This document shows positions 1-64,000 of a stretch of 64,000 bases of DNA, one piece after another. The stretch is from contig CACEUX010000003.1 in the NCBI GenBank assembly GCA_902562835.1, positions 6,991 through 70,990 of the forward strand. Reading direction: 5' to 3'. Under the pieces are notes generated by a model that saw nothing but the letters and a program-made list of their open reading frames with translations, was not told the DNA's origin and did not search any database. The translations under genes and the position numbers were made by a program. Every line of letters starts with the position of its first letter. Position 1 is the stretch's first letter. This DNA comes from an uncultured Fidelibacterota bacterium. GTDB taxonomy: Bacteria > Fidelibacterota > Marinisomatia > Marinisomatales > UBA1611.

Positions 1-2
1 TT

Positions 3-1389
<1,387 letters not shown>

Positions 1390-1390
<1 letters not shown>

Positions 1391-2229
1391 CAGTCAATAA
1401 TATCTCGATTAAGAAAAAAATAGAATGATAGTGTGAGGAATACCCCTGACCACATTATACAAATAGCCAATAGGTCTCTTATATGACCCCATGGTATAGG
1501 ATCATTAAAAGCGACTAAAAATGAATTTATATATCCCGTAAACAAGTAAGGATTAATCCTATCAAAAAAATCTATTGGAATAAGTGATATTGCTGTGCCT
1601 ATAAAAACAACACTGATGGTAATGATTATCGGAGTAACACTATTCCTTGATATAGTAGATATGAATAAACATAAACAGGATATGGTGATCATGACAATAT
1701 TTGATGCTAAATATGCAATTGTAAATCTATAAATAATTTCATTTTCAGGCAGAAAGAGTATGCCTTTATCAAAAACAGCAAGTTCTCCAGTACCTAGCCA
1801 AAGTGTACTTATTAAAAGTGAATAACCAAAAAAGAAACCCAAAAGTATAGTCGTATAACAAATTACGAGCACTATTTTACTTAAGAGGACTGCTCCTCTT
1901 GAGACTGGCCTTGTTAAATAAAATCTAAAAGTGGAGTTAGAGTACTCAGCCGAAAAGATATCTGCTGCCACAATAGTTGATAAGAAAGGCATATGGTTTA
2001 TAAGAATTGCTAAAATTAAGTAGGAAGCAAGGTAGCCATTTAAAAGTGAACCAACAAAAAAGAAAGAATCAGATAATTGACCGTAAATAGCTTTTTCAAG
2101 TGCAGTCCCTCCATCATCTATAGCCCAAACAATAAATGGAATAAGGATGAAAATTAATAAAAACCCTATGTATGTCCTTTTTCGGAAGATTATCTTGAAA
2201 AATTCATTGGTTATGAGATGATAGATCAT
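1390..2229 (-). CDS. ABC-2 type transporter permease
   Basis: 279 aa, strongly hydrophobic with about 6 predicted TM helices. An ATGA overlap links it to the ABC ATPase gene upstream. Confidence 0.6.
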
Positions 2230-3101
2230 CTGAATAGTCTAGAAATATTCGGATCTTTTGAAATGCTATTTAGCTGGGACTCTGATGGAATGATAGATAT
2301 TAGATCATAAATATTAATTGCGGCTTTCACAGTGATTTTTTTGTCATTTGAGTCAACGACTTTTACACCTGAATGTGATTTAAGTTTATCTAAAGCTATC
2401 TTGGTATTATTCAATTTAATAATATATATATCTTCATTTTCTATAAGACCTTCAATCGATTCATCTAACACTAGTTTACCATCTCGTAAAACAATTACAT
2501 GGCTACAGAGTTCTTTTACATCTTCTAATATATGTGTACTAATAAAGATTGTCTTACCTTCTTTATTGAGGTTGTCAATTGTTTTATTCATCGTTGATAT
2601 CCCTATGGGGTCTAATCCATTATTTGGCTCATCGAAAAACAAGATATCTGGATTATGTAGAATTGCTTGTGCAATACCGAGTCTTTGCTTCATTCCATAA
2701 GAATAGTCACTTACTTTTTTATCTTTTTCTTCAAACAGGTCAACTTTTTTTAATACCTTATTTACATTCATTGGGTCTGTATTTGTAAGGCGTGAAAACA
2801 TTATCAGATTTTGCTGAGCTGTTAGGTATTCATAAAAACTGGGGTCTTCAATTAAAAATCCAGATCTTTTTAAAATGGTATTACTTTTCCTTATGGATTG
2901 ACCTTCTAAATATATATCACCATCCCACGAAATAATCAATCCAGAAAGAATCCTCATTAATGTTGATTTACCACTACCATTAGGACCTAAAAGGCCTACA
3001 ATTGAATTTTTTCGGATTTTAAAATCAACCTTTGTAAGGGCTGCATTATTACCAAAATATTTTGAAACATTATCAAAATGAATAAACTCAGCTCTTTTCA
3101 T
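2226..3101 (-). CDS. ABC transporter ATP-binding protein
   Basis: Walker A GPNGSGKST, ABC signature YSYGMKQRLGIAQAIL and Walker B ILFFDEP. Confidence 0.9.
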   Translation of the reverse strand: MKRAEFIHFDNVSKYFGNNAALTKVDFKIRKNSIVGLLGPNGSGKSTLMRILSGLIISWDGDIYLEGQSIRKSNTILKRSGFLIEDPSFYEYLTAQQNLIMFSRLTNTDPMNVNKVLKKVDLFEEKDKKVSDYSYGMKQRLGIAQAILHNPDILFFDEPNNGLDPIGISTMNKTIDNLNKEGKTIFISTHILEDVKELCSHVIVLRDGKLVLDESIEGLIENEDIYIIKLNNTKIALDKLKSHSGVKVVDSNDKKITVKAAINIYDLISIIPSESQLNSISKDPNISRLFR

Positions 3102-4228
3102 TTAAGATCCATTATCTCGAGCACCCCATAGCCCTTCTTGGTTAAACTATCTAATTGAATTTCAAGTTCGCTATCAAATCTTGTATAATGAGGGTCGATC
3201 AAGACTTGTTTCGCTGATTGTTTTAAGATCCAGGCCAGTGGTTTTAATAACTTCATACGGCTAAATAAATCTGCATTATCAATTACATTTTGGCCCGATA
3301 TACTGATCTTATCCCCATTTTCGGTCATCAGGTCAAAATTGGAAAAGAAAGGTTCATTTTTCTTGTTATATAAATTATTTATTCTATTTGAATATTTAGT
3401 GAAGGCGCCCTCGTTGCCAAATTGATTTATAATGACGCCTTCTTTATTTGCCACATAAAGAATTGGAATATCGAAGCCACCTCTTTTATCTGAAGTAAAG
3501 AGCTCCGATGCTATAATAGTATAAGGCCCTGCTTTACCCCTGAACCAGACCCAACCATCAAAAAGTTTTTGAAGTGGTGTATTCCCCCAATTGTGGTCAT
3601 GGTAACCATCTCCCTTGAAATTGATTACAGATTCATTAATTTTAATATTCCCAGTTACTGCCCCATCAGGAACAGCTGCTAACCAAGCAAAATAATCGTC
3701 GCCAGCTTTTATTATTCCATCTTGGGGCCTGTAAGGTTTCAACCTGGATGACAAGTTTAGGCTTATACCAAAACCTTCAAAATCATCAGGTGAAAGAAAA
3801 ATTTCATATTCATTTAGATCACCCCTGAAATAGTTATCACCCATAATAACATTGCAACTTTCACTTGAAAAAGAGACTTGGCTTTTACTGAAATATTTCA
3901 GTAAAAATATTTCATCTCCATTCTTGGGGTTATAGTTCATGCCAATGAAATATTGATCTACTAAGTGGTGTACTTTCCAGAAATAACAGACAAATAACGA
4001 GCCATCTTCTAATTTCGCATCAAAATACCACCACTCAAACTCACCACTTTTTCCCGAGGTTCTTTTCGCATCTTCCCAGATCTCTACTTTTTCACCAAGA
4101 TAATTTGGTTGTTCTGTTGGAGAAAAATTGGGTTGCGAATAAGACCCGGTATATAGTCTATAACAAGAGTTTGAAAACAAGAGAATAAGTGAAAATAGAA
4201 TGGCCTTTAAAAGTATCTGACGTTTCAT
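3098..4228 (-). CDS. AttH/CrtC-like (lipocalin-like hydratase fold) lipoprotein
   Basis: The EFEWWYFDAKLEDGS motif is typical of the CrtC/AttH family. I prefer the start at M5 (MKRQILLKAILFSLILLFSNSC, a signal peptide with Cys), which gives an ATGA overlap at 4225-4228. The track ORF starts at 4240. Confidence 0.5.
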   Translation of the reverse strand: MKRQILLKAILFSLILLFSNSCYRLYTGSYSQPNFSPTEQPNYLGEKVEIWEDAKRTSGKSGEFEWWYFDAKLEDGSLFVCYFWKVHHLVDQYFIGMNYNPKNGDEIFLLKYFSKSQVSFSSESCNVIMGDNYFRGDLNEYEIFLSPDDFEGFGISLNLSSRLKPYRPQDGIIKAGDDYFAWLAAVPDGAVTGNIKINESVINFKGDGYHDHNWGNTPLQKLFDGWVWFRGKAGPYTIIASELFTSDKRGGFDIPILYVANKEGVIINQFGNEGAFTKYSNRINNLYNKKNEPFFSNFDLMTENGDKISISGQNVIDNADLFSRMKLLKPLAWILKQSAKQVLIDPHYTRFDSELEIQLDSLTKKGYGVLEIMDLK

Positions 4229-4809
4229 GAGGCTATCCATTTTGAACTTATTTCATCTTCAAATTTAAATTGTAACCTTTTGTGCCCTTTGTGATGAAGT
4301 TGCAACCAGTCTAAAGTTTTAAGAACTATTTTAACCCGGCTAAACCGAGAGTATCCTAATTTATCATCTTCTTGATTTATTTTTTCTAAGGGATTGTCAG
4401 GTAGATTTGGTAAAAAGGATTCAATAGCTGATGATGGCGCAAATGGGCCCATATAACATAGTTTGCTTTCGTCCCTCATTAATCGCCAAACTTTTTTAGT
4501 ATAGTCATTATTTGATTCAATAAAGGCTAAGCCTTGAATGCGAAGTTGAATACGTCTAGCACTATCATAGAAAAGAGCACTAACTGAATTATTTTTTTCT
4601 ATATCAATAATTTTTTTGCTTCTTAAGTCTGTATGAAAGTAAAGGGATGAACTGGTTTCGTCAACGGTTCGTAAGATCACGGTTCGTAATTCTGGGGTGT
4701 TGTTTCTAATTGTGGAAAAGATAAATGAATGGAAATGGTGTCCGGCGCTTTGAGTGCCAGCATCTAGGGCAATCCATTCTTTCCGTAATATTTCCAGTGT
4801 ATCTTGCAT
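4225..4809 (-). CDS. Pyridoxamine 5'-phosphate oxidase-family FMN-binding protein
   Basis: 194 aa. It shows a PNPOx-like split-barrel pattern (RTVILRTVD...LYFHTDLRSKK...ALFYD...QLRIQG) and a PdxH-like C-terminal segment. Confidence 0.6.
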   Translation of the reverse strand: MQDTLEILRKEWIALDAGTQSAGHHFHSFIFSTIRNNTPELRTVILRTVDETSSSLYFHTDLRSKKIIDIEKNNSVSALFYDSARRIQLRIQGLAFIESNNDYTKKVWRLMRDESKLCYMGPFAPSSAIESFLPNLPDNPLEKINQEDDKLGYSRFSRVKIVLKTLDWLQLHHKGHKRLQFKFEDEISSKWIAS

Positions 4810-4813
4810 TTCT

Positions 4814-5638
4814 TTAAGAGTTAAAACCCTTATATACCTTTTGACATGTTTGGCATGTATATGTGCCTCGTCCAGCGACTTTATTTTTATTGATCAGGGT
4901 CCCGCATTGAAAACATTCAAGACCCTCTCTGCCAAATACTTGTAACATATTTGCATATTTCCCAGATTCTCCATTAACTGAAAAATCAATAATGGTTGTT
5001 CCTTTCTTAACTATTGCTTCTTTAAGAGTATTCCTAATATTATGATACAATGCTTCAACTTTCTTTTTTGGTATAGCATTTGAGATTGAATTTGAATGTA
5101 TTTTACTCTTCCATAAAATTTCATCAACATATATGTTCCCAAGGCCAGATAAAAATGACTGATCTAGCAATAGAGCTTTTATGTTTCTTTTTTTTTCTAA
5201 AAGCATTCCTTGAAACTTTTTGACTGTAAAATTACTATCTAATGGTTCAGGTCCATGGCGATGATTAATTGGGTCTAGGTCATTATAAAGATAGAACCTT
5301 CCAAATTTCCTCACATCTTCAAAGATCAATTTTTTACCGCTATTAAACTCAATAAATGCTGTACAGTGCTTTGGATGGCCACTATCTGAAGAGATATAGA
5401 GCTTGCCCGTCATTCTTAGGTGTATTGCTATAATTCTACCATTAAATTGGAGGATTATGAACTTTGCTCTTCGGTATACATCGATGATTACTTTTCCATT
5501 TAGTTCTTTGTGAATATCACTTGGTGAAAAATTATGAAGGACTTTATCCCACAAAGGGATTATAGATCTTAATTTTTCCCCCATCAGATCTCTTTTAATA
5601 TGATTTACAACGGTCTGAACCTCTGGTAATTCAGGCAT
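4814..5638 (-). CDS. mutM: Formamidopyrimidine-DNA glycosylase
   Basis: N-terminal MPELPEVQTV (catalytic Pro2/Glu3) and a C-terminal zinc finger CFQCG...CQTCQ. Length of 274 aa fits. Confidence 0.9.
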   Translation of the reverse strand: MPELPEVQTVVNHIKRDLMGEKLRSIIPLWDKVLHNFSPSDIHKELNGKVIIDVYRRAKFIILQFNGRIIAIHLRMTGKLYISSDSGHPKHCTAFIEFNSGKKLIFEDVRKFGRFYLYNDLDPINHRHGPEPLDSNFTVKKFQGMLLEKKRNIKALLLDQSFLSGLGNIYVDEILWKSKIHSNSISNAIPKKKVEALYHNIRNTLKEAIVKKGTTIIDFSVNGESGKYANMLQVFGREGLECFQCGTLINKNKVAGRGTYTCQTCQKVYKGFNS

Positions 5639-6864
5639 TATGTTAAGTTCCCTCTAAGTATGTTTTTAGATTTTCCCCAAGCATAAATGACAATAATTAT
5701 TCCCAGTAGGGAAAAAAAGAAATGCAGTGTAGTAAAGTTTACCGCGTCTATAATACTATGATTCTCTATGATCCACCCTGAAAAAAGGCTACTTAAAACC
5801 ACCATTAATCTTGTATAAACACCAAAGATAGTCTGGACTCTCCCCATTATACGATTTGGAATTTTTTCCATAAAAATAGTTCTTACAATTATTCTTGCGG
5901 AATTATTATGTAAACCCATAAAAAGAAAAGCAATTGCAGCGAAATAAATAGATGGCATTATCGGGACAATAAAGCACATCGAGCCTGCCATAAGGTAGCA
6001 TAGAATGAGAGAGTGCCCACGTCCTACCTTTTCGACCACATAACCAACAAATATGGTTGAGACCAATGCCCCAACACCATATAATCCTTCCATGAGACCG
6101 TATCCCCAGCTTCCCTTATTAAATACTACTTTTGAGATGGATATAGTTAAAACTGATAGGGAGCCCCATATTGCAACATCAGATAAAATGGTAGTTAGCC
6201 CCAAAGTTAAAATGTCAAATTTTCCCTTGAGAAAAGTGAATCCATCTGAAATCGCGCTCAATAAACTTTGTTCACCAGTCTTCTGTTTTTTCTTTTGGAA
6301 TGGGGCAAGAGATATAAGAATCCCGGATATGAGATATGATAATACATTGATCCAGAGCGCCATAATTGGGTCGTATAAATGTACAATAAAACCTCCAATG
6401 CCTGCTCCAATGATTGAACCCACTTGGTAACTGGCAGATAGTAATTTATTAGCATTGAAGTAATCTTCTTCAGATACCAATTCTTGGACAAATGCTTGGG
6501 CCGTTGGCCAAAAAAGTGAATTCCCAAGACCCATTAACACAGCCACCGGGTAAATAAACCAAAGTTCAAAACCATAATTACTTAAAATAATCAGGAATCC
6601 AGTAATTACTAGCATTCTAAAGATGTCTAGGTTTACTAAAAGCCATTTACGATTTACTTTATCTATAATTACACCAGCAAATAGAGCAAGGAAAAGTCCT
6701 GGTGCTGTAGCAGAAGCCATTATCTTACCTAGAGCAAATTCAGAACCTGTTTTTTCCAAAACCATCCAGCTAATTGCTATTACATGTAAGCCAAACCCAA
6801 CTAGTGAGATAATATTCCCCAAGAAAAATAATAAGAAAGTTGAGTTTTTTAAGAGCTTATACAT
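5638..6864 (-). CDS. MFS transporter (EntS/MFS_3-like)
   Basis: 408 aa with about 12 TM helices. The N-terminal pattern LGNIISLVGFGLHVIAISWMVLEKTGS is typical of the MFS_3 subfamily. Confidence 0.8.
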   Translation of the reverse strand: MYKLLKNSTFLLFFLGNIISLVGFGLHVIAISWMVLEKTGSEFALGKIMASATAPGLFLALFAGVIIDKVNRKWLLVNLDIFRMLVITGFLIILSNYGFELWFIYPVAVLMGLGNSLFWPTAQAFVQELVSEEDYFNANKLLSASYQVGSIIGAGIGGFIVHLYDPIMALWINVLSYLISGILISLAPFQKKKQKTGEQSLLSAISDGFTFLKGKFDILTLGLTTILSDVAIWGSLSVLTISISKVVFNKGSWGYGLMEGLYGVGALVSTIFVGYVVEKVGRGHSLILCYLMAGSMCFIVPIMPSIYFAAIAFLFMGLHNNSARIIVRTIFMEKIPNRIMGRVQTIFGVYTRLMVVLSSLFSGWIIENHSIIDAVNFTTLHFFFSLLGIIIVIYAWGKSKNILRGNLT

Positions 6865-6872
6865 AATTATGA

Positions 6873-7004
6873 TTACGTTAGAAAAGATATCAAATAATTA
6901 GTGAATAAAATTAAAATTACCATAACGAGAATGGGCACCATCCATTTCAGGAATGTTACTAGAAAGTACTTAGTCGCAGTCCTTATTTCCTTTCCTAATT
7001 TCAT
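6873..7004 (-). CDS. Unlisted 43-aa single-TM miniprotein (hypothetical)
   Basis: Hand translation gives MKLGKEIRTATKYFLVTFLKWMVPILVMVILILFTNYLISFLT. Its ATG overlaps the stop of the 214-aa ORF (ATGA at 7001-7004), and it ends 8 nt before the MFS start. It is below the track's 60-aa cutoff. Confidence 0.25.
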   Translation of the reverse strand: MKLGKEIRTATKYFLVTFLKWMVPILVMVILILFTNYLISFLT

Positions 7005-7645
7005 TTCAATCCTATATCTATTTTTGAATCAATAATGACATCATAAAATTTTAAGAAGTTATCTGAAGAGAGTAAACCGACGTCATCTGATGATCTCTTT
7101 TTATAGATTGTGGAAATAAATTGCCGAAGGTCATTTTTTTGTCTTTTTAGATCGACCAGTTTTATGTTATTCAAAAATAAATCTTTAATTACTGGTAATC
7201 TAAAATAAGGATAAGTCGATGAGGTGATTGAAAGAGACTCTTTATCGAAAAATTTATAGTCTAGGTCATTCAGTTCAGTTTCAAATGAATTTCCATAGGA
7301 AATTGCACAATGGGCTATTATATAAAATTGGTCTTTGAAATCAATCGAGTTTTGTATTGGAACCTTCTGCATAATATCAGTTATCTTAGTTCTAAAAAAA
7401 GAATGACCTTCGCTGTAATAGTCATTTGAATCATAAGATGTAATAATAAGTTCTGACTCTGAAGTGATGATTGGGGTAGAACTTGAAAATATATCATCAT
7501 GTAATTGCCATTCACTGTTTAACATTATTTCAGCCAAGGAGTATTTTTTATCTTTTATATCATCAAAAACCTGGTTTATTTGTTCTTGGCTAATGGAGCC
7601 AACAACTGACTCCACTTTAGACCCTCTAACTTGAATATTAAGCAT
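7001..7645 (-). CDS. Hypothetical protein, translationally coupled to the photolyase-like gene
   Basis: 214 aa with no signal peptide and no motif I recognise. It overlaps the upstream gene by 8 nt (7638-7645). Confidence 0.5.
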   Translation of the reverse strand: MLNIQVRGSKVESVVGSISQEQINQVFDDIKDKKYSLAEIMLNSEWQLHDDIFSSSTPIITSESELIITSYDSNDYYSEGHSFFRTKITDIMQKVPIQNSIDFKDQFYIIAHCAISYGNSFETELNDLDYKFFDKESLSITSSTYPYFRLPVIKDLFLNNIKLVDLKRQKNDLRQFISTIYKKRSSDDVGLLSSDNFLKFYDVIIDSKIDIGLK

Positions 7646-8822
7646 CTAATTCTTTTCTAGTAAATAAAGTATTTAAGATAGCAGGAATTTTTGTTCTTAG
7701 TTTAAAATAACCTTTGGATGTATGGGGCCAGAATAATTGATCCCATGAGGACAATAGATATTCATGTTTTACAGTTAAAACTGTGAAAAGATCTTCTAAT
7801 TCTTTTTCAATTGGACCAACTGTAGGATAAGAAGAATATATTTTTGAAATTCTATTTTTCTCAATAAAGGCTTTCAATTTTTTTCTTTCATCAAATGTGA
7901 AAAAAACAATTTTGGCAGGGGATCTTTTTTTTATTTCAATTTGCAAGTTTTTCAAAGCATCATCAATGAACTTTTTCACAATCGCAGATCGTTCAATCAT
8001 TCCAAAATTATATTTTTGTATCAATAAGAATTCACAATTTGGGATTTGTTCATATGACAAATCATTTTCATGGATCATGTAGCATTGAATGTCTTTCACT
8101 TTATTAATTTTTTCAGAATGAATATAAGAACCTGTATAATCATCAGTAGTAATGGGCTTTGCTTTTGTGGCTAATTGGCCTGTGGGTTCAAATCTCTGGC
8201 CTGTAAATTTTTTTATATTTGAAGGTGATGCAAGATAATTTTTACCCTTGGTATGTAAACCAGAAACCCATCTCCACGACAGAGTATTTGAAGCGCAATC
8301 AGCATCCAGTAGATTCTCCATAAAAAATGATGCCCCAAGTTGCCATGGTAGCTCAAGTGTAAAAACCCATATACTCGCGAACCACATTCTAGAGTGGTTA
8401 TGTAAATGACCTGTCTCAATTAATTCTTCGACCCAGTGATCAAAACATTTAATACCAGTTTTTGCATTAATAGCAGCCGCTAGGTCAGCATCCCTTTCAA
8501 GAGCTTCTAGATCCTTAATGTAGCTGTCCCAGATTTGAGAGTAGTGTTCAAGATACCCCTTCCAATATGTTCTCCAGCACAATTGTTCAATAAATTTTTC
8601 AACATCAGTATATTCATAATTCTGTAATAGTCTTGATGCTATTTGGTGTTCAGAGATGATTCTTTTATTAATTGCAGGGGATAATCCAGATACAAAATTC
8701 TTTTCAATATTCCCAAAATCAAAATTTCTCATTTGGCCATACCTCTTAACCTTATCAGCTAGAAACTTATCTAATAGACCTTCTGCATGGTTATAGGTCG
8801 TTATATTTTTAATTAACTGCAC
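7638..8822 (-). CDS. Photolyase/cryptochrome-superfamily protein with inverted domain order (NewPHL-like)
   Basis: The FAD-binding helical domain lies at the N terminus (LSPAINKRIIS..., CWRTYWKGY, HNHSRMWFASIW, LLDADCASNTLSWRWVSG). A C-terminal ~170 aa region resembles the alpha/beta domain that is normally N-terminal. Confidence 0.7.
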   Translation of the reverse strand: MQLIKNITTYNHAEGLLDKFLADKVKRYGQMRNFDFGNIEKNFVSGLSPAINKRIISEHQIASRLLQNYEYTDVEKFIEQLCWRTYWKGYLEHYSQIWDSYIKDLEALERDADLAAAINAKTGIKCFDHWVEELIETGHLHNHSRMWFASIWVFTLELPWQLGASFFMENLLDADCASNTLSWRWVSGLHTKGKNYLASPSNIKKFTGQRFEPTGQLATKAKPITTDDYTGSYIHSEKINKVKDIQCYMIHENDLSYEQIPNCEFLLIQKYNFGMIERSAIVKKFIDDALKNLQIEIKKRSPAKIVFFTFDERKKLKAFIEKNRISKIYSSYPTVGPIEKELEDLFTVLTVKHEYLLSSWDQLFWPHTSKGYFKLRTKIPAILNTLFTRKELDA

Positions 8823-8909
8823 AATTTATGTTTTGATAATGTTCAGAAATCTATTTGAAATATATGTATAAAAAAACATAAAATTGGGCGTTATGAGCGA
8901 TATTATATA

Positions 8910-9104
8910 ATGAAATACATTAATTACTTTATTCTTTTAATCTTTTCTATTGAAACCTTTTCTCTAGCATTAGGCTCCGGGACTCATTACGAACATCATA
9001 AGTTTGGATTGATGGTCATACTTATTCTGGTTAATCTTTCATTCAAAATTTTAAAAAAAAATATAAATTTTGGAAAAGTTATAAAGAAGAATAGACAAAC
9101 CTAA
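8910..9104 (+). CDS. Small membrane protein (hypothetical, 64 aa)
   Basis: Two hydrophobic helices and a Lys-rich tail. Its stop lies 1 nt before the ATG of the LON-domain gene. Confidence 0.35.
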   Translation: MKYINYFILLIFSIETFSLALGSGTHYEHHKFGLMVILILVNLSFKILKKNINFGKVIKKNRQT

Positions 9105-9105
9105 T

Positions 9106-9690
9106 ATGCTTGAATTACCATTATTCCCATTAAATCTAGTCTTATTACCCTACGAAAGTTTGCCCCTACATATTTTTGAACCTCGCTATAAAAAAATGGT
9201 AAAAAATGCAATAGAGCAGGACACACCTTTTGGAATTATTCTTAAGCAGGGAGATGAAGTTTTTCGAAAGGGTTGCCAAGTGGAAGTTTCAAAAGTATTT
9301 AAAGAATATCAAAACGGAGAATATGATATTCTAGTTAAGGGGACAGAGCCTTTTGATGTTATCAGCACAAAGAAAGATGGGGACACAATCATTGGGAATG
9401 TTGAATATATTAATGTAGAAACGGAAGCTCACAATACAGGTTTTCAAGAATTACAAGATACCTTTTTAAGAATTTTATTAAGATTTGGTATTAATACAGA
9501 CCTAGAACTTCATATGGATAAGCAGATCTCATATGAATTCCTCCAAGGTATTCAGTTGCCTATTACTGTAAAAAAAGATATTCTAGATATCAATAAAGAA
9601 TCCGACCGTCTCTTATTTATTAATGGTATATTTAATAATATTCTAAAAACAGATATCCAGTCTGATAATGGGCAAAGGCCAGAAGCCTAA
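9106..9690 (+). CDS. Stand-alone LON N-terminal (substrate-binding) domain protein
   Basis: LPLFPLNLVLLPYESLPLHIFEPRYKKMV is the canonical start of the Lon N-domain. At 194 aa it has no ATPase or protease part. Confidence 0.8.
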   Translation: MLELPLFPLNLVLLPYESLPLHIFEPRYKKMVKNAIEQDTPFGIILKQGDEVFRKGCQVEVSKVFKEYQNGEYDILVKGTEPFDVISTKKDGDTIIGNVEYINVETEAHNTGFQELQDTFLRILLRFGINTDLELHMDKQISYEFLQGIQLPITVKKDILDINKESDRLLFINGIFNNILKTDIQSDNGQRPEA

Positions 9691-9909
9691 AAGATTTTCT
9701 TAGTTAAAAACCTACACCTCCTGAAATTATTTTATGTAATATCTGTCCGATTTGAAGGTTTATTTAATCTGGCTATTAGGCGTAATTATATGGAATTTCG
9801 GATTTCCTAATGTTTCTCCAATCGCTGATGTATTTGCAGCGGTCATTCTTTCATACTTAAGCCATCAACTCAAAAGACCTTTTGAATTATAACAGAAAAA
9901 CAAATAACA

Positions 9910-10161
9910 ATGGATAAAGACAGGGGCTATTGGAAAGAGAATATTAACCTTATTGTAAAGTGCCTCTTCATTTGGTTCTTATCTTCTTATGTATTCAGTA
10001 TTATTCTAGTTGATCAATTGAATGAAATAAGATTAGGTGGTTATAAACTTGGATTCTGGTTTGCGCAACAAGGCTCGATCTATGTATTTGTAATCTTAAT
10101 CTTTTATTATGCATTTAAAATGGGTGAGATCGACCAACGATACAGACCCTCAAATAAATAA
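9910..10161 (+). CDS. DUF4212-type small subunit of a sodium:solute symporter
   Basis: 83 aa with 2 TM helices, located directly upstream of an SSS carrier, as in the VC_2705-type pairs. Confidence 0.75.
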   Translation: MDKDRGYWKENINLIVKCLFIWFLSSYVFSIILVDQLNEIRLGGYKLGFWFAQQGSIYVFVILIFYYAFKMGEIDQRYRPSNK

Positions 10162-10179
10162 AACTTTAGGTTTATTAAC

Positions 10180-11880
10180 ATGTCTCTGCAAGCTCTCACT
10201 TTTATAATTGTTGGTATCACATTTGCCATTTACATAGGAATTGCATTTTGGGCTAGAGCACGTACTACAGATGAGTTCTATGTAGCTGGGGGAGATATTC
10301 ACCCAGTTGCAAATGGAATGGCTACAGCCGCTGATTGGATGTCAGCCGCTTCATTTATATCCATGGCAGGTATGATTGCTTTTCTTGGTTATGGTGGGTC
10401 AGTTTTTCTAATGGGCTGGACTGGAGGCTATGTTTTATTAGCGCTCTTACTAGCTCCATATTTAAGAAAGCATGGTTCCTTCACGGTCCCCGAATTTATT
10501 AGTGATCGATATTATTCGAAGACGGCGCGAGTAGTAGCAGTGGTTTGTTTAATTATTGCTTCCGTCACATATGTGATTGGTCAAATGAAAGGCATTGGAG
10601 TTGCATTCTCAAGGTTCTTAGAGGTTGATTATGATCAAGGCCTAATGGTCGGTATGGGTATTGTCTTTATCTATGCTGTGATGGGAGGGATGAAGGGAAT
10701 TACTTATACACAGATTGCACAATATGTGATTATGATCATAGCTTATACGATACCTGCTATCTTTATTTCATTCATGTTAACAGGGAATCCCATCCCACAG
10801 ATCGGATTAGGTGGAACGATGGAAGATGGATCATATCTCTTAGATAAACTAGATGAGATTGTTACGGAACTTGGATTTAAAGAGTATACTACCAACAAGC
10901 GCCTTAGTTTATTTAATATGTTCTTTTACACTTTATCTCTTATGATCGGTACAGCGGGTTTGCCTCATGTGATCATGAGATTTTTTACTGTTCCATCAGT
11001 AAAAGCTGCAAGATTATCTGCAGGGTGGGCATTGGTTTTTATTGCAGTTCTCTATACAACAGCTCCTGCTGTTGCTGCCATGGCCAGGCTCAACTTAATG
11101 ACCACTATTGACCAACCAACAAAAGAAAACAATATAGCATATAGTGATAGACCATCATGGTTTAGGAATTGGGAAAAAACTGGGTTGCTACAATTTGAAG
11201 ATAAGAATGAAGATGGCCTAATTGACTACACTGGTTCTAGTAATAATGAAATGGTGAAAGTTGATCGGGATATAATGGTCTTAGCAAACCCCGAAATAGC
11301 AGGGTTGCCTAATTGGGTAATAGCTTTGGTAGCGGCAGGTGGTCTCGCTGCTGCTTTATCTACTGCAGCCGGTCTTCTACTTGCTATTTCATCTTCTATA
11401 TCACATGACCTCTTAAAAGGTGTTTTTAAGCCAGAGATATCAGAGCAAGATGAGCTAAGAGCGAGTAGGGTTGCAATGGCAGCATCAATTGCAGTTGCTG
11501 GTTATTTTGGTTTCAACCCACCTGATTTTGCGGCGGGTACAGTTGCTCTTGCTTTTGGTCTTGCCGCTTCATCTATTTTCCCTGCACTCATGATGGGTAT
11601 CTTTTCTAGAACAATTAATAAAGAAGGTGCAATTGCAGGTATGTTAGCGGGAATAGGAGTTACGCTGCTATATGTCTTCCAACATAAAGGAATAATGTTT
11701 ATTCAATCAACAGCATTTTTAGGGGATATGGAACCAAACTGGTTCTTTGGCATTGAGCCTAATGCTTTTGGCGCAGTAGGCGCAGTTGTTAATTTTGTGG
11801 TTGCCTACCTTGTATCAAAGAAAACTCCAGAAATTCCAAGTGATGTAAAAGAAATGGTTGAGAGAATAAGATTACCTTAG
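10180..11880 (+). CDS. Sodium:solute symporter family transporter (ActP/VC_2705-like)
   Basis: 566 aa with about 13 TM helices. It has SSS signature regions (GGMKGITYTQIAQY, GTAGLPHVIMRFFTV). Confidence 0.9.
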   Translation: MSLQALTFIIVGITFAIYIGIAFWARARTTDEFYVAGGDIHPVANGMATAADWMSAASFISMAGMIAFLGYGGSVFLMGWTGGYVLLALLLAPYLRKHGSFTVPEFISDRYYSKTARVVAVVCLIIASVTYVIGQMKGIGVAFSRFLEVDYDQGLMVGMGIVFIYAVMGGMKGITYTQIAQYVIMIIAYTIPAIFISFMLTGNPIPQIGLGGTMEDGSYLLDKLDEIVTELGFKEYTTNKRLSLFNMFFYTLSLMIGTAGLPHVIMRFFTVPSVKAARLSAGWALVFIAVLYTTAPAVAAMARLNLMTTIDQPTKENNIAYSDRPSWFRNWEKTGLLQFEDKNEDGLIDYTGSSNNEMVKVDRDIMVLANPEIAGLPNWVIALVAAGGLAAALSTAAGLLLAISSSISHDLLKGVFKPEISEQDELRASRVAMAASIAVAGYFGFNPPDFAAGTVALAFGLAASSIFPALMMGIFSRTINKEGAIAGMLAGIGVTLLYVFQHKGIMFIQSTAFLGDMEPNWFFGIEPNAFGAVGAVVNFVVAYLVSKKTPEIPSDVKEMVERIRLP

Positions 11881-11881
11881 A

Positions 11882-14458
11882 TCAATAATCCATTTCCATT
11901 CCTCCACCGCCCATTCCCCCAGAGCGGCCAGAAAAATTACCACGGCCCCATTTCTTTTTTTGTTGTTTACCAAAATTATAATTTAATACTATGGAAGTAT
12001 TTCGTTTTTGTCTTTGGCGTTCTGCATACATCAATTGAGTATATGTTTCTTGGGTAATAGAGTTTGTGACATCGGTTGATGTGTCTATTATGAATTTCCC
12101 AGTATCAAAAAGGTCATTTACTTTCAGCGTAACTGATAATTTATTTTTTAGAAACGATTTTTGAATTCCAAGGTTGACGCGATAATTACTAGGGATGGTC
12201 CCAGTTGTTATTTTCATTTTTCCACGTCCATTTCCTGATAGTTCAATTCGGGCAATGGTTGGAATGTTTAGTGTGAGCCGACCACCCAATCCCATGCCTC
12301 TTGAGTTGCCATTAAAATCTGCTTCGCCTTGATCTGATATTTTAGAGTTCCAACTATAACCCCAGATCATGATGCTTGCCAGAGGCATTGGACGATACAT
12401 AATGTTGCCACTAAAATTCATGCTTTTTGAATTTTCAGCATTACCAGCAGTGAGAATCTCATATGTAGTCGTATCAGGGCCAGTAGGCCTTTCCGTATCA
12501 ATGAAAGTCATATAATCTCTATCCCACCACATGATGACGTCACTGGTATTTTTGTAAGAAGAGGACATGTTTATATTTAATTTTCTAGAGTTACTGGAAA
12601 ATGACAATTCCATAACATCACTGTATTCTGGTCTTATATAAGGATTTCCATTCCTTAGTCTACTGATGTCTTGAGTGTTGTTTGGGAATGGGCTTAGTGT
12701 CCGTCTATTTGGCCTGTTTACTTTTTTGGAGTAACCAAATTGCATACTCTGTCTTTCTGTTAGTTTGTAAAGTAAGAAAGCACTGGGGTATACCTTAGTA
12801 TATGGATTATCAAAAGGTGATTCAGATATTGCTTGGTCAAATATCTTTGTAATGATATTTGTTGAATCATGTGTAGTGGGCCCACTCAGGTTTGCCTTTG
12901 TTTCAACCTGTTCAAATCTAGCTCCTAGCTTTAGACCAAAACGATCAGTAAGATCGTATTTTGTAACTAGATAAGCAGCGTAGATATCTTCCTCATAATC
13001 GTTATCATATTTATCTTCTAAATAGTTTAAGTCCTCTCCAAAATTTCTAATTGAAAACTTTAGACCTGTTTCGATACCCAGTTTTTCACCATATTCATTT
13101 TCATAGTCCACGGCCACGGTTATGTTATTGTTATTCTCCAATGTTTTGCTATTGCTATTTCTCAAATCAGATCCATATTGACTTTCCATTGTCCCAGTTT
13201 CAAATACATCATCGATCTCATGAGCAAGGCTTGCATAGGCTTTTAACAATTGTTCTTTAGAATCAAACTTATTTTCATATGAAAGGACATGGTCAATATG
13301 ATAGCCATTATCATTTTCTTCCATTTGTCTTTCACCTAATTCAGTAGTGTCTCTTGTATTGATAAGATAATTAATATTGTTTTGTTCTAATTCTTTATGC
13401 TCTGATATGTCCAGTGTATATCCAACTGTTTTGTTGGTTGAAGGATAATAATCTCCTCCAATTCTAAAGCCTAGATTATTTGGTGTACTTGTTCTGTGAG
13501 TATTTTGGAATAGAGAGTCAGTTATTCTATTGTTATCGGAATAATCCCATTGAAATTGTCTTAGGCCCTCGCCAACTCTGTCTCCCGTTCGATAATTCAT
13601 GCTAGTGAACAGATTGAGTTTATCCGTTCGATAATTTACGTTCCCACTAAGATTTTGTTGCTTATAGTCTCCTTGCATAGCTGAAACGTTTCCGTTGAAA
13701 CCATCAAGAGCTCCTCTTTTCATAACGATATTAATTATACCTCCAACACCATCAGGGTCATATTTTGCAGATGGGTTTGTGATAACCTCAACCTTCTCGA
13801 TCATGGAAGCAGCTATGTTTTCTATCTCTCCCCGTCTACCACTACCGGTTCTTCCACTTCTTTTTCCATCGACAAGGATGGTCACATTTGCATCACCAGC
13901 AATGGAAATAACTCCATCAATATCCACATCAACAGATGGGACTTTCCTCAATACATCAGCTCCAGTTCCGCCAGAGGATGATAGGTCTCTACCAACATTA
14001 AATATTTTTTTATCGATTGTTTGAATGAATGTACTTTCATCGCCAACAACATCAATGGCAGCCATATTCAAAGTAGAGATACTCATTTTTATGGTCCCAA
14101 TATTTTGCCTAATACCCCCTCCTTCACCAGGGTATATATTCAGGGGGCCAATCTCTTTTTTTGCATATCCCATGAACTCGATAACGGCAACATATTTACC
14201 TAATGGAATTTCAGTAATGTTAACTCGACCGTTCTTATCACTTAGACCACCAGTAATCAGTTCATTATGTTCAAGATCCACCAACGATACAGATGCGTAC
14301 TCAATAGGTTTCATTGATGTTGAATCTAAAATCTCCCCTTGAACTATACCGATTGCAGGCATTGCAGGTTTATCTTTATGGTTCTTGTGTCCATATAAAG
14401 ATTGATAGTTTATTGATAGGGTAATTAAGACTATTGCCCATTTAAATATCTTGTTCAT
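11882..14458 (-). CDS. TonB-dependent-receptor-like outer-membrane beta-barrel protein with an N-terminal CarboxypepD_reg domain
   Basis: Signal peptide, a CarbopepD_reg-like domain (GEILDSTSMKPIEYASVSLV...GRVNITEIPLGKYV), a plug region (DLSSSGGTGADVLRKVPSVDVD) and a long beta-barrel. It carries an unusual Gly/Met-rich C-terminal tail. Confidence 0.8.
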   Translation of the reverse strand: MNKIFKWAIVLITLSINYQSLYGHKNHKDKPAMPAIGIVQGEILDSTSMKPIEYASVSLVDLEHNELITGGLSDKNGRVNITEIPLGKYVAVIEFMGYAKKEIGPLNIYPGEGGGIRQNIGTIKMSISTLNMAAIDVVGDESTFIQTIDKKIFNVGRDLSSSGGTGADVLRKVPSVDVDIDGVISIAGDANVTILVDGKRSGRTGSGRRGEIENIAASMIEKVEVITNPSAKYDPDGVGGIINIVMKRGALDGFNGNVSAMQGDYKQQNLSGNVNYRTDKLNLFTSMNYRTGDRVGEGLRQFQWDYSDNNRITDSLFQNTHRTSTPNNLGFRIGGDYYPSTNKTVGYTLDISEHKELEQNNINYLINTRDTTELGERQMEENDNGYHIDHVLSYENKFDSKEQLLKAYASLAHEIDDVFETGTMESQYGSDLRNSNSKTLENNNNITVAVDYENEYGEKLGIETGLKFSIRNFGEDLNYLEDKYDNDYEEDIYAAYLVTKYDLTDRFGLKLGARFEQVETKANLSGPTTHDSTNIITKIFDQAISESPFDNPYTKVYPSAFLLYKLTERQSMQFGYSKKVNRPNRRTLSPFPNNTQDISRLRNGNPYIRPEYSDVMELSFSSNSRKLNINMSSSYKNTSDVIMWWDRDYMTFIDTERPTGPDTTTYEILTAGNAENSKSMNFSGNIMYRPMPLASIMIWGYSWNSKISDQGEADFNGNSRGMGLGGRLTLNIPTIARIELSGNGRGKMKITTGTIPSNYRVNLGIQKSFLKNKLSVTLKVNDLFDTGKFIIDTSTDVTNSITQETYTQLMYAERQRQKRNTSIVLNYNFGKQQKKKWGRGNFSGRSGGMGGGGMEMDY

Positions 14459-14534
14459 TTTTTCCTCGGGATAAAAGATTATGATGAATATTAATAATTA
14501 GACTGGTATGATTGAAATAAGTTAAATAAAAAAT

Positions 14535-15125
14535 TTAGTCAAAAACTGATCGAATATTTTCATCTACACTGTCTCTAGTGATGAATATATACATTTCTTC
14601 GATCTGATTAATATAACCGATCACGCAAAGTACTGGAAACACTTGTGATGCTAGATCAGGATATAATATGGCAATTATCATGAAGAAGTAAAGAGACGCT
14701 GCAAAGGTTTTTCCACCAATTGTATGGAAAACAGGTATTTCTCCAAACTTTTGTTTACCGAGAACCATTTTGATAAAAAATAGTGCCATTAAAACATAAA
14801 CCAAATACCACCAGCCCTCTACAACTTGAGGTGAGAAGCGATATAACCATAAAGTAATAAGTGGATAGAATACCATATCAGCCATTGTATCAAGTTTAGC
14901 TCCTAGATGGCTGGTTTGATTCAGGTATCTTGCAATGGTTCCATCAAGTTTGTCTGTAACTCCAATTAGGATGAACATTCCAAGAAATATCATTCGAGCC
15001 TGATGATCGTCGTTCATTAAAAAAGACGGGATAAGCATTGCAGGCATTAATACTAGCCTACTTAGGCTCAAAAGGTTTGGGATTGTTTTTAGTTGGTTTA
15101 GCGTTGTGTTACTATTGTCACCCAC
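14535..15125 (-). CDS. CDP-alcohol phosphatidyltransferase family protein
   Basis: DKLDGTIARYLNQTSHLGAKLDTMADM matches D-x2-DG-x2-AR-x8-G-x3-D-x3-D. The protein is multi-TM. Confidence 0.8.
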   Translation of the reverse strand: MGDNSNTTLNQLKTIPNLLSLSRLVLMPAMLIPSFLMNDDHQARMIFLGMFILIGVTDKLDGTIARYLNQTSHLGAKLDTMADMVFYPLITLWLYRFSPQVVEGWWYLVYVLMALFFIKMVLGKQKFGEIPVFHTIGGKTFAASLYFFMIIAILYPDLASQVFPVLCVIGYINQIEEMYIFITRDSVDENIRSVFD

Positions 15126-15164
15126 TCTAGAAGATAAACTAAAAATGTATATAAAAGGTATTAT

Positions 15165-16373
15165 TTATGGAAGTGAATAAAGTAGCCTTGCATGATCTTC
15201 AAAAATAGTCATTATCTCTTTTACTTTTACCTCATCACTTAAAAAATGGCCAATAAACGTCTTATGATCATATTTAAATTGCCCTATAAAATTCCATATC
15301 CCTGGTTCTATGGATCCATGTTTTGATAAGTTGATCACGGGCTCAGGTCCATGCTTACCACTAAAAGGTCTTTTCATAGAAATTGTATTTACAGTGCCAT
15401 CATTTTCGAACCATGTCGAATCCGTCTGTTGTCCATCACCTATATCAACTTTTGATCTTCCTATAAGCCATGACCATGGGTAACTTGTAGTATGAGTATA
15501 TTCTGCAGGCTTGTGGTGACCGGAATTTGTATCTAGAATACTTGCAACTGTACTGGAGGAAAAGTAATAAATCTCCGGATCAATAACTAAAATATCATTC
15601 AATTCCTTTGCCCCTTGAATACTAGAATCCCAAGCAATGCTATTTTTTGTATTCCATGCTGGATGCTTTGTCAATCTGCTTAGATATTCTTGCAGTGTCT
15701 CATTTTCACTTTTTGAAAGATTCCATTGTTCTAAATCAAAATCATAGAAGCTTGTACTTATAATATTTGCAATAGGAATTAAATTATCTGTAAATGGTAA
15801 AATATCTACCACGATATCTGAAAGAGTTGCCCCATTATTTGGTGTTGACATTGTTGTTACAGATCTAACCCAATTATTTAAATGTTTACCCAACAGTTCA
15901 CTTTGGTCTGGTTTGCCATTAGATTCATCAATGAAAGTTGAATTCAACAAGTGAATTAACATTCTAGCCGTTAGTCCGCCAAAACTGTATCCGACCAAAT
16001 GTACAGGATGATTTTCATCCCATGCTGGATATAGGCCAGAGTAATGTTTTTCTTTAGGTCTTTGGATCAGGTTATAATTTTTAGAGTGTTCAACGCCATA
16101 ATCAACCTGTCCTCCTTTAATTTGATAGAATGTTTCAATAGCGCAATCATAAGTTGATGATACAGGGCCTAAAGAGACAGAATAGACCTTGAAACCTTTC
16201 TCAGTCAAATGTTGTTCAATATCATAATCCCCTCCCCAGTAATTCATTTCACCAACTTCATCTTTTCCCCAGCCTAAAAAGCCATGGATTAGAATAATTG
16301 GATAATTATTTTCACCATGGACATATCCAATTACAGTTAAATGAATGACGAGAAGTAGATTTATTAATTTCAA
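15165..16373 (-). CDS. Secreted triacylglycerol lipase (family I.5/I.6-like alpha/beta hydrolase)
   Basis: PIILIHGFLGWGKDE...YWGG...IEQHL and the nucleophile elbow VGYSFGG. The overall collinearity matches my recollection of the Geobacillus/Staphylococcus lipase N-terminal region. A signal peptide is present. Confidence 0.8.
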   Translation of the reverse strand: MKLINLLLVIHLTVIGYVHGENNYPIILIHGFLGWGKDEVGEMNYWGGDYDIEQHLTEKGFKVYSVSLGPVSSTYDCAIETFYQIKGGQVDYGVEHSKNYNLIQRPKEKHYSGLYPAWDENHPVHLVGYSFGGLTARMLIHLLNSTFIDESNGKPDQSELLGKHLNNWVRSVTTMSTPNNGATLSDIVVDILPFTDNLIPIANIISTSFYDFDLEQWNLSKSENETLQEYLSRLTKHPAWNTKNSIAWDSSIQGAKELNDILVIDPEIYYFSSSTVASILDTNSGHHKPAEYTHTTSYPWSWLIGRSKVDIGDGQQTDSTWFENDGTVNTISMKRPFSGKHGPEPVINLSKHGSIEPGIWNFIGQFKYDHKTFIGHFLSDEVKVKEIMTIFEDHARLLYSLP

Positions 16374-16451
16374 GATCAGTTTAATTATTGGAAGTTAAAT
16401 TGATCATGTTTAATCTGAACAATTTGGTAACTGCTTCCTGGGCTATTTAAT

Positions 16452-17558
16452 CTATTGTTTTGGTTTAACAACTAATCTGAAAATGGGATTTGTATCAGGC
16501 GCAATTAATGCATTTAAAACCTCAAACTCTAATTCAAATTTTCTCTTTTTATCAAGGGTCCTTACATCAATGATAGATTCACCATGGGCTGGTACTGTTA
16601 TGAGATTTGTTGCATTATAAAAATCAAAATTACTTTGATTCCTAAGTGTATATGGAGCATCTGAATTATTAGAAAGCACAACATGCACTATCGTAGTATT
16701 TGATATATAACTCGCAGATTCAATTTCTAAACTATTGTTTATAAGTGGTAAAAGAAAATCACTCTTGCCTATTAGTTTTTTATTGAACCATACAACCGTC
16801 TGTCCATTCCTTAATGCTCTTTTTAATGAATTTTCGTTTTTTTCTCTTGCAAATACTAAAGTGACTGGACGATGACCACCGGATGGTATGCGGTATTGCC
16901 AGTCAATTATTTCATGGATATCAGATGTACCAAGTATGGTTAGGTCATAATCCAAGGCAAGTTGAAAGGCTTCATTTGAATAGGTTGTATCATTGACAAT
17001 CTCTATACCTTCAATAAGATCATTATTGATCATCTGTATATGGAGTTGGTCTAATGGAACACTTGCATCAGGTGATTGGCTAGCCCAGTGTGGGTGATTC
17101 CAAAAGATAAAGGCATCCTGTTTACGGGCTTCAAGGAATGCTTCTATTGGATCATCTGTAATCAATTTATTTGCATCTTCTAAAAATATTGCATTGGCAT
17201 GTCCTGGAGGCATATCTCTAGTTATTTCAGATCCATTCAATACCAATAGGTCTGAATTCTTAGCAAACCCCTTGGCGAGATCATACGATCGGTTTCTATC
17301 TGGATGAGGAATATCAGAAATCCATGACTGGTACTCAATGTGTTCTGTTGTTGCAATCACATCAAGTCCATCCTTATTCGCTTCCATTACCCGAATATTT
17401 GGCCAAACACTCCCATCAGAAAAAACAGTGTGCATGTGAAGGTCGCATACCAATGTCTTAAACCCAGGAAGATCAGGGAAATCAATAATTCGATCATTTT
17501 TACCAGAATGGGCAACAGTAAATGATATTAGCAGTGAAAGTAATAAAGGTTTCTGCAT
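16452..17558 (-). CDS. Secreted PHP-domain metallophosphoesterase
   Basis: Signal peptide followed by CDLHMHTVFSDGS (PHP motif I), ATTEHIE and GTSDIH. Confidence 0.75.
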   Translation of the reverse strand: MQKPLLLSLLISFTVAHSGKNDRIIDFPDLPGFKTLVCDLHMHTVFSDGSVWPNIRVMEANKDGLDVIATTEHIEYQSWISDIPHPDRNRSYDLAKGFAKNSDLLVLNGSEITRDMPPGHANAIFLEDANKLITDDPIEAFLEARKQDAFIFWNHPHWASQSPDASVPLDQLHIQMINNDLIEGIEIVNDTTYSNEAFQLALDYDLTILGTSDIHEIIDWQYRIPSGGHRPVTLVFAREKNENSLKRALRNGQTVVWFNKKLIGKSDFLLPLINNSLEIESASYISNTTIVHVVLSNNSDAPYTLRNQSNFDFYNATNLITVPAHGESIIDVRTLDKKRKFELEFEVLNALIAPDTNPIFRLVVKPKQ

Positions 17559-17559
17559 T

Positions 17560-18615
17560 TTACTTTGTTTTCTCCCAATGTATATCCATAGTATGATACT
17601 GAGCTTTTTGTCCTTTTTCTAATGGTACCACGAGCATATACGAAGCTGTCTGGTCGGGTTCAAGTGCTGTGTCAGCAACGACATTTGATTCATAAGCAAT
17701 GCGTGTGCCTTTTACAAAAATAGAATCTGATCCTGTATTTTTCGTGGTCTGGTCAAATAAATTACCGATCACTCTTACAAAATCAGCACGGATCTCACCA
17801 ACATTCTTCACTCGCCCAGAAAAGACCTGCATATCTGGATAATAATCTATGAATGGATCGCCTAAAAAGACTACTTTGGGTCCTGGTTTTTCTAACTCAT
17901 CCATACGTACTACCATTTCTTTTTTCAACACCAAAGTACCGATCTGTGTCTTGAGAGTAAGGGTAGAATCAGATTCTTCTAAAAGTTCACCAGATACAAC
18001 AGTGCCATTCTGAAGCTCAACGCGATGTTGGTAGTCGGGTACTTTGATCAAGTCTAAGATATCACGGCGAACATTTGGCATGGTCTGACCCTTCTCATAT
18101 CCTTTTACAACGCTCTTTAAAGAATCAATTTCTGTTTCTAATGCCTTAAGGTTAGATTCGTATTCAAAGAAAAGATCTTCAAATTTTAGTTTTTGCTTTC
18201 CAGCTTCTTTCCTCTGCTGTGGCAACATATCCATCTCAGGTGTAATACTTATTTCTTTATCTGTTAAAACAGGTAGGTCCAATATTTCATCAGGTGGAAT
18301 TTTTAGCGTAAGGTCGACATCTTTCGTTGTTACAGTAAAGTTAATTTCAGCTTCACCTTCTTTTTTATGAATTCCTTTAAGGACATAAGATCCTGCTGAG
18401 ATCTTCTTAAACTTAAACTCTCCATCGCTACCGGTTTTATCCTTATCCACTTTTTTCCCATCTTCATTCAAAAGACTAAGTTTTACTTTTTTAAGTCCCT
18501 GACCATCTTTGCCAAGTACAATGCCTGTAACCGTAAATTTTGTCTTCTTCTTACTCTCCACCTCTACGGCAAGAATCATATTCAAGAGAAGTATCCAAGA
18601 TAAATATCTAATCAT
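17560..18615 (-). CDS. Secreted protein with a CarboxypepD_reg-like domain, a coiled-coil segment and a C-terminal beta-rich domain (hypothetical)
   Basis: GIVLGKDGQGLKKVKLSLLNEDG...GSDGEFKFKKISAGSYVLKG. I prefer the start at MIRYLSWILLLNM (18615), giving an 8-nt overlap with the upstream gene. The track ORF extends to 18684. Confidence 0.55.
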   Translation of the reverse strand: MIRYLSWILLLNMILAVEVESKKKTKFTVTGIVLGKDGQGLKKVKLSLLNEDGKKVDKDKTGSDGEFKFKKISAGSYVLKGIHKKEGEAEINFTVTTKDVDLTLKIPPDEILDLPVLTDKEISITPEMDMLPQQRKEAGKQKLKFEDLFFEYESNLKALETEIDSLKSVVKGYEKGQTMPNVRRDILDLIKVPDYQHRVELQNGTVVSGELLEESDSTLTLKTQIGTLVLKKEMVVRMDELEKPGPKVVFLGDPFIDYYPDMQVFSGRVKNVGEIRADFVRVIGNLFDQTTKNTGSDSIFVKGTRIAYESNVVADTALEPDQTASYMLVVPLEKGQKAQYHTMDIHWEKTK

Positions 18616-19741
18616 ATTCTTTTCTGGAAAAGTGTGCTTTAAATGCCATTCGCCTAACAGATTCTGCATTTCTCTTTTCTTCACCTAATGCATAGACCAT
18701 ATTGATAATATTATCATAATAAATATAGTTTTCTTTATCCTCGAGTAGCGGCAAAAGGCCGTCAATGACAGAAGGATCATTGAATGCGGCTAGATTATCT
18801 ATAGCTTTTTTTCTTATATCTACAGGGTAGTCATCACTATGTGCAATTTCAATAACTGCCTTTTTTACCTCTGGGTCATCAAATTCCCCAAGTGCTGCGA
18901 GCATGGTGTTCAATAGACTATAATATTGTGTTTTACCCATGTTGTAAGTATTCAAAAGTGAAAGGACAAGGTTTTCTTCTTTAACGCCCTTCATTGTATT
19001 TAGTGCAAACTCTCTGACCTCTAAGTTGGTATTTGGATCCCCCAACAATTCAGCAAAGGCAATGGCTACTTCATTTGGGTTCTTTTTCCCTAATATTTCT
19101 ACAGCTTTATTTCTAATTCCTATATTTATATTTGGGTCTCTTGCAACTGAGGTCAATATGGGGACCACCTGATCTGTGCCTATTGCTCCTAGGGTTTCTG
19201 TCAATAAGCGTTCAGTTCTAGACATATTGCTCTTTGCCACTTCATAGAGATCTAAAAGAGCTAATATCTGATCTTTCGTTCTAACACGGTTAAGGCTCTT
19301 TACCAGTGAAATATGAACTTCATTTGTTCTACTCTCCATTGTTTTCATGGACCGCACTAGTGCGGCAGCAGCTTTTGGATTTTCACTGAACATTCCAAGC
19401 ATATTAATAGATTCATTTAATAGAGTGTAGTCCACTGCGGTCGTGGTCGCAACCATTTCAGCGATAGCATGCAAAGCTCTTGGATGTTGTGTTTGTGCAA
19501 GTGTTTTACCTGCAGCTACACGTAGTTTAACATGAAGATCTTCATCATCGTATACTTCTATCAATTCATCTAAGGCCTTGACATTACCTCCGCGATATGC
19601 ACTTTTTAACTCTTGCACTCGGTTTAAGAAATCTGGATCATTTGGGTCGCCAATAGATCTTTTTCCAAAAAGTCCTTTTATACTTGAACAGCCTTGAATC
19701 ACAAGTGTCATACATAAAATTATGTGGATGAACCTATTCAT
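18608..19741 (-). CDS. HEAT-repeat lipoprotein (hypothetical)
   Basis: Lipoprotein-type signal (LVIQGCSS). Repeated ~30-aa helical units with D/N-P..VR..A...LG spacing are typical of PBS-lyase HEAT repeats. Confidence 0.65.
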   Translation of the reverse strand: MNRFIHIILCMTLVIQGCSSIKGLFGKRSIGDPNDPDFLNRVQELKSAYRGGNVKALDELIEVYDDEDLHVKLRVAAGKTLAQTQHPRALHAIAEMVATTTAVDYTLLNESINMLGMFSENPKAAAALVRSMKTMESRTNEVHISLVKSLNRVRTKDQILALLDLYEVAKSNMSRTERLLTETLGAIGTDQVVPILTSVARDPNINIGIRNKAVEILGKKNPNEVAIAFAELLGDPNTNLEVREFALNTMKGVKEENLVLSLLNTYNMGKTQYYSLLNTMLAALGEFDDPEVKKAVIEIAHSDDYPVDIRKKAIDNLAAFNDPSVIDGLLPLLEDKENYIYYDNIINMVYALGEEKRNAESVRRMAFKAHFSRKEYD

Positions 19742-20474
19742 CTTTCTCCCATAGAATCATATTGAGGTCTTCACCATCATAGACCGCATAGGATGGACGA
19801 AAGAACCAATCGCCTAAAACAGCCAGTTTCCCTTCATTAATTGTAAACATCTCACCTAAATGATAATGCCCCGAGATCATGTAATCAAAGCCATTATCAA
19901 AATGTTTTTTTGCAGCTTGTTTTAGTTCAATACGTACATCTTTATTAAAATCTTCAGAATGGGTGTGGTAATGCCCGCTTCTTGATATAAACCTTGCGAT
20001 CTTATATGATATGGTTGGGTGCAACCAACTAAAGGGCCTTATAAAAGTATTTGATCGTATTACTTTCTTTAGTAACCGGTAACCGTGGTCCCAACTGAGT
20101 AATCCATCTCCATGTGTTAAATAAAATTTCTTATCATTTATTTTTATCTGGGTATCAGTATGATAAACCATATCCATGATCTCATGTTCCATGAATTCTC
20201 CTGTCCAATAGTCGTGATTCCCCACAAGAAAATGTAAGTCGACACCTTTCCTTCTAAGAGACATGGCTTTAAGATAGAAATCGGCATAAGCTTTTGGAAT
20301 CACATCAGGGTATTCAAAATAAAAGTCAAACAGGTCACCCACAAAAAAGCAGGTCCCACCAGTTTCCATTATCTTATCAAAAAGACGATAAAGCATTTCT
20401 CTTCGCTCTTTCTCTTTTTTGTCTAAAGATAATTTCAAATGAATATCTGAAATAAAATAGACGGGCGTCTTCAT
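19734..20474 (-). CDS. lpxH: UDP-2,3-diacylglucosamine diphosphatase (LpxH-type metallophosphoesterase)
   Basis: YFISDIHL, VGDLFDFYFEY, VGNHDYW and THGDG, in the order and spacing of Bacteroidota-type LpxH. Confidence 0.7.
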   Translation of the reverse strand: MKTPVYFISDIHLKLSLDKKEKERREMLYRLFDKIMETGGTCFFVGDLFDFYFEYPDVIPKAYADFYLKAMSLRRKGVDLHFLVGNHDYWTGEFMEHEIMDMVYHTDTQIKINDKKFYLTHGDGLLSWDHGYRLLKKVIRSNTFIRPFSWLHPTISYKIARFISRSGHYHTHSEDFNKDVRIELKQAAKKHFDNGFDYMISGHYHLGEMFTINEGKLAVLGDWFFRPSYAVYDGEDLNMILWEKDE

Positions 20475-20709
20475 AGCGGTTAAAACTTACCGTTGGATAG
20501 CATTGATAATTAAAAAATATTTTTAAATTAAAAATTTTACCTCAATTGAGAAAATACAATCTAAATAGAGGTAAAACTTTTGAATTGGGAAAATTCTCAA
20601 TATCTCTTAGATCACTTAACTTCCTTTATTAAAAAGTCTCTTGATAAATTTTTTACAATGAAAAAATTATCCTTTTTAAAGCTACTGACTAACTACTGTA
20701 ATTTAAAAT

Positions 20710-21387
20710 ATGAATAAAAAAAGCATTCTGTGTTTTGGTGACTCAAATACTTGGGGTTTTGTACCCGGGGCATTCGATCCTAACACTTTTTATATGGAGC
20801 GTTATGCTAGAGATATCAGGTGGCCAGGGGTCATGGAGAAAGCTTTGGGTATTAACTATCATGTAATTGAAGAAGGATTAAATGGCAGGACAACTAACGT
20901 TGAATATCCAGACATTGAAGGTAGGAGTGGTACATCATATATCTCACCATGTTTATACTCGCACTCACCATTAGATATTGTCATTATCCAACTAGGTATA
21001 AATGATCTTAAAATTATTTTTGATAGAGAGATTGAAACGATCACAAATGGAATCTCCGAAATAATTGATATGATTCAAGCGACAACTTTTGGGCCAGACA
21101 TGCAGAGTGCTCCCCAGATACTTATATTAAGTCCGCCTGCCTTAGCCCATGAAGGTTATAAAGATGTTGACAATAAACTGATTTTTATTGGGGGTATGAA
21201 AAAATCCTTTCAATTTCATGACCATTATTCAAAATTAGCGAATGATAAAGAATGTCATTATTATGACCTTTCATCAAAGGTAGAATATTCCCAACTAGAT
21301 GGTCTCCACCTTGATGAAAAAGGACACAAAAGATCAGGTGATTTGATTGCTTCAAAGATTCAATCTATTTTTGGATCAGAAACGTAA
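20710..21387 (+). CDS. SGNH/GDSL hydrolase (arylesterase-like)
   Basis: Block I CFGDSNTWG, block II GLNGRTT, block III GINDL and block V DGLHLD. Confidence 0.8.
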   Translation: MNKKSILCFGDSNTWGFVPGAFDPNTFYMERYARDIRWPGVMEKALGINYHVIEEGLNGRTTNVEYPDIEGRSGTSYISPCLYSHSPLDIVIIQLGINDLKIIFDREIETITNGISEIIDMIQATTFGPDMQSAPQILILSPPALAHEGYKDVDNKLIFIGGMKKSFQFHDHYSKLANDKECHYYDLSSKVEYSQLDGLHLDEKGHKRSGDLIASKIQSIFGSET

Positions 21388-21499
21388 AAACATATTTTTA
21401 TACAGATATTGTGATTGAACGTGAATTATTGACTTTTTTTATGAAAATGATCTAGAATCAAGGAACCCAATATTGTTTGGGTGCGTATCTTAATAAACA

Positions 21500-24400
21500 A
21501 TGAAATTATTTTTTACAACAGTACTTTTTCTTACTACTTCCTTAGGTGCTCAGTCCTTTGGGAAAAATAAGATGCAGTATAGAGATTTTGATTGGAGCTT
21601 TATTCAAACTCCTCACTTCGATATTTATTATTATGGTGAGCAAAAAGACCTCGCAGAATTCGCTGCAGAGGTTGCAGAAGAGTCTTATGAGCAAATATCC
21701 ATACACCTCCGCTGGGATCTAAAGCGTCGAGTCTCTATTATGGTATATAATTCCCATAATGAATTTCAACAAACCAATGTAGTTGGTGCCTATATGCGTG
21801 AAGGGGTTGGGGGGGTCACCGAGCTATTCAAAAATAGGGTTGTTTTCCCTTTTGAAGGGAATTATGAACAATTCCGTCATGTCATTCACCATGAATTAGT
21901 ACATGCCGTCATAAATGATATGGTTTATGGTGGAAGAATGCAAAATGTTGTTTCTAGTAGAACAAAAATACGTGTTCCTATATGGTCAAATGAAGGGCTT
22001 GCTGAATATCTAAGTTCAAACTGGGATACCAAGGCAGATATGGTTCTAAGAGATGTTGCTGTTCATGAAAGAATGCCATCTGTTAAAGAATTAAATTATT
22101 TCATGGCTTATAAAGGTGGGCAATCCCTCTGGAGATTTATTGCAGGGAAATATGGAAGGGAAAAAATTGGAGACGTGTTTCGCTCTATGAAGCGAACTCA
22201 AAATGCTGAAAAAGGTTATGAAAATGCATTGGGTATGAATTATGAAGACCTCACCAAGCAGTGGCATAAATATCTCAAAAAGGAATACTGGCCTGATGTT
22301 AAGGATAGAGACCCACTTGAAGATATGTCAGAGAAATTAACTGATCATAAAAAAGCGAGGAACTTTTATAATGTAAGTCCTGCACTTTCTCCTGATGGAA
22401 GTATGGTTGCTGTTCTATCAGATCAAAATGGGTATTTTGATATACACATACTTGATGCAATGACCGGTAAAAATATTAAAAAACTTGTCAAAGGTAATCG
22501 CTCTGTTGATTTTGAAGAATTGAAATGGCTACAGCCCGGTCTATCCTGGTCTCCCGATAATAAAAGTATCGTTGTTGCAGCAAAAGCAGGTAAAGGGGAT
22601 GTATTACATATAATCGATGTTGAGACTAGAAAAGGTCAAAAATATGAAATTGATATTGATGGTGTATTTTCTGCATCATGGAGCCCAAAAGGAGATCTAA
22701 TTGCTTTTGTTGGGCAGTCCGGTAAGTCAAGTGATATTTATCTTTTTAACTTAATCAATAAATCGACAAAGAAGATCACAGATGATATTTTTTCAGACGC
22801 CTACCCTTCATGGAACCCCGAAGGAACAGAGATCGCTTTTGTTTCAGATCGAGGAGATTACGTTTCAGGTAAATACAATGGTGCCATGCATTTACATGAT
22901 TATAGTCAAACAGATATTTATACGGTAAATATTGAAAATGGTAAAATAAATAGGATAACAGATACAGAATACAGTGAGACCCATCCAGTCTGGGCTAATA
23001 AAACTAATAAACTTTTTTACACTGCTGATTATAATGGGGTTTGGAATTTATTTATTCATCCCCTCGAAAATGATGAACAGTCAACCTCTGAAGATAATGA
23101 AAATCAACCATATCCATTAACTAATGTTTTAACGGGGCTTCAGCAGCCAACATTATCAGGTGATGATAATATGCTTATTTTTGCAGGATATTCAGGAATC
23201 GGATGGGACCTTTATAGTCTAGCTGAACCTTTAAAATTAAAAAGAAGGTCTGTTGAGCCTACCCAGTTCATTCTTAATCAAAAAACAGAAACAGAGACGC
23301 TGGTTGACCTTAGAGGTCATAAGTCAAATCTAAAATCGGAAAGAGGACAGCAGCAGAATGATTATTCAGGTTGGATATTTGCAAATGGGTACCAAAATTT
23401 TAATTCCTCGATCGATGAGGGGGCAGCAGTTGAAAAAATAATTTCCATTGACTCTTCAAAAGTAGATGGTGAGTATGTGTCAAAAGATTATAAGACAAGG
23501 TTTACCCTTGATCTGGTAAGTGGTAATCTACAAATCAGCAATGTTTTTGGTACAAGCGGCATGACCTATTTTGCATTTAGTGATATTCTAGGTGATCACC
23601 AGATAGCATTTGGTACAGAGATGGTATTGACACTTGAAAATAGTGACTACTTTTTTCAATATGGTTATCTAAAAAATAAAATGGATTATTATTTTACCGC
23701 TTTTCAAAACGCGAATTTTTTCAATGTGGATTACTTTTCGTTTGCACGATTAAGGCACTATGGTCTTCAAGGGATTGTATCTCAGCCATTCAGTCGTTTT
23801 CAAAGACTAGATTATGGCCTTTCATGGCATAACATTAATTATTCAATTTTAGAGCAGACCTTAGTAAATGATTTTGGGCAATATGAATATTCAACAACAT
23901 ACTCTTCCACATATTCTACCGTATTGCCAAGATTAAGCTGGGTGTATGATAATTCAATTTTTGGCTTTACTGGTCCCGTTGATGGTCTGAGGCAAAATAC
24001 GACTATGACCATAAGCCCAGGGTTTGGATCAGATCAATTAAAGTTCCAAACTGTGAAATCAGATGTGAGAAAATATTGGCGTTTTGGTCGAGATTATACC
24101 ATAGCACTAAGAGGTTTTATTGGTAAGAGTTTTGGGCCAAATAAGCAAAAATTCTTTTTAGGTGGGATTCCATATTTGTTAGGTGGAGGTGGAGAGACCA
24201 ATGGAGTTCCAGATAATGGCAATTTTAGAGAAGTAATCACAGATACATCAAATGCCACTCTAATACATGATGTTTATTTTACGGAATACGCTTGGCCCTT
24301 AAGAGGCGCTCGATTTGCTGAGAGGTATGGAAATACAACCTCTCTATTTAATATTGAAGTCCGGTTTCCATTCATCAATTATCTCGCACTCGGCTTCCCA

Positions 24401-24670
24401 TTAAAAATGATATTCGGGAATATTCGAGGGCATGCATTTGTAGACATAGGCGCAGCATGGGACAATCCTGATGAATTTTCTTCAAAGATATGGCCAAGTA
24501 GATATGGCCCAACTGTGTCTGGCGACTATTCGCCTTGGGTATCTACTGCTGGGCTAGGAACGAAAATAAACTTAGGATATTTTTTATTGAAAATAGAAAT
24601 GGCTTGGGATAGAAATTCAAACGGTTATTCTAAACCACAATGGTATTTTTCTTTGGGTCCTGATTGGTAA
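21500..24670 (+). CDS. Outer-membrane fusion protein: MA-clan zinc-peptidase-like domain, TolB/PD40 beta-propeller and an Omp85-type beta-barrel
   Basis: Signal peptide; HHELVHAV (HExxH) plus NEGLAEYL; at least six PD40-like repeats (SPDGS..., WSPDNK..., WSPKGD..., WNPEGT...); and a C-terminal barrel ending in an aromatic residue (...YFSLGPDW). Confidence 0.7.
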   Translation: MKLFFTTVLFLTTSLGAQSFGKNKMQYRDFDWSFIQTPHFDIYYYGEQKDLAEFAAEVAEESYEQISIHLRWDLKRRVSIMVYNSHNEFQQTNVVGAYMREGVGGVTELFKNRVVFPFEGNYEQFRHVIHHELVHAVINDMVYGGRMQNVVSSRTKIRVPIWSNEGLAEYLSSNWDTKADMVLRDVAVHERMPSVKELNYFMAYKGGQSLWRFIAGKYGREKIGDVFRSMKRTQNAEKGYENALGMNYEDLTKQWHKYLKKEYWPDVKDRDPLEDMSEKLTDHKKARNFYNVSPALSPDGSMVAVLSDQNGYFDIHILDAMTGKNIKKLVKGNRSVDFEELKWLQPGLSWSPDNKSIVVAAKAGKGDVLHIIDVETRKGQKYEIDIDGVFSASWSPKGDLIAFVGQSGKSSDIYLFNLINKSTKKITDDIFSDAYPSWNPEGTEIAFVSDRGDYVSGKYNGAMHLHDYSQTDIYTVNIENGKINRITDTEYSETHPVWANKTNKLFYTADYNGVWNLFIHPLENDEQSTSEDNENQPYPLTNVLTGLQQPTLSGDDNMLIFAGYSGIGWDLYSLAEPLKLKRRSVEPTQFILNQKTETETLVDLRGHKSNLKSERGQQQNDYSGWIFANGYQNFNSSIDEGAAVEKIISIDSSKVDGEYVSKDYKTRFTLDLVSGNLQISNVFGTSGMTYFAFSDILGDHQIAFGTEMVLTLENSDYFFQYGYLKNKMDYYFTAFQNANFFNVDYFSFARLRHYGLQGIVSQPFSRFQRLDYGLSWHNINYSILEQTLVNDFGQYEYSTTYSSTYSTVLPRLSWVYDNSIFGFTGPVDGLRQNTTMTISPGFGSDQLKFQTVKSDVRKYWRFGRDYTIALRGFIGKSFGPNKQKFFLGGIPYLLGGGGETNGVPDNGNFREVITDTSNATLIHDVYFTEYAWPLRGARFAERYGNTTSLFNIEVRFPFINYLALGFPLKMIFGNIRGHAFVDIGAAWDNPDEFSSKIWPSRYGPTVSGDYSPWVSTAGLGTKINLGYFLLKIEMAWDRNSNGYSKPQWYFSLGPDW

Positions 24671-24717
24671 ACCTTACTTGATTAGGCGTGTCATGATAAT
24701 CAATTTCCTAACCCATC

Positions 24718-26070
24718 ATGGCTAACATTAGACAGAAAACAGCTTATCTCTGCAGTGCTTGTGGAGATGATTTCCCAAAGTGGAATGGACAATGTCCTTC
24801 ATGTAAAGAGTGGGGGACTCTTTCTGAATTTAAAACTACTCGTAAAAAGAACAATAAACGTATTGATCTAAAGGATTCAAGATCCTTAAATGATGTATTA
24901 AACACCAATCCTGGCGATAGGATATGTACTGGCATTAATGAGGTGGATCGAGTGCTCGGAGGTGGACTATTAGCTGGTTCACTAATACTACTTGGGGGTA
25001 ACCCTGGAGTTGGAAAATCAACCTTAGCACTACATATTTGCTCAGAATTAGATCGAAAAGCGCTCTATATTTCTGCTGAAGAGAGCGAAGAGCAGGTGGC
25101 ATTGCGCGCTAAACGCCTCAATGTAAAATCAGAAAATTTATTTTTATCAGGCGCAAATGAACTCGATGGAATATTAAATCATCTAGAACGAATTCAGCCG
25201 GACCTACTAATTATTGACTCCATACAGACCGTAATGAATTCCGAGCTTGATTCACTCCCTGGCTCACCTAGCCAAATTCGGGATTGTGGCCAAAGACTCT
25301 TAGAAACAGCTAAGCAAAGAAATGTAGCTATTCTGATTGTGGGGCATGTAACAAAAGACGGCACCATAGCTGGACCAAAGATGCTTGAGCATATGGTAGA
25401 CACGGTCTTATATATGGAAGGAGATGATCGCTATGATCATCGCATATTACGTTCAGAAAAAAATAGGTTTGGAGCGACACATGAAATAGGAATATTTCAA
25501 ATGGATGAAAAGGGACTGTCAGAAGTGAAGAACCCATCTGAGATGTTTTTAGCAGAGCGAAGCATTGAGGTTGCGGGTACTAGTATCTATCCATCATTAG
25601 AAGGTACAAGACCAATATTGGTCGAAGTCCAAGCTCTGGTTTCAAGTGCAAACTATGGAACCCCGCAAAGAAATGTAAATGGGTTTGATTATAAACGGCT
25701 AGGAATGTTGATCGCAGTTTTAGAAAAAAGAATGGGACTTGCAATGGGTAGTAAAGATGTATACGTGAATTTAGTTGGAGGTTTTAAAGTTGATGACCCT
25801 GCGTTAGACCTATCTATTATTTCATCTATCGCATCTAGCGCAATGGATAAACCAATAGATCAAAAGATCATACTTTGTGGAGAAGTAGGTTTAGCAGGAG
25901 AAGTACGTTCTGTTAATCGCCTAGAGTATCGTTTAAGCGAAGCTGCAGCATTAGGTTTTGATACAGCAATTGTGCCAGTTGCAAATATGAAAAATGTTGA
26001 TAAGGTGGAACTAAATATTGGTGTCCAAACTGTCAAGTATGTAAAAGATGTATTCCAATTATTATTTTAA
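24718..26070 (+). CDS. radA: DNA repair protein RadA/Sms
   Basis: Zinc finger CSACG...CPSCKEW, Walker A GNPGVGKST, the KNRFG motif and a Lon-like C-terminal domain. Confidence 0.95.
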   Translation: MANIRQKTAYLCSACGDDFPKWNGQCPSCKEWGTLSEFKTTRKKNNKRIDLKDSRSLNDVLNTNPGDRICTGINEVDRVLGGGLLAGSLILLGGNPGVGKSTLALHICSELDRKALYISAEESEEQVALRAKRLNVKSENLFLSGANELDGILNHLERIQPDLLIIDSIQTVMNSELDSLPGSPSQIRDCGQRLLETAKQRNVAILIVGHVTKDGTIAGPKMLEHMVDTVLYMEGDDRYDHRILRSEKNRFGATHEIGIFQMDEKGLSEVKNPSEMFLAERSIEVAGTSIYPSLEGTRPILVEVQALVSSANYGTPQRNVNGFDYKRLGMLIAVLEKRMGLAMGSKDVYVNLVGGFKVDDPALDLSIISSIASSAMDKPIDQKIILCGEVGLAGEVRSVNRLEYRLSEAAALGFDTAIVPVANMKNVDKVELNIGVQTVKYVKDVFQLLF

Positions 26071-26076
26071 CTCTTT

Positions 26077-27210
26077 TTGAAATTCTCATTAAAAAAAACT
26101 GACCCTAATTCTAATGCAAGGACTGGCACCTTGTATACTGGGCATGGAGAAATAGAAACTCCAGTATTTATGCCAGTTGGTACAGTTGGAGCTGTAAAGA
26201 CCTTTACTCCTGAAGAGCTAAAGAATATCAATTCACAGATCATATTAGGGAATACATACCACCTATATCTTAGACCTGGCACTCCTATTATAGAGCGTGC
26301 TGGAGGGCTCCATTCTTTCCTCTCTTGGGACAAACCAATCTTAACTGATAGTGGTGGCTTCCAGGTCTTTTCCCTTGCAAAGCTAAATAAGATATCTGAT
26401 GAAGGAGTTGCATTCCAATCTCATTTAGATGGAAGCAAGCATTTGTTTACGCCAGAGATATCTATGAAAATTCAACGAGACCTGGGGTCGGATATAATAA
26501 TGGCATTTGACGAGTGCCCTCCGGGTAAATCAAGCCTTGAAACGGTCAAAAATGCCGTACGAAGAACAACTGATTGGATGAGTCGTTGCCATAAATGGCT
26601 CTCGAAAAACCCAGAAAGATATAGCCATGAACAAGCAATATTTCCCATCATGCAGGGAGGGACTCATCACTCCCTTAGACTTCAAAGTGCAGAACAATTA
26701 ATACCATATTCAACTATTGGTATGGCCATAGGGGGCCTCGCTGTAGGAGAGGAAAAAGACGCTATGCTTGATACAGTGGAATATTGTGATAGTATCCTAC
26801 CAAAAAATCAGGCTAGATATCTGATGGGTGTAGGTAAGCCATCCGATATCTTGGCTGCAGTAAATCGGGGCGTTGATATGTTTGATTGTGTAATGCCTAC
26901 GCGCAATGGTAGGAATGGACATATCTTTACCTCAAAAGGGGTGATCAATATAAGAAATGAAAAATTTAAAGAAGATCTGGGTCCTATAGATACTGAAAGC
27001 TCTCATCTTTGGGGACAGAAATTTTCAAGGTCATATGTTCGACACCTTTTTAATATCAATGAAGTGCTGGGCCTTAGAATTGCATCAACACTTAACCTTG
27101 TTTATTATCATGATCTCATGAAAAGAATTAAGAATCAGATCGTGAAAGGCAATTTTAATAATTGGTCTAAAGAAACATTAAATAAAATGAAAGATATGAA
27201 AGGGATGTGA
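26077..27210 (+). CDS. tgt: tRNA-guanine(34) transglycosylase
   Basis: (M)KFSLKKTD...ETPVFMPVGT, LTDSGGFQVFSL, and the Zn site region CDC..PTRNGRNG. The apparent start is TTG at 26077. Confidence 0.95.
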   Translation: MKFSLKKTDPNSNARTGTLYTGHGEIETPVFMPVGTVGAVKTFTPEELKNINSQIILGNTYHLYLRPGTPIIERAGGLHSFLSWDKPILTDSGGFQVFSLAKLNKISDEGVAFQSHLDGSKHLFTPEISMKIQRDLGSDIIMAFDECPPGKSSLETVKNAVRRTTDWMSRCHKWLSKNPERYSHEQAIFPIMQGGTHHSLRLQSAEQLIPYSTIGMAIGGLAVGEEKDAMLDTVEYCDSILPKNQARYLMGVGKPSDILAAVNRGVDMFDCVMPTRNGRNGHIFTSKGVINIRNEKFKEDLGPIDTESSHLWGQKFSRSYVRHLFNINEVLGLRIASTLNLVYYHDLMKRIKNQIVKGNFNNWSKETLNKMKDMKGM

Positions 27211-27671
27211 TGCCAAAGGTCATTGTTAGGGTTATTGATGCTTACGTGTTTAATAGGAAGAATAAGGAGATAAGGTTTCTATTGCTCAAGCGTGCTAAAA
27301 CAAAAATATACGAGCACTTATGGCAAGGTGTAGCAGGTAAGATAGAGGCAGGGGAGACATCATGGGAAGCAGCTATACGAGAGCTAAAAGAGGAAACAGG
27401 ATTTGAACCAGTTAGAATATTTGTAGCAGACCATGTCAGTAAATTTTATGAAGCGCATGGTGACTGGGTCAATATGGTGCCTGTCTTTGGTATTGAAGTT
27501 GAGGATGAAGAAGTAATATTATCTGATGAACACTGTGAATTTAAATGGGTGGACTTTAATACGGCTCACCAAACTCTTATCTGGAGTGGCCAGAAGGATG
27601 GTATTACAGCAATATTTAATATGTTAAATTCAGATGATGATCGAATCAAGTGGTCAGAAATTTCATTTTAA
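27210..27671 (+). CDS. NUDIX hydrolase
   Basis: Nudix box GKIEAGETSWEAAIRELKEETG. The ATG at 27210 overlaps the tgt stop (TGATG). A GTG at 27207 is the alternative start. Confidence 0.85.
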   Translation: MPKVIVRVIDAYVFNRKNKEIRFLLLKRAKTKIYEHLWQGVAGKIEAGETSWEAAIRELKEETGFEPVRIFVADHVSKFYEAHGDWVNMVPVFGIEVEDEEVILSDEHCEFKWVDFNTAHQTLIWSGQKDGITAIFNMLNSDDDRIKWSEISF

Positions 27672-27688
27672 ATATATAGGAGAAAAAG

Positions 27689-28144
27689 ATGTTAACAGAA
27701 GGAATGAAAGCGCCAGACTTCACTTTAGATGACCAAGATGGTAATCAGGTTAGTATGAGTGACTTTCAAGGTCAAAAAGTATTAATATGGTTTTATCCTA
27801 GAGCAAGTACACCCGGATGTACCACTGAAGGAAAAGGGCTCCGGGATGAGTTCAAAAATTTTAAGAAAAAAAATGTAGTTATAATCGGTATAAGTGCTGA
27901 TAAAGTTAAAACCCAAAAGAATTTTTGTATCAAACAAGATTTCCCTTTTTCACTTTTATCTGATCCAGATAAAATAACCATTAGAGCTTATGAGGCCATT
28001 GGTTTGAAAAAAATGTACGGTAGGGAGTATGAAGGTATTTTTAGAGTATCATACCTAGTTGATGAAAATGGAATTATTGAAAGGGCATATGACAAGGTCA
28101 AGCCAAAAGACCATGCACAGCAAGTTCTAGAAGACCTAGCTTAA
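27689..28144 (+). CDS. bcp: Thioredoxin-dependent peroxiredoxin Bcp
   Basis: FYPRASTPGCTTE (peroxidatic Cys) and a length of 151 aa. Confidence 0.9.
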   Translation: MLTEGMKAPDFTLDDQDGNQVSMSDFQGQKVLIWFYPRASTPGCTTEGKGLRDEFKNFKKKNVVIIGISADKVKTQKNFCIKQDFPFSLLSDPDKITIRAYEAIGLKKMYGREYEGIFRVSYLVDENGIIERAYDKVKPKDHAQQVLEDLA

Positions 28145-29070
28145 ACAGAAATAAACAGTGCTTCTCTTTTAAAGGATGATTGATTTTTTAATTCATCCAA
28201 ATACCCCATCATAACGGAGTGTCCTTTTATTTTTAATTGTGTTTTCTGTTTACTAAAACTTGTTAAATGTATTGGTGCATTACCTATGCATACAGCAGCA
28301 GTATTTTCTGGGCATACCCCAATATCATTTTTAGAGAATTCAGATAATTTTTCGATGTCTTTTCGAAAATTATAACTATGCTCTGAATCCCCGAAAGTAA
28401 TATCTGGCTTCGCTCGATCAAAGATACACCCCGAATAAATTGGTAAGATTGCTTGAAATATGACCCAAGCAGTTGACCACGGCTTTAGATCGCAGTGTAA
28501 ACTAGTTCTGCTTTTTAATCCTATAGCTTTTTGTATTCCATTTGTATTCACTAATAGATTGTAATGAGATAAACGGATTCCGAACTCACTTTCAAAGGTT
28601 AGCAGTGCTTCATCATCAAGTAGAGGCTTGTATTTAGGTTTATAATTAATCGGATAACTTTTAATCTTTTCAAATAAGCTGATTTTGCTTTCAAGGTCTA
28701 GTTTAGTATTCCATACTTTTTTTATCTTACTTGTATTAGCATCCACAGCTAACACACCTACAGCACCTAAATTCCAAACTCCAAATAGAAAGATCTCGCT
28801 TTGCGGATATTCGAGTTCAGGAATTATAATCCTTTGTTTTGGCTTTAGCCCTAAATCCTCAAGCCAATGAGAAGTTTGTTGAACATAATCATAAAAAATT
28901 TGGTTAGTAATATTCAATTCCTTAATAATGACCTGATCAGCATATTTTATGTTCTGTCCTTCGATCAAGGAACGCATTGATGGGTAGGGTATCATATATT
29001 CAATTGGTTCAACATTCCCAATGCACTGTGCCTGATAAATTTTACTTTTTATATCTAATGCCATCATCAA
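28141..29070 (-). CDS. Truncated, degenerate adenylate-forming (AMP-binding) enzyme-like protein
   Basis: It is collinear with the N-terminal subdomain of acyl-CoA ligases (LGLKPKQRIII...GAVGV; DDEALLTFESEFGIRLSHYNLL in place of DD.A.I.FTSGTTG.PKGV..H.NL; IKGHSVMMGYLD). It has no P-loop and ends where the C-terminal subdomain would begin. Confidence 0.4.
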   Translation of the reverse strand: MMMALDIKSKIYQAQCIGNVEPIEYMIPYPSMRSLIEGQNIKYADQVIIKELNITNQIFYDYVQQTSHWLEDLGLKPKQRIIIPELEYPQSEIFLFGVWNLGAVGVLAVDANTSKIKKVWNTKLDLESKISLFEKIKSYPINYKPKYKPLLDDEALLTFESEFGIRLSHYNLLVNTNGIQKAIGLKSRTSLHCDLKPWSTAWVIFQAILPIYSGCIFDRAKPDITFGDSEHSYNFRKDIEKLSEFSKNDIGVCPENTAAVCIGNAPIHLTSFSKQKTQLKIKGHSVMMGYLDELKNQSSFKREALFISV

Positions 29071-29144
29071 AACTAAATAAAATCTATAGATAGCTTCTTA
29101 TAAATTTTCTTCGTATTCTGATACATAACTATTGAATTTGTCCT

Positions 29145-30239
29145 ATGAAGAAAACTGTAATATCATTGATTATCCTAAATATGCTCTTTGGAAGTAATCT
29201 TGATCAACAATTAAAAATTGCTGGGGGAAATGCGCACCAGATTAAGAAAGCGATAACAGGAGTACCAAAAGAGCAGCTCGCTGGCATGGAATGGCTTATT
29301 AAAAATATGCAGAAAGAAGACTTAAGAAGTCTATCAGCTCAATTTTTACTTACGAATTGTGAACTTGCTTATGATGTGTGGCAGAATAACAAGTGGGGTA
29401 AGAAAATACCAGAAGATATCTTTCTTAACTTTTTGCTTCCTTATGTTAGCTTAAATGAGCGTCGAGATAGTTGGCGCCAAGATTTTCATAATAGATTTTC
29501 AACTATCATTAAGAATACTAGTTCTATATACGATGCTGTGGCTTTATTAAATCAGAATATCTATGATAATGTGGGGGTAATATATTCCACGGACAGACCA
29601 AAAGCAGACCAATCTCCCTATGAAAGTATTGATGCTGGCATGGCCTCTTGTACGGGTTTAAGTATTCTTTTAATTGATGCTTGTAGGAGTGTTGGTATAC
29701 CTGCACGATTTGTGGGGACCCCACTTTGGTATAATAATTCTGGAAATCATTCGTGGGTTGAGATATGGGATGATGAGTGGCATTTTACGGGTGCTGCAGA
29801 ACCAACTGGAGAGAAACTCAATGAAGCCTGGTTCTCCGACCTAGCTAGTAAGGCTGTTCAAGGTGATATGACATATGGTATATTTGCGGCAACCTGGGAG
29901 AAAACAGATATATATTTTCCAATGAATTGGTTACCCCAAGTAAAAACATATAACGCTATAGATGTAACTGCTAGATATAGACTAGAAGAAATCGAAACTG
30001 TGTTGATTCCGATTCGTGTCAGGGCTCTAGACTCTTCTGGCCAAAGATGTGAAGTAAGAGTTACAGTAATAGGCGATGACAATAGTATCAAAGAGGGATT
30101 CAGTAAAGATAAGACGTGCGATGCCAATGATCATCTCACCTTCATGCTCCCAAAAGGTAAAACATTCAAAGTCCAGTCCGAAGAGGTGGAAAAGACGATT
30201 AAAGTAGTTAATGAAGAGTTAATTGACCTTAAACTTTAG
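29145..30239 (+). CDS. Secreted transglutaminase-like cysteine peptidase domain protein
   Basis: Signal peptide. The transglutaminase core has Cys (GMASCTGLSILLIDACRSVGIPAR) and His/Asp (NHSWVEIWDDEWH). Confidence 0.75.
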   Translation: MKKTVISLIILNMLFGSNLDQQLKIAGGNAHQIKKAITGVPKEQLAGMEWLIKNMQKEDLRSLSAQFLLTNCELAYDVWQNNKWGKKIPEDIFLNFLLPYVSLNERRDSWRQDFHNRFSTIIKNTSSIYDAVALLNQNIYDNVGVIYSTDRPKADQSPYESIDAGMASCTGLSILLIDACRSVGIPARFVGTPLWYNNSGNHSWVEIWDDEWHFTGAAEPTGEKLNEAWFSDLASKAVQGDMTYGIFAATWEKTDIYFPMNWLPQVKTYNAIDVTARYRLEEIETVLIPIRVRALDSSGQRCEVRVTVIGDDNSIKEGFSKDKTCDANDHLTFMLPKGKTFKVQSEEVEKTIKVVNEELIDLKL

Positions 30240-30264
30240 CGCACTAATTAACTTCACTTAATAT

Positions 30265-30639
30265 CTAAGCTGAGCCAAGCAGGCTAATATGCTGGCGAAT
30301 GAGTTCATATAGTCTTTTATAATAGAACCTATAATCCATAAAATTATAAATGTTTGGTATCCTATTCTCTAGGGTTCCACGATTGTCATTTAAATAAGAC
30401 CGCATTTAATCATCGCCAAACCCATTTATACTGGCATGCCCACCCCATATTGGATTAAGCTCTATAAATATAGGTTTATTATTCTCTATAAAAAATTCTA
30501 TTGCTCCCAAATTGTAACCAAGCGAAGCAACTGCTTTTAAGATTTCAGGTTCAAGCATAGATATTTTATTCGGCACTTGTTCATTTAGCATTATGAACCT
30601 ATGAATTTCTTTCATTGTCATATCAATATATCGCGTCAT
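30265..30639 (-). pseudogene. Possible remnant of an ATP-grasp enzyme (C-terminal half only, interrupted by an in-frame TAA at 30406-30408)
   Basis: EILKAVASLGYNLGAIEFFIENNKPIFIELNPIWGGH resembles the C-terminal lobe of an ATP-grasp domain. The same frame continues after the TAA with a 46-aa ORF (MRSYLNDNRGTLENRIPNIY...). No N-terminal ATP-grasp half is present. Confidence 0.3.
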
Positions 30640-30664
30640 CAACGATATTAAGCTTGGTGTGATT

Positions 30665-31285
30665 CTATTTTGGTTTAACCTGACGGGTAATTTTAAGATT
30701 ATCTGTGGGTCTAGTATACCAGTTACCAGCAAGTCTTCCTAAAGGCTCAAGTTTATCTAAAAGAATGTATCCATCTTCATAAATATCATCATCAATATGA
30801 AAAAGTACTATTGTACCAAGAACAACAAAGCCACTACCTGCCTTACCATCACCTACTTCTACTATTTGATCTAATTTACATTCTAGATTTATCTTTGATT
30901 CTTTGACCCTTGGAGGCGAGACTTTACTTGAAGATTCTGGCGTTAAGCCAGACACTTGAAATTCATCAATATTTAGATCAAAATCAGTAGAGCATTTCAC
31001 CATTTTTTCAGCAAATGATTCAGAAACTATATTAATTACAAATTCTTGATTATTTCTAATATTTACAAGAGTATCTTTTTCATGTCCATCCCATCCACGA
31101 CGAGCAGGCGCAAACATTATAGTAGGAGGGTTAGAACAAACGCCATTGAAGTATGAAAATGGCGCCACATTATTATTACCATCTTTTGATGTAGTTGATA
31201 CAAGTGCGATAGGCCTAGGCACGATAGAACCGATCATTAATTTATGTATTTCTGAAAAAGGTTTCTCAGTAGGGTCAAAGATCAT
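30665..31285 (-). CDS. Flavin reductase-like FMN-binding domain protein
   Basis: LMIGSIVPRPIALVSTTSKDGNNNVAPFSYFNGVCSNPP is the typical N-terminal region of the Flavin_Reduct domain. Confidence 0.8.
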   Translation of the reverse strand: MIFDPTEKPFSEIHKLMIGSIVPRPIALVSTTSKDGNNNVAPFSYFNGVCSNPPTIMFAPARRGWDGHEKDTLVNIRNNQEFVINIVSESFAEKMVKCSTDFDLNIDEFQVSGLTPESSSKVSPPRVKESKINLECKLDQIVEVGDGKAGSGFVVLGTIVLFHIDDDIYEDGYILLDKLEPLGRLAGNWYTRPTDNLKITRQVKPK

Positions 31286-32436
31286 TTATCTGTCCAGGAA
31301 AAAGGATATTTATCATCATCTATTTCAATGCAGGACCTTGCAATACTTAGAGGTTTGAAAGCATCGATCATCACTGCAACCTCATTAGTTTCACTTGCTC
31401 CAATGGATTCTTCTATTTTCCCAGGCTGTGGTCCATGGGGGAGACCCATAGGGTGATGTGTAATAGACCCTTGTTCTATCCCTCTTCGGCTCATGAATTC
31501 TCCTTCGACATAATATATGATCTCATCAGAATCCACATTACTATGGGCATATGGTGCAGGTATGGATTCAGGATGGTAGTCGAAAAGTCTTGGTACAAAT
31601 GAACAGATAACAAAGCCTCTACCTTGGAACGTTTGGTGTACTGGCGGAGGCTGATGTATCTTCCCAGTTATTGGCATAAAATCATTAATATTAAATATAT
31701 AAGGGAAGTAATAACCATCCCAACCAATCAGGTCAAACGGATGATATTGATAACTATAGGTCTGAATTCCAGCGTTGAGCTTTACTTCTACTTCAATAGA
31801 CGTATCATTAATAGCATCAGAAAATTCGGGTGTAATAATATCTCTTTCTGAAAACGGGGAGTGCTCAAGAAGTTGCCCAAATTCATTGCGATAGCGGTCA
31901 GGGGTTTTGATGGGGCCAAAAGATTCTATAGCAAGTACTCTCATTTCTTCATTTATATCAATTTGCCATATAACACCCCTAGGAATTAGAAGATAATCCC
32001 CCGGCTTAATATGCATATTGCCAAAATTTGATTTAAAAGTACCAGTGCCAGAATGGATGAAAAGGAGTTCATCAGCACATCCGTTCCTATAAAGTGATTT
32101 CATTGATTCTGTCACGTGTGATTTAGATATAATAATATCTGAATTGTGAAGGAGTGGTATTCTTGACGATACTAGGTCTCCAGTTGAATTCAATTCAGCT
32201 GTTTTTATATGTCTGTGTCTGTGCGCTTCATCTAATGAGGCAATTTTAAATTTATTCATTTTTCCTACAGCTTCAATGCCAGTAGGAGGGTTGAGGTGGT
32301 AAACATTAGAATATATGTTACTAAAACCTTCTCTACTAATCAGCTCTTCCCAATATAAGTTTTTTTTACTATCTCGAAACTGAATGTGTCGTTTATTTGG
32401 AATCTCACCACGTTTTTGATAAAAAGGCATACTCAA
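31282..32436 (-). CDS. hmgA: Homogentisate 1,2-dioxygenase (short ~385-aa type)
   Basis: FYQKRGEIPNKRHIQFRD..., a cupin core and a C-terminal HPMGLPHGPQPG. It sits in an operon with hppD. Confidence 0.9.
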   Translation of the reverse strand: MSMPFYQKRGEIPNKRHIQFRDSKKNLYWEELISREGFSNIYSNVYHLNPPTGIEAVGKMNKFKIASLDEAHRHRHIKTAELNSTGDLVSSRIPLLHNSDIIISKSHVTESMKSLYRNGCADELLFIHSGTGTFKSNFGNMHIKPGDYLLIPRGVIWQIDINEEMRVLAIESFGPIKTPDRYRNEFGQLLEHSPFSERDIITPEFSDAINDTSIEVEVKLNAGIQTYSYQYHPFDLIGWDGYYFPYIFNINDFMPITGKIHQPPPVHQTFQGRGFVICSFVPRLFDYHPESIPAPYAHSNVDSDEIIYYVEGEFMSRRGIEQGSITHHPMGLPHGPQPGKIEESIGASETNEVAVMIDAFKPLSIARSCIEIDDDKYPFSWTDK

Positions 32437-33423
32437 TTATACTATTTTGTTTTCTAAAATACCCATTTGTTCTATTTCCATTTTAACCACATCGCCTTTC
32501 TTTATCCAGCCACCTGTATTTTCTGGTCTCAATTCTAAAATACAGCCTGTTCCAACCGTTCCAGAGCCAAAGTAGTCACCTGGAAGGAGCTTGGTATTCA
32601 TGGATGCACGCTCTATCATTTTACCAAATGAGTGGTAAAGATCATTTGTATTACCATCTGATATAAGCTTGCCATTAACGTGGCAGGTCATTCGTAAATG
32701 TAGCTTTCCATTTTCATCCCAATCATTTTCGAGTTCATCTGGTGTAACCATATATGGGCCAAAACTTGTTGCAAAATCCTTACCTTTTGCAGGCCCTAAA
32801 TTCATTGCCATTTCTTCTCTTTGCAGATCTCTTGCAGACCAATCATTGCAAATGGTATAGCCCCCAATAAAGTTTTTAGCATTATCAATAGAAATATTTG
32901 AACCACCATTAGCGATTATTATTGCGAACTCCAATTCAAAGTCTAATTCGTCGGTCCCTATAGGATATGGTATTTCAGCTTTATCTCCATATAACGCCAC
33001 GGGATTTGAAAAATAGAAAATAGGAATTTTGAACCAATCTGGGTGCATATCTAAACCGCGTAGTTTTCTTGCAGAGCGTACATGTTGTTCAAAAGCATAA
33101 AAATCTCTAAACGATCGTGGATTTGTAACAGGCGGTAATAACTTGACATTTGTTTCTAAAGTAGCTACTTGAAATTCACCTTCAGAAACCGAAAGTAAAT
33201 CATGATTGGATAGGGCCCCATCAAGTTCCTTTATTTTATCAAAATTGGCCGTCCAATCTTTAAGTGCTTCCTTCAAAGATGAAGGTATGTCTAAGAATCT
33301 CGAATCGTTCTTTGATTGATGAATCCAATTACTTGCATATACTATATCAATGATTTGATCATTTTTTTTAAACCCAAACCTAGGTTCAGAATTATTGTCG
33401 TATTGAAAGGTCACAAATCTCAT
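32437..33423 (-). CDS. Fumarylacetoacetate hydrolase (FAH) family protein, short form
   Basis: FAH-fold motifs are present (ELEFAIII, ICNDWSARDLQ, GPAKGKDF, GDYFGSGTVG). At 328 aa it is the FAHD-like type, not the ~430-aa FahA type. Confidence 0.8.
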   Translation of the reverse strand: MRFVTFQYDNNSEPRFGFKKNDQIIDIVYASNWIHQSKNDSRFLDIPSSLKEALKDWTANFDKIKELDGALSNHDLLSVSEGEFQVATLETNVKLLPPVTNPRSFRDFYAFEQHVRSARKLRGLDMHPDWFKIPIFYFSNPVALYGDKAEIPYPIGTDELDFELEFAIIIANGGSNISIDNAKNFIGGYTICNDWSARDLQREEMAMNLGPAKGKDFATSFGPYMVTPDELENDWDENGKLHLRMTCHVNGKLISDGNTNDLYHSFGKMIERASMNTKLLPGDYFGSGTVGTGCILELRPENTGGWIKKGDVVKMEIEQMGILENKIV

Positions 33424-34518
33424 TTATAGGTTTCCTCTTTTTTGTTGCTCACTCTCGATCGATTCAAATAGCGCTTTAAAGTTGCCCTTACCAAAGCTAT
33501 TTGATCCTTTTCTTTGTATTATTTCGAAGAAAAGAGTTGGCCTATCCTGAAGGGGTTTTGTAAAAATTTGAAGCATATAGCCATTTTCATCAACATCAAC
33601 AAGTATTCCAAGATCTGCTAAAATTTCAATATTTTCATCAATATTACCGATTCGGTCAGAAAGATTTTCATAATAAGATTGAGGCGTTGGAAGAAAGTCG
33701 ACACCCTTTTTACGCATTACCTTGACTGTACTAATGATATCTTTCGTAGATAGAGCTAAATGCTGAATACCGGCAGTTTCATAGTAATCAATGAACTCCT
33801 GAATTTGTGATTTTTTCAATCCTTCAGCTGGCTCATTAATAGGCATCTTTACTATCTCATTATCATTTGCCATCACAATAGAACGAAGAGCAGAATATTC
33901 TGTGGAAATATCTTTATCATCAACGGTCCAAAACCTATGCCATCCAAAAACCTTTTCATAGAAATCACAAACACTGTTCATTTCACCATCTGGTTGATTT
34001 CCAACGATATGATCAATGTGTACTAATCCGGTCTTGTTTAAATTTTCTTTATAATCAATGGCCTTAAACCCTGGTAAAAAAGAACCACTATAATTTTTTC
34101 GTTCCACGAATGTATGTATTGTATCACCAAAGGTTTTAATCGCTGAAAGAACCGTTTCGCCATTTTCATCCTTAATCTCTTTGGGCTCCATAGCACTTTC
34201 TGCTCCCCGCTCAATTGATGTCTTCCAAGCTTTGTGAGAATCATTCACAGTAAATGCCACGTCCTTAATACCATCTCCATGACGGTCAATATGTTGACCG
34301 ATCTCAGTATTTTTTTCTAATGGTGATGTAATCACTAGATTAATATGGTCTTGATTAAGAACATAACTTACTTTGTCACGAATACCAGTTTCTAGGCCCC
34401 GGTATGCAACCGGTTTAAAACCCATAGTACTTTGATAGTAATAAGCTGTCTGTTTTGCATTCCCTACGTAAAGCTCGCAATGGTCAAAGCCCTCAATAGA
34501 ATATGGGATATCATTCAT
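33424..34518 (-). CDS. hppD: 4-hydroxyphenylpyruvate dioxygenase
   Basis: Full-length collinearity with HPPD: HIDHIVGN, SALRSIVMAN, INEPA...SQIQEF, GIQHLAL, LLQIFT and FFEIIQRKG...FGKGNFKALFESIE. Confidence 0.95.
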   Translation of the reverse strand: MNDIPYSIEGFDHCELYVGNAKQTAYYYQSTMGFKPVAYRGLETGIRDKVSYVLNQDHINLVITSPLEKNTEIGQHIDRHGDGIKDVAFTVNDSHKAWKTSIERGAESAMEPKEIKDENGETVLSAIKTFGDTIHTFVERKNYSGSFLPGFKAIDYKENLNKTGLVHIDHIVGNQPDGEMNSVCDFYEKVFGWHRFWTVDDKDISTEYSALRSIVMANDNEIVKMPINEPAEGLKKSQIQEFIDYYETAGIQHLALSTKDIISTVKVMRKKGVDFLPTPQSYYENLSDRIGNIDENIEILADLGILVDVDENGYMLQIFTKPLQDRPTLFFEIIQRKGSNSFGKGNFKALFESIESEQQKRGNL

Positions 34519-35600
34519 AAAACTGTCTTTAAGGATTCAATAAACCTATTGTTTTCTTCTTCTGTCCCTATTGAAATACGTATGCAATTTGGCCATCCAA
34601 ATGAGGAAAGTTGTCTTATAATCACACCTAGCGCCAATAAACTTTTTGATAATTTATGTGATTGTTCTTCTGATTCCCATACAGTTGTGATGAAATTTGC
34701 TGCTGAAGGTATATGCTCCACTCCTAATATATTTAACTCTTGTTTAAAGAATTTCATTCCTTGTTTGTTAGCTTCGATCGTTTTAAGTAAAAATTCTGAA
34801 TCATCTAAAGCGGCAATCCCTGCTACTTGTGCTGTAAATGAGGGCTCAAAAGGGACCTTGACCTTAAGCAGGTTAGATATCAATTCATCATGTGCTAGTC
34901 CATATCCAATACGTACGCCACCAAGCCCAAATGCTTTTGAAAAACTACGTAATGTGATTACGTTATCATATCTATAGGTCATGGAGTCAGGGTAATCATC
35001 TATCTCATCTGCAAACTCAAAATAGGCCTCATCTAAAATAATTAATACCCTCTCAGGAACATATCGATAGAATTGATCAAATTCTTTTCTGGTTACATAA
35101 GTCCCCATTGGATTATCAGGGTTTGCTATATAAATGATCTTGGTATAGTCTGTTATCTTGGTCGCCATCATTTCTAGATTATATCGATATTTTTTCATGG
35201 GGACCCAATGAATCCTTTTTCCAGACGCATTTGCTAATACACGGAAACCTATAAATGAATTTTTAGCACTTACCAATTCATCATCACTCAGTAAGAATGT
35301 TCGCATAATAGTAGACATTATTCCTTCCGAGCCTGCGCCTAAAACTACGTTATCTACTTTTACTTTGAACCTATCAGCAAGTTTTTTTCGTAATTCATAT
35401 CCAGAGGCATCTGGATAACGATGTATGTTTTCCAAAGAATCCTTTATAGCTTGGATAGCTTTTGGAGATGCACCAAGTGGATTTTCATTAGAAGCTAGTT
35501 TAATAATATCTTTTATACCGGTTTCTCTACTAGCTTCAATAATAGGTTTGCCAGGACTATAGTTTTTTAATTTTTTGATATATGAAGGAACTAGTGGCAC
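34515..35600 (-). CDS. Class I/II PLP aminotransferase (HisC-like; probably the aromatic/tyrosine aminotransferase of this operon)
   Basis: LASNENPLG, IANPDNPMG and the PLP-lysine motif RSFSKAFGLGGVRIGY. A 4-nt overlap links it to hppD. Confidence 0.85.
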   Translation of the reverse strand: MPLVPSYIKKLKNYSPGKPIIEASRETGIKDIIKLASNENPLGASPKAIQAIKDSLENIHRYPDASGYELRKKLADRFKVKVDNVVLGAGSEGIMSTIMRTFLLSDDELVSAKNSFIGFRVLANASGKRIHWVPMKKYRYNLEMMATKITDYTKIIYIANPDNPMGTYVTRKEFDQFYRYVPERVLIILDEAYFEFADEIDDYPDSMTYRYDNVITLRSFSKAFGLGGVRIGYGLAHDELISNLLKVKVPFEPSFTAQVAGIAALDDSEFLLKTIEANKQGMKFFKQELNILGVEHIPSAANFITTVWESEEQSHKLSKSLLALGVIIRQLSSFGWPNCIRISIGTEEENNRFIESLKTVL

Positions 35601-35689
35601 TAGAAATAATTAGATATTTATAACATTAAACTTACAAATAATTATACATTAACAGATGATAGATGAATATCTTATAATTAAAATAGTTT

Positions 35690-36397
35690 ATGATTATTGA
35701 AGGACCCTTAATAAATGCGACTTTCATGGAAAGGCCCAATAGGTTTATAACTATAATCGAAATAAATGGAGAGTTGCATCGGAGTCATTTACCTGACCCC
35801 GGTAGATTAAAAGAATTATTAACGCCTAATGCTAATTTATTGGTTAGGCCGGCTCCAGAAGCCTCTGATCGAAAAACCTCATTTTCTACTGTAATGGTTG
35901 AGCATAAAGGGCAGCTTATTTCTCTGGTTTCGACTCTACCAAATAAGTTCATTGATTATGCTCTAAAAAATAATAAGATTCCATTTCTTAGACCCTATAC
36001 CCTCATTCGTCCAGAGATTAATGTAAAAAATCACCGATTCGACTTTTTATTAAATGATAATAAAGCAAATGAGTTTTACTTGGAGGTAAAGTCGGTTACT
36101 TTGGTTGTAAATGGTATAGCAAAATTTCCAGATGCAATTACAAGACGCGGAATGAATCATGCCAATGCTCTGATGAATTTAGTCAGAAAAGGATTCCAAG
36201 CAGGAATATTATTTGTTTGTCAAAGACCGGATGCTACATCATTTTCCCCTATGTGGGAAAGAGATCCAAAGTTTGCAATGGCTTTGAGTGATGCATACAA
36301 GGCGGGTGTTAAAGTTTGGTGTATTACATTGAATATTTCGAAAACAGAAATATCATTTAAACAACAGATTCCTGTAAATTTAGAGAGAGGTCAATAG
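35690..36397 (+). CDS. sfsA: Sugar fermentation stimulation protein A homologue (DNA-binding/nuclease-like)
   Basis: ERPNRFITIIEINGELHRSHLPDPGRLKELL, RFDFLL, YLEVKSVTL and RRG..H. Typical SfsA, 235 aa. Confidence 0.85.
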   Translation: MIIEGPLINATFMERPNRFITIIEINGELHRSHLPDPGRLKELLTPNANLLVRPAPEASDRKTSFSTVMVEHKGQLISLVSTLPNKFIDYALKNNKIPFLRPYTLIRPEINVKNHRFDFLLNDNKANEFYLEVKSVTLVVNGIAKFPDAITRRGMNHANALMNLVRKGFQAGILFVCQRPDATSFSPMWERDPKFAMALSDAYKAGVKVWCITLNISKTEISFKQQIPVNLERGQ

Positions 36398-36401
36398 ATA
36401 A

Positions 36402-38060
36402 TTGAGTTTATCCAATAATTCTATAAATCATTTTTTATACCTAGCAGCTGTTATTTTATTGTTGTCTTGTGCTGCAGTGATGGCACCGCCGGGCGGTCCT
36501 AAAGATATAACACCTCCAGAGCTAATTGAAACATCTCCACCAGATGGCACTGTGAATTATGTAGGTAATCAGATCGCATTAGAATTCTCAGAATATATAG
36601 ATGAGAGAAGCATACAGCGAGCGATTCATATACTACCTACTCTTCCAACAAAACCGGAATTAATATATAAAGGTAAAAGAGTTTATATTAATCTTCTTGA
36701 CTCGTTACTTGAAAACCAGACATATATAGTTGTGATCAATCGAAACTTATCTGATGAGAATAAGGTAAAGCTCTCTCAAGGTATTCAGGTGGCTTTTTCT
36801 ACTGGTGATCAAATTGACCAGGGATCTATTTCAGGGCAAATATATTATTCAAAATCCTCAACAGCCCATCTTTGGAAAATAAAAGATCAGTCTGATTCTT
36901 TGGGGTTCTATAATAGGATACCAGATTATGCGATCGATGCTTCAGATGATGGCTATTATGAATTTAAGTTTCTTTCTCCAGGTAAATACAGAATTGCAGC
37001 TGTAGATCAAATGTTATCAGGATCAATTATAGTACCAAAAAGAATGATATATGGGTTAAGCTGGTTAGATGTAGTTGAACTAAAAGAACAAGAAAAATTA
37101 GACAATATTAATATTCGTATTCCAGATCATGTGGGTGCAATAGAAATGACCAATGCAGAGTTTGTTAAAGGCTCTTGGGGTAAGGTTACTTTTTCACAAA
37201 AGATAAGTCAGTATGCAGAAGACTTATTTTTATCCATTATGAATCAAGATTCATCAAACTACAATATAAAGCTTTTTAATGATCCACTTGATGAGACGAA
37301 GCTAAACTTTACTCTAGATAAACAAAGCGGTGGTTATATTTCTGTAATGACACCAGGAATTATCGAAGGCGAGACAGTGATAATTGATTCTGGACTGATA
37401 AAAATAAAAATGGACACAACTCAGGACACCTCCAATATTAATATATTACAACCAAACTCTAAATATGTTCTTGATATTGAATCAGAGAATATTGTGCCAC
37501 TCAAGGTTGTTTTCTCAAGTTTGGTTGAATCAAATTTAATCACACTTTTAGAAGATTCTATTTCTGTACCAGTTGTGACAGAGCTAGAATCGCCGGTCGC
37601 AGTCAATCTTATTCCAGTAGAGAATTGGAAACCCAGTTCTACATATACTATCAACATAGAAAAAAGTATGTTAATTCCTTTATATGGTAGAGGTCTAAAA
37701 GACTCATTGAAGACTATAAAGTTCAAAACATCAGAATATAAAGGATTTGGGAAACTTACAATTTTTACCAATAAAGATAGCTCTAAGGACCTTGTAGCTA
37801 AATTGACAAAAATGGAAAGCGATCACTCTATTTTTGGAATTTTAGTAAATTCGGAAGGTATTTTTAATATTGAGCGCTTACCTGAGGGAAATTATTCATT
37901 ACTCTTTTTTAAAGATTCAGATAACAATGAAAAATATTCATCAGGTAATATTTCTCCATACAAATCAGCAGAGTGGTTCTATGATTATCCAGACACAGTT
38001 AAGATACGGGCCAATTGGGAATTAGAACTTGATACAATAATAATGGGTAATAATTTTTAA
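36402..38060 (+). CDS. Ig-like (Big_5/SbsA-type) domain lipoprotein
   Basis: Lipoprotein signal (LLLSCAA). APPGGPKDITPPELIETSPPDGTVNY is typical of FCB-group Ig-like-domain lipoproteins. The start is TTG. Confidence 0.6.
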   Translation: MSLSNNSINHFLYLAAVILLLSCAAVMAPPGGPKDITPPELIETSPPDGTVNYVGNQIALEFSEYIDERSIQRAIHILPTLPTKPELIYKGKRVYINLLDSLLENQTYIVVINRNLSDENKVKLSQGIQVAFSTGDQIDQGSISGQIYYSKSSTAHLWKIKDQSDSLGFYNRIPDYAIDASDDGYYEFKFLSPGKYRIAAVDQMLSGSIIVPKRMIYGLSWLDVVELKEQEKLDNINIRIPDHVGAIEMTNAEFVKGSWGKVTFSQKISQYAEDLFLSIMNQDSSNYNIKLFNDPLDETKLNFTLDKQSGGYISVMTPGIIEGETVIIDSGLIKIKMDTTQDTSNINILQPNSKYVLDIESENIVPLKVVFSSLVESNLITLLEDSISVPVVTELESPVAVNLIPVENWKPSSTYTINIEKSMLIPLYGRGLKDSLKTIKFKTSEYKGFGKLTIFTNKDSSKDLVAKLTKMESDHSIFGILVNSEGIFNIERLPEGNYSLLFFKDSDNNEKYSSGNISPYKSAEWFYDYPDTVKIRANWELELDTIIMGNNF

Positions 38061-38061
38061 T

Positions 38062-39120
38062 ATGAAATGCGTAATTCTAGCAGGGGGTAGTGGAACCCGG
38101 TTTTGGCCTTATAGTAGATATAGTAATCCAAAACAGTTTTTAAATATTATCGGTGATAAATCTATGTTGCAAATGACCATAGAACGCCTAGAAAAAATCA
38201 AAAAAATAACTGACATTTATATTGTAACCCGTGAAGATCTTTATGATCGCATCATCAAAGAAGTAGTTGGTATCGATAAAAATAAAGTAATAGTAGAACC
38301 ATCAGGTAAAAATACGGCGCCTGCAATTGGAATGATGGGAGCTTACTTTGCAATGGAAGACACTGATGATATAATGGGTGTTTTTCCTGCGGATCATTTT
38401 ATAGTTGGACATCGGAAGTTTGAAAAAGCAATCAACACAGCATACCACCTTGCAAAAAAAGGCAAAAATCTTGTTACTATTGGTATTAAACCAAATCATC
38501 CCTCCACTGCATATGGTTATATACAATATGACGAAAAAAGTGAGCAGGACCATATTGATGCTTATCATGTAAAGACCTTTGCTGAAAAACCGCATAAAAA
38601 ACTGGCTGAGCGTTTTGTTGCAAGTGGTGATTTTATGTGGAATGCAGGTATGTTTTTTTGGAGAGTTGGGACATTCATGGATAGTCTTGAAAAGCATATT
38701 CCTGACCTCGTTGAATCGTTAACCAAGATAGCTACCAAGATTCATTCTGGGAGATCTTTTGATGATCTCTGGGAGTTTATTGATCCAATATCAATTGACT
38801 ATGGGCTTTTAGAAAAGGCTAAAAATATTTATGTAATATCCGGTGAATTCAAGTGGAATGATATTGGTTCATGGAATGCACTTTATCGTATATTGAGTTC
38901 CGATAAGAATGGTAATGTTATTATGGGTAATGGCAAGGTAATGGATGCAGGCAATAACCTTATCCATTCAAATGACAGATTTACAGCTATTATGGGCCTG
39001 GATGATGTGGTCGTTGTGAATACTGATGATGCTACTCTAGTAATGCACAAAGATAAAGTAGAAGAGGTCAAAGATCTTGTAGAATTCTTAAAAGCAAATG
39101 GACAAAAACAATTAACATAA
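38062..39120 (+). CDS. manC: Mannose-1-phosphate guanylyltransferase (short, nucleotidyltransferase-only form)
   Basis: ILAGGSGTRFWPYSR...PKQFL, the FPADH motif and FAEKP. 352 aa. Confidence 0.85.
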   Translation: MKCVILAGGSGTRFWPYSRYSNPKQFLNIIGDKSMLQMTIERLEKIKKITDIYIVTREDLYDRIIKEVVGIDKNKVIVEPSGKNTAPAIGMMGAYFAMEDTDDIMGVFPADHFIVGHRKFEKAINTAYHLAKKGKNLVTIGIKPNHPSTAYGYIQYDEKSEQDHIDAYHVKTFAEKPHKKLAERFVASGDFMWNAGMFFWRVGTFMDSLEKHIPDLVESLTKIATKIHSGRSFDDLWEFIDPISIDYGLLEKAKNIYVISGEFKWNDIGSWNALYRILSSDKNGNVIMGNGKVMDAGNNLIHSNDRFTAIMGLDDVVVVNTDDATLVMHKDKVEEVKDLVEFLKANGQKQLT

Positions 39121-39380
39121 TGAGAAACGAAAAATTATATGCTGAGTTTGAAGAACTTGCACAACGTTTAGGTCTTAAAATATTAAAAGGCAAAGGAGAT
39201 TTTTCAGGAGGGACATGTACTGTTAATGATAAAACCGTTATTGTTGTCAATAAAATGAAACCTATTGAGCAGCGCTTAAGGACTCTTGCGATTAGTTTCT
39301 TGGAGTTCGATTTAAATGAAATATATATGGTCCCCGCTCTTAGAGCATATATAGAAGAGTCTAGATCGCTAGGATTTTAA
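39120..39380 (+). CDS. Hypothetical 86-aa protein
   Basis: Its ATG overlaps the manC stop (TAATG). No motif recognised. Confidence 0.4.
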   Translation: MRNEKLYAEFEELAQRLGLKILKGKGDFSGGTCTVNDKTVIVVNKMKPIEQRLRTLAISFLEFDLNEIYMVPALRAYIEESRSLGF

Positions 39381-39456
39381 TTTTCTTGATTTTCCTCATC
39401 TGAGTGTTTACAATCACCACCCTTTCATCTATAATTATTCGATTTGAGGATATAAT

Positions 39457-41532
39457 ATGAAACAATTTTTAGCATCTGATATTAGGAACTTTGCAATAGT
39501 CGGGCATGGAGCTTCAGGAAAAACTTGTTTAGCCGAAGCAATGCTCAAAATTGGTGGAGAGATCAATCGCTTAGGTACTATCGAGGATGGTTCAACTACT
39601 TCAGACTATCATCCAGGAGAACGATCAAGACAAATATCCATACACAGTACCCCACTCCATATGGAGTGGATGGATAAAAAATTCAACATAATAGATACAC
39701 CAGGATATTCTGATTTTATTGGTGAGGCTCTAGGTTCATTAAGTGTTGTAGATATGGCTGTAATTACAGTACATGCGGTTAATGGAGTTGAAGTTTGTAC
39801 TGAGACCATGTGGAACCATGCTTCAAAACTTGGCATCCCTAAAATGCTTGTTGTAAACGGTTTAGATAGAGAACATACAAAATTTGAAAAGGTACTTGAG
39901 CAAGCTAGAAAGCGGTTTGGAAATAATGTTTTTCCTATGCAATTGCCTGTAAATGAAGGACCAGGCTATAATAAGAATATTGATGTTTTAAGATCGGAGT
40001 TGATTTCTTACAAAGAAGATAGATCAGGGGAAATGACAGAAAATGAATTACCTGAAGAATTAAAAGAGAGAGTAAAAGCTCTGCATGAAGAATTAATAGA
40101 ATATGTCGCTGAGTCTGATGACTCACTCCTAGAAAAATTCTTTGAAGAAGGTAGTTTGACGGAAGAGGAAATGAGAGAAGGAATCCATCACGCTATACAA
40201 AACCAGACATTTATACCATTATTCTGTGTCTCTGCAACATCGAATATTGGAGTATCACGTGTCTGTGATTTTATTTCTAAATATGGTTCTTCACCAGATG
40301 ACAGAAAAACGATTATTGCTAATGATGAGCAAGGGAACGATGTGGATGTGTCTCTTGATGGTTCTGAAACAGTATTGCAAATATTTAAAACCATGTCTGA
40401 ATCCCATGTTGGAGAGTTCTCATTATTTAGAGTTTATTCCGGCAAAGTAAGTACTGGAAAAGACTATCACAATACAAATAGAAATATAAATGAGCGATTT
40501 GGGCAGATGTTTATTTTAAATGGTAAAAATAGAACTCAGGTTGATCAGCTTTCCGCAGGAGATATTGCTGGCGTTGTTAAATTAAAGGATACGCACACTA
40601 GTAATACACTTTGCTCAGGTAAATATGTTACTCTACCTGCATTAGATCTGCCAAGCCCTAATATTCACGCAGCAATTGAACCAAGTGCTAAGGGAGATGA
40701 AGAAAAACTTGCAGTGGGGTTATCTACTTTACATGAAGAGGACCCAACTTTTGTCTACAGAGTTGACTCTGAAGTTAAACAGACCATTATATCTGGCCAG
40801 GGAGAGCTGCATCTTACTGTCACAACAGAGCGATTAAAACGAAGGTTTGGTATTGATATTGCTCTTGAGGAACCGAAGGTACCATTTAGAGAGACTATCA
40901 TGGGTAATGGTTCAGCTAAGTATCGACATAAAAAACAGTCTGGTGGGGCAGGCCAGTTTGCTGAGGTATGGATGAGGATTGAGCCAAAGCAAAGGGGAGA
41001 AGGAATAGAATTTACTCATTCCCTTGTAGGGCAGAATGTTGATCGGGTTTTTGTTCCTTCTGTTGAGAAAGGAGTTAATACAGCTTGCTCGGATGGAATC
41101 CTTGCTGGTTGTAAGGTTGTGGATGTAAAAATAGATTTTTATGATGGGAAAATGCATCCAGTTGATTCTAAGGACATCGCTTTTCAAACTGCAGGTAAAC
41201 ATGCATTTCGAGAAGCATTTCTTGGTGCGCAGCCCTGCTTGTTAGAACCAATAATGGACATAGAGGTCAAAGTCCCTGAAGATTACATGGGAGATATAAT
41301 GGGAGATATTTCCGGGAAGCGAGGGAAGATCATGGGAATGGATGCTGATGGAAGTTTCCAAGTTATTAAAGCACAAGTTCCCCAGGCTGAGCTTTATCAC
41401 TATGCAACAACCGTTCGCTCATTAACAGGAGGAAGAGGTATCCATTCTGAGTCTTTCAGCCACTATGAAAAAATGCCAAAAGATATCGAGAAAAAAGTTG
41501 CGCAGGAACGTCAAAAGCAAGAGGATGAGTAA
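39457..41532 (+). CDS. Elongation factor G paralogue with divergent G-domain motifs (EF-G II-like)
   Basis: Full five-domain EF-G collinearity (G1 GHGASGKT; domain IV/V motifs SGGAGQFA, HPVDS). However, G3 reads DTPGYSDF rather than DTPGHVDF, and G4 reads NGLD rather than NKxD. Confidence 0.85.
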   Translation: MKQFLASDIRNFAIVGHGASGKTCLAEAMLKIGGEINRLGTIEDGSTTSDYHPGERSRQISIHSTPLHMEWMDKKFNIIDTPGYSDFIGEALGSLSVVDMAVITVHAVNGVEVCTETMWNHASKLGIPKMLVVNGLDREHTKFEKVLEQARKRFGNNVFPMQLPVNEGPGYNKNIDVLRSELISYKEDRSGEMTENELPEELKERVKALHEELIEYVAESDDSLLEKFFEEGSLTEEEMREGIHHAIQNQTFIPLFCVSATSNIGVSRVCDFISKYGSSPDDRKTIIANDEQGNDVDVSLDGSETVLQIFKTMSESHVGEFSLFRVYSGKVSTGKDYHNTNRNINERFGQMFILNGKNRTQVDQLSAGDIAGVVKLKDTHTSNTLCSGKYVTLPALDLPSPNIHAAIEPSAKGDEEKLAVGLSTLHEEDPTFVYRVDSEVKQTIISGQGELHLTVTTERLKRRFGIDIALEEPKVPFRETIMGNGSAKYRHKKQSGGAGQFAEVWMRIEPKQRGEGIEFTHSLVGQNVDRVFVPSVEKGVNTACSDGILAGCKVVDVKIDFYDGKMHPVDSKDIAFQTAGKHAFREAFLGAQPCLLEPIMDIEVKVPEDYMGDIMGDISGKRGKIMGMDADGSFQVIKAQVPQAELYHYATTVRSLTGGRGIHSESFSHYEKMPKDIEKKVAQERQKQEDE

Positions 41533-42025
41533 ACTCTGGGCTCCATGGCGTATAGATTATATTCGTTCTCCAAAAGAGAAAGGATGTGTTTTTTGCAAAA
41601 AATCTCAATCAACCAACTTCGAAGAAGATCTAGTTTTATTCAGAGGAGAGGAATCTTTTATTCTTATGAACCTTTACCCTTACTCTAATGGACATATAAT
41701 GATTTCTCCTTACAAGCATACATCAGATACAAATGATATTTCGATGAGCTGTAACAATGAAATAATGTTCTTCGCAAACGTAACAATGAATATTCTTCGA
41801 AATGAAATGAGTGCTGAGGGTTTTAATTTTGGGGCAAACCTAGGAAAGGCAGGTGGAGCTGGGATTGAAGAGCATATCCATTACCATATTGTTCCTCGAT
41901 GGATAGGAGATACTAATTTCATGCCCGTAGTAGGTAATACTAAAGTAATTGTTCAAGGATTAGTTGAGACCTGGAAAACACTTGCGCCTAGTTTTGATAA
42001 AACTTTAGGAAACCATAATGCTTGA
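41525..42025 (+). CDS. HIT-family nucleotide hydrolase/phosphorylase (Ap4A-phosphorylase/GalT-like branch)
   Basis: LWAPWRIDYI at the N terminus and the histidine triad EEHIHYHIVPRW. I prefer the start at 41525 (ATGAGTAA overlap with the EF-G stop). The track ORF starts at 41465 inside EF-G. Confidence 0.8.
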   Translation: MSKLWAPWRIDYIRSPKEKGCVFCKKSQSTNFEEDLVLFRGEESFILMNLYPYSNGHIMISPYKHTSDTNDISMSCNNEIMFFANVTMNILRNEMSAEGFNFGANLGKAGGAGIEEHIHYHIVPRWIGDTNFMPVVGNTKVIVQGLVETWKTLAPSFDKTLGNHNA

Positions 42026-42230
42026 TTTTAGTAGAACATGGTTGCCTTTCATCTATTTATATGGTGTAGGTGGGTTTGCTTTTTTAATTGGAATGTATCT
42101 TATAACTAAATCCAATGCACTGAACTTGAGTGATCAAAAGCATAAAAAATGGTTATTCATACTCATATTTGGGTTCATTTATTATGCTGGTATACACTCA
42201 CTCTTTATACTCTTAGCACTAGGGAATTAA
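42018..42230 (+). CDS. Small 2-TM membrane protein, putative accessory subunit of the downstream symporter
   Basis: 70 aa. It overlaps the HIT gene by 8 nt, and its stop lies 1 nt before the TTG start of the SSS carrier. Confidence 0.45.
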   Translation: MLDFSRTWLPFIYLYGVGGFAFLIGMYLITKSNALNLSDQKHKKWLFILIFGFIYYAGIHSLFILLALGN

Positions 42231-42231
42231 G

Positions 42232-44091
42232 TTGGAAATCTCTGTAGGCACAGGAATCGATCGCGTAGTTATACTAATATATTTTTTATTGGTAATGGGT
42301 TTCGGGGCATATTTTGGTAAATATAGTAAAACAACATCTGACTATTTTTTTGGTGGTAGAAGGTTCTCTTGGTGGCTTATCACAATTTCAATTGTTGCAA
42401 CTGGAATAGGGTCTCATAGTTTTGTAAAGTATTCAACCAAAGCATACCAATATGGTTTTTCATCAACCATGACATATATGAATGATTGGTTCTTCATGCC
42501 CTTATTTATGTTTGGCTGGTTACCAATTATTTATTACACAAAAGTTCGGTCTATTCCAGAATACTTCGAAAAACGGTTTAATAAAACGGCTAGATATTTG
42601 GCCACAACTATGACCCTTCTTTACATGATTGGGTATATTGCAATTCAATTGCTGACACTTGCAACTGCATTATATCGTATATATAATATCCCGCTGATGG
42701 CCACAGTTATCATTATTGCTATAGCCACATCGATATATATGCATTTTGGTGGGCAGACATCGGTAATATTTACTGACCTGTTTCAAGGATTGATTCTACT
42801 GTTTGCAGGACTTCTTTTATTCTTTCTTGGGATACAATACCTTGGGGCTGGACATTTTTCATATGGTTTGAATTCTTTCTGGAGTTTTTTAACGCCTGAG
42901 CAAAAATTACCTTTAGCGCATTTTAATCATCCTCCAAACTTTAATTTTGTTGGAATATTCTGGCAAGATGGTATTGCCGGTTCGATAGGTTTCTTATTTT
43001 TGAATCAAGGGCTAATTATGCGTTTTATGGCAGCTAAAAATGTAAATGAGGGTCGAAAAGCAGCCGCATTTAATGTTCTATTAGTTCTTCCAATATCAGC
43101 AATAGTGGTCTCTAATGCAGGATGGATTGGTAGAGCAATAGCAAATGGAATGCCTGGAATCCTCCCTATGGACCTTCAGCCAAATGATGTCTTTGTTGCC
43201 GTAACAAATATTGTAGCTAGCCCAGGCGTTTTCGGATTTATAATTGCTGCATTATGTGCAGCTCTTATGTCTACGGCTGATACATTGGTGAATGCGTCAT
43301 CTGCTATTGTTGTGAATGATATTTATGGACCGTTATCTAAAAAAGAGCAAACAGATAAGAAGCAACTAGAGGTAGCTCGTTATGCTTCGATCGGTATAAA
43401 GGTCATTGCGATTATTTTAGTTCCATTTTTTAATTCTTTCGATTCAATATATGAAGCACATGGATGGTTTCATTCGACATTTACCCCGCCACTGGTTGTT
43501 GCTGTCTTCTTAGGAATTTTTTGGAAAAGGTTTACCACACCAGCTGTTATTGCAACATTTACTGTCGGTGCATTTTTAATGATACTTGGCCAATTTAATC
43601 ATGAGCTTATAGCACCATTCTCCCATGGTATTGAGTTACGACCAGGCAGAGGGTATTCCTATATTGGTGCTCTATATAATATATTTGTTTGTGCTAGTGT
43701 TGGTGTAATTGTCAGTTTCTTAACAGCACCGCCTACTAAGGAAAAAGTAAATGGGCTAACAGTATATGATGTCGCTAACCTAAAAGTAAATTTCAAAGGT
43801 GGTAAAGTAAATGAAGATGAAGGTGAGATAGTTATTGTTGATTGGGAAATTTCTGATTCGGATGAAAATGTTATAAAATTTTCAAAAAATGATATGGAGA
43901 AAATGAAAGCAGAGGTAGGTGATTTAGTATACCTGTGTGATAATCGAAAGTGGCTTGGTGGTTTAAAGTCAATTCACTCTGTCTATGGCAATCCACATGA
44001 TGCAGATGGGGTTGTAATAATTACGAATGAACAACAGCAGAGCGGACTATTTGATAAAGGTAGAAAATTATTTGGAGAAAAAGAAATGTGA
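42232..44091 (+). CDS. Sodium:solute symporter family transporter with a ~95-aa soluble C-terminal extension
   Basis: SSS core of about 13 TM helices (FGGRRFSWW, GGQTSVIFTDLFQG). The hydrophilic tail begins around VNGLTVYDV. Confidence 0.85.
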   Translation: MEISVGTGIDRVVILIYFLLVMGFGAYFGKYSKTTSDYFFGGRRFSWWLITISIVATGIGSHSFVKYSTKAYQYGFSSTMTYMNDWFFMPLFMFGWLPIIYYTKVRSIPEYFEKRFNKTARYLATTMTLLYMIGYIAIQLLTLATALYRIYNIPLMATVIIIAIATSIYMHFGGQTSVIFTDLFQGLILLFAGLLLFFLGIQYLGAGHFSYGLNSFWSFLTPEQKLPLAHFNHPPNFNFVGIFWQDGIAGSIGFLFLNQGLIMRFMAAKNVNEGRKAAAFNVLLVLPISAIVVSNAGWIGRAIANGMPGILPMDLQPNDVFVAVTNIVASPGVFGFIIAALCAALMSTADTLVNASSAIVVNDIYGPLSKKEQTDKKQLEVARYASIGIKVIAIILVPFFNSFDSIYEAHGWFHSTFTPPLVVAVFLGIFWKRFTTPAVIATFTVGAFLMILGQFNHELIAPFSHGIELRPGRGYSYIGALYNIFVCASVGVIVSFLTAPPTKEKVNGLTVYDVANLKVNFKGGKVNEDEGEIVIVDWEISDSDENVIKFSKNDMEKMKAEVGDLVYLCDNRKWLGGLKSIHSVYGNPHDADGVVIITNEQQQSGLFDKGRKLFGEKEM

Positions 44092-44150
44092 CTTTGAGGG
44101 CTTATGAATAGACTATAAATTCGCCAACTTTTTTAATAGAAAATTATTAT

Positions 44151-44223
44151 TCCGGAGTAGCTCAGTTGGTAGAGCAGGTGGCTGTTAACCACTTTGTCGG
44201 GGGTTCGAGTCCCTCCTCCGGAG
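44151..44223 (+). tRNA. tRNA-Asn (anticodon GTT)
   Basis: Folded by hand. Acceptor stem TCCGGAG/CTCCGGA; D-arm GCTCAGTTGGTAGAGC; anticodon loop CT-GTT-AA (GTT at 44184-44186); T-arm GGGGGTTCGAGTCCCTC; discriminator G. No CCA is encoded. Confidence 0.95.
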
Positions 44224-44229
44224 CTTCGT

Positions 44230-44254
44230 AAAGCCCCTAAGTTTTAGGGGCTTT
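44230..44254. terminator. Bidirectional hairpin terminator between tRNA-Asn (+) and the XrtF operon (-)
   Basis: Perfect 10-bp stem AAAGCCCCTA / TAGGGGCTTT with a 5-nt loop. The A/T runs in the stem arms would give a U-tract in either orientation. Confidence 0.6.
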
Positions 44255-44263
44255 CCTATTTAT

Positions 44264-44758
44264 TTACCCTTCATAGACTCCTTTTAAACCTAAAAACAGT
44301 GAATAAATAAATATTGCCTGAAATAACATCTCATTAACCTGTAGTAATCCCCCTGACCAGCCATGACCCTTTATAAATAAATACCCTAATAAAGGGGGTA
44401 TGAAGCATAGACATACATGATAGATGATCAGCGCAAAGGATAGATCTTTATTTCGTATTGCGATAAACAAACTGAGAGGTAACCAAAAATATCCACCAAA
44501 AGGGATACCAAAACCTCTAGGAACATCATATTCATCTTGAAGAATGTCAATTCTTCTGGAATTATATTTTAATTCTACATTGTGTGATATAGTAAGTTCA
44601 GAAAATATTGGATAGATGTATTCAGTATTTATTTTGATCCTAACTGGTCTAATGATCAGAATATATAAAGTAGCAATAACTATCAGGCTAATGAAAACTC
44701 TGATGAGGAGGGGGTAGGGGCTTCTTCTCCAGTTAATGTCCATTGATACCAAAGCCAT
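44264..44758 (-). CDS. Exosortase F system-associated membrane protein (putative)
   Basis: About 160 aa and multi-TM, located immediately downstream of the XrtF-like gene. This is the conserved pairing described for XrtF. The start (44758 or 44743) lies inside the 3' end of xrtF. Confidence 0.6.
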   Translation of the reverse strand: MALVSMDINWRRSPYPLLIRVFISLIVIATLYILIIRPVRIKINTEYIYPIFSELTISHNVELKYNSRRIDILQDEYDVPRGFGIPFGGYFWLPLSLFIAIRNKDLSFALIIYHVCLCFIPPLLGYLFIKGHGWSGGLLQVNEMLFQAIFIYSLFLGLKGVYEG

Positions 44759-45195
44759 AGAATAAGTGGATAAAAGAAAATGAAAGGACTGAACTCATGA
44801 AATAATTCCCAATGTGGCTGAAAATATACGGTAGCCAAACTAAATGCAATAATACGTATTATATTTAAAAAATAAATAAATAATATACCAACTGCTACAA
44901 ACTTGACCTTATTCTGTAGTGACCCTTTGAAACAGATAATGAACCCTGAGTATAATATCATTAAGGTAAGTGCATTGCATTCATTCAAGACCTCAACACC
45001 TCTATATCCATTGATAGTGATAATCCTACCTAGAGAATGGATATCCCATCCAAAAATATTTAAAATAGTCTTACTTATATATACAACTGATAGGGAAAGA
45101 AATTCATCTAGTTTTCCATTTGGTAATAAAAACAGGTCATAAATGACCTGCCAAATAGTATAAAAAATAGCGGCTCTAATTAAGAACCGGAACAT
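44683..45195 (-). CDS. xrtF: Exosortase family protein XrtF
   Basis: About 170 aa and polytopic. Exosortase catalytic-type motifs appear in order: Cys (VEVLNECNALTLMILYSG), Arg (YFLNIIRIIAFSL) and His (WELFHEFSPFIFFYP). I prefer the start at MFRFLIRAAIFY (45195). The track start at 45249 would overlap the upstream miniprotein ORF. Confidence 0.7.
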   Translation of the reverse strand: MFRFLIRAAIFYTIWQVIYDLFLLPNGKLDEFLSLSVVYISKTILNIFGWDIHSLGRIITINGYRGVEVLNECNALTLMILYSGFIICFKGSLQNKVKFVAVGILFIYFLNIIRIIAFSLATVYFQPHWELFHEFSPFIFFYPLILWLWYQWTLTGEEAPTPSSSEFSLA

Positions 45196-45214
45196 AGAGT
45201 AGTATTGCTTCAGT

Positions 45215-45394
45215 TTATTTACTACGATTAAAATAACTTTTCGCTGCAATCAAAATTCCACCAATAGCAAGGAACATCAAACCATTGATAGGACCTTGGT
45301 TAGGCGCATCAGGTAATGGGGGTGGGTCTTGCGCGAAAATTACATTCAGACAGCAGAATGCAATAATGACGATAAAATTAAGTTTTTTATTCAT
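45215..45394 (-). CDS. Unlisted 59-aa miniprotein: signal peptide, Pro-rich linker, C-terminal TM helix and basic tail (candidate exosortase-F sorting-signal protein)
   Basis: Hand translation gives MNKKLNFIVIIAFCCLNVIFAQDPPPLPDAPNQGPINGLMFLAIGGILIAAKSYFNRSK. The ATG is 7 nt after the stop of the 1232-aa gene, and the stop is 19 nt before the preferred xrtF ATG. It is one codon below the track cutoff. Confidence 0.45.
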   Translation of the reverse strand: MNKKLNFIVIIAFCCLNVIFAQDPPPLPDAPNQGPINGLMFLAIGGILIAAKSYFNRSK

Positions 45395-45401
45395 AATAGC
45401 T

Positions 45402-48400
45402 TTACTTAATGTAGGTTATTTTTTGGTTAAATGATCTATCGCCAACAGCCAATTCTACAAGGTATACGCCAGATGGTAATAGCCCAGGATTCCATGAAAT
45501 CTGGTGATTGCCGGGAATCATGAATTCATTGATTAGAGATGCTACTTGTCTTCCAGTAAGATCAAAAATATTTAACGAAACATTATCCATTTCTAGAATA
45601 TCAAAACTAATGATAGTACTAGGGTTGAATGGGTTTGGATATGCATTATGGAGTGTAATATCTTCAGGGACTATTAAATTTTCATCGTCATTAGATGCAA
45701 TATCTGTATATACAGACAAAGTGAATTGTGATTCTCCAACTTCAGGATAAGTTTCCATTAGATTTTCTGGGAATAAAAACCCGCCTTTATTAGGTAGAGC
45801 TACATTCATAGATGGATATCCATAAAGATTTATTGTTTGACCGGTTACATTATTAACAAGAGATAAAGATATTCCTTCAGGGAGATTACTGATATCCCAT
45901 GTCATACTAACCTGTTCAGATTGAGTTTCATATCCTTCATCATTTGGACTTAGTAACATTACATCAAGGTCAAATGAGATATCCGTGGAAAGATCAGATG
46001 GTAGGTTATTAATTGATAGCGATTTTCCAGACTCATGTATCATACTAGTTAAATGTTCTGCGGGTGATATAGGTATAATCTGTTTTGCATCAGCATTATC
46101 TAGGTTAATATGACCATTCTCTGTGAATGAAAGATATACATTACTGGTGAATTGATCATTTGCAAATGTAAAAGTAGCAGTCCCAGTTGATTCATTGGTA
46201 GTGCTTCTACCACCATCAATATTCATATGCCCTTTTTGCATACACTGTTCAGTGAATTCAAACACATCTCCATCATTATCAGCTTGTACCCAAAATCCGT
46301 CAAAGGGTTTAATTAGACCTTGGTCTATATCTCCAACTGTACCATTATGTGTTCTATAGCCAGGGTTAGTATTATCTAGTCGGTAGACCGTAGAATGAAA
46401 TTTTGAACTATTATCTGAAAGCATCTGGTTAATGTTAACGTGAAGTCCATAGGGATTACCAACCAAGTTCCATTTTGTTGGGTTAGCAGAAACTGTGACA
46501 CCTGTTCCATTTATTGTGCCATCTACATTCAAGGTAACTGGAAGGTCATCATCTCCATCAAAATCAGTATCAGCGAAGACATAAACAACAAAACCTTGTC
46601 CAGCTTCTAAAATATCATTATTTAAATCTTCTACTGGGATCCAACCATCATCATATGTCCAAACATTTGCATCTGCGCCTTCGTGATCTGACCCTTCTGA
46701 TCCTTGGGTCCATAACTCTTCTAGAAGGTCTCCAAATATTGCACCTGATACTGGACTAGATAAGATACGGAAACCCGAATCCCCTGTAATATCGAGATGT
46801 GTTACTGCAACTGCGACATTAAACTCCTGCGTTGTGTACCCACCATTCCCATCATTCGCAATAATCTGGACATTATGGAGCCCTCCATCATTGAAAGTTG
46901 GTGTGCCACTCAATGCCATAGAAGAGGTGTAGGCTACGCTATTGCTCCAGTTTGCACCGTTAATTGTTCCATGATTCCCATTTCCTGAGATATCATAGAT
47001 TTCATTACCTGACCCTTCATTGAAATTCCAATAGGCAACGAGACCGTCTTGGTTGGGATCAATAGATTGATTCATGCCAGCATTAATCTGATCGGCAGTT
47101 CTAGAAGTATTCCATAGTCTAATATCATCTAGGTTCCCATACCACCACTCAGTGTTTCCGGGAGGATCTGCGCCAATGACAAGAGCCTCATCATTATTAT
47201 AAAATTCAAAATTACTTCCAAAATTATGAGTGGCATCAAGGTTACCATTGATATAAAAGTATCCATTTCCATTTGATTCGACCACACAAGCTACATGGGT
47301 CCAAGTATCAAGTGGTATGGTTGAGCTTGTAAAAAAATTTCCACTAGGTGATCCATTCCAGTTATACACAAGGCGCATGTAGCCTCCATATCCTTGCATT
47401 AATGAGTAAGGAGCAACCTCTGACCATCCGTTAGATCCAGTGAAGTCCCCTTTTGTGATAACTGCACCATAATCTTGGTATCTATCGATCATTATCCAGG
47501 CCTCTATTGTCATTGCATCAACAATATCTTGGTTTTCAGAATAGGGGACAGTGATACGGTCACCTCCGTTAAAATTAAGTGAGTTTGAATTTTGGTCGCT
47601 AAAATTAAGCCAGTCTGGCTTGTTGGGCGCAGTGACTGACACCATGTCACCATCAATATCATGGATTTCAATTGAATAATGATAATCGTGATTTTCTATG
47701 GTATTTAGTTGAGGTGTACTATAAAAGACTGGAAGATCATTTACAGGAATTATATCTATATCAACATCAGCTGCAGATGATGTTAGTTCACCATCAGATA
47801 CCTTGAATGAAAAATGGTCTGTTCCATTATAATTACTATTTGGAATGTAGGTAACTACATTCCCATCAAGGTCAATAGACCCATTTGATGTATATGTTTC
47901 TAGGATGAATGTTAATGTGCCGCCCTCAACATCGCCTCCTGTTAGAGTTATAATCTGTAATTCATCTTCATTGCCAGATACCGTCTGCCCATGTGCTACT
48001 GGTGTATTATTTACATCAGCCCCTTCAATAGAAATAGTTACAACACCATGGCTACTACCAATGCCACTTATATTTGTTTGATTTGATCCACTATTATAAG
48101 AACCGCCGCCGCCGCCAGCACCGCCTTGATACCATGCTCCGCCGCCACCGCCAGAATATCCGCCGCCACCGCCAGCACCACCATATCCGCCGCCGCCGCC
48201 GCCAAAACCGCCACGACCACCATACTGACCATTTCCACCATTTCCACCACTTCTAAATCCAACACCTGCCTCACTATAATGATTATAGTTACCACTACCA
48301 TTGCTGTAGAAGCCACCAGCATTTCCACCATAGGTTGATCCAGTTGCACCCATTCCGTTGCTTCCCCCTATTCCAGGCCCGCTGTAATTATTTTGGGTCG

Positions 48401-49100
48401 CATTTCCACCATTTGAACCATTGGTTCCAGTCTGACCATCTACGTAGCTTGAGCTGTTATATCCACCGCCACCACCACCAGCAGCAACGATAAGCGGGGT
48501 CGCACTTCCATAAGTTGTGCCTTGTGCAACATAACTACCACCGCCGCCACCACCACCGTAGTAATTACTATAACTGGTGTAACTTCCTAATTGACCAACT
48601 AATATATGCAGAATGTCTCCGGAGTTGAGTTGAAATGTCCCTTTAGCATACGCACCATCGCCTGGTTCTCCAATAGCCATATTTGCACCAGGCCCACCTC
48701 TGGCACCATATGCTTCTATGACATAAGTGCCAGTGGCTGGAACCTCCCAACGCTGAATACCATTAAAGACTGTAACATTCACAGTAGGGTTTGTTCCAGA
48801 ATATGCAGTAGTAGCCTGACTTTGGGAGGGGCCAAATCGGCCAGATTGGCCACAGGTAGTAAAAGTATAGACCCCATCGCCATCACGGCTATTTGAATTA
48901 ACTATAATTTTTGATAAGAAATCGTTGTATAAGCTATCAGAATTTGGTTCGATATAATTGGTTCTAGGTGAATCAGAAGGGCTCTGAATTCCATCAGATG
49001 GAACAGGTAGCATCAGTTCTTGATCTATGATTAATGATTGGCCCATTAGATATGATAGGCAAAGTATCATAGAAATTGTAAAATATTTGCTTGTTTTCAT
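45402..49100 (-). CDS. Giant T9SS-secreted surface protein: ALK/LTK-type glycine-rich domain, cadherin/Ig-like modules, LamG (concanavalin-A-like) domain and a Por_Secre_tail C-terminal domain
   Basis: Signal peptide. YTFTTCGQSGRFGPSQ...IQRWEVPATGTYVIEAYGARGG...ILHILVGQLG...GGGGGGGSYV...PLIVAAGGGGGG is collinear with the ALK/LTK TNF-like plus glycine-rich region. Other elements are VNDLPVF, a LamG-like WIMIDRY...DDIRLWNTSRTADQI, and a T9SS CTD at the C terminus (...LNIFDLTGRQV...LPSGVYLVEL...QKITYIK). Confidence 0.85.
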   Translation of the reverse strand: MKTSKYFTISMILCLSYLMGQSLIIDQELMLPVPSDGIQSPSDSPRTNYIEPNSDSLYNDFLSKIIVNSNSRDGDGVYTFTTCGQSGRFGPSQSQATTAYSGTNPTVNVTVFNGIQRWEVPATGTYVIEAYGARGGPGANMAIGEPGDGAYAKGTFQLNSGDILHILVGQLGSYTSYSNYYGGGGGGGSYVAQGTTYGSATPLIVAAGGGGGGYNSSSYVDGQTGTNGSNGGNATQNNYSGPGIGGSNGMGATGSTYGGNAGGFYSNGSGNYNHYSEAGVGFRSGGNGGNGQYGGRGGFGGGGGGYGGAGGGGGYSGGGGGAWYQGGAGGGGGSYNSGSNQTNISGIGSSHGVVTISIEGADVNNTPVAHGQTVSGNEDELQIITLTGGDVEGGTLTFILETYTSNGSIDLDGNVVTYIPNSNYNGTDHFSFKVSDGELTSSAADVDIDIIPVNDLPVFYSTPQLNTIENHDYHYSIEIHDIDGDMVSVTAPNKPDWLNFSDQNSNSLNFNGGDRITVPYSENQDIVDAMTIEAWIMIDRYQDYGAVITKGDFTGSNGWSEVAPYSLMQGYGGYMRLVYNWNGSPSGNFFTSSTIPLDTWTHVACVVESNGNGYFYINGNLDATHNFGSNFEFYNNDEALVIGADPPGNTEWWYGNLDDIRLWNTSRTADQINAGMNQSIDPNQDGLVAYWNFNEGSGNEIYDISGNGNHGTINGANWSNSVAYTSSMALSGTPTFNDGGLHNVQIIANDGNGGYTTQEFNVAVAVTHLDITGDSGFRILSSPVSGAIFGDLLEELWTQGSEGSDHEGADANVWTYDDGWIPVEDLNNDILEAGQGFVVYVFADTDFDGDDDLPVTLNVDGTINGTGVTVSANPTKWNLVGNPYGLHVNINQMLSDNSSKFHSTVYRLDNTNPGYRTHNGTVGDIDQGLIKPFDGFWVQADNDGDVFEFTEQCMQKGHMNIDGGRSTTNESTGTATFTFANDQFTSNVYLSFTENGHINLDNADAKQIIPISPAEHLTSMIHESGKSLSINNLPSDLSTDISFDLDVMLLSPNDEGYETQSEQVSMTWDISNLPEGISLSLVNNVTGQTINLYGYPSMNVALPNKGGFLFPENLMETYPEVGESQFTLSVYTDIASNDDENLIVPEDITLHNAYPNPFNPSTIISFDILEMDNVSLNIFDLTGRQVASLINEFMIPGNHQISWNPGLLPSGVYLVELAVGDRSFNQKITYIK
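48103..48560 (-). repeat. Glycine-codon (GGN) low-complexity tracts inside the giant gene
   Basis: Runs of ccgccgccgccgcc/caccacc on the plus strand (dense at 48103-48250 and 48463-48560) encode poly-Gly stretches. They also generate spurious ORFs in other frames and on the other strand. Confidence 0.8.
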
Positions 49101-49296
49101 TTTTTGGCTTTTAAATTGTATTGGTCACGTAATATTTAACCTATATTTACAAATATCATACCAAAACTACTTAATTTTTACATAATAAAAAAAGCCAGTA
49201 GTATAAATCTTTATTAAAGATAGAATGTATTGAATTGTGACACTATTCACTAAGAATATTGTCTAATTATGTTACATTTTTATTCCCCTCTAATAT

Positions 49297-50925
49297 TTAC
49301 TGTTCCTTACGCCATTTAGCACCAGGGTATAAATACTGTGCATATCGATAGACCTCCCATGCTTTCTCACCCTCTCCCAATGCTTCATATGCGGTAGCTA
49401 GGTCATAGTAAATGAATAAGTATGGAGAATGACCTACGTACTGTTCTGCCCATTCAATGTAGTCATTTAGTTTTTCTATATTTTTGGTTTTTTTAGCGAT
49501 ATTCAGATTCAATTTCATTATTAGGGTTTCATATTTCTTTTGCCATGAATAGGGGTTAACAATTGAGACTAGAAGTGATGGGTTCTTATAGCCTGTCCTC
49601 TCAAATTGGGTAATTACTGATGCTGTTTTGAGGGTTGTCCCCATATAAACTGTAATGACAAAAGGGATAACGAATGAAAAAAAACGAAAAATAGAGGAGA
49701 AGCTAACTTTTGTTTCAAAATGGTTACCAAATTCACTATCGATCAAATAAATAATAAAAATGAAAATGATCCAATGAGCTAGAGAGATATAAAAAGGGAG
49801 CTCTAGTTGTGAATGGATTAGTATAGGTAAAAGAATGCCCAACATCGCCCAAGCTTTTTTTTGCTTTACCCTCCATATCATATTTAAAAAACCGCCTGCC
49901 ATGATCAGTAATCCTATTAAGGGAATAATACCTCCTTCAACTGTCCAAAAAAGTAACTCATTATGTGGGTGATCCATGTTGCTATTACCAATTGTCTGAA
50001 GTGATGGATCGTCGATTTTACGTTTTGCATAATGATGTCTAAAAGCTGAAAGAAAATTTCCATAGCCTATTCCAAAGATCGGATTATTTTTTATCATTTC
50101 ATAAGTAAGCTGGTATGTCACTATTCTGGTATTCTCAGAGTATTCTATCTCTTTTGTTGGCCTAGTATTATTTATTGTAAGAGCACCAATTAAAAGGCCT
50201 GTAAGTAGTAGTCCAAACCAGAAAAAAAGAATCTTATTTCTTAAATTTCTATAGAAAATTAGAAATATTATTCCAGCTATTAGAGATAAGTACCCTGTAC
50301 GAGATTGGAGGTGATATATCTGGAGACTTGTAAAAAATGGTACGCAAAAAACAAGTATGCGGCTTAAGAAATTATTGATTATATAATTTTCTTTTACTAC
50401 TAAAAAAAGGGATAATGCGGCCCCCGTTGATAAGAATGAAGCGAAAATATTTTTTTGGGCCATCGCACTAAACTGTGGCTGAATAAAAGAAGAATATTTT
50501 AATAATATCTGAATTAAAACACTTCCAAGAATTACACATAAGAACTTATCTTTTTCTTCTTTGCTGAATTGAAACTGTGAAAAAGATAAATACAATAATA
50601 GGCCACCAAAGAGGCCCATTATTCTCATTAAGACAAGGCTAGCATGAATATTATTTGGATAGAAAAATGGAGCTAACATGATGATGGATCCAATAAAAAA
50701 GTATATCTGTAGTTTGGTAATAAATAACTTTTCAGAACTGCTGATCTGGTATAAGCCCATCCCTATCAGAAGTGATACAAAGATCCAGCCAATAATATTA
50801 AATGGAAGATAGAGTCCGTGGCCACCAACATGGTCGAGTGAGATATGTATTCCAAATAGGAAGTAGATCGAAAAAATATAAAAAAAGGTATTCCTAATAT
50901 TTAGATCAAGAATTTTTTTCATCAC
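49297..50925 (-). CDS. O-antigen ligase / PglL-like (Wzy_C) membrane protein with a C-terminal TPR-like tail
   Basis: Polytopic. The Wzy_C loop motif is present (MDHPHNELLFWTVEGGIIPLIG), and the soluble tail has a TPR-like YYDLATAYEALGEGEKAWEVYRYAQYLYP. Confidence 0.75.
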   Translation of the reverse strand: MMKKILDLNIRNTFFYIFSIYFLFGIHISLDHVGGHGLYLPFNIIGWIFVSLLIGMGLYQISSSEKLFITKLQIYFFIGSIIMLAPFFYPNNIHASLVLMRIMGLFGGLLLYLSFSQFQFSKEEKDKFLCVILGSVLIQILLKYSSFIQPQFSAMAQKNIFASFLSTGAALSLFLVVKENYIINNFLSRILVFCVPFFTSLQIYHLQSRTGYLSLIAGIIFLIFYRNLRNKILFFWFGLLLTGLLIGALTINNTRPTKEIEYSENTRIVTYQLTYEMIKNNPIFGIGYGNFLSAFRHHYAKRKIDDPSLQTIGNSNMDHPHNELLFWTVEGGIIPLIGLLIMAGGFLNMIWRVKQKKAWAMLGILLPILIHSQLELPFYISLAHWIIFIFIIYLIDSEFGNHFETKVSFSSIFRFFSFVIPFVITVYMGTTLKTASVITQFERTGYKNPSLLVSIVNPYSWQKKYETLIMKLNLNIAKKTKNIEKLNDYIEWAEQYVGHSPYLFIYYDLATAYEALGEGEKAWEVYRYAQYLYPGAKWRKEQ

Positions 50926-51098
50926 ATCACAAAATTTTATTGGTCTATTGATAAAATATTGATTTAAAGGATCTTTTGATCAATTAAGTTAACGATAGAA
51001 AAAACATATCTTATCCAATTTTAAATATGGTATTAATTAGGCAAATAACTTTTTTCTTAATTTTATAAAATTAATTATTGAGTAAATAAGGCTTAAAA

Positions 51099-53585
51099 TT
51101 GAAAAAAGATACCAAAATATGTCAGGATTTGGGTCAAGGCTGGGAGTTCAGGTCCATTGATAAGAAGTGGTTGAGCGCGAGTGTACCTGGTAATATTCAT
51201 TTAGACCTAATGAATCATGAATTGATACCAGACCCATTTATCGGTAGTAATGAATCAGAATTACAATGGATCTCAGACAAGGATTGGACATACAGACTTT
51301 TTTTTAAACCTGATAAAGGAATCATAGGCAAAAGGAATAAAGGGATATGTTTCCATGGGATTGATACATATGCAGACGTTTTCTTGAATGACAAGAAGAT
51401 AATTAGTTCGAACAATATGTTTCATCCATGGGTTGCTAATATCAATAATATTCTCACCACAGATATAAATAAGTTGGTTATTGTACTACGGTCGCCAATT
51501 AAAGAAGTACTCCCTTTAATGCAAAAACTAGATTATGTCCTTCCAGCTGAAAATGATCAGGCAGGCAAGACAAGTCCATTTACTAGAAAAGCGCCCTTTC
51601 ACTATGGATGGGACTGGGGTCCTTGTTTAGTCACTTCAGGGATATGGAAAAATGTAGAGCTTTTTGGTTGGGACGATTGGTACATAACGGATGTATCGGT
51701 CATCAATACAAAGGCAGATCTCAAGAGCGCTTCTTTAAATGTGTTAGCTAACATTATATCAAATATTCAGGAGAAAGGTAAGGTCTCCATAACTGAATCT
51801 ATAACAGGGAAAAGCACAGAATACCCTATTAGCATAAGGAATGGAAAAAATGAACTAGAGTTCTTGTTTATTATCAATGATCCTGAGCTTTGGTGGCCTG
51901 TGGGTCATGGAGACCAGCCTCTATATGATCTTGATATTCAAGTGCATTTGGACAATTGTGAGCAAAAATTCAAAAAGAGGATCGGGCTAAGAGAGGTGTC
52001 TATCAATAGGCAAAAGGATAAGAGAGGGGAGTCATTCGAGATACGCATTAATGATACACCAATTTTTGCAAAGGGAGCAAATTGGATACCTGCTGACTCT
52101 TTTGTTGAGCGCTTAACACGGGATGATTATGATAGATTGATTAAAGATGCTGTGTCAGCAAACATGAATACGCTTCGTATATGGGGAGGTGGAGTTTATG
52201 AGCCTGATTGTTTCTATGAGATATGTGATGAAATGGGAGTGTTGGTGTGGCAAGATTTTATGTTTGCTTGCTCTATGTATCCAGCGCATGATGAATTTTT
52301 AGCTTCTGTGGAGACGGAAGCTAGGTTCCAATTAGATCGATTGAAAGAACATGCATGTATTGTTCTTTGGTGTGGTAACAACGAGATTGCTTCTGGATGG
52401 CTAAGCTGGGGGTGGAAAGAGGAACTCCCAGACTCTGTTTGGAAAGATTACGATACGCTGTTCCATCAATTACTCCCAAATACATGTAAAGAGTTAGACC
52501 CCGGAAGGCTATACTGGCCTAGTTCACCAGGACATAGTCTTAATCTTCCTGAAACAGATCAGATCTATGGAAGCGGTGATAATCATTATTGGGGTGTTTG
52601 GCATGGGGGCGATGGCTTCGAGGCATTTGAAGAAAATGTTGGTCGCTTTATGTCAGAGTATGGAATGCAATCTTTCCCTGGCGTATCAACAATAAAGACA
52701 TTTGCTAATGATAAGGACCTAAGTATTGATTCAGAAGTTATGGAAGCACATCAGAAAGCGCATCTAGGAACAGGCAATCTAGTTAAATACATTGAAGATC
52801 ATTATGTTTTAAAAGGAGACTTTGAATCTACCGTTGCTTTAAGCCAGGTCATGCAGGCGCAGGCCATAAGGTCGGCTGTGGAAAGCCATCGAAGGAACAT
52901 GCCCTTTTGTATGGGAACGCTATATTGGCAGTTCAATGATTGTTGGCCAGGTATATCCTGGGCCAGCCTAGACTATGAAGGTAACTGGAAAGCACTACAT
53001 TATTTTGCAAAACGATTTTTTAATCCGATATTGATCTCAGTCATAGAAAATAATGATATGATAAATGTCTATATTATTAATGATTTAAAGGAAGGATGCT
53101 CAGCGGAGTTATCAGCAAGATCGTATAAATTTGATGGTTCCATTCTTTTTGAAGAAAGAATAGAACTAGATATAAGACCACATTCATCAAATATTGTACT
53201 CAGTATGAGTAAGAATGATCTGATCGGTAAAAATAAACCATCTGAAGTATTTATGAAATGTGATTTACTTTCAGACAAACAGGTCATGAGTACTAACAAC
53301 CATTTTTTCCTAAAGCCAAAAAATTTGGCTTTGCCGAAAGCAGAGTTTGATTTTTACCATAAAAAGGTAGATGATAATTATTTAATTACCATTCGCGCAC
53401 ATTCATTCATCTACCAATTACATCTGCACTCTATGAATGTGAAGGGCATCTTTAGCAATAATTATTTTGAAATGCTGCCCAATGAAGAGGTGGCAATTGA
53501 ATTCAAACCGTCTAAATATTTTGAGGCAAATGGTGCCCCTGTCTCTTTTGAGATCAATACTGTATATGAATTAATGAATAAATAA
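51099..53585 (+). CDS. Beta-mannosidase (GH2), no signal peptide
   Basis: LWWPVGHGDQPLY, FAKGANWIPADSF, WCGNNEI (acid/base Glu) and FMSEYGMQSFP (nucleophile Glu). The start is TTG and the N terminus is not signal-like. Confidence 0.85.
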   Translation: MKKDTKICQDLGQGWEFRSIDKKWLSASVPGNIHLDLMNHELIPDPFIGSNESELQWISDKDWTYRLFFKPDKGIIGKRNKGICFHGIDTYADVFLNDKKIISSNNMFHPWVANINNILTTDINKLVIVLRSPIKEVLPLMQKLDYVLPAENDQAGKTSPFTRKAPFHYGWDWGPCLVTSGIWKNVELFGWDDWYITDVSVINTKADLKSASLNVLANIISNIQEKGKVSITESITGKSTEYPISIRNGKNELEFLFIINDPELWWPVGHGDQPLYDLDIQVHLDNCEQKFKKRIGLREVSINRQKDKRGESFEIRINDTPIFAKGANWIPADSFVERLTRDDYDRLIKDAVSANMNTLRIWGGGVYEPDCFYEICDEMGVLVWQDFMFACSMYPAHDEFLASVETEARFQLDRLKEHACIVLWCGNNEIASGWLSWGWKEELPDSVWKDYDTLFHQLLPNTCKELDPGRLYWPSSPGHSLNLPETDQIYGSGDNHYWGVWHGGDGFEAFEENVGRFMSEYGMQSFPGVSTIKTFANDKDLSIDSEVMEAHQKAHLGTGNLVKYIEDHYVLKGDFESTVALSQVMQAQAIRSAVESHRRNMPFCMGTLYWQFNDCWPGISWASLDYEGNWKALHYFAKRFFNPILISVIENNDMINVYIINDLKEGCSAELSARSYKFDGSILFEERIELDIRPHSSNIVLSMSKNDLIGKNKPSEVFMKCDLLSDKQVMSTNNHFFLKPKNLALPKAEFDFYHKKVDDNYLITIRAHSFIYQLHLHSMNVKGIFSNNYFEMLPNEEVAIEFKPSKYFEANGAPVSFEINTVYELMNK

Positions 53586-53610
53586 TGATGTTTTTTTGAT
53601 AGAGGATATA

Positions 53611-54249
53611 ATGGAAGATAGCAAAGCACTAGATTGGGCATACCTTGCTCGTTATCAAGATGATAATTTAAAGGTCGGTCTACCAAAGAAAAATGAAAGA
53701 AGGGTCATTTTCATGGGTGATTCTATTACAGAAGATTGGTCTAACCTCTATCCAGAATATTTTATTGGAAGAGGTTATATAAATAGAGGTATTGGAGGTC
53801 AGACCACTTCTCAAATGTTGATCAGGTTCAAGCCAGATGTAGTTGATCTAAAACCAGAAATCGTGGTCGTTCTTGCGGGTACGAATGATATAGCAGGGAA
53901 TACGGGTCCCTCTAATGCTAAAATGATCACAGATAATATCTTCTCAATGGCTGAAATAGCCAAAGCTTATCAAATGAAAGTGGTCTTATCATCTATTCTT
54001 CCTGTCTACGAGTATGATTGGGCAAAAGAGATAAAAGACCTGCCATCTACTATTCAAGCTGTGAATGAGGCTCTTAAACAATATGCCAGCGATCATGAAC
54101 TGATATATCTCGATTATTTTTCATCTATGGTCGATGAACGGCAGGGCTTGAATTCAGATTACACTTCCGATGGAGTTCATCCAAATGAAAGTGGGTATAT
54201 CCTCATGTCTAGCCTGGCGGAAGAGGTGCTTTCAGAGTTGCTTAATTGA
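53611..54249 (+). CDS. SGNH/GDSL hydrolase (PAF-acetylhydrolase-like; possible carbohydrate O-acetylesterase)
   Basis: FMGDSITEDW, GIGGQTT, AGTNDI and DGVHPN. I prefer the ATG at 53611 over the TTG at 53596. Confidence 0.8.
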   Translation: MEDSKALDWAYLARYQDDNLKVGLPKKNERRVIFMGDSITEDWSNLYPEYFIGRGYINRGIGGQTTSQMLIRFKPDVVDLKPEIVVVLAGTNDIAGNTGPSNAKMITDNIFSMAEIAKAYQMKVVLSSILPVYEYDWAKEIKDLPSTIQAVNEALKQYASDHELIYLDYFSSMVDERQGLNSDYTSDGVHPNESGYILMSSLAEEVLSELLN

Positions 54250-54277
54250 TTTTACTTCAGATAGCTACACAAGGATA

Positions 54278-55567
54278 ATGAATACACTTACAACGAATAA
54301 ATGGTTGCGGGTCACAACTCTATGTATACTCTATTTTGCACAAGGGTTTCCATGGGGTTTTATGTTGACAGCGCTGTTATCTTATTTAGCATCAAAAGGT
54401 TTAACATTAGCAGAGTCGGGTCAGCTGACCGCAATGGCTTATTTACCATGGACATTTAAGATCTTTTGGGGGCCTATTATTGATTCTTTTACTTACAGGG
54501 TGATGGGTAGGAGGCGTCCCTGGATCTTATTCGCACAGTTTGGTATGGCCCTCACTCTTATTACAATGTTGTGGATGGGTGACCTATCAGCAAATATTGG
54601 TTTATTGGGTTGGATGTTCTTTTTTCATAATTGCTTTGCTTCTCTCCAAGATGTGAGTTGCGATGCTCTGGCTGTTGATATATTGTTACCTGAAGAGCAG
54701 GGCAAGGTGAATGGTGCAATGTGGGGTTCTAAGGTAATTGGGACAGGAATGGGCGCAGTGGTAATGGGCACCTTACTAACATCGAAGGGTCTTGCTTTTG
54801 CTATAGGATCACAAACCATTCTCATGTTTGCTATTATTTCCTTTCCTCTGTTTATTCTCGAACGTCCAGGGGAAAAGAGATTCCCATGGAGCAGGGCCAT
54901 TGGTGAATCAATAAAACATGAGAGCAGTGTGAAAAACCCAATTGAGGTCATCAAAGATCTGTTGACCGCATTTTCTAAACGTCCGTGCTTTTTTGCAGGT
55001 TTATTCATTTTGATATCAGCCATCAACCAAGGCATAAATAGTGGCGTATTACCAGTTTATTATAGTAGCATTCTAAATTGGCAGTCAGATACTTACGCGC
55101 AGATCGTTGGGGGACCAAGTGCAATTCTTGAGTTCTTTGGAGCGATCCTTGGAGGACTACTGGCAGATCGCTATGGGAAGAGGAAGGTCTTCTTTTTAGG
55201 ATGGGGCAGTTTTTCAATTCTTTCGGGGGTTTTTGGTATAATGGTCCTCACATCTGATCAATTGCCGTATTGGTTTCAACTATTTTACTTAGTTGTCCAT
55301 CCTTGTTTGATAGCAATTGGGACTGTATCCATGTTTGCCTTAGCTATGGCTCTATCGTGGTCAAAGGCTTCTGCTACTATGTTTACATCTTATATGGCTA
55401 TCTCAAACATGTCTGTTGTTATTGGAGGCAAACTGATCGGGCCATTGACAGAGTTAATGAGTATAGGTCAGATATATATTATAATGATGTTCGTATGTTT
55501 AACACCTGTTCTTTTTCTTAAATCAATGAACCCCAGGCCCATATTGGATATTAAAATAAACGATTAA
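54278..55567 (+). CDS. AmpG/PAT-family MFS permease
   Basis: The N terminus LYFAQGFPWGFM..., the loop RRRPW and about 12-14 TM helices. I prefer the start at MNTLTTNKW (54278). The track ORF begins at 54170 inside the previous gene. Confidence 0.75.
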   Translation: MNTLTTNKWLRVTTLCILYFAQGFPWGFMLTALLSYLASKGLTLAESGQLTAMAYLPWTFKIFWGPIIDSFTYRVMGRRRPWILFAQFGMALTLITMLWMGDLSANIGLLGWMFFFHNCFASLQDVSCDALAVDILLPEEQGKVNGAMWGSKVIGTGMGAVVMGTLLTSKGLAFAIGSQTILMFAIISFPLFILERPGEKRFPWSRAIGESIKHESSVKNPIEVIKDLLTAFSKRPCFFAGLFILISAINQGINSGVLPVYYSSILNWQSDTYAQIVGGPSAILEFFGAILGGLLADRYGKRKVFFLGWGSFSILSGVFGIMVLTSDQLPYWFQLFYLVVHPCLIAIGTVSMFALAMALSWSKASATMFTSYMAISNMSVVIGGKLIGPLTELMSIGQIYIIMMFVCLTPVLFLKSMNPRPILDIKIND

Positions 55568-55579
55568 TTAGGATAATCA

Positions 55580-56662
55580 ATGCACCTCTTAACTAGAACT
55601 TTATCTACTTTAACCTTGCTCTCCACTGTACATGGCCAAGGATTCTGGGGCAATGAATTTCCAGAGCCAAAGATCGAGTATGCGCCACGTACATACGTTT
55701 GCCATAAGGCGGATTCGCCTATTTTGCTGGATGGGAAATTAAATGATATTGCTTGGACAAATACAGATTGGACAGATTCATTTGTTGACATTGAAGGGAG
55801 TCTAAAGCCTAAACCATTTTATGATACAAAGGTTAAAATGCTCTGGGATGATAATTATTTCTACTTTGGAGTAGAAATGGAAGAACCACACATTTGGGCA
55901 ACACTTAAAGAAAGAGACGCGGTCATTTATTATGATAATGACTTTGAAATATTTTTAGATCCAGATGGAGATACTCATAATTATTATGAATTGGAGGTTA
56001 ATGCATACGAAACGGAGTGGGACCTTATTCTTATGGCTCCTTACCACGATCATGACAAAGTTGCACTTGATTCTTGGGATATCCCTGGGCTTATATCCAA
56101 GGTAAATATAGATGGTACTCTAAATGACCCATCGGACATGGATAAGGGATGGAGCGTTGAGATCGCAATCCCATGGAAAGCCTTTTACAATAATTATCGT
56201 TCAAATGAATCTCCAAAGGACGGGGAACAGTGGAAGGTTAATTTTTCAAGAGTTCAGTGGGATGTTGATATTATTGAAGGTAAATATGTAAAAACAGATA
56301 ATCCAGAATTTAATTGGGTCTGGTCGCCTCAGGGACATATCTACATGCATTTTCCACACTTCTGGGGCTTGGTTCAGTTTACGGAAAAAGCTCCTGGGAC
56401 TGAAAAAGTTGAATATATCGATAATGGATTAGATAAGGTCAAATGGGCGCTTAGACAGGTCTACATAAGGCAGAGGAATTACTTTTTCAAGAATGAACGT
56501 TACACGGCATCTCTCAAAGAATTAAATCTTATGACCAAGCCAGTAGAAGGCGTAGTATGGCCGCCAGATATTATTGTGACACCATCAGGATGGGAAGCTG
56601 AATTAGATTGGAATGGAGAATCTGTTATTATCAGAAAAGATGGAAAGGTCTGGGTGAAGTAA
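55580..56662 (+). CDS. Secreted carbohydrate-binding family 9 (CBM9/DOMON-like) domain protein
   Basis: Signal peptide (TLLSTVHGQ). DGKLNDIAW...WTDSFVDIEG...KMLWDDNYFYFGVEMEEPHIWA...DNDFEIFLDPDGD..NYYELEVN is the typical CBM9-like pattern. Confidence 0.65.
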   Translation: MHLLTRTLSTLTLLSTVHGQGFWGNEFPEPKIEYAPRTYVCHKADSPILLDGKLNDIAWTNTDWTDSFVDIEGSLKPKPFYDTKVKMLWDDNYFYFGVEMEEPHIWATLKERDAVIYYDNDFEIFLDPDGDTHNYYELEVNAYETEWDLILMAPYHDHDKVALDSWDIPGLISKVNIDGTLNDPSDMDKGWSVEIAIPWKAFYNNYRSNESPKDGEQWKVNFSRVQWDVDIIEGKYVKTDNPEFNWVWSPQGHIYMHFPHFWGLVQFTEKAPGTEKVEYIDNGLDKVKWALRQVYIRQRNYFFKNERYTASLKELNLMTKPVEGVVWPPDIIVTPSGWEAELDWNGESVIIRKDGKVWVK

Positions 56663-56664
56663 TT

Positions 56665-58734
56665 ATGCATTTTATTGACTGGGCGATCGTTGTCCTGGCT
56701 TTTTTTGGAATGGTCTATTCTGTATCATTTTCCTCAGGCCTTATGAAGAGTGTAACGGACTTTCTTTCTGCCGGAAGGACAGCGGGTAGATATCTAATAT
56801 CAGTGTCTAGTGGCATAGCTGGCTTAGGGGCAATTTCTGTTGTGATGTTTTTAGAGATGGGTTATGTAGCTGGTTTTAGTCTGGCCTGGTGGGGTCTGAG
56901 CCAGGGAATCATTATTTTGATGCTCACCATGTCTGGTTGGGTGATCTATCGTTTTAGATCTACTAGATGTTTGACACTAGCGCAATTTTTTGAGAAACGA
57001 TATAGCCGTAGGTTTCGGATCTTTACGGGTTTAGTTGCATTTTTAGCAGGCATTATAAACTTTGGTATATTCCCCGCTGTCGGAGCTCAGTTCTTTATAA
57101 ATTTTTGTGGGCTGCCTGATTCATTTGCAGGCCTTCCCGTCTATCCTCTGGTAATGATTATATTGCTTAGTGTCTCACTTTATTTTGTTTACACTGGAGG
57201 CCAAATAGCTGTTATTATTGCTGATTTTTTTCAGGGTATATTTGCGACGCTTGTACTTCTTGTTGTGGCGCTCTATTTATTTTTCAATATTGGCTGGGAC
57301 CAGGTAACCGATTCACTAGAGCAGACACCGATAAAACTAGCCAAAGAAGAGATCCAGACTTTGAGTTCAAACGAATCTTTCCAAGATCTAACAATGGAAC
57401 AGCAGCAAGAACAAATAGATGACATAGACGAAAAGTATCAGAATTCATCTAGGATCAATCCATTCAAAACAAGCCACGTAGAGGATTTTAACTTTTGGTA
57501 TTTTTTGATTGGGATCATTGGGATCATGTATAGCAGCATGAGTTGGCAAGGTAGTCAAGCATATAATTCTTCTGCTAAGAGTGCACACGAAGCAAAGATG
57601 GGTGCTGTACTTGCTGGTTTTAGAGGTCTACCACAAGGGTTATTTTTTTTACTCGTACCAGTGATGATCTATGTATTCATGAATCATTCTTCCTACCAAG
57701 ATATAGCGAATACTGTAAATATGTCTCTAGATAAATTAGATACAGACACTCTTCGTTCTCAGATGCGTGGCCCAATAGTGCTATCAACCGTATTGCCCAC
57801 AGGTCTTCTGGGTGCTTTTGCTGCACTGATGCTTGCTGCATTTATTAGTACGCATGATACTTATCTACATTCTTGGGCAACTATCCTTATTCAAGATGTG
57901 ATCATGCCGTTCCGCGATAAACCTTTCGATAAGGATACTCACTTAAAAGTGTTGAGATATGCCATATTTGGAGTGGCCATCTTCATATTTCTCTTTAGTC
58001 TATTATTTCAGCAGAATCAGAAAATCGCACTTTTTTTTGCTATTACCGCTGCTATTTTTGCAGGAGGCTCAGGCGCTGTTATAATTGGTGGGCTCTACTG
58101 GAAGCGAGGAACGACCAGTGCCGCATGGACCGCCATGATTGTAGGAGCTTTTATTAGTGTTGGAGGTGTCCTGGTCAAACAAATATCCTCGGATTGGCTA
58201 TTGGACCTCTCATCATTTAGCGCTCTAAAAGGCATGTTTATTTACATTAGGGATATAAATGGTCAAGAATACTGGGGGATCAGTATGGGACTATCCGCTC
58301 TTTCTTACATCGGAGTGTCGTTAGTGGCAAAAGAAGAACCATTCGACATGGACAAACTTTTGAATCGTGGTAAATATGCAATTGAGGGAGAGACAAAAGT
58401 TGTAAATGAGAAAACGGAATTAGGCTGGAAGATCTTCATGATGGGAAAAGAATTTACCAAGGCAGATAAGTTTATATATATTATTAATTATGTATGGACA
58501 GGAATGTGGACGCTTGTATTTATTATTGGTACTACATATAACCTTTATAATGATGTAAGCAATGCTGCCTGGATGACGTTCTGGAAAAATTATATTTTCA
58601 TCCACATTTTCATGGCTACGATCACCTTGATATGGTTTACAATAGGTGGTTTCAATGATCTGAAAATTATGATGGCTAAATTAAGCTCAGACCATAGAGA
58701 TCATGAAGACGATGGCTGGGTATCAGAGGAATAA
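56665..58734 (+). CDS. Sodium:solute symporter family transporter with an acidic cytoplasmic loop insertion
   Basis: SSS-type polytopic protein. I prefer the start at MHFIDWAIVV (56665). An insert rich in E/Q/D reads EEIQTLSSNESFQDLTMEQQQEQIDDIDEKYQ. Confidence 0.8.
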   Translation: MHFIDWAIVVLAFFGMVYSVSFSSGLMKSVTDFLSAGRTAGRYLISVSSGIAGLGAISVVMFLEMGYVAGFSLAWWGLSQGIIILMLTMSGWVIYRFRSTRCLTLAQFFEKRYSRRFRIFTGLVAFLAGIINFGIFPAVGAQFFINFCGLPDSFAGLPVYPLVMIILLSVSLYFVYTGGQIAVIIADFFQGIFATLVLLVVALYLFFNIGWDQVTDSLEQTPIKLAKEEIQTLSSNESFQDLTMEQQQEQIDDIDEKYQNSSRINPFKTSHVEDFNFWYFLIGIIGIMYSSMSWQGSQAYNSSAKSAHEAKMGAVLAGFRGLPQGLFFLLVPVMIYVFMNHSSYQDIANTVNMSLDKLDTDTLRSQMRGPIVLSTVLPTGLLGAFAALMLAAFISTHDTYLHSWATILIQDVIMPFRDKPFDKDTHLKVLRYAIFGVAIFIFLFSLLFQQNQKIALFFAITAAIFAGGSGAVIIGGLYWKRGTTSAAWTAMIVGAFISVGGVLVKQISSDWLLDLSSFSALKGMFIYIRDINGQEYWGISMGLSALSYIGVSLVAKEEPFDMDKLLNRGKYAIEGETKVVNEKTELGWKIFMMGKEFTKADKFIYIINYVWTGMWTLVFIIGTTYNLYNDVSNAAWMTFWKNYIFIHIFMATITLIWFTIGGFNDLKIMMAKLSSDHRDHEDDGWVSEE

Positions 58735-58737
58735 TTT

Positions 58738-61700
58738 ATGAATAAGAAAGAAACAGAAGTGATTCTCCAAAGGATTCGAAAATGGTATGACCGCTTGCCA
58801 GGTCTATTTATCTATGACCAAAGAGATTTTAATGCTCAATATGGCTGGTCAAAAGAAGCTACTCCATTCAAGGATAGGCTCTCTCTTGATTATAAAACCA
58901 TAAAGAAAGGTGATGCATGGGGAAGTAAGTGGGAAAGCGCATGGTTCCATTTGAAAGGGCAAGTACCAGAAGAATGGAAAGGCAAGAGCATTGCTGCAAA
59001 TTTGGATTTTTCCGGCGAAGGACTTGTATTCAATAATGATGGTAAGGTCATTCAGGGAATAACCAATGCATCTATCTGGGACCCTAATTTTTCTCGACCA
59101 CGGGTTCCTCTGATTGATAATTGCATTGGAGGAGAGAATATTGAACTTTGGGTTGAGGCTGCAGCTAACTCATTATTTGGCGTGTTTACCGACCCTGACC
59201 CTGAGCAAGATAGTCCAAAGCGCCATGGTTGGTTTGATGCTAAAGTTGAGATGATAAAGTTCGGTATCTTTGACAATGAGCTTTGGCATCTCTATCTCGA
59301 TACAAGAATTCTCCTTGGATTAATAAAACATCTTGATGAGAGATCAGTAAGGCGTTCAAGAGCAATCTTGGCATTAAATAATTGTATAAATGCATTTTGT
59401 GATAATCGGTCCAATTCTAAAGAAGCACGCTCTTTTCTTGAGGTAGAATTAAGTAAAGGGTCTTCAGCCTCAGACTTGAAGGTGTCTGCGGTCGGGCATG
59501 CTCATATCGATACAGGATGGCTCTGGCCAGTAAGAGAGACCGTGAGGAAATGTGCACGTACTTATGCAACTCAATTAAGTATAATTGAACAATATCCAGA
59601 ATATATCTTTGGTGCATCCATGCCACAGCATTATCAATTTATGAAAGATCAATATCCCGAGATCTATGAACGTATAAAGGATGCTGTTAAGTCTGGAAAC
59701 TGGGAGCTACAGGGCGGAATGTGGATCGAGGCTGATTGTAACTTAATTAGTGGCGAATCAATGGTCAGACAATTTTTAAAAGGGAAGAACTTCTACAAAG
59801 ATGAATTTGATATTGAGGTCGATAACCTGTGGTTGCCAGACGTTTTTGGTTATTCTGCTGCTTTGCCACAGATACTTAAAAAATCAGGGGTCAATTATTT
59901 TTTAACTCAAAAACTTTCATGGAGCCAATTTAATGAGTTCCCTCATCAGACCTTTAATTGGAGAGGTATTGATGGCTCTGAGGTACTAACACATTTTCCT
60001 CCAGAGAATACGTATAATAGTGAGCTTGACACGGAATTTCTATTGCCTGCGGTCACAGGCTTCAAAGAGAAAGATAAACTTGATGAGTTCATATCTCTTT
60101 TTGGTGTTGGCAATGGTGGTGGAGGACCTAAGCCAGAAAATATTGAACTTGGTAGACGCATGTCAGATCTTGAAAATGCTCCAAGGGTTCGTTTTGATAC
60201 CGCAAAGAACTTTTTTGACAGACTGGAAGAACATAAAGATGTTGTAGAGACCTGGGTAGGTGAACTTTATCTAGAACTGCACCGAGGTACTCTTACTACC
60301 CATGGACTGGTTAAAAAACAGAATAGAAAGCTTGAGTGGAAATTGCGCGCAGTTGAGATGCTTTACTCCTGTCTACCGTTTACGGAATACCCTGAAGAAG
60401 AGTTAGACCAGATGTGGAAAAAATTACTTATAAACCAGTTCCATGATATCATTCCTGGCTCGAGCATTAATCTGGTTTATCAGACCACTCACAAAGAGTA
60501 CGAGCAGATCCATGAAGGCTGCGATGCATTGATCAAACAATCAGGGGAGCAACTTTTTAAAAAGGATGATAACTCATTTGTTTTGGTTAATACACTTTCA
60601 TACACATGGAAAGGTGCCATCTGCCTGCCAGAATCCTTTCATGGATATTCATTGTTAGGTCAGAATGGTGAAGGCATTCAACTTCAAAATGATGGTAGTG
60701 GTATTCTTGCTGCGGTTGAATTGGATCCTTTATCATTTACAACATTCAAAAAGGGTAATAAAGCAGACCTGAAAGGTAATAAGAGTGGAGACCTTATTCT
60801 TGAGAATGACCTGATTAAATATGAATTTGACCAAACTGGCCAACTTATATCCATGTATGATAAGGTTTTAAATAAAGAATTTTTATCTAACTCAGGTAAT
60901 GTTCTATCCCTTTATGAAGATCGTCCTAATAACTGGGATGCCTGGGATGTTGATTTTTTCTATAGGGAGGCCCTAATCGAAACTGCAAAAGCAATTAAGG
61001 TTGAAACATCAGTAAATGGAGAGGTTACCAAACAAATAAAACTCAGCTTTTCCATTGGCGGGTCAAGTATAGAGCAGTTGGTATCTCTATACCCTCATTC
61101 CAAGAGGCTTGATTTTGCTACCTATGTAGAATGGAATGAAAAGCATAAAATGCTTCGTGTACATTTTCCTGTTTCCATAAGATCAGAGCAAGCGACTTTC
61201 GATATTCAATATGGCTATGTAAAGCGTAACACACATCGCAATACCAGCTGGGATAAAGCAAAGTTTGAGGTCGTGGGTCACAAATATGCAGACCTTTCCG
61301 ATCATGACCATGGCGTTGCTCTTATGAATGATTGTAAATACGGTTACATGGTCCATGATAATATTTTAGACCTGAATTTGCTACGTTCACCAAGTAATCC
61401 AGACCCAGATGCTGATGAAGGATTGCATACTTTTACCTATAGCGTACTGCCACATGACAATGATCTAATTCATTCAGGTGTCATTAGTGAGTCCTCATGT
61501 TTAAACCAAGAGCCTATACTATTTGAGGGTGTGAGTACTGATTTAGATATCCCAATAAAGCTAACAGGGGATGGTCTAGAATTATCTGTCCTGAAAAAAG
61601 CAGAAAAAGAAGATCAATTGATCATTAGGATCATCGAGACGCATGGTAGAAGCTCTAGTGGTTTTCTTCATCTAGATGGTACAATCACAGAGTGTGATCT

Positions 61701-61800
61701 CATGGAGTGGAATAACATTGATACGCCTTTAGAAATTGATGGGAAATACGAGATCACCCTTGCTCCGTTTGAGATCAGGACATATAAGGTTGACCTATAA
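58738..61800 (+). CDS. Alpha-mannosidase (GH38), no signal peptide
   Basis: VGHAHIDTGWLWP, GGMWIEADCN, LWLPDVFGYS, NQFHDIIPGSSI and the C-terminal GH38 domains. 1020 aa. Confidence 0.9.
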   Translation: MNKKETEVILQRIRKWYDRLPGLFIYDQRDFNAQYGWSKEATPFKDRLSLDYKTIKKGDAWGSKWESAWFHLKGQVPEEWKGKSIAANLDFSGEGLVFNNDGKVIQGITNASIWDPNFSRPRVPLIDNCIGGENIELWVEAAANSLFGVFTDPDPEQDSPKRHGWFDAKVEMIKFGIFDNELWHLYLDTRILLGLIKHLDERSVRRSRAILALNNCINAFCDNRSNSKEARSFLEVELSKGSSASDLKVSAVGHAHIDTGWLWPVRETVRKCARTYATQLSIIEQYPEYIFGASMPQHYQFMKDQYPEIYERIKDAVKSGNWELQGGMWIEADCNLISGESMVRQFLKGKNFYKDEFDIEVDNLWLPDVFGYSAALPQILKKSGVNYFLTQKLSWSQFNEFPHQTFNWRGIDGSEVLTHFPPENTYNSELDTEFLLPAVTGFKEKDKLDEFISLFGVGNGGGGPKPENIELGRRMSDLENAPRVRFDTAKNFFDRLEEHKDVVETWVGELYLELHRGTLTTHGLVKKQNRKLEWKLRAVEMLYSCLPFTEYPEEELDQMWKKLLINQFHDIIPGSSINLVYQTTHKEYEQIHEGCDALIKQSGEQLFKKDDNSFVLVNTLSYTWKGAICLPESFHGYSLLGQNGEGIQLQNDGSGILAAVELDPLSFTTFKKGNKADLKGNKSGDLILENDLIKYEFDQTGQLISMYDKVLNKEFLSNSGNVLSLYEDRPNNWDAWDVDFFYREALIETAKAIKVETSVNGEVTKQIKLSFSIGGSSIEQLVSLYPHSKRLDFATYVEWNEKHKMLRVHFPVSIRSEQATFDIQYGYVKRNTHRNTSWDKAKFEVVGHKYADLSDHDHGVALMNDCKYGYMVHDNILDLNLLRSPSNPDPDADEGLHTFTYSVLPHDNDLIHSGVISESSCLNQEPILFEGVSTDLDIPIKLTGDGLELSVLKKAEKEDQLIIRIIETHGRSSSGFLHLDGTITECDLMEWNNIDTPLEIDGKYEITLAPFEIRTYKVDL

Positions 61801-61825
61801 GATGCTTGTGTTTGGTATCACAGAA

Positions 61826-61872
61826 ATGCTAAACAAATACTATATTATTTGTAGCATAAATAAAGTTTTTTT
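61826..61872 (+). terminator. Possible rho-independent terminator after the GH38 gene
   Basis: AT-rich imperfect hairpin ATGCTAAACAAATA...TATTTGTAGCAT with one bulged base, followed by AAATAAAG and T7 (61866-61872). Confidence 0.35.
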
Positions 61873-61921
61873 ACCTTCCTTTACATCAAGGCCGTTATTC
61901 GTGATCTTTTAAAAATTTAAA

Positions 61922-64000
61922 ATGGAGTTTTATATGAGCCGCCCAGTTCTATTACTGTCCTTATCTTTTCTAATAGCATCAAATAATGAACGTGAGTTTA
62001 ATGGTCCAGGTAATGATTCTAATATTTCTGTTGAACCGCAGAAAATGAGTAATGGTGTGAGTGATCAGAGCCTTTTAAAAGGTCACCAAGAGCGGATCGA
62101 GTTGTTTCAAAATGAAATGCATAAGATAAATACTGATGCAAATTCAAAAGTGATGAGAGTCTTAAAGAAGAATTTTCCTAAACAGCTTGATCTAAAACAA
62201 AATACAAAAAGAGAACGGCCGTTCGACCCGGAGTCTCTTGATCTAAGGATAAGACATAATAGCCCAAGAAAGATCTCAATTACAAGGAATTCGAATAATG
62301 GTCAATTAAAAAGTGATATCCCAACCAATGACCATCTGAGAACAAAATATTTTAATCAAATTATCCCAGACCAGACCCGTAACAGATTCCATGTTGATAA
62401 CAATTTAAAAAAGAACTTAAATCTCGCTGATATTGCTCACATTGTTGGTACACAAGAAAAACGTGAAGTTTCAGGTACAAAAGTTGAGAGTGCGCAATCA
62501 TTTCACAGGCTTACATTAACAAGAGACCAAAGAGACTGGCCGATCATTGCGATCTTATGTAACTATGCAAATGATGGAACTGCTGAATTAGAAGAAACTT
62601 TAATTGATCTAGAGTATGATCCAGTTAGTGTTAACAGTGTTGAAGAGGCAATCGAAATTGATGCAGATGCTATTATTGCTGGATATGGTGGCGGTTGTGA
62701 TGGGGATGAAGTAAGCAATATATCTAGCTGGATAGAATCAGGTAAGGGGTATATCCAAAATGGGGATCATTTTAACTGGTTTCCAAATGCCTGGGAAAAT
62801 GTTGGTCTGGATACTGTGGAGATAGTTTTGAACGACCTAGGTCATCCTGTGACAGCGGGCCTCCCTGAAACTTTTCATTCATACGGGTTCTGGCACTATA
62901 ATGGTTGGGGATATTTTGCATATGTCACTGATACAACTTTTACAGATATTGCTGCGGTCAATAGTAATGCGCGCGGGATCACAGCAGACCAGATCGGTGA
63001 TGGCCGAGCAGTCTACCTTGGATTCAATATTTTCGGGCCTGATGCTTCATCAGAGGTCATACAACTCCTTTCAAACACACTTCAATATGTAACTAACACA
63101 GACCACCAAGATGAATCTCAAATGGCTCAGGCGACAGTAGTAGACCATTTAGGCAACTTAATTGACAGCGCAACAGTGTGTTATTTCTCAACAGAATTAG
63201 ATACGTTAATTATTGCAGAAACAGATAGTTTAGGAACTGCTTCTGCAGAATTAGGCATCGGGATGTGGAGTGCTTATGCTTATGAAAATAATGATAATGG
63301 GACCTATTTAGATCTTTGGGATGGCGGTGTTTTTTATATGACACCAGATGGAGCGTCTGAGGATAATATAGAGATGATTTTACATCCTAGAGATGATTAT
63401 GGATTCTTGATTGTTGGAGTAGAAGAATATAATGAACAGGATTCTCTTGTCTCTGTTTTGACCAGCGTTACTATATCTGATAGTACTGGCGAACCAATTT
63501 ATAATGGAGAAACAAATGTGTGGGGTGATATTGGCACTGCTCTAGACCCATACCAGGAATATGATGTCTCTGTTAACTATGACGGAGAATTCCATACTCA
63601 GTCAATATCCATTGATACAGTGGATGCGTATAGATTCCTTTCCTTTGAATTTGGTGATGGAGGGGATGATGAAGATTCAACTAGTGGTGGCGTTGAGTTC
63701 CATTTTACATCTGTAGATAGTATGTATGCAGAATATGGGTCAGTATTCACCACTATGGGTTCTGATTGTGATGAATGTGCTGGAAACCTATCAGATATGA
63801 CCCCTGACACAAGTGTCATTATAAGATCTCAATCAGATTTTGAATCCTGGTCAAGCTACTACGGATTTAATGCTTATTATTTTCAGTTCATTGATACTAA
63901 TGATAATGGGGTTCATGACATCGGAGAGGTCTATGCAGTATCATGTGAAGAAGCTGAGTGGGATGGTGGTAACGTGACAGTTGCCTACAATGGGAATGCT
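61922..64000 (+). CDS. Large secreted protein of unknown function (3' end cut by the window): ThuA/GATase1-like domain plus CarboxypepD_reg-like repeats
   Basis: The hand-translated frame is open from the ATG at 61922 (or 61934) to nt 64000 with no stop, so it is absent from the track. A hydrophobic N terminus (PVLLLSLSFLIAS) is followed by IAILCNYANDG...DAIIAGYGGG...LGHPVTAGLP...GRAVYLGFNIF, which resembles ThuA-like domains. Confidence 0.6.
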   Translation, partial: MEFYMSRPVLLLSLSFLIASNNEREFNGPGNDSNISVEPQKMSNGVSDQSLLKGHQERIELFQNEMHKINTDANSKVMRVLKKNFPKQLDLKQNTKRERPFDPESLDLRIRHNSPRKISITRNSNNGQLKSDIPTNDHLRTKYFNQIIPDQTRNRFHVDNNLKKNLNLADIAHIVGTQEKREVSGTKVESAQSFHRLTLTRDQRDWPIIAILCNYANDGTAELEETLIDLEYDPVSVNSVEEAIEIDADAIIAGYGGGCDGDEVSNISSWIESGKGYIQNGDHFNWFPNAWENVGLDTVEIVLNDLGHPVTAGLPETFHSYGFWHYNGWGYFAYVTDTTFTDIAAVNSNARGITADQIGDGRAVYLGFNIFGPDASSEVIQLLSNTLQYVTNTDHQDESQMAQATVVDHLGNLIDSATVCYFSTELDTLIIAETDSLGTASAELGIGMWSAYAYENNDNGTYLDLWDGGVFYMTPDGASEDNIEMILHPRDDYGFLIVGVEEYNEQDSLVSVLTSVTISDSTGEPIYNGETNVWGDIGTALDPYQEYDVSVNYDGEFHTQSISIDTVDAYRFLSFEFGDGGDDEDSTSGGVEFHFTSVDSMYAEYGSVFTTMGSDCDECAGNLSDMTPDTSVIIRSQSDFESWSSYYGFNAYYFQFIDTNDNGVHDIGEVYAVSCEEAEWDGGNVTVAYNGNA

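Follow-up and report, generated by a model that had tools for sequence, protein, structure and literature searches.

Within the 64,000-nucleotide stretch of DNA analysed here (the window), which comes from a Marinimicrobia (SAR406) genome, ORF calling finds five genes on the minus strand between a hairpin and a divergent intergenic gap. In the direction of transcription, these encode a Wzy_C/Wzy_C_2 membrane protein of 542 aa (49297-50925), a giant T9SS protein of 1232 aa (45402-49100), a miniprotein of 59 aa (45215-45394), an exosortase (44683-45195; 170 aa from the ATG or 188 aa from an upstream TTG) and a small membrane protein, hereafter the partner (44264-44758; 164 aa, or 159 aa if it starts at Met6, position 44743, as homologues suggest). 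The spacing is operon-like: the giant and miniprotein genes are 7 nt apart, 19 nt lie between the miniprotein gene and the ATG of the exosortase gene, and the exosortase gene shares 61-76 nt with the partner gene. An earlier note on this DNA had described the same five co-directional genes and both flanking features; all lie where it had placed them, and the five-gene order recurs in other genomes. The Bacteroidota-type setting that it assumed does not apply, the host being a member of Marinimicrobia instead.

The two flanking features are unstranded. The hairpin, detected by a terminator scan, has an 11-bp stem (44230-44254), lies between the partner gene and a convergent plus-strand tRNA-Asn gene at 44151-44224, and is likely to be a bidirectional terminator. 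The 173-nt gap delimited by the ORF coordinates (50926-51098) separates the Wzy_C gene from a divergent gene for a GH2 beta-mannosidase (Pfam on 51099-53585). This gap had been called a divergent promoter region; the divergent arrangement is present, but a sigma-70-like scan gave 0 matches within 50926-51098, so a promoter there was not demonstrated, and matches over 44000-51300 were at or below the shuffle expectation. The neighbours of the cassette in the window are mannoside-use and tyrosine-catabolism clusters. No polysaccharide genes, Wbp/Vim genes or EPS cluster were found in the window.

The exosortase and its partner

The 170-aa protein passes the cutoffs of both the TIGR04178 exosortase signature (53 bits; cutoff 23) and PF09721 (43.8 bits; cutoff 25.7). 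Among curated families, XrtX ranked first and XrtF second in 25 of 25 clade members, with best E-values of 2.1e-42 and 1.8e-21, respectively. The window enzyme scored 142.6 bits against the XrtX model NF046081, below the cutoff of 170 and about twice its score against the XrtF model TIGR04128, which was likewise below the cutoff of 90 (67 or 73.5 bits, depending on whether the 170-aa or the 188-aa form is scored); the distant exosortase of locus L019 reached 148.7 bits with the XrtX model. On the strength of these profile matches, we assign the enzyme to the exosortase/archaeosortase superfamily as a genuine member, with XrtX as its closest curated family. An exosortase whose gene overlaps that of a small multi-TM partner, as previously described, is thus borne out by TIGR04178, PF09721 and the gene overlap, whereas the identification as XrtF is not; the earlier note had itself named beforehand a failure to score as XrtF as refuting, and the TIGR04128 result is such a failure.

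In an alignment of 25 homologues, Cys73, Arg114 and His133 are invariant. The spacing of 41 residues between Cys73 and Arg114 is the same as that between Cys173 and Arg214 of ArtA, both of which are catalytically essential (PMC9263693). The predicted model of the exosortase consists of six helices, with a short beta hairpin separating the second from the third (mean pLDDT 68.4); a fold search with this model against the PDB gave no significant match and, therefore, no solved exosortase to compare with.

The partner has about four helices and an invariant PRGFGIPFGGYFWLP loop. Its gene lies directly 3' of the exosortase gene in 22 loci, always overlapping the 3' end of the latter, and the protein is 28-30% identical in the distant loci L019, L023 and L026. 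Together with 11 orthologues, it was compared with NCBIfam, the XrtF-associated model included, and yielded 0 matches at E<=10; Pfam returned nothing but one spurious weak match, and a single-sequence AlphaFold model was poor (pLDDT 57.7). The NCBIfam result for all 12 orthologues and the spurious nature of the Pfam match speak against a known family, and the previous designation as the XrtF-associated protein has to be withdrawn.

The miniprotein family

The 59-aa ORF proved to be a conserved miniprotein with a signal peptide and a tripartite C-terminal sorting signal, as had been proposed. The signal peptide (aa 1-21, ending in IFA/Q) precedes the mature peptide QDPPPLPDAPNQGPI (aa 22-36), which is followed by N-G, the hydrophobic stretch LMFLAIGGILIAA, which spans only about 14-16 residues, and the basic tail KSYFNRSK. 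In alignment columns from 119 homologues, the C-terminus GPING-LMFLAIGGILIAA-KSYFNRSK-stop resolves into a motif, a hydrophobic stretch and a basic cluster. The search recovered 418 cluster representatives at E<=10, of which the best 120 are all 57-61 aa long with E-values around 1e-27 to 1e-30; this conservation is far above chance. The family comprises hundreds of proteins of 55-66 aa that share one plan: a Sec signal peptide ending in A/Q, a proline-rich segment of ~13-15 residues, P-I-x-G, a hydrophobic stretch and a Lys/Arg tail. Conservation extends beyond a motif of 3-4 residues to the whole mature part, with the consensus Q-x1-3-[FL]-P-x-x-P-x-Q-[AG]-P-I-x-G for the mature peptide, and every related locus contains exactly one copy.

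The best NCBIfam family for the relatives of the miniprotein is PID-CTERM (NF046080; Pfam PF28310). Two distant members, P0188 (36.9 bits) and P0189 (33.4 bits), pass its cutoff of 26 bits and 2 of 9 Marinimicrobia miniproteins reach E = 0.029, while the window miniprotein had no match to the model at E<=10. The window copy is homologous by profile to the members that pass, although it remains under the cutoff itself; judging from this continuity, the family passes by degrees into true PID-CTERM proteins. The NCBI names follow the same gradient, from 'PID-CTERM protein-sorting domain-containing protein' for the Gracilimonas member to "hypothetical protein" for the Marinimicrobia copies. XrtX and PID-CTERM are, we presume, curated as a cognate pair; our literature search found no paper on either. 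Their models, NF046081 and NF046080, are numerically adjacent. The premise of an orphan enzyme with no sorting signal, on which the earlier interpretation had been built, accordingly falls away: the nearest enzyme family is XrtX, and the miniprotein family links to PID-CTERM.

No large cargo with the same signal was detected in ~278 kb of related DNA. Among 1.84 billion representative proteins, there were 25 matches at E<=0.001, all of 43-118 aa save one repetitive artefact, and hence no large cargo at this threshold, at which weak C-terminal-only matches would escape. Because short C-terminal signals on large proteins may elude a profile search, further substrates are possible. A read-through fusion of the giant protein and the miniprotein was considered and rejected: the gap between the two genes is 7, 8, 9, 11, 13 or 55 nt across loci, so that no conserved frame joins them, and the miniprotein starts with a separate signal peptide. 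The PglL-like Wzy_C enzyme is also unlikely to O-glycosylate the miniprotein, whose mature peptide lacks a conserved Ser or Thr.

The T9SS adhesin and its linkage to the miniprotein

The giant protein comprises, in order, a signal peptide (ending in LMG/QS; hydrophobic at aa 7-25), a Gly-rich region at ~100-360 (34% Gly over aa 100-360), a Big_9/cadherin-like domain at 364-450, a Laminin_G_3 domain at 511-673, a RemZ-like module at aa ~750-1150 (45651-46853, minus strand), to which no Pfam model matches, and a T9SS type A C-terminal sorting domain (CTD) at aa 1154-1228 (45417-45641, minus strand). The CTD passes the cutoffs of TIGR04183 (32.8 bits; cutoff 23) and PF18962 (34.1 bits; cutoff 27). 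These matches and the hydrophobic N-terminus identify the protein as a predicted secreted T9SS type A substrate, in agreement with the previous description.

Relatives of the giant protein range from 820 to 1657 aa, with a variable N-terminal part and a C-terminal portion of ~490 aa, comprising the module and the CTD, that is kept. Over ~500 aa, the module shares 26-31% identity with the proteins whose genes precede the miniprotein gene in Gracilimonas (L018), L019 and L021. A profile of 10 module sequences matched residues 701-1017 of RemZ in PDB entry 8gl8_D (E 4.6e-8, 35.5 bits); the single window sequence gave no match to RemZ, which only the 10-sequence profile detects. By this profile match, the module is related to Flavobacterium RemZ, a homologue of RemA-type adhesins, and we refer to the protein as a putative adhesin.

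Using four HMMs (remz, mini, xrt and partner), we tabulated related loci, each genome being seen in part. The set is complete, in the order adhesin, miniprotein, exosortase, partner, in the window and in 13 related loci that extend far enough upstream (L003-L005, L007-L013, L015, L019 and L023). In L026, a short CTD match lies upstream; in L016, the set is rearranged, with the adhesin and miniprotein genes inverted together; in L020, it is frameshifted and the partner was undetected. Five loci (L001, L002, L006, L014 and L025) begin at the miniprotein gene, with the upstream gene out of view, and L017 lacks a RemZ-like gene ahead of its miniprotein, exosortase and partner genes. A RemZ-like adhesin gene directly precedes the miniprotein gene in 16 of 17 distinct loci, including that of the cultured Gracilimonas. 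The adjacency is kept across lineages whose exosortases are only ~42% identical, and the pair also occurs with no adjacent exosortase gene (L018, L021, L022 and L027); an identical miniprotein, P0274, is present in both contexts. The miniprotein tracks the adhesin gene more faithfully than it tracks the exosortase. This linkage to the RemZ-like module, the strongest in the locus, had previously been overlooked.

The Wzy_C gene

The 542-aa protein, with about nine hydrophobic segments, matches Wzy_C (PF04932; 63.3 bits, cutoff 31.7) and Wzy_C_2 (PF11846; 116.1 bits, cutoff 28.5). By these domains it belongs to the O-antigen-ligase/PglL-like family, its specific activity (WaaL, PglL or Wzy) being putative. 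The description of an O-antigen-ligase-like membrane protein with a TPR tail therefore stands as to the family, but the tail is the Wzy_C_2 region. No NCBIfam model matched at E<=0.01, and the sole match at E<=10 was spurious (IctB, E = 0.25), so that there was no match to the models of exosortase-A-associated ligases; a search by sequence found no solved relative. Wzy-type ligase genes occur in XrtA loci. In 8 of 8 Marinimicrobia loci whose sequence reaches far enough upstream, a Wzy_C homologue precedes the giant gene; the non-Marinimicrobia loci and L017 all lack one there. Within Marinimicrobia, however, the unrelated flanking genes for SSF, HIT and EF-G are as syntenic as Wzy_C; gene order in the clade is broadly conserved and, therefore, the linkage of Wzy_C may be passive. 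Its inclusion in the system, as claimed before, holds for linkage inside Marinimicrobia and not beyond.

Discussion

We consider it fairly probable that the cassette encodes a divergent Marinimicrobia system of the XrtX/PID-CTERM type, with a substrate that has no cargo, coupled to a T9SS adhesin within one operon made up, in this order, of the genes for the RemZ-like adhesin, the miniprotein, the exosortase and the partner. Under this model, the miniprotein would be exported through Sec and cut after Ala21, and its C-terminal stretch and basic tail would hold it in the inner membrane. The exosortase, with Cys73 as the nucleophile and Arg114, would then cleave at or near P-I-x-G and, by analogy to the lipid anchoring known from ArtA/PGF-CTERM and to what has been proposed for PEP-CTERM, might pass the ~15-residue proline-rich peptide via its new C-terminus to an amine-bearing lipid or glycan, with the partner presumably acting as an accessory subunit. 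Because the miniprotein lacks a passenger domain and has been passed on together with the adhesin gene, the product of processing most likely would serve the adhesin, for example in surface retention or anchoring, rather than a cargo of its own. The least secure part of the model is a role for the Wzy_C-type ligase, which in Marinimicrobia may deliver the acceptor or relocate it. Three observations weigh against the model: the exosortase and the miniprotein of the window both score under the XrtX and PID-CTERM cutoffs, the hydrophobic stretch of the miniprotein is short, and L017 has the trio of other genes with nothing RemZ-like ahead of it.

The XrtX/PID-CTERM pair is the closest of the known systems, given the best enzyme family, the tripartite signal with P-I-[D/G/N]-G and the distant miniproteins that pass the cutoff; the differences are that the window proteins score under the respective cutoffs of 170 and 26 bits, that the window has P-I-N-G where the PID-CTERM motif is P-I-D-G-G, and that the host belongs to the phylum Marinimicrobia. 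XrtA/EpsH-PEP-CTERM and ArtA-PGF-CTERM share with the window the superfamily, the conserved Cys and Arg, and a signal composed of a motif, a TM stretch and a basic tail. However, XrtA and ArtA process many large passenger proteins, whereas the only substrate detected in the window has no passenger, and the window has no EPS cluster. Substrates of ArtA become lipid-anchored in a manner dependent on PssA/PssD (PMC9263693). The T9SS attachment pathway and RemA/RemZ resemble the present case in that the upstream protein combines a type A CTD with a module that is homologous to RemZ 701-1017, but T9SS as described (the PorU sortase, PorZ and the A-LPS linking sugar) includes neither an exosortase nor a miniprotein. 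On the linking sugar, a Ser or Gly residue provides the amine to which PorU couples the C-terminus of the cargo (PMC7468200).

Several alternatives need to be weighed against this model. That the locus is an XrtF system, with an XrtF-associated partner and the miniprotein as the missing XrtF sorting signal, would agree with the consistent second rank of XrtF in the clade and with the layout of Fjoh_1448/1449 in F. johnsoniae, where an exosortase of ~170 aa adjoins a small multi-TM protein in an FCB-group host with T9SS. Nevertheless, the window enzyme scores below the XrtF cutoff and at half its XrtX score, none of the 12 partner sequences has an NCBIfam match and the partner is unrelated at HMMER sensitivity, the host is Marinimicrobia, and the miniprotein links to PID-CTERM; we regard this reading as highly improbable, XrtF membership as such being already refuted by the HMM scores. 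It is less far-fetched, albeit still improbable, that the miniprotein only resembles a sorting signal and stays uncleaved, serving in the inner membrane as a small single-pass subunit, or as a regulator, of either the exosortase complex or adhesin export. Conservation of the entire mature part, the lack of a passenger domain, the sub-cutoff score of the window copy and genes that overlap or abut, as they do for multi-subunit complexes, would all fit such a role. The exact tripartite architecture at the extreme C-terminus, the continuity of the family with curated PID-CTERM domains and the adjoining exosortase gene with intact catalytic residues argue for processing instead.

Passive synteny is another explanation, under which the T9SS protein and Wzy_C genes would be bystanders to the trio of exosortase, miniprotein and partner. 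Genes for an SSF transporter, HIT, EF-G, ManC and SfsA hold the same order in the same Marinimicrobia loci, Wzy_C has the restricted distribution described above, and L017 has no adhesin gene upstream. However, the adhesin pairing, with a gap of just 7-55 nt, persists where the pair is inverted (L016), where the exosortase gene is no longer adjacent (L018, L021, L027 and L024) and where the exosortase has diverged to ~42% identity (L019, L023 and L026). We consider the explanation improbable for the locus as a whole. For Wzy_C taken alone, the chances of passive synteny are about even: its linkage persists in L011 and L013 despite diverged adhesin size and sequence, a weak argument against.

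The preferred model of an XrtX/PID-CTERM-type system could be extended such that RemA/RemZ-like T9SS adhesins have a dedicated anchor or linker, made from the miniprotein as its precursor, with two sortase-type reactions in series. At the inner membrane, the XrtX-like enzyme and the partner would join the C-terminus of the peptide to an amine on a lipid or glycan; the Wzy_C ligase of Marinimicrobia may then carry the product onward; and at the surface, the adhesin would be tethered to this product, either covalently by PorU or through the RemZ-like module. We find this two-step scheme unlikely. It would account for the lack of a passenger in the miniprotein and for its co-inheritance with the adhesin gene instead of the exosortase gene, and also for the phenotype pattern that, in F. 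johnsoniae, xrtF and its partner gene share with porU and porZ. Deletions of xrtF and the partner gene in that organism produce the same phenotype pattern as deletions of porU and porZ, which fits a T9SS connection, and the 2024 study that reported this still described the substrates of exosortase F as unidentified (PMC10936215).

Taken together, these findings suggest a conserved cassette in which an exosortase substrate devoid of a passenger is joined to a type A T9SS adhesin of the RemZ-like kind, and they connect two surface-anchoring systems in a way that can be tested. We know of no substrate or product that has been shown experimentally for the small exosortases of the FCB group (XrtF and XrtX). 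The cassette itself resides in uncultured Marinimicrobia, and the adhesin and miniprotein pair is present in the cultured Gracilimonas. Abundant ocean bacteria (SAR406) thus carry a system that has gone unannotated because its proteins score under the cutoffs of the curated models, and it merges two questions into one, namely, what the small FCB exosortases act upon and how T9SS adhesins outside Porphyromonas, such as RemA, are held at the cell surface.

Results

An ORF scan recovered all five minus-strand genes where the earlier note had placed them: in 5' to 3' order, a Wzy_C gene (49297-50925, 542 aa), the gene of a giant T9SS protein (45402-49100, 1232 aa), a miniprotein gene (45215-45394, 59 aa), an exosortase gene (44683-45195, 170 aa from ATG or 188 aa if an upstream TTG is used) and a partner gene (44264-44758, 164 aa). 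Near-identical database proteins of the exosortase are called at 170 aa, and orthologues suggest that the partner actually starts at Met6, at 44743. The giant gene ends 7 nt before the miniprotein gene, which is followed after 19 nt by the exosortase ATG; the small partner gene overlaps the exosortase gene, as had been claimed, by 61-76 nt. The hairpin and the divergent gap of the earlier note were likewise found. The former, with an 11-bp stem (44230-44254, terminator scan), lies between the partner gene and a convergent tRNA-Asn (GTT; 44151-44224), and, as a single hairpin common to both (44151-44254), looks like a bidirectional terminator; the latter consists of 173 nt between the 542-aa gene and a divergent GH2 beta-mannosidase gene. 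That gene belongs to a plus-strand mannoside-utilisation cluster (51099-61800) that also encodes a GDSL esterase, an MFS transporter, a CBM9 protein, an SSF symporter and a GH38 alpha-mannosidase. On the minus strand, the window also holds a tyrosine/homogentisate catabolism cluster (31282-35600) comprising a homogentisate dioxygenase-like protein, an FAA hydrolase, an HPPD-type glyoxalase and an aminotransferase.

The exosortase scored 142.6 bits against NCBIfam exosortase X (XrtX, NF046081; curated cutoff 170), 53 bits against the superfamily signature TIGR04178 (cutoff 23) and 43.8 bits against Pfam Exosortase_EpsH. The proposed identity as XrtF was rejected, given that the score against TIGR04128 (73.5 bits when read from the TTG, 67 bits from the ATG) is below the cutoff of 90 and that XrtX scores higher; XrtX was the best family and XrtF the second in all 25 aligned clade members. 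Judging from the family and signature scores, the protein is a genuine exosortase and a sub-threshold sister of XrtX. In the alignment of clade homologues, Cys73, Arg114 and His133 are invariant. The spacing between Cys73 and Arg114, 41 residues, equals that between Cys173 and Arg214 of the archaeosortase ArtA, both of which are essential for catalysis (PMC9263693). The AlphaFold model (25 sequences; pLDDT 68) has six helices, the second and third of which flank a short beta hairpin, and a search with this model found no solved structural relative. The exosortase has its nearest homologues in marine metagenomes and in MAGs labelled Candidatus Marinimicrobia or Neomarinimicrobiota; among genomes, MAG TMED46 matches best (96% identity). 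This places the host outside the Bacteroidota. Marinimicrobia are part of the wider FCB group, where T9SS is found (PMC11205867).

The miniprotein gene is real and under strong constraint. At E<=10, a profile of nine copies matched 418 cluster representatives, and every one of the top 120 is 57-61 aa long. In 119 of them, the mature part reads D-P-P-x-L-P-G-A-P-N-Q-G-P-I-x-G, followed by ~13 hydrophobic residues and then K-K-Y-F-x-x-x-K; the columns of the mature part are mostly invariant across the 119 sequences, and the signal peptide is variable. When 1.84 billion representative proteins were searched exhaustively with HMMER, the miniprotein profile had just 25 matches at E<=0.001, all of 43-118 aa save one repetitive artefact that aligns with the signal-peptide part. 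A second profile search retrieved 1700 proteins at E<=1, with the best 120 of the 1700 all in the range of 54-136 aa. Distant relatives fall into a number of sub-clades, such as AQPxFPGAPNQAPIGGLGLLAAAGG…KK and AQPPGLPSxPSQAPIDGGLGLLAAAGG…KK, and their best NCBIfam family is PID-CTERM (NF046080): the relatives P0188 and P0189 score 36.9 and 33.4 bits, both above the cutoff of 26, and P0189, from the cultured Gracilimonas mengyeensis, bears the NCBI name "PID-CTERM protein-sorting domain-containing protein". The window miniprotein has no match to NCBIfam PID-CTERM, two of the nine Marinimicrobia copies reach merely E = 0.029, and NCBI annotates the Marinimicrobia copies as hypothetical proteins. 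The conserved tripartite signal and the relatives that pass PID-CTERM bear out the reading of the 59-aa ORF as a sorting-signal miniprotein. The companion claim, that the enzyme lacks a defined sorting signal, does not hold: the PID-CTERM signal class is already in curated libraries. XrtX, the best-scoring enzyme family here, and PID-CTERM probably form a cognate pair in the curated library, which fits their neighbouring accession numbers and the family scores obtained here. A literature search found no paper naming either.

The giant protein is composed, in order, of a signal peptide, a region with 34% Gly (aa ~100-360), a Big_9/cadherin-like segment, Laminin_G_3 and a T9SS type A C-terminal sorting domain (CTD). 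Its relatives span 820-1657 aa, with a highly variable N-terminal part and conserved last ~490 residues. These C-terminal ~490 aa share 26-31% identity with proteins encoded immediately upstream of the miniprotein in Gracilimonas (locus L018), L019 and L021, and a profile of the conserved module matches residues 701-1017 of Flavobacterium RemZ (PDB 8gl8 chain D) with an E-value of 4.6e-8. The N-terminal two-thirds differ strongly even among close relatives; between the window and L009, identity is 35% over the first ~200 residues and 64% over the C-terminal part. Metagenome contigs often end at the miniprotein gene or within the giant gene (L001, L002, L006, L014, L022-L026). Together, the contig ends and the variable N-terminal parts suggest that the adhesin passenger is hypervariable or repetitive and causes assemblies to break.

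For the linkage survey, HMMs for the RemZ-like module, the miniprotein, the exosortase and the partner were run against six-frame translations of 27 fetched loci (L001-L027) and the window, and loci were grouped by miniprotein sequence into the window's lineage and 16 others. Of the 17 distinct lineages with DNA upstream of the miniprotein gene, 16 have a RemZ-like/CTD gene there that stops 7-55 nt short of it; L017 is the sole exception. The complete order of RemZ-like gene, miniprotein, exosortase and partner was found in the window and 13 related loci (L003-L005, L007-L013, L015, L019, L023); L026 has a short CTD match upstream of the last three genes, and in L001, L002, L006, L014 and L025 the same three start from the contig end. 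Identity to the window's exosortase is 41-44% in L019, L023 and L026. The L020 module (7384-12987; 29% GC) appears broken by frameshifts, probably from long-read assembly, and its partner was not detected; a second RemZ-like paralogue lies just downstream on the opposite strand. In L016, the adhesin and miniprotein genes (2616-7772, minus) are inverted as a unit, with the orientation of the exosortase and partner genes (7968-8953) and of Wzy_C kept. L018, L021, L022 and L027 contain the adhesin-miniprotein pair, and their fetched flanks lack an exosortase gene. An identical miniprotein, P0274, occurs in two settings: behind a RemZ-like gene and followed by unrelated genes in L024 (1-474), and before exosortase and partner in L025 (66-1220). 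The gene calls of L025 show opposite-strand ORFs in place of the latter two genes, both missed by the caller. Some genomes may carry several adhesin-miniprotein cassettes. The pairing in 16 lineages, the joint inversion, the exosortase-free pairs and the two settings of P0274 therefore show that the miniprotein has a tighter linkage with the adhesin gene than with the gene of the enzyme.

Of the co-occurrence with T9SS and Wzy_C genes that the earlier note proposed to test, the T9SS part stands, and the Wzy_C part is confined to Marinimicrobia. The 542-aa protein contains Wzy_C and Wzy_C_2 domains (Pfam). Each of the eight Marinimicrobia loci that extend far enough encodes a homologue of it upstream of the adhesin gene; L017 and every other lineage among the fetched loci have none. 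Because unrelated genes (SSF, HIT, EF-G, ManC, SfsA) show the same degree of synteny in these Marinimicrobia genomes, a functional tie of the Wzy_C gene to the exosortase system is possible but unproven. L010 (11-3321) carries a tandem pair of Wzy_C-like genes ahead of the adhesin gene; their products share 36% and 55% identity with the window's protein. In L019 (395-5876), a polysaccharide cluster with glycosyltransferases, a Polysacc_synt flippase and an Acetyltransf_6/FemAB-like gene lies ~2 kb upstream of the four-gene module, on the opposite strand, and could be a source of an amino-acid-modified sugar acceptor. VimA and pep-cterm_femAB presumably belong to the same Acetyltransf_6/FemAB-like family.

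The partner has about four helices and an invariant PRGFGIPFGGYFWLP loop. It resembles the XrtF partner in gene layout but falls outside the XrtF-associated family to which it had been assigned: neither it nor any of its 11 orthologues matches any NCBIfam model, that family included, at E<=10, and Pfam gave nothing but a spurious weak match. The partner gene accompanies the exosortase gene and overlaps it in every locus apart from the frameshifted L020, where no partner was detected, and it is still recognisable at 28-30% identity where the exosortase is only ~42% identical.

Discussion

Overall, the architecture proposed in the earlier note was right; the enzyme family, the partner family and the phylum were wrong. 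The system would function in the manner of an exosortase system guided by a C-terminal sorting signal; among curated families, XrtX/PID-CTERM is the closest to it. Because the curated cutoffs of XrtX, XrtF and PID-CTERM were all missed, it would not be a strict member of any of them. Relative to the sources found, three features appear to be new: a passenger-less miniprotein as the sole detectable substrate, its pairing with a RemZ-like T9SS adhesin in distantly related lineages, and an unclassified obligate partner protein. The miniprotein or the T9SS context may already have been noted in the curation of NF046080 and NF046081.

The sequence data establish how the families are related, that the catalytic residues are invariant, that the signal is tripartite, that the miniprotein has no passenger domain and that the genes are linked. 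Under the mechanism that we propose, the miniprotein would be exported by Sec, with its signal peptide cut after Ala21, and the hydrophobic stretch and basic tail would keep it in the inner membrane. The Cys73 enzyme would then cut at or near P-I-x-G, and the resulting ~15-residue proline-rich peptide would be passed to an amine-bearing acceptor. Four of about eight signal peptides predicted in the window, those of the miniprotein (45394-45332), the giant protein (49100-49041) and two other secreted proteins (21500- and 55580-), end with Ala or Gly before Gln. The Q-rule was described for Bacteroidetes (PMC5837995) and reportedly does not extend to the FCB group as a whole; the window hints that a similar preference extends to this Marinimicrobia genome.

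Several precedents bear on the fate of the peptide. ArtA substrates become lipid-anchored, with a dependence on PssA/PssD (PMC9263693); Veith et al. likened VimA to the exosortase-associated pep-cterm_femAB family; and, in F. johnsoniae, deletion of xrtF or of its partner gene reproduced, in six assays, the pattern of phenotypes caused by loss of porU and porZ (PMC10936215). Combining these precedents with the linkage data, the most economical reading would be that the exosortase-processed peptide aids surface retention of the adhesin. A covalent linker version, under which PorU would join the adhesin to the N-terminus of the peptide, is attractive but weakened because the peptide contains no Lys and an N-terminal pyroglutamate is likely. 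The locus opens an experimental route, in a cultured relative, that ties exosortases to T9SS surface attachment.

Follow-up and report, generated by a model that had tools for sequence, protein, structure and literature searches.

What could a 59-residue protein do that seems to consist of a signal peptide, an exosortase-type sorting signal and almost nothing more? The question is raised by an open reading frame in the 64,000-nucleotide stretch of DNA analysed here (the window). The frame lies between a gene for a T9SS cargo protein and a gene for an exosortase, and this position ties two protein-sorting systems together (Table 1). The targets of small FCB-group exosortases are an acknowledged gap, and the locus offers a concrete, very small candidate target. 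Moreover, the candidate target, its presumed enzyme and a T9SS cargo share one tight gene row, which makes a link between exosortase and T9SS directly testable.

Table 1. Features of the mini-protein locus in the window; residue numbers refer to the protein named in each row.
Feature	Coordinates	Strand	Remarks
Mini-protein gene, assigned to a divergent PID-CTERM class	45215..45394	(-)	ATG ORF, 59 aa + stop: MNKKLNFIVIIAFCCLNVIFAQDPPPLPDAPNQGPINGLMFLAIGGILIAAKSYFNRSK
Predicted signal peptide, residues 1-21 (MNKK, hydrophobic core, VIFA)	45332..45394	(-)	putative cut A21/Q22
Mature proline-rich core, residues 22-38	45281..45331	(-)	QDPPPLPDAPNQGPING; includes P-I-N-G abutting the helix
Hydrophobic helix, residues 39-51	45242..45280	(-)	LMFLAIGGILIAA; KD 2.63, 0 charged residues
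Basic tail, residues 52-59	45218..45241	(-)	KSYFNRSK; 3 K/R per 8 residues
XrtX-like exosortase	44683..45195	(-)	170 aa from conserved ATG; NCBIfam, Pfam, start-codon analysis
Multi-pass membrane partner of the exosortase	44264..44758	(-)	164 aa; 5' end overlaps exosortase gene
Secreted cargo protein	45402..49100	(-)	1232 aa; LamG, Ig/cadherin-like, Gly-rich regions
T9SS type-A CTD of the cargo, residues 1154-1232	45405..45641	(-)	ending ...FNQKITYIK
Wzy_C / Wzy_C_2 (O-antigen-ligase-like) membrane protein	49297..50979	(-)	Wzy_C_2 116 bits, Wzy_C 63 bits
GC-rich hairpin following the four-gene row, before tRNA-Asn	44230..44254	(.)	

Layout and conservation of the mini-protein

A sequence-only reading of the window had described the small ORF as composed of four parts, and both the DNA sequence and the list of open reading frames agree exactly with this description. 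The mini-protein begins with a signal-peptide region of classic n/h/c layout, in which a charged n-region is followed by a 16-residue hydrophobic core (residues 5-20, mean Kyte-Doolittle 2.64) and the region ends at VIFA|QD. Six prolines stand in the 17-residue segment 22-38. The signature, the helix and the tail together occupy residues 35-59 of 59, i.e., the extreme C-terminus, and the tail is rich in lysine rather than arginine. No other ORF in the 64-kb window has both a C-terminal helix and a basic tail. The full architecture was found in only one of the 87 ATG ORFs of 45-90 aa in the window, the mini-protein itself, and in none from 100 shuffles. The layout, together with the homology to PID-CTERM mini-proteins described below, supports the earlier proposal that the protein resembles a tripartite exosortase-type sorting signal placed behind a signal peptide, with almost nothing added.

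The ORF is a genuine gene under purifying selection in marine Marinimicrobia. A search of 5.8 billion proteins yielded 59 homologous protein clusters from marine metagenomes, nearly all of 57-61 aa, and the relatives belong to MAGs and SAGs of Candidatus Marinimicrobia (SAR406), with one contig of MAG TMED46 being 97% identical. A 584-aa sequence in the P0026 cluster was set aside as an unrelated portal-like protein. The context of P0145 was uninformative, its contig being 1.6 kb long. Exactly the same mini-protein sequence is carried by 67 public contigs, and wherever a public source names the product of this widespread marine gene, which our analysis flags, the sole name given is 'hypothetical protein'. 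The sequence-only reading had suggested looking for conservation and purifying selection in related genomes. The frame proved unbroken in all relatives examined (16 loci and 59 protein clusters), and a codon-level comparison of eleven loci gave dN/dS values of 0.05-0.36 for unsaturated pairs, the window and locus L010 differing by 14.5 synonymous and 3.5 non-synonymous changes.

Conservation is distributed unevenly along the alignment of the Marinimicrobia mini-protein family (A1), with a mean column identity of 0.96 for the stretch A21-I36, 0.68 for the helix and 0.51 for the n/h region of the signal peptide. Residues A21, Q22, D23, P24, P25, L27, P28, P31, N32, Q33, G34 and P35 are invariant in A1, and the near-invariant core reads A|QDPPxLPxxPNQGPI. 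A21 and Q22 are present in all 31 Marinimicrobia sequences, and the glutamine is also invariant in the distant relatives (27 of 27). Between I36, which is at least 90% conserved, and the helix there are only N37 and G38. In addition, a Gly-Gly pair in the middle of the helix is conserved in the close family as well as in the distant relatives, and K52 and Y54 of the tail are at least 90% conserved in A1.

Family assignment

Searches of NCBIfam and Pfam with the mini-protein returned no match even at E up to 10, irrespective of whether the signal peptide was included, and no precomputed Pfam match is on record. The PID_CTERM model of NCBIfam (NF046080, 25 residues, cut-off 26 bits) left the window protein unmatched, and the best match among 31 close relatives was a single one at E = 0.19. 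A profile built from A1, on the other hand, retrieved 38 matches from 1.84 billion representative proteins, almost all of them 55-90 aa long, and reached, at E-values of 1e-4 to 1e-6, proteins that pass PID_CTERM. These distant matches share the consensus SP-AQ-P(P)GLPxxPxQAPIDGGLxLLAAAGGxYAxKKLR and score 33-46 bits on the NCBIfam PID_CTERM model, whose cut-off is 26; the core of the window mini-protein aligns with the xLPxxPxQAPIDGG segment of the proteins passing it. When A1 was compared by hhalign with an alignment of classic PID-CTERM mini-proteins (A3), the two matched from end to end over 58 columns (98.5% probability, E 2.5e-15), and we therefore regard the window protein as a divergent homologue of these proteins. 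Among the relatives is WP_142453838.1 from Gracilimonas mengyeensis, which RefSeq names 'PID-CTERM protein-sorting domain-containing protein'. Judged by these profile comparisons, the mini-protein is a divergent, hitherto unannotated member of the PID-CTERM family with a P-I-[N/S/G/D]-G variant of the signature, and the mini-protein family extends across phyla.

This kind of protein is thus known, though from databases only. PID-CTERM is curated in NCBIfam (NF046080) and in Pfam as PF28310, the latter seen as a precomputed match, and the NCBIfam models for PID_CTERM (NF046080), exosortase X (NF046081) and the XrtX-associated membrane protein (NF046082) bear consecutive numbers. The term 'PID-CTERM' had zero occurrences in the searchable literature, and 'XrtX' is likewise represented by database models without a searchable publication. 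What appears to be new, by the same sequence comparisons, is a variant that escapes both mini-protein models, accompanied by an enzyme below the XrtX cut-off and by a different accessory protein, in one row with a T9SS cargo gene.

The sequence-only reading had assigned the signal to the PEP-CTERM class. Its tripartite layout bears out the general part of this assignment; membership in PEP-CTERM proper does not hold, given that the mini-protein contains no P-E-P motif and has no NCBIfam or Pfam match. The attributes of tripartite C-terminal sorting signals have been listed previously (Haft 2023). The usual hallmark of a sorting signal, namely that one tail recurs on large proteins of unrelated kinds, is absent here, because nearly all relatives of the mini-protein are themselves homologous mini-proteins and the tail is almost never found on large proteins.

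Exosortase, membrane partner and T9SS cargo in one row

The gene downstream of the mini-protein gene had been read as xrtF. However, the window enzyme scores 73.5 bits on the XrtF model (TIGR04128), below its cut-off of 90, and its best-scoring family is exosortase X (NF046081), where it reaches 142.6 bits, yet again remains below the cut-off (170). It passes the exosortase/archaeosortase signature TIGR04178 (53 bits, cut-off 23) and scores 43.8 on Pfam Exosortase_EpsH. Bona fide XrtX proteins, retrieved by a profile search, reach 181-209 bits on the exosortase X model, and the Marinimicrobia clade reaches 128-143 bits. By the curated cut-offs, the window enzyme is accordingly classified as XrtX-like and not as XrtF. 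Residues C73, R114 and H133 are invariant across 28 sequences, and Cys, Arg and His form the triad proposed for the exosortase family (Haft 2023).

The sequence-only reading had also pointed out that an exosortase start at 45249 overlaps the small ORF, and had preferred the internal Met at 45195. The TTG at 45249 does overlap the mini-protein gene. It is not conserved, with L010 having no start codon at this position, while the ATG at 45195 (MFRFLIRAA), located 19 nt past the mini-protein stop, is conserved in the window, L009, L010 and L011. Most exosortase gene calls are 169-170 aa long, the callers having picked overlapping starts in some relatives. For these reasons the start at 45195 holds for the close clade. 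It probably does not carry over to the more distant relatives L001, L012 and L014, where the sole candidate start is a TTG within the last codons of the mini-protein and the exosortase gene probably overlaps the mini-protein gene by about 20 nt.

Directly after the exosortase gene, all Marinimicrobia exosortase loci as well as L099-L101 encode the membrane partner. The 164-aa partner in the window had no family match at E up to 1. We considered it as an XrtX-associated (NF046082) or XrtF-associated protein and rejected both assignments, as neither a model match nor similarity by BLASTP or hhalign was found; the partners of bona fide XrtX enzymes are unrelated to it by hhalign. The hairpin that follows the row is likely a bidirectional terminator, and, this hairpin after the last gene excepted, promoter and terminator scans between the row genes detected nothing beyond shuffle expectation. 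On the other side of the row, the Wzy_C gene lies directly upstream on the same strand, a position shared with L001-L004, and is regarded as context only.

The order cargo, mini-protein, exosortase and 162-164-aa membrane protein is common to the window, L001-L004, L009-L012 and L014. In MAG Co_bin_502, which has two mini-protein genes, the copy in L013 lies behind a cargo gene without an exosortase, and the copy in L015 forms its own operon with the exosortase and the partner behind a divergent gene. Loci L099-L101 belong to a lineage with an exosortase of only 42% identity. In one of them, L100, a T9SS CTD tail is followed by a 57-aa protein (PID_CTERM 27.5 bits) and an overlapping XrtX-like gene, after which the 164-aa partner has its homologue. 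In L102, a 75-aa protein (PID_CTERM 30.2 bits) directly precedes another XrtX-like enzyme, and the next protein matches NF046082 weakly. The placement of the mini-protein directly upstream of an exosortase gene, which the sequence-only reading had observed in the window, hence recurs in three lineages with XrtX-like enzymes. Consecutive genes for enzyme and target serve as a criterion for dedicated sorting systems (Haft 2023), and such consecutive genes are present in the window, L001-L004, L009-L012, L014, L015, L100 and L102, but not in the Balneolales-type loci. Their recurrence supports a dedicated enzyme-target pair formed by the mini-protein and the XrtX-like exosortase. No exosortase was found within 5 kb of the mini-protein in any of 79 Balneolales-type loci, nor does a mini-protein adjoin the bona fide XrtX in the EPS locus L097; in most of the family the link between enzyme and target is therefore one of co-curation, not of adjacency.

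What the sequence-only reading had not noticed is that the mini-protein is linked just as strongly to the T9SS cargo gene upstream. The cargo protein matches Laminin_G_3, Big_9, Cadherin_5 and Por_Secre_tail of Pfam, and its gene ends 7 nt before the mini-protein ATG. Its CTD scores 32.8 bits on TIGR04183 (cut-off 23) and 34.1 bits on PF18962 (cut-off 27, residues 1154-1228). Among the Marinimicrobia loci, L001-L014 and L016 have, like the window, an orthologue of the cargo before the mini-protein, also where the exosortase lies elsewhere (L005-L008, L013 and L016); L015 is the exception. No mini-protein follows the remaining CTD proteins of these loci. Furthermore, a metagenome scan with the classic PID-CTERM mini-proteins (A3) gave 79 loci, all encoding small proteins. 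Sixty-eight of these mini-protein genes had at least 700 nt of upstream DNA, and in 61 cases a same-strand gene ending in a CTD precedes them, at a median gap of 83 nt. Since the mini-protein was the only criterion for choosing the loci, the association with cargo genes is no ascertainment artefact. All eight upstream genes tested contain Por_Secre_tail, their passenger domains being different (LamG, LTD, FG-GAP, fn3), and some contigs carry two cargo/mini-protein pairs. In the cultured Gracilimonas mengyeensis, the gene of a 64-aa PID_CTERM protein comes after that of a Por_Secre_tail protein of 903 aa.

Two further possibilities were rejected. Stop-codon readthrough fusing the cargo to the mini-protein is at odds with the different reading frames of the two genes and with gaps of 12 to 370 nt elsewhere. 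A C25 peptidase near the mini-protein in L005-L008 was considered as PorU, but reached only 36-48 bits against cut-offs of 420-450.

Proposed fate of the mini-protein and known systems

Taken together, the sequence data lead us to consider it probable that the XrtX-like exosortase, encoded 19 nt downstream, has the mini-protein as its dedicated target. By analogy with characterised pairs, the exosortase most likely processes the mini-protein. As the architecture suggests, Sec would export the N-terminus and signal peptidase I would cut after Ala21, exposing Gln22. The 38 residues left would then be kept in the inner membrane by the C-terminal helix, whose Lys/Arg tail would lie in the cytoplasm. 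Following the examples of PEP-CTERM/exosortase and PGF-CTERM/ArtA, the polytopic enzyme with Cys73, Arg114 and His133 would recognise P-I-[N/S/G/D]-G abutting the helix and remove the helix, so that a 14-16-residue peptide QDPPPLPDAPNQGP(I) would either be left or be transferred to an envelope acceptor. Finally, the peptide may act together with the type-A cargo, most plausibly in its surface attachment or presentation, as the gene linkage suggests. The gradient of conservation, far higher in the peptide than in the helix and lowest in the signal peptide, fits this processing path.

The same path could be extended to anchoring, an extension that we hold to be quite improbable. Here, the peptide would serve some of the T9SS type-A cargo as a module for attachment to the surface, in FCB bacteria without a Porphyromonas-style A-LPS linker. 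At the inner membrane, the XrtX-like enzyme would replace the helix of the peptide by an anchor, either a lipid or a glycan, and the product would be exported. The T9SS sortase would then link the C-terminus that the cargo has after loss of its CTD to this peptide, the amine of the N-terminal Gln being one conceivable attachment point. PorU is indeed able to accept peptide and amino-acid amines as nucleophiles (PMC4560394). If true, this proposal would explain why each such cargo gene has a mini-protein gene of its own, and also the O-antigen-ligase-like gene upstream and the fact that XrtF mutants of Flavobacterium johnsoniae phenocopy T9SS attachment mutants. N-terminal Gln, however, cyclises in secreted proteins of Bacteroidetes (PMC5837995), and a cyclised Gln would be blocked as an acceptor, which counts against the extension; the cyclisation rule is reported not to span the whole FCB group.

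Processing itself could also be questioned. The mini-protein might stay an unprocessed, single-pass (type I) protein of the inner membrane, a helix-anchored subunit or adaptor of the exosortase complex or of periplasmic cargo handling. Such a role is plausible, given that large proteins almost never bear the tail and that the conserved unit is the whole protein; the Gly-Gly pair in mid-helix and the conserved K and Y of the tail are what a helix with its own job would show, and many copies of the mini-protein lie far from any exosortase. We nevertheless consider it unlikely, as the tripartite layout is that of known exosortase and archaeosortase signals, the exosortase gene adjoins or overlaps the mini-protein gene in three lineages, and the lower identity of the helix relative to the peptide points to the peptide as the functional part. 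If, conversely, processing by signal peptidase and exosortase went on to free about 15 residues, possibly pyroglutamylated, the product could be a diffusible signal or pheromone. A near-invariant short stretch between two putative cut sites and an N-terminal Gln that could cyclise, as in the Bacteroidetes proteins mentioned above, would suit such a peptide. Yet this reading is very unlikely, considering that no sensor or transporter genes are linked, that near-identical sequences across deep lineages are unusual for pheromones, and that a peptide released into the periplasm would still have the outer membrane to cross. That genomes contain several copies, every one of them behind another T9SS cargo gene, argues instead for a stoichiometric partner of the cargo.

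The remaining alternative is that the frame is not a gene at all, but a by-product of a 5' extension of the exosortase gene from the TTG at 45249, or an upstream ORF serving translation coupling. An open exosortase frame does reach back to 45249, overlapping the ORF, and overlapping starts were called in some relatives. This explanation is already refuted and retains practically no probability in view of the conservation at protein level, the low dN/dS and a family that extends across phyla; the TTG is not conserved, and the mini-protein frame is kept where no exosortase follows (L005-L008, L013 and L016). A dedicated exosortase target, which may act with the T9SS cargo, remains our preferred reading, and it can be compared with several known systems.

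PEP-CTERM with exosortase A (EpsH) shares with the window a signal peptide (predicted for the mini-protein), a signal composed of motif, helix and basic cluster, and a polytopic Cys/Arg/His enzyme. It is often tied to polysaccharide loci, and the window has a Wzy_C gene upstream. The differences lie in the targets, which are dozens of unrelated large proteins for PEP-CTERM and one or a few paralogous mini-proteins here, and in the size of the enzyme, about 280-500 aa for exosortase A and about 170 aa in the window. Closer in size is PExPT-CTERM, the target of XrtJ, described by a model of 57 positions (TIGR04200) for proteins of about 57 residues that likewise comprise only a signal peptide and an exosortase signal. 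The existence of this model means that a protein of this minimal composition has a curated precedent. Its signature motif and exosortase subfamily differ from those of the window, however, and the best relative in our family scores 21.3 bits against the cut-off of 40, while the window protein scores nothing.

On the T9SS side, genes for type-B CTD cargo can be followed by the gene of a cognate anchoring partner, which is PorP/SprF-like. These pairs resemble the window in that a cargo gene precedes a small, dedicated gene on the same strand that is thought to set the surface fate of the cargo. The partner there is an outer-membrane beta-barrel, whereas the window combines a type-A CTD with a 59-aa exosortase-type mini-protein.

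The XrtF system of Flavobacterium johnsoniae also consists of a small FCB-group exosortase and an adjacent small membrane partner. Deletion of xrtF or of the partner gene phenocopies the T9SS mutants porU, porV and porZ in biofilm formation and colonisation (PMC10936215), and the XrtF substrates are stated to be unknown or unlike PEP-CTERM in two papers, one of them PMC10936215. In contrast to the window, XrtF has no reported mini-protein, and the window enzyme falls below the XrtF cut-off.

The nearest system is PID-CTERM/XrtX. Its mini-proteins are about 60 aa in total and consist, like that of the window, of a predicted signal peptide, a Gln, a Pro-rich LPxxPxQxP segment, an I-(D)-G motif abutting a Gly-containing helix and a Lys-rich tail. 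Where PID-CTERM has the signature P-I-D-G-G and the tail KKLR, the window family has P-I-N/S/G-G and KxYFxR. Finally, the target, the enzyme and the T9SS cargo gene stand here in a single gene row, which adds to the curated PID-CTERM/XrtX pair a link, quantified here and testable, that joins the mini-protein to the exosortase and to the T9SS cargo.

The 164-aa partner and the flanks of the row

The four-gene row on the minus strand (T9SS cargo, PID_CTERM-like mini-protein, XrtX-like exosortase and 164-aa multi-pass membrane protein) closes with the gene of this membrane protein, located 3' of the exosortase gene. The partner belongs to a conserved family in which a FGIPFGGYFWLP-like motif is invariant, and a homologue is also found in the lineage carrying a 42%-identical exosortase (L099-L101). 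Searches of the partner against Pfam and NCBIfam gave no match, and no relation was detectable between it and the partners of bona fide XrtX.

Directly 5' of the cargo gene and on the same strand lies a Wzy_C / Wzy_C_2 gene, O-antigen ligase or polymerase-like, a position kept in four of the relatives' loci (L001-L004). At the opposite end, tRNA-Asn(GTT) is convergent with the row, and the GC-rich hairpin between them could serve as a terminator for both. A glycan-utilisation cluster occupies the window beyond the Wzy_C / Wzy_C_2 gene, whereas the corresponding flank of the 97%-identical TMED46 contig (L009) is rich in T9SS cargo. The cluster region encodes a GH2 beta-mannosidase-like protein, a GDSL lipase, an MFS transporter, a CBM9 protein, an SSF symporter and a GH38 alpha-mannosidase.

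Features in the window and in related loci
Feature	Locus	Position	Strand
tRNA-Asn(GTT)	Window	within 44151-44254	+
GC-rich hairpin	Window	44230-44254	
164-aa membrane protein	Window	44264-44758	-
T9SS cargo	Window	45402-49100	-
Wzy_C / Wzy_C_2 gene	Window	49297-50979	-
Glycan-utilisation cluster	Window	51090-61800	+
147-aa secreted protein	L005-L008	6199-6642	
C25-family peptidase	L005-L008	8533-11823	
Mini-protein paralogue, MAG Co_bin_502	L013	2163-2336	
Mini-protein paralogue, MAG Co_bin_502	L015	10001-10183	
60-aa PID_CTERM-like mini-protein, Bacteroidota MAG	L104	3537-3719	

Mini-proteins in other gene settings

MAG Co_bin_502 encodes two mini-protein paralogues, one behind a T9SS cargo gene and the other as the first gene of an exosortase operon. 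The pair diverged with a dS of ~0.25 and a dN/dS of ~0.57, above the orthologue comparisons. In L005-L008, the gene following that of the mini-protein encodes no exosortase but a 147-aa secreted protein weakly resembling the C-terminal part of PorW/SprE, and a C25-family peptidase with a weak likeness to PorU2/PorU is encoded 2.3 kb downstream. Membership was rejected for both, the former scoring 23.9 bits (cut-off 250) and the latter 48 bits for PorU2 (cut-off 450) and 36 bits for PorU (cut-off 420).

The Bacteroidota mini-protein is preceded by no gene with a T9SS C-terminal sorting domain, and its 8.5-kb contig carries no exosortase; the pairing is therefore not universal.

Two database entries are worth recording. 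MBO93149.1, a family member of identical length, is assigned to a 'Rhodospirillaceae' MAG, its source probably being a mis-binned Marinimicrobia contig. The protein cluster P0026 (a 57-aa protein) lists a 584-aa portal-like protein, P0163, as a member.

Glutamine after the predicted signal peptide

Predicted signal-peptide cleavage (slash) exposes a Gln in the cargo (LMG/QS), in the 147-aa protein of L006 (LYA/QD) and in the mini-protein family (IFA/QD). The Bacteroidetes Q-rule reportedly does not cover the whole FCB group (PMC5837995). The predicted sites of these Marinimicrobia secreted proteins follow its pattern.
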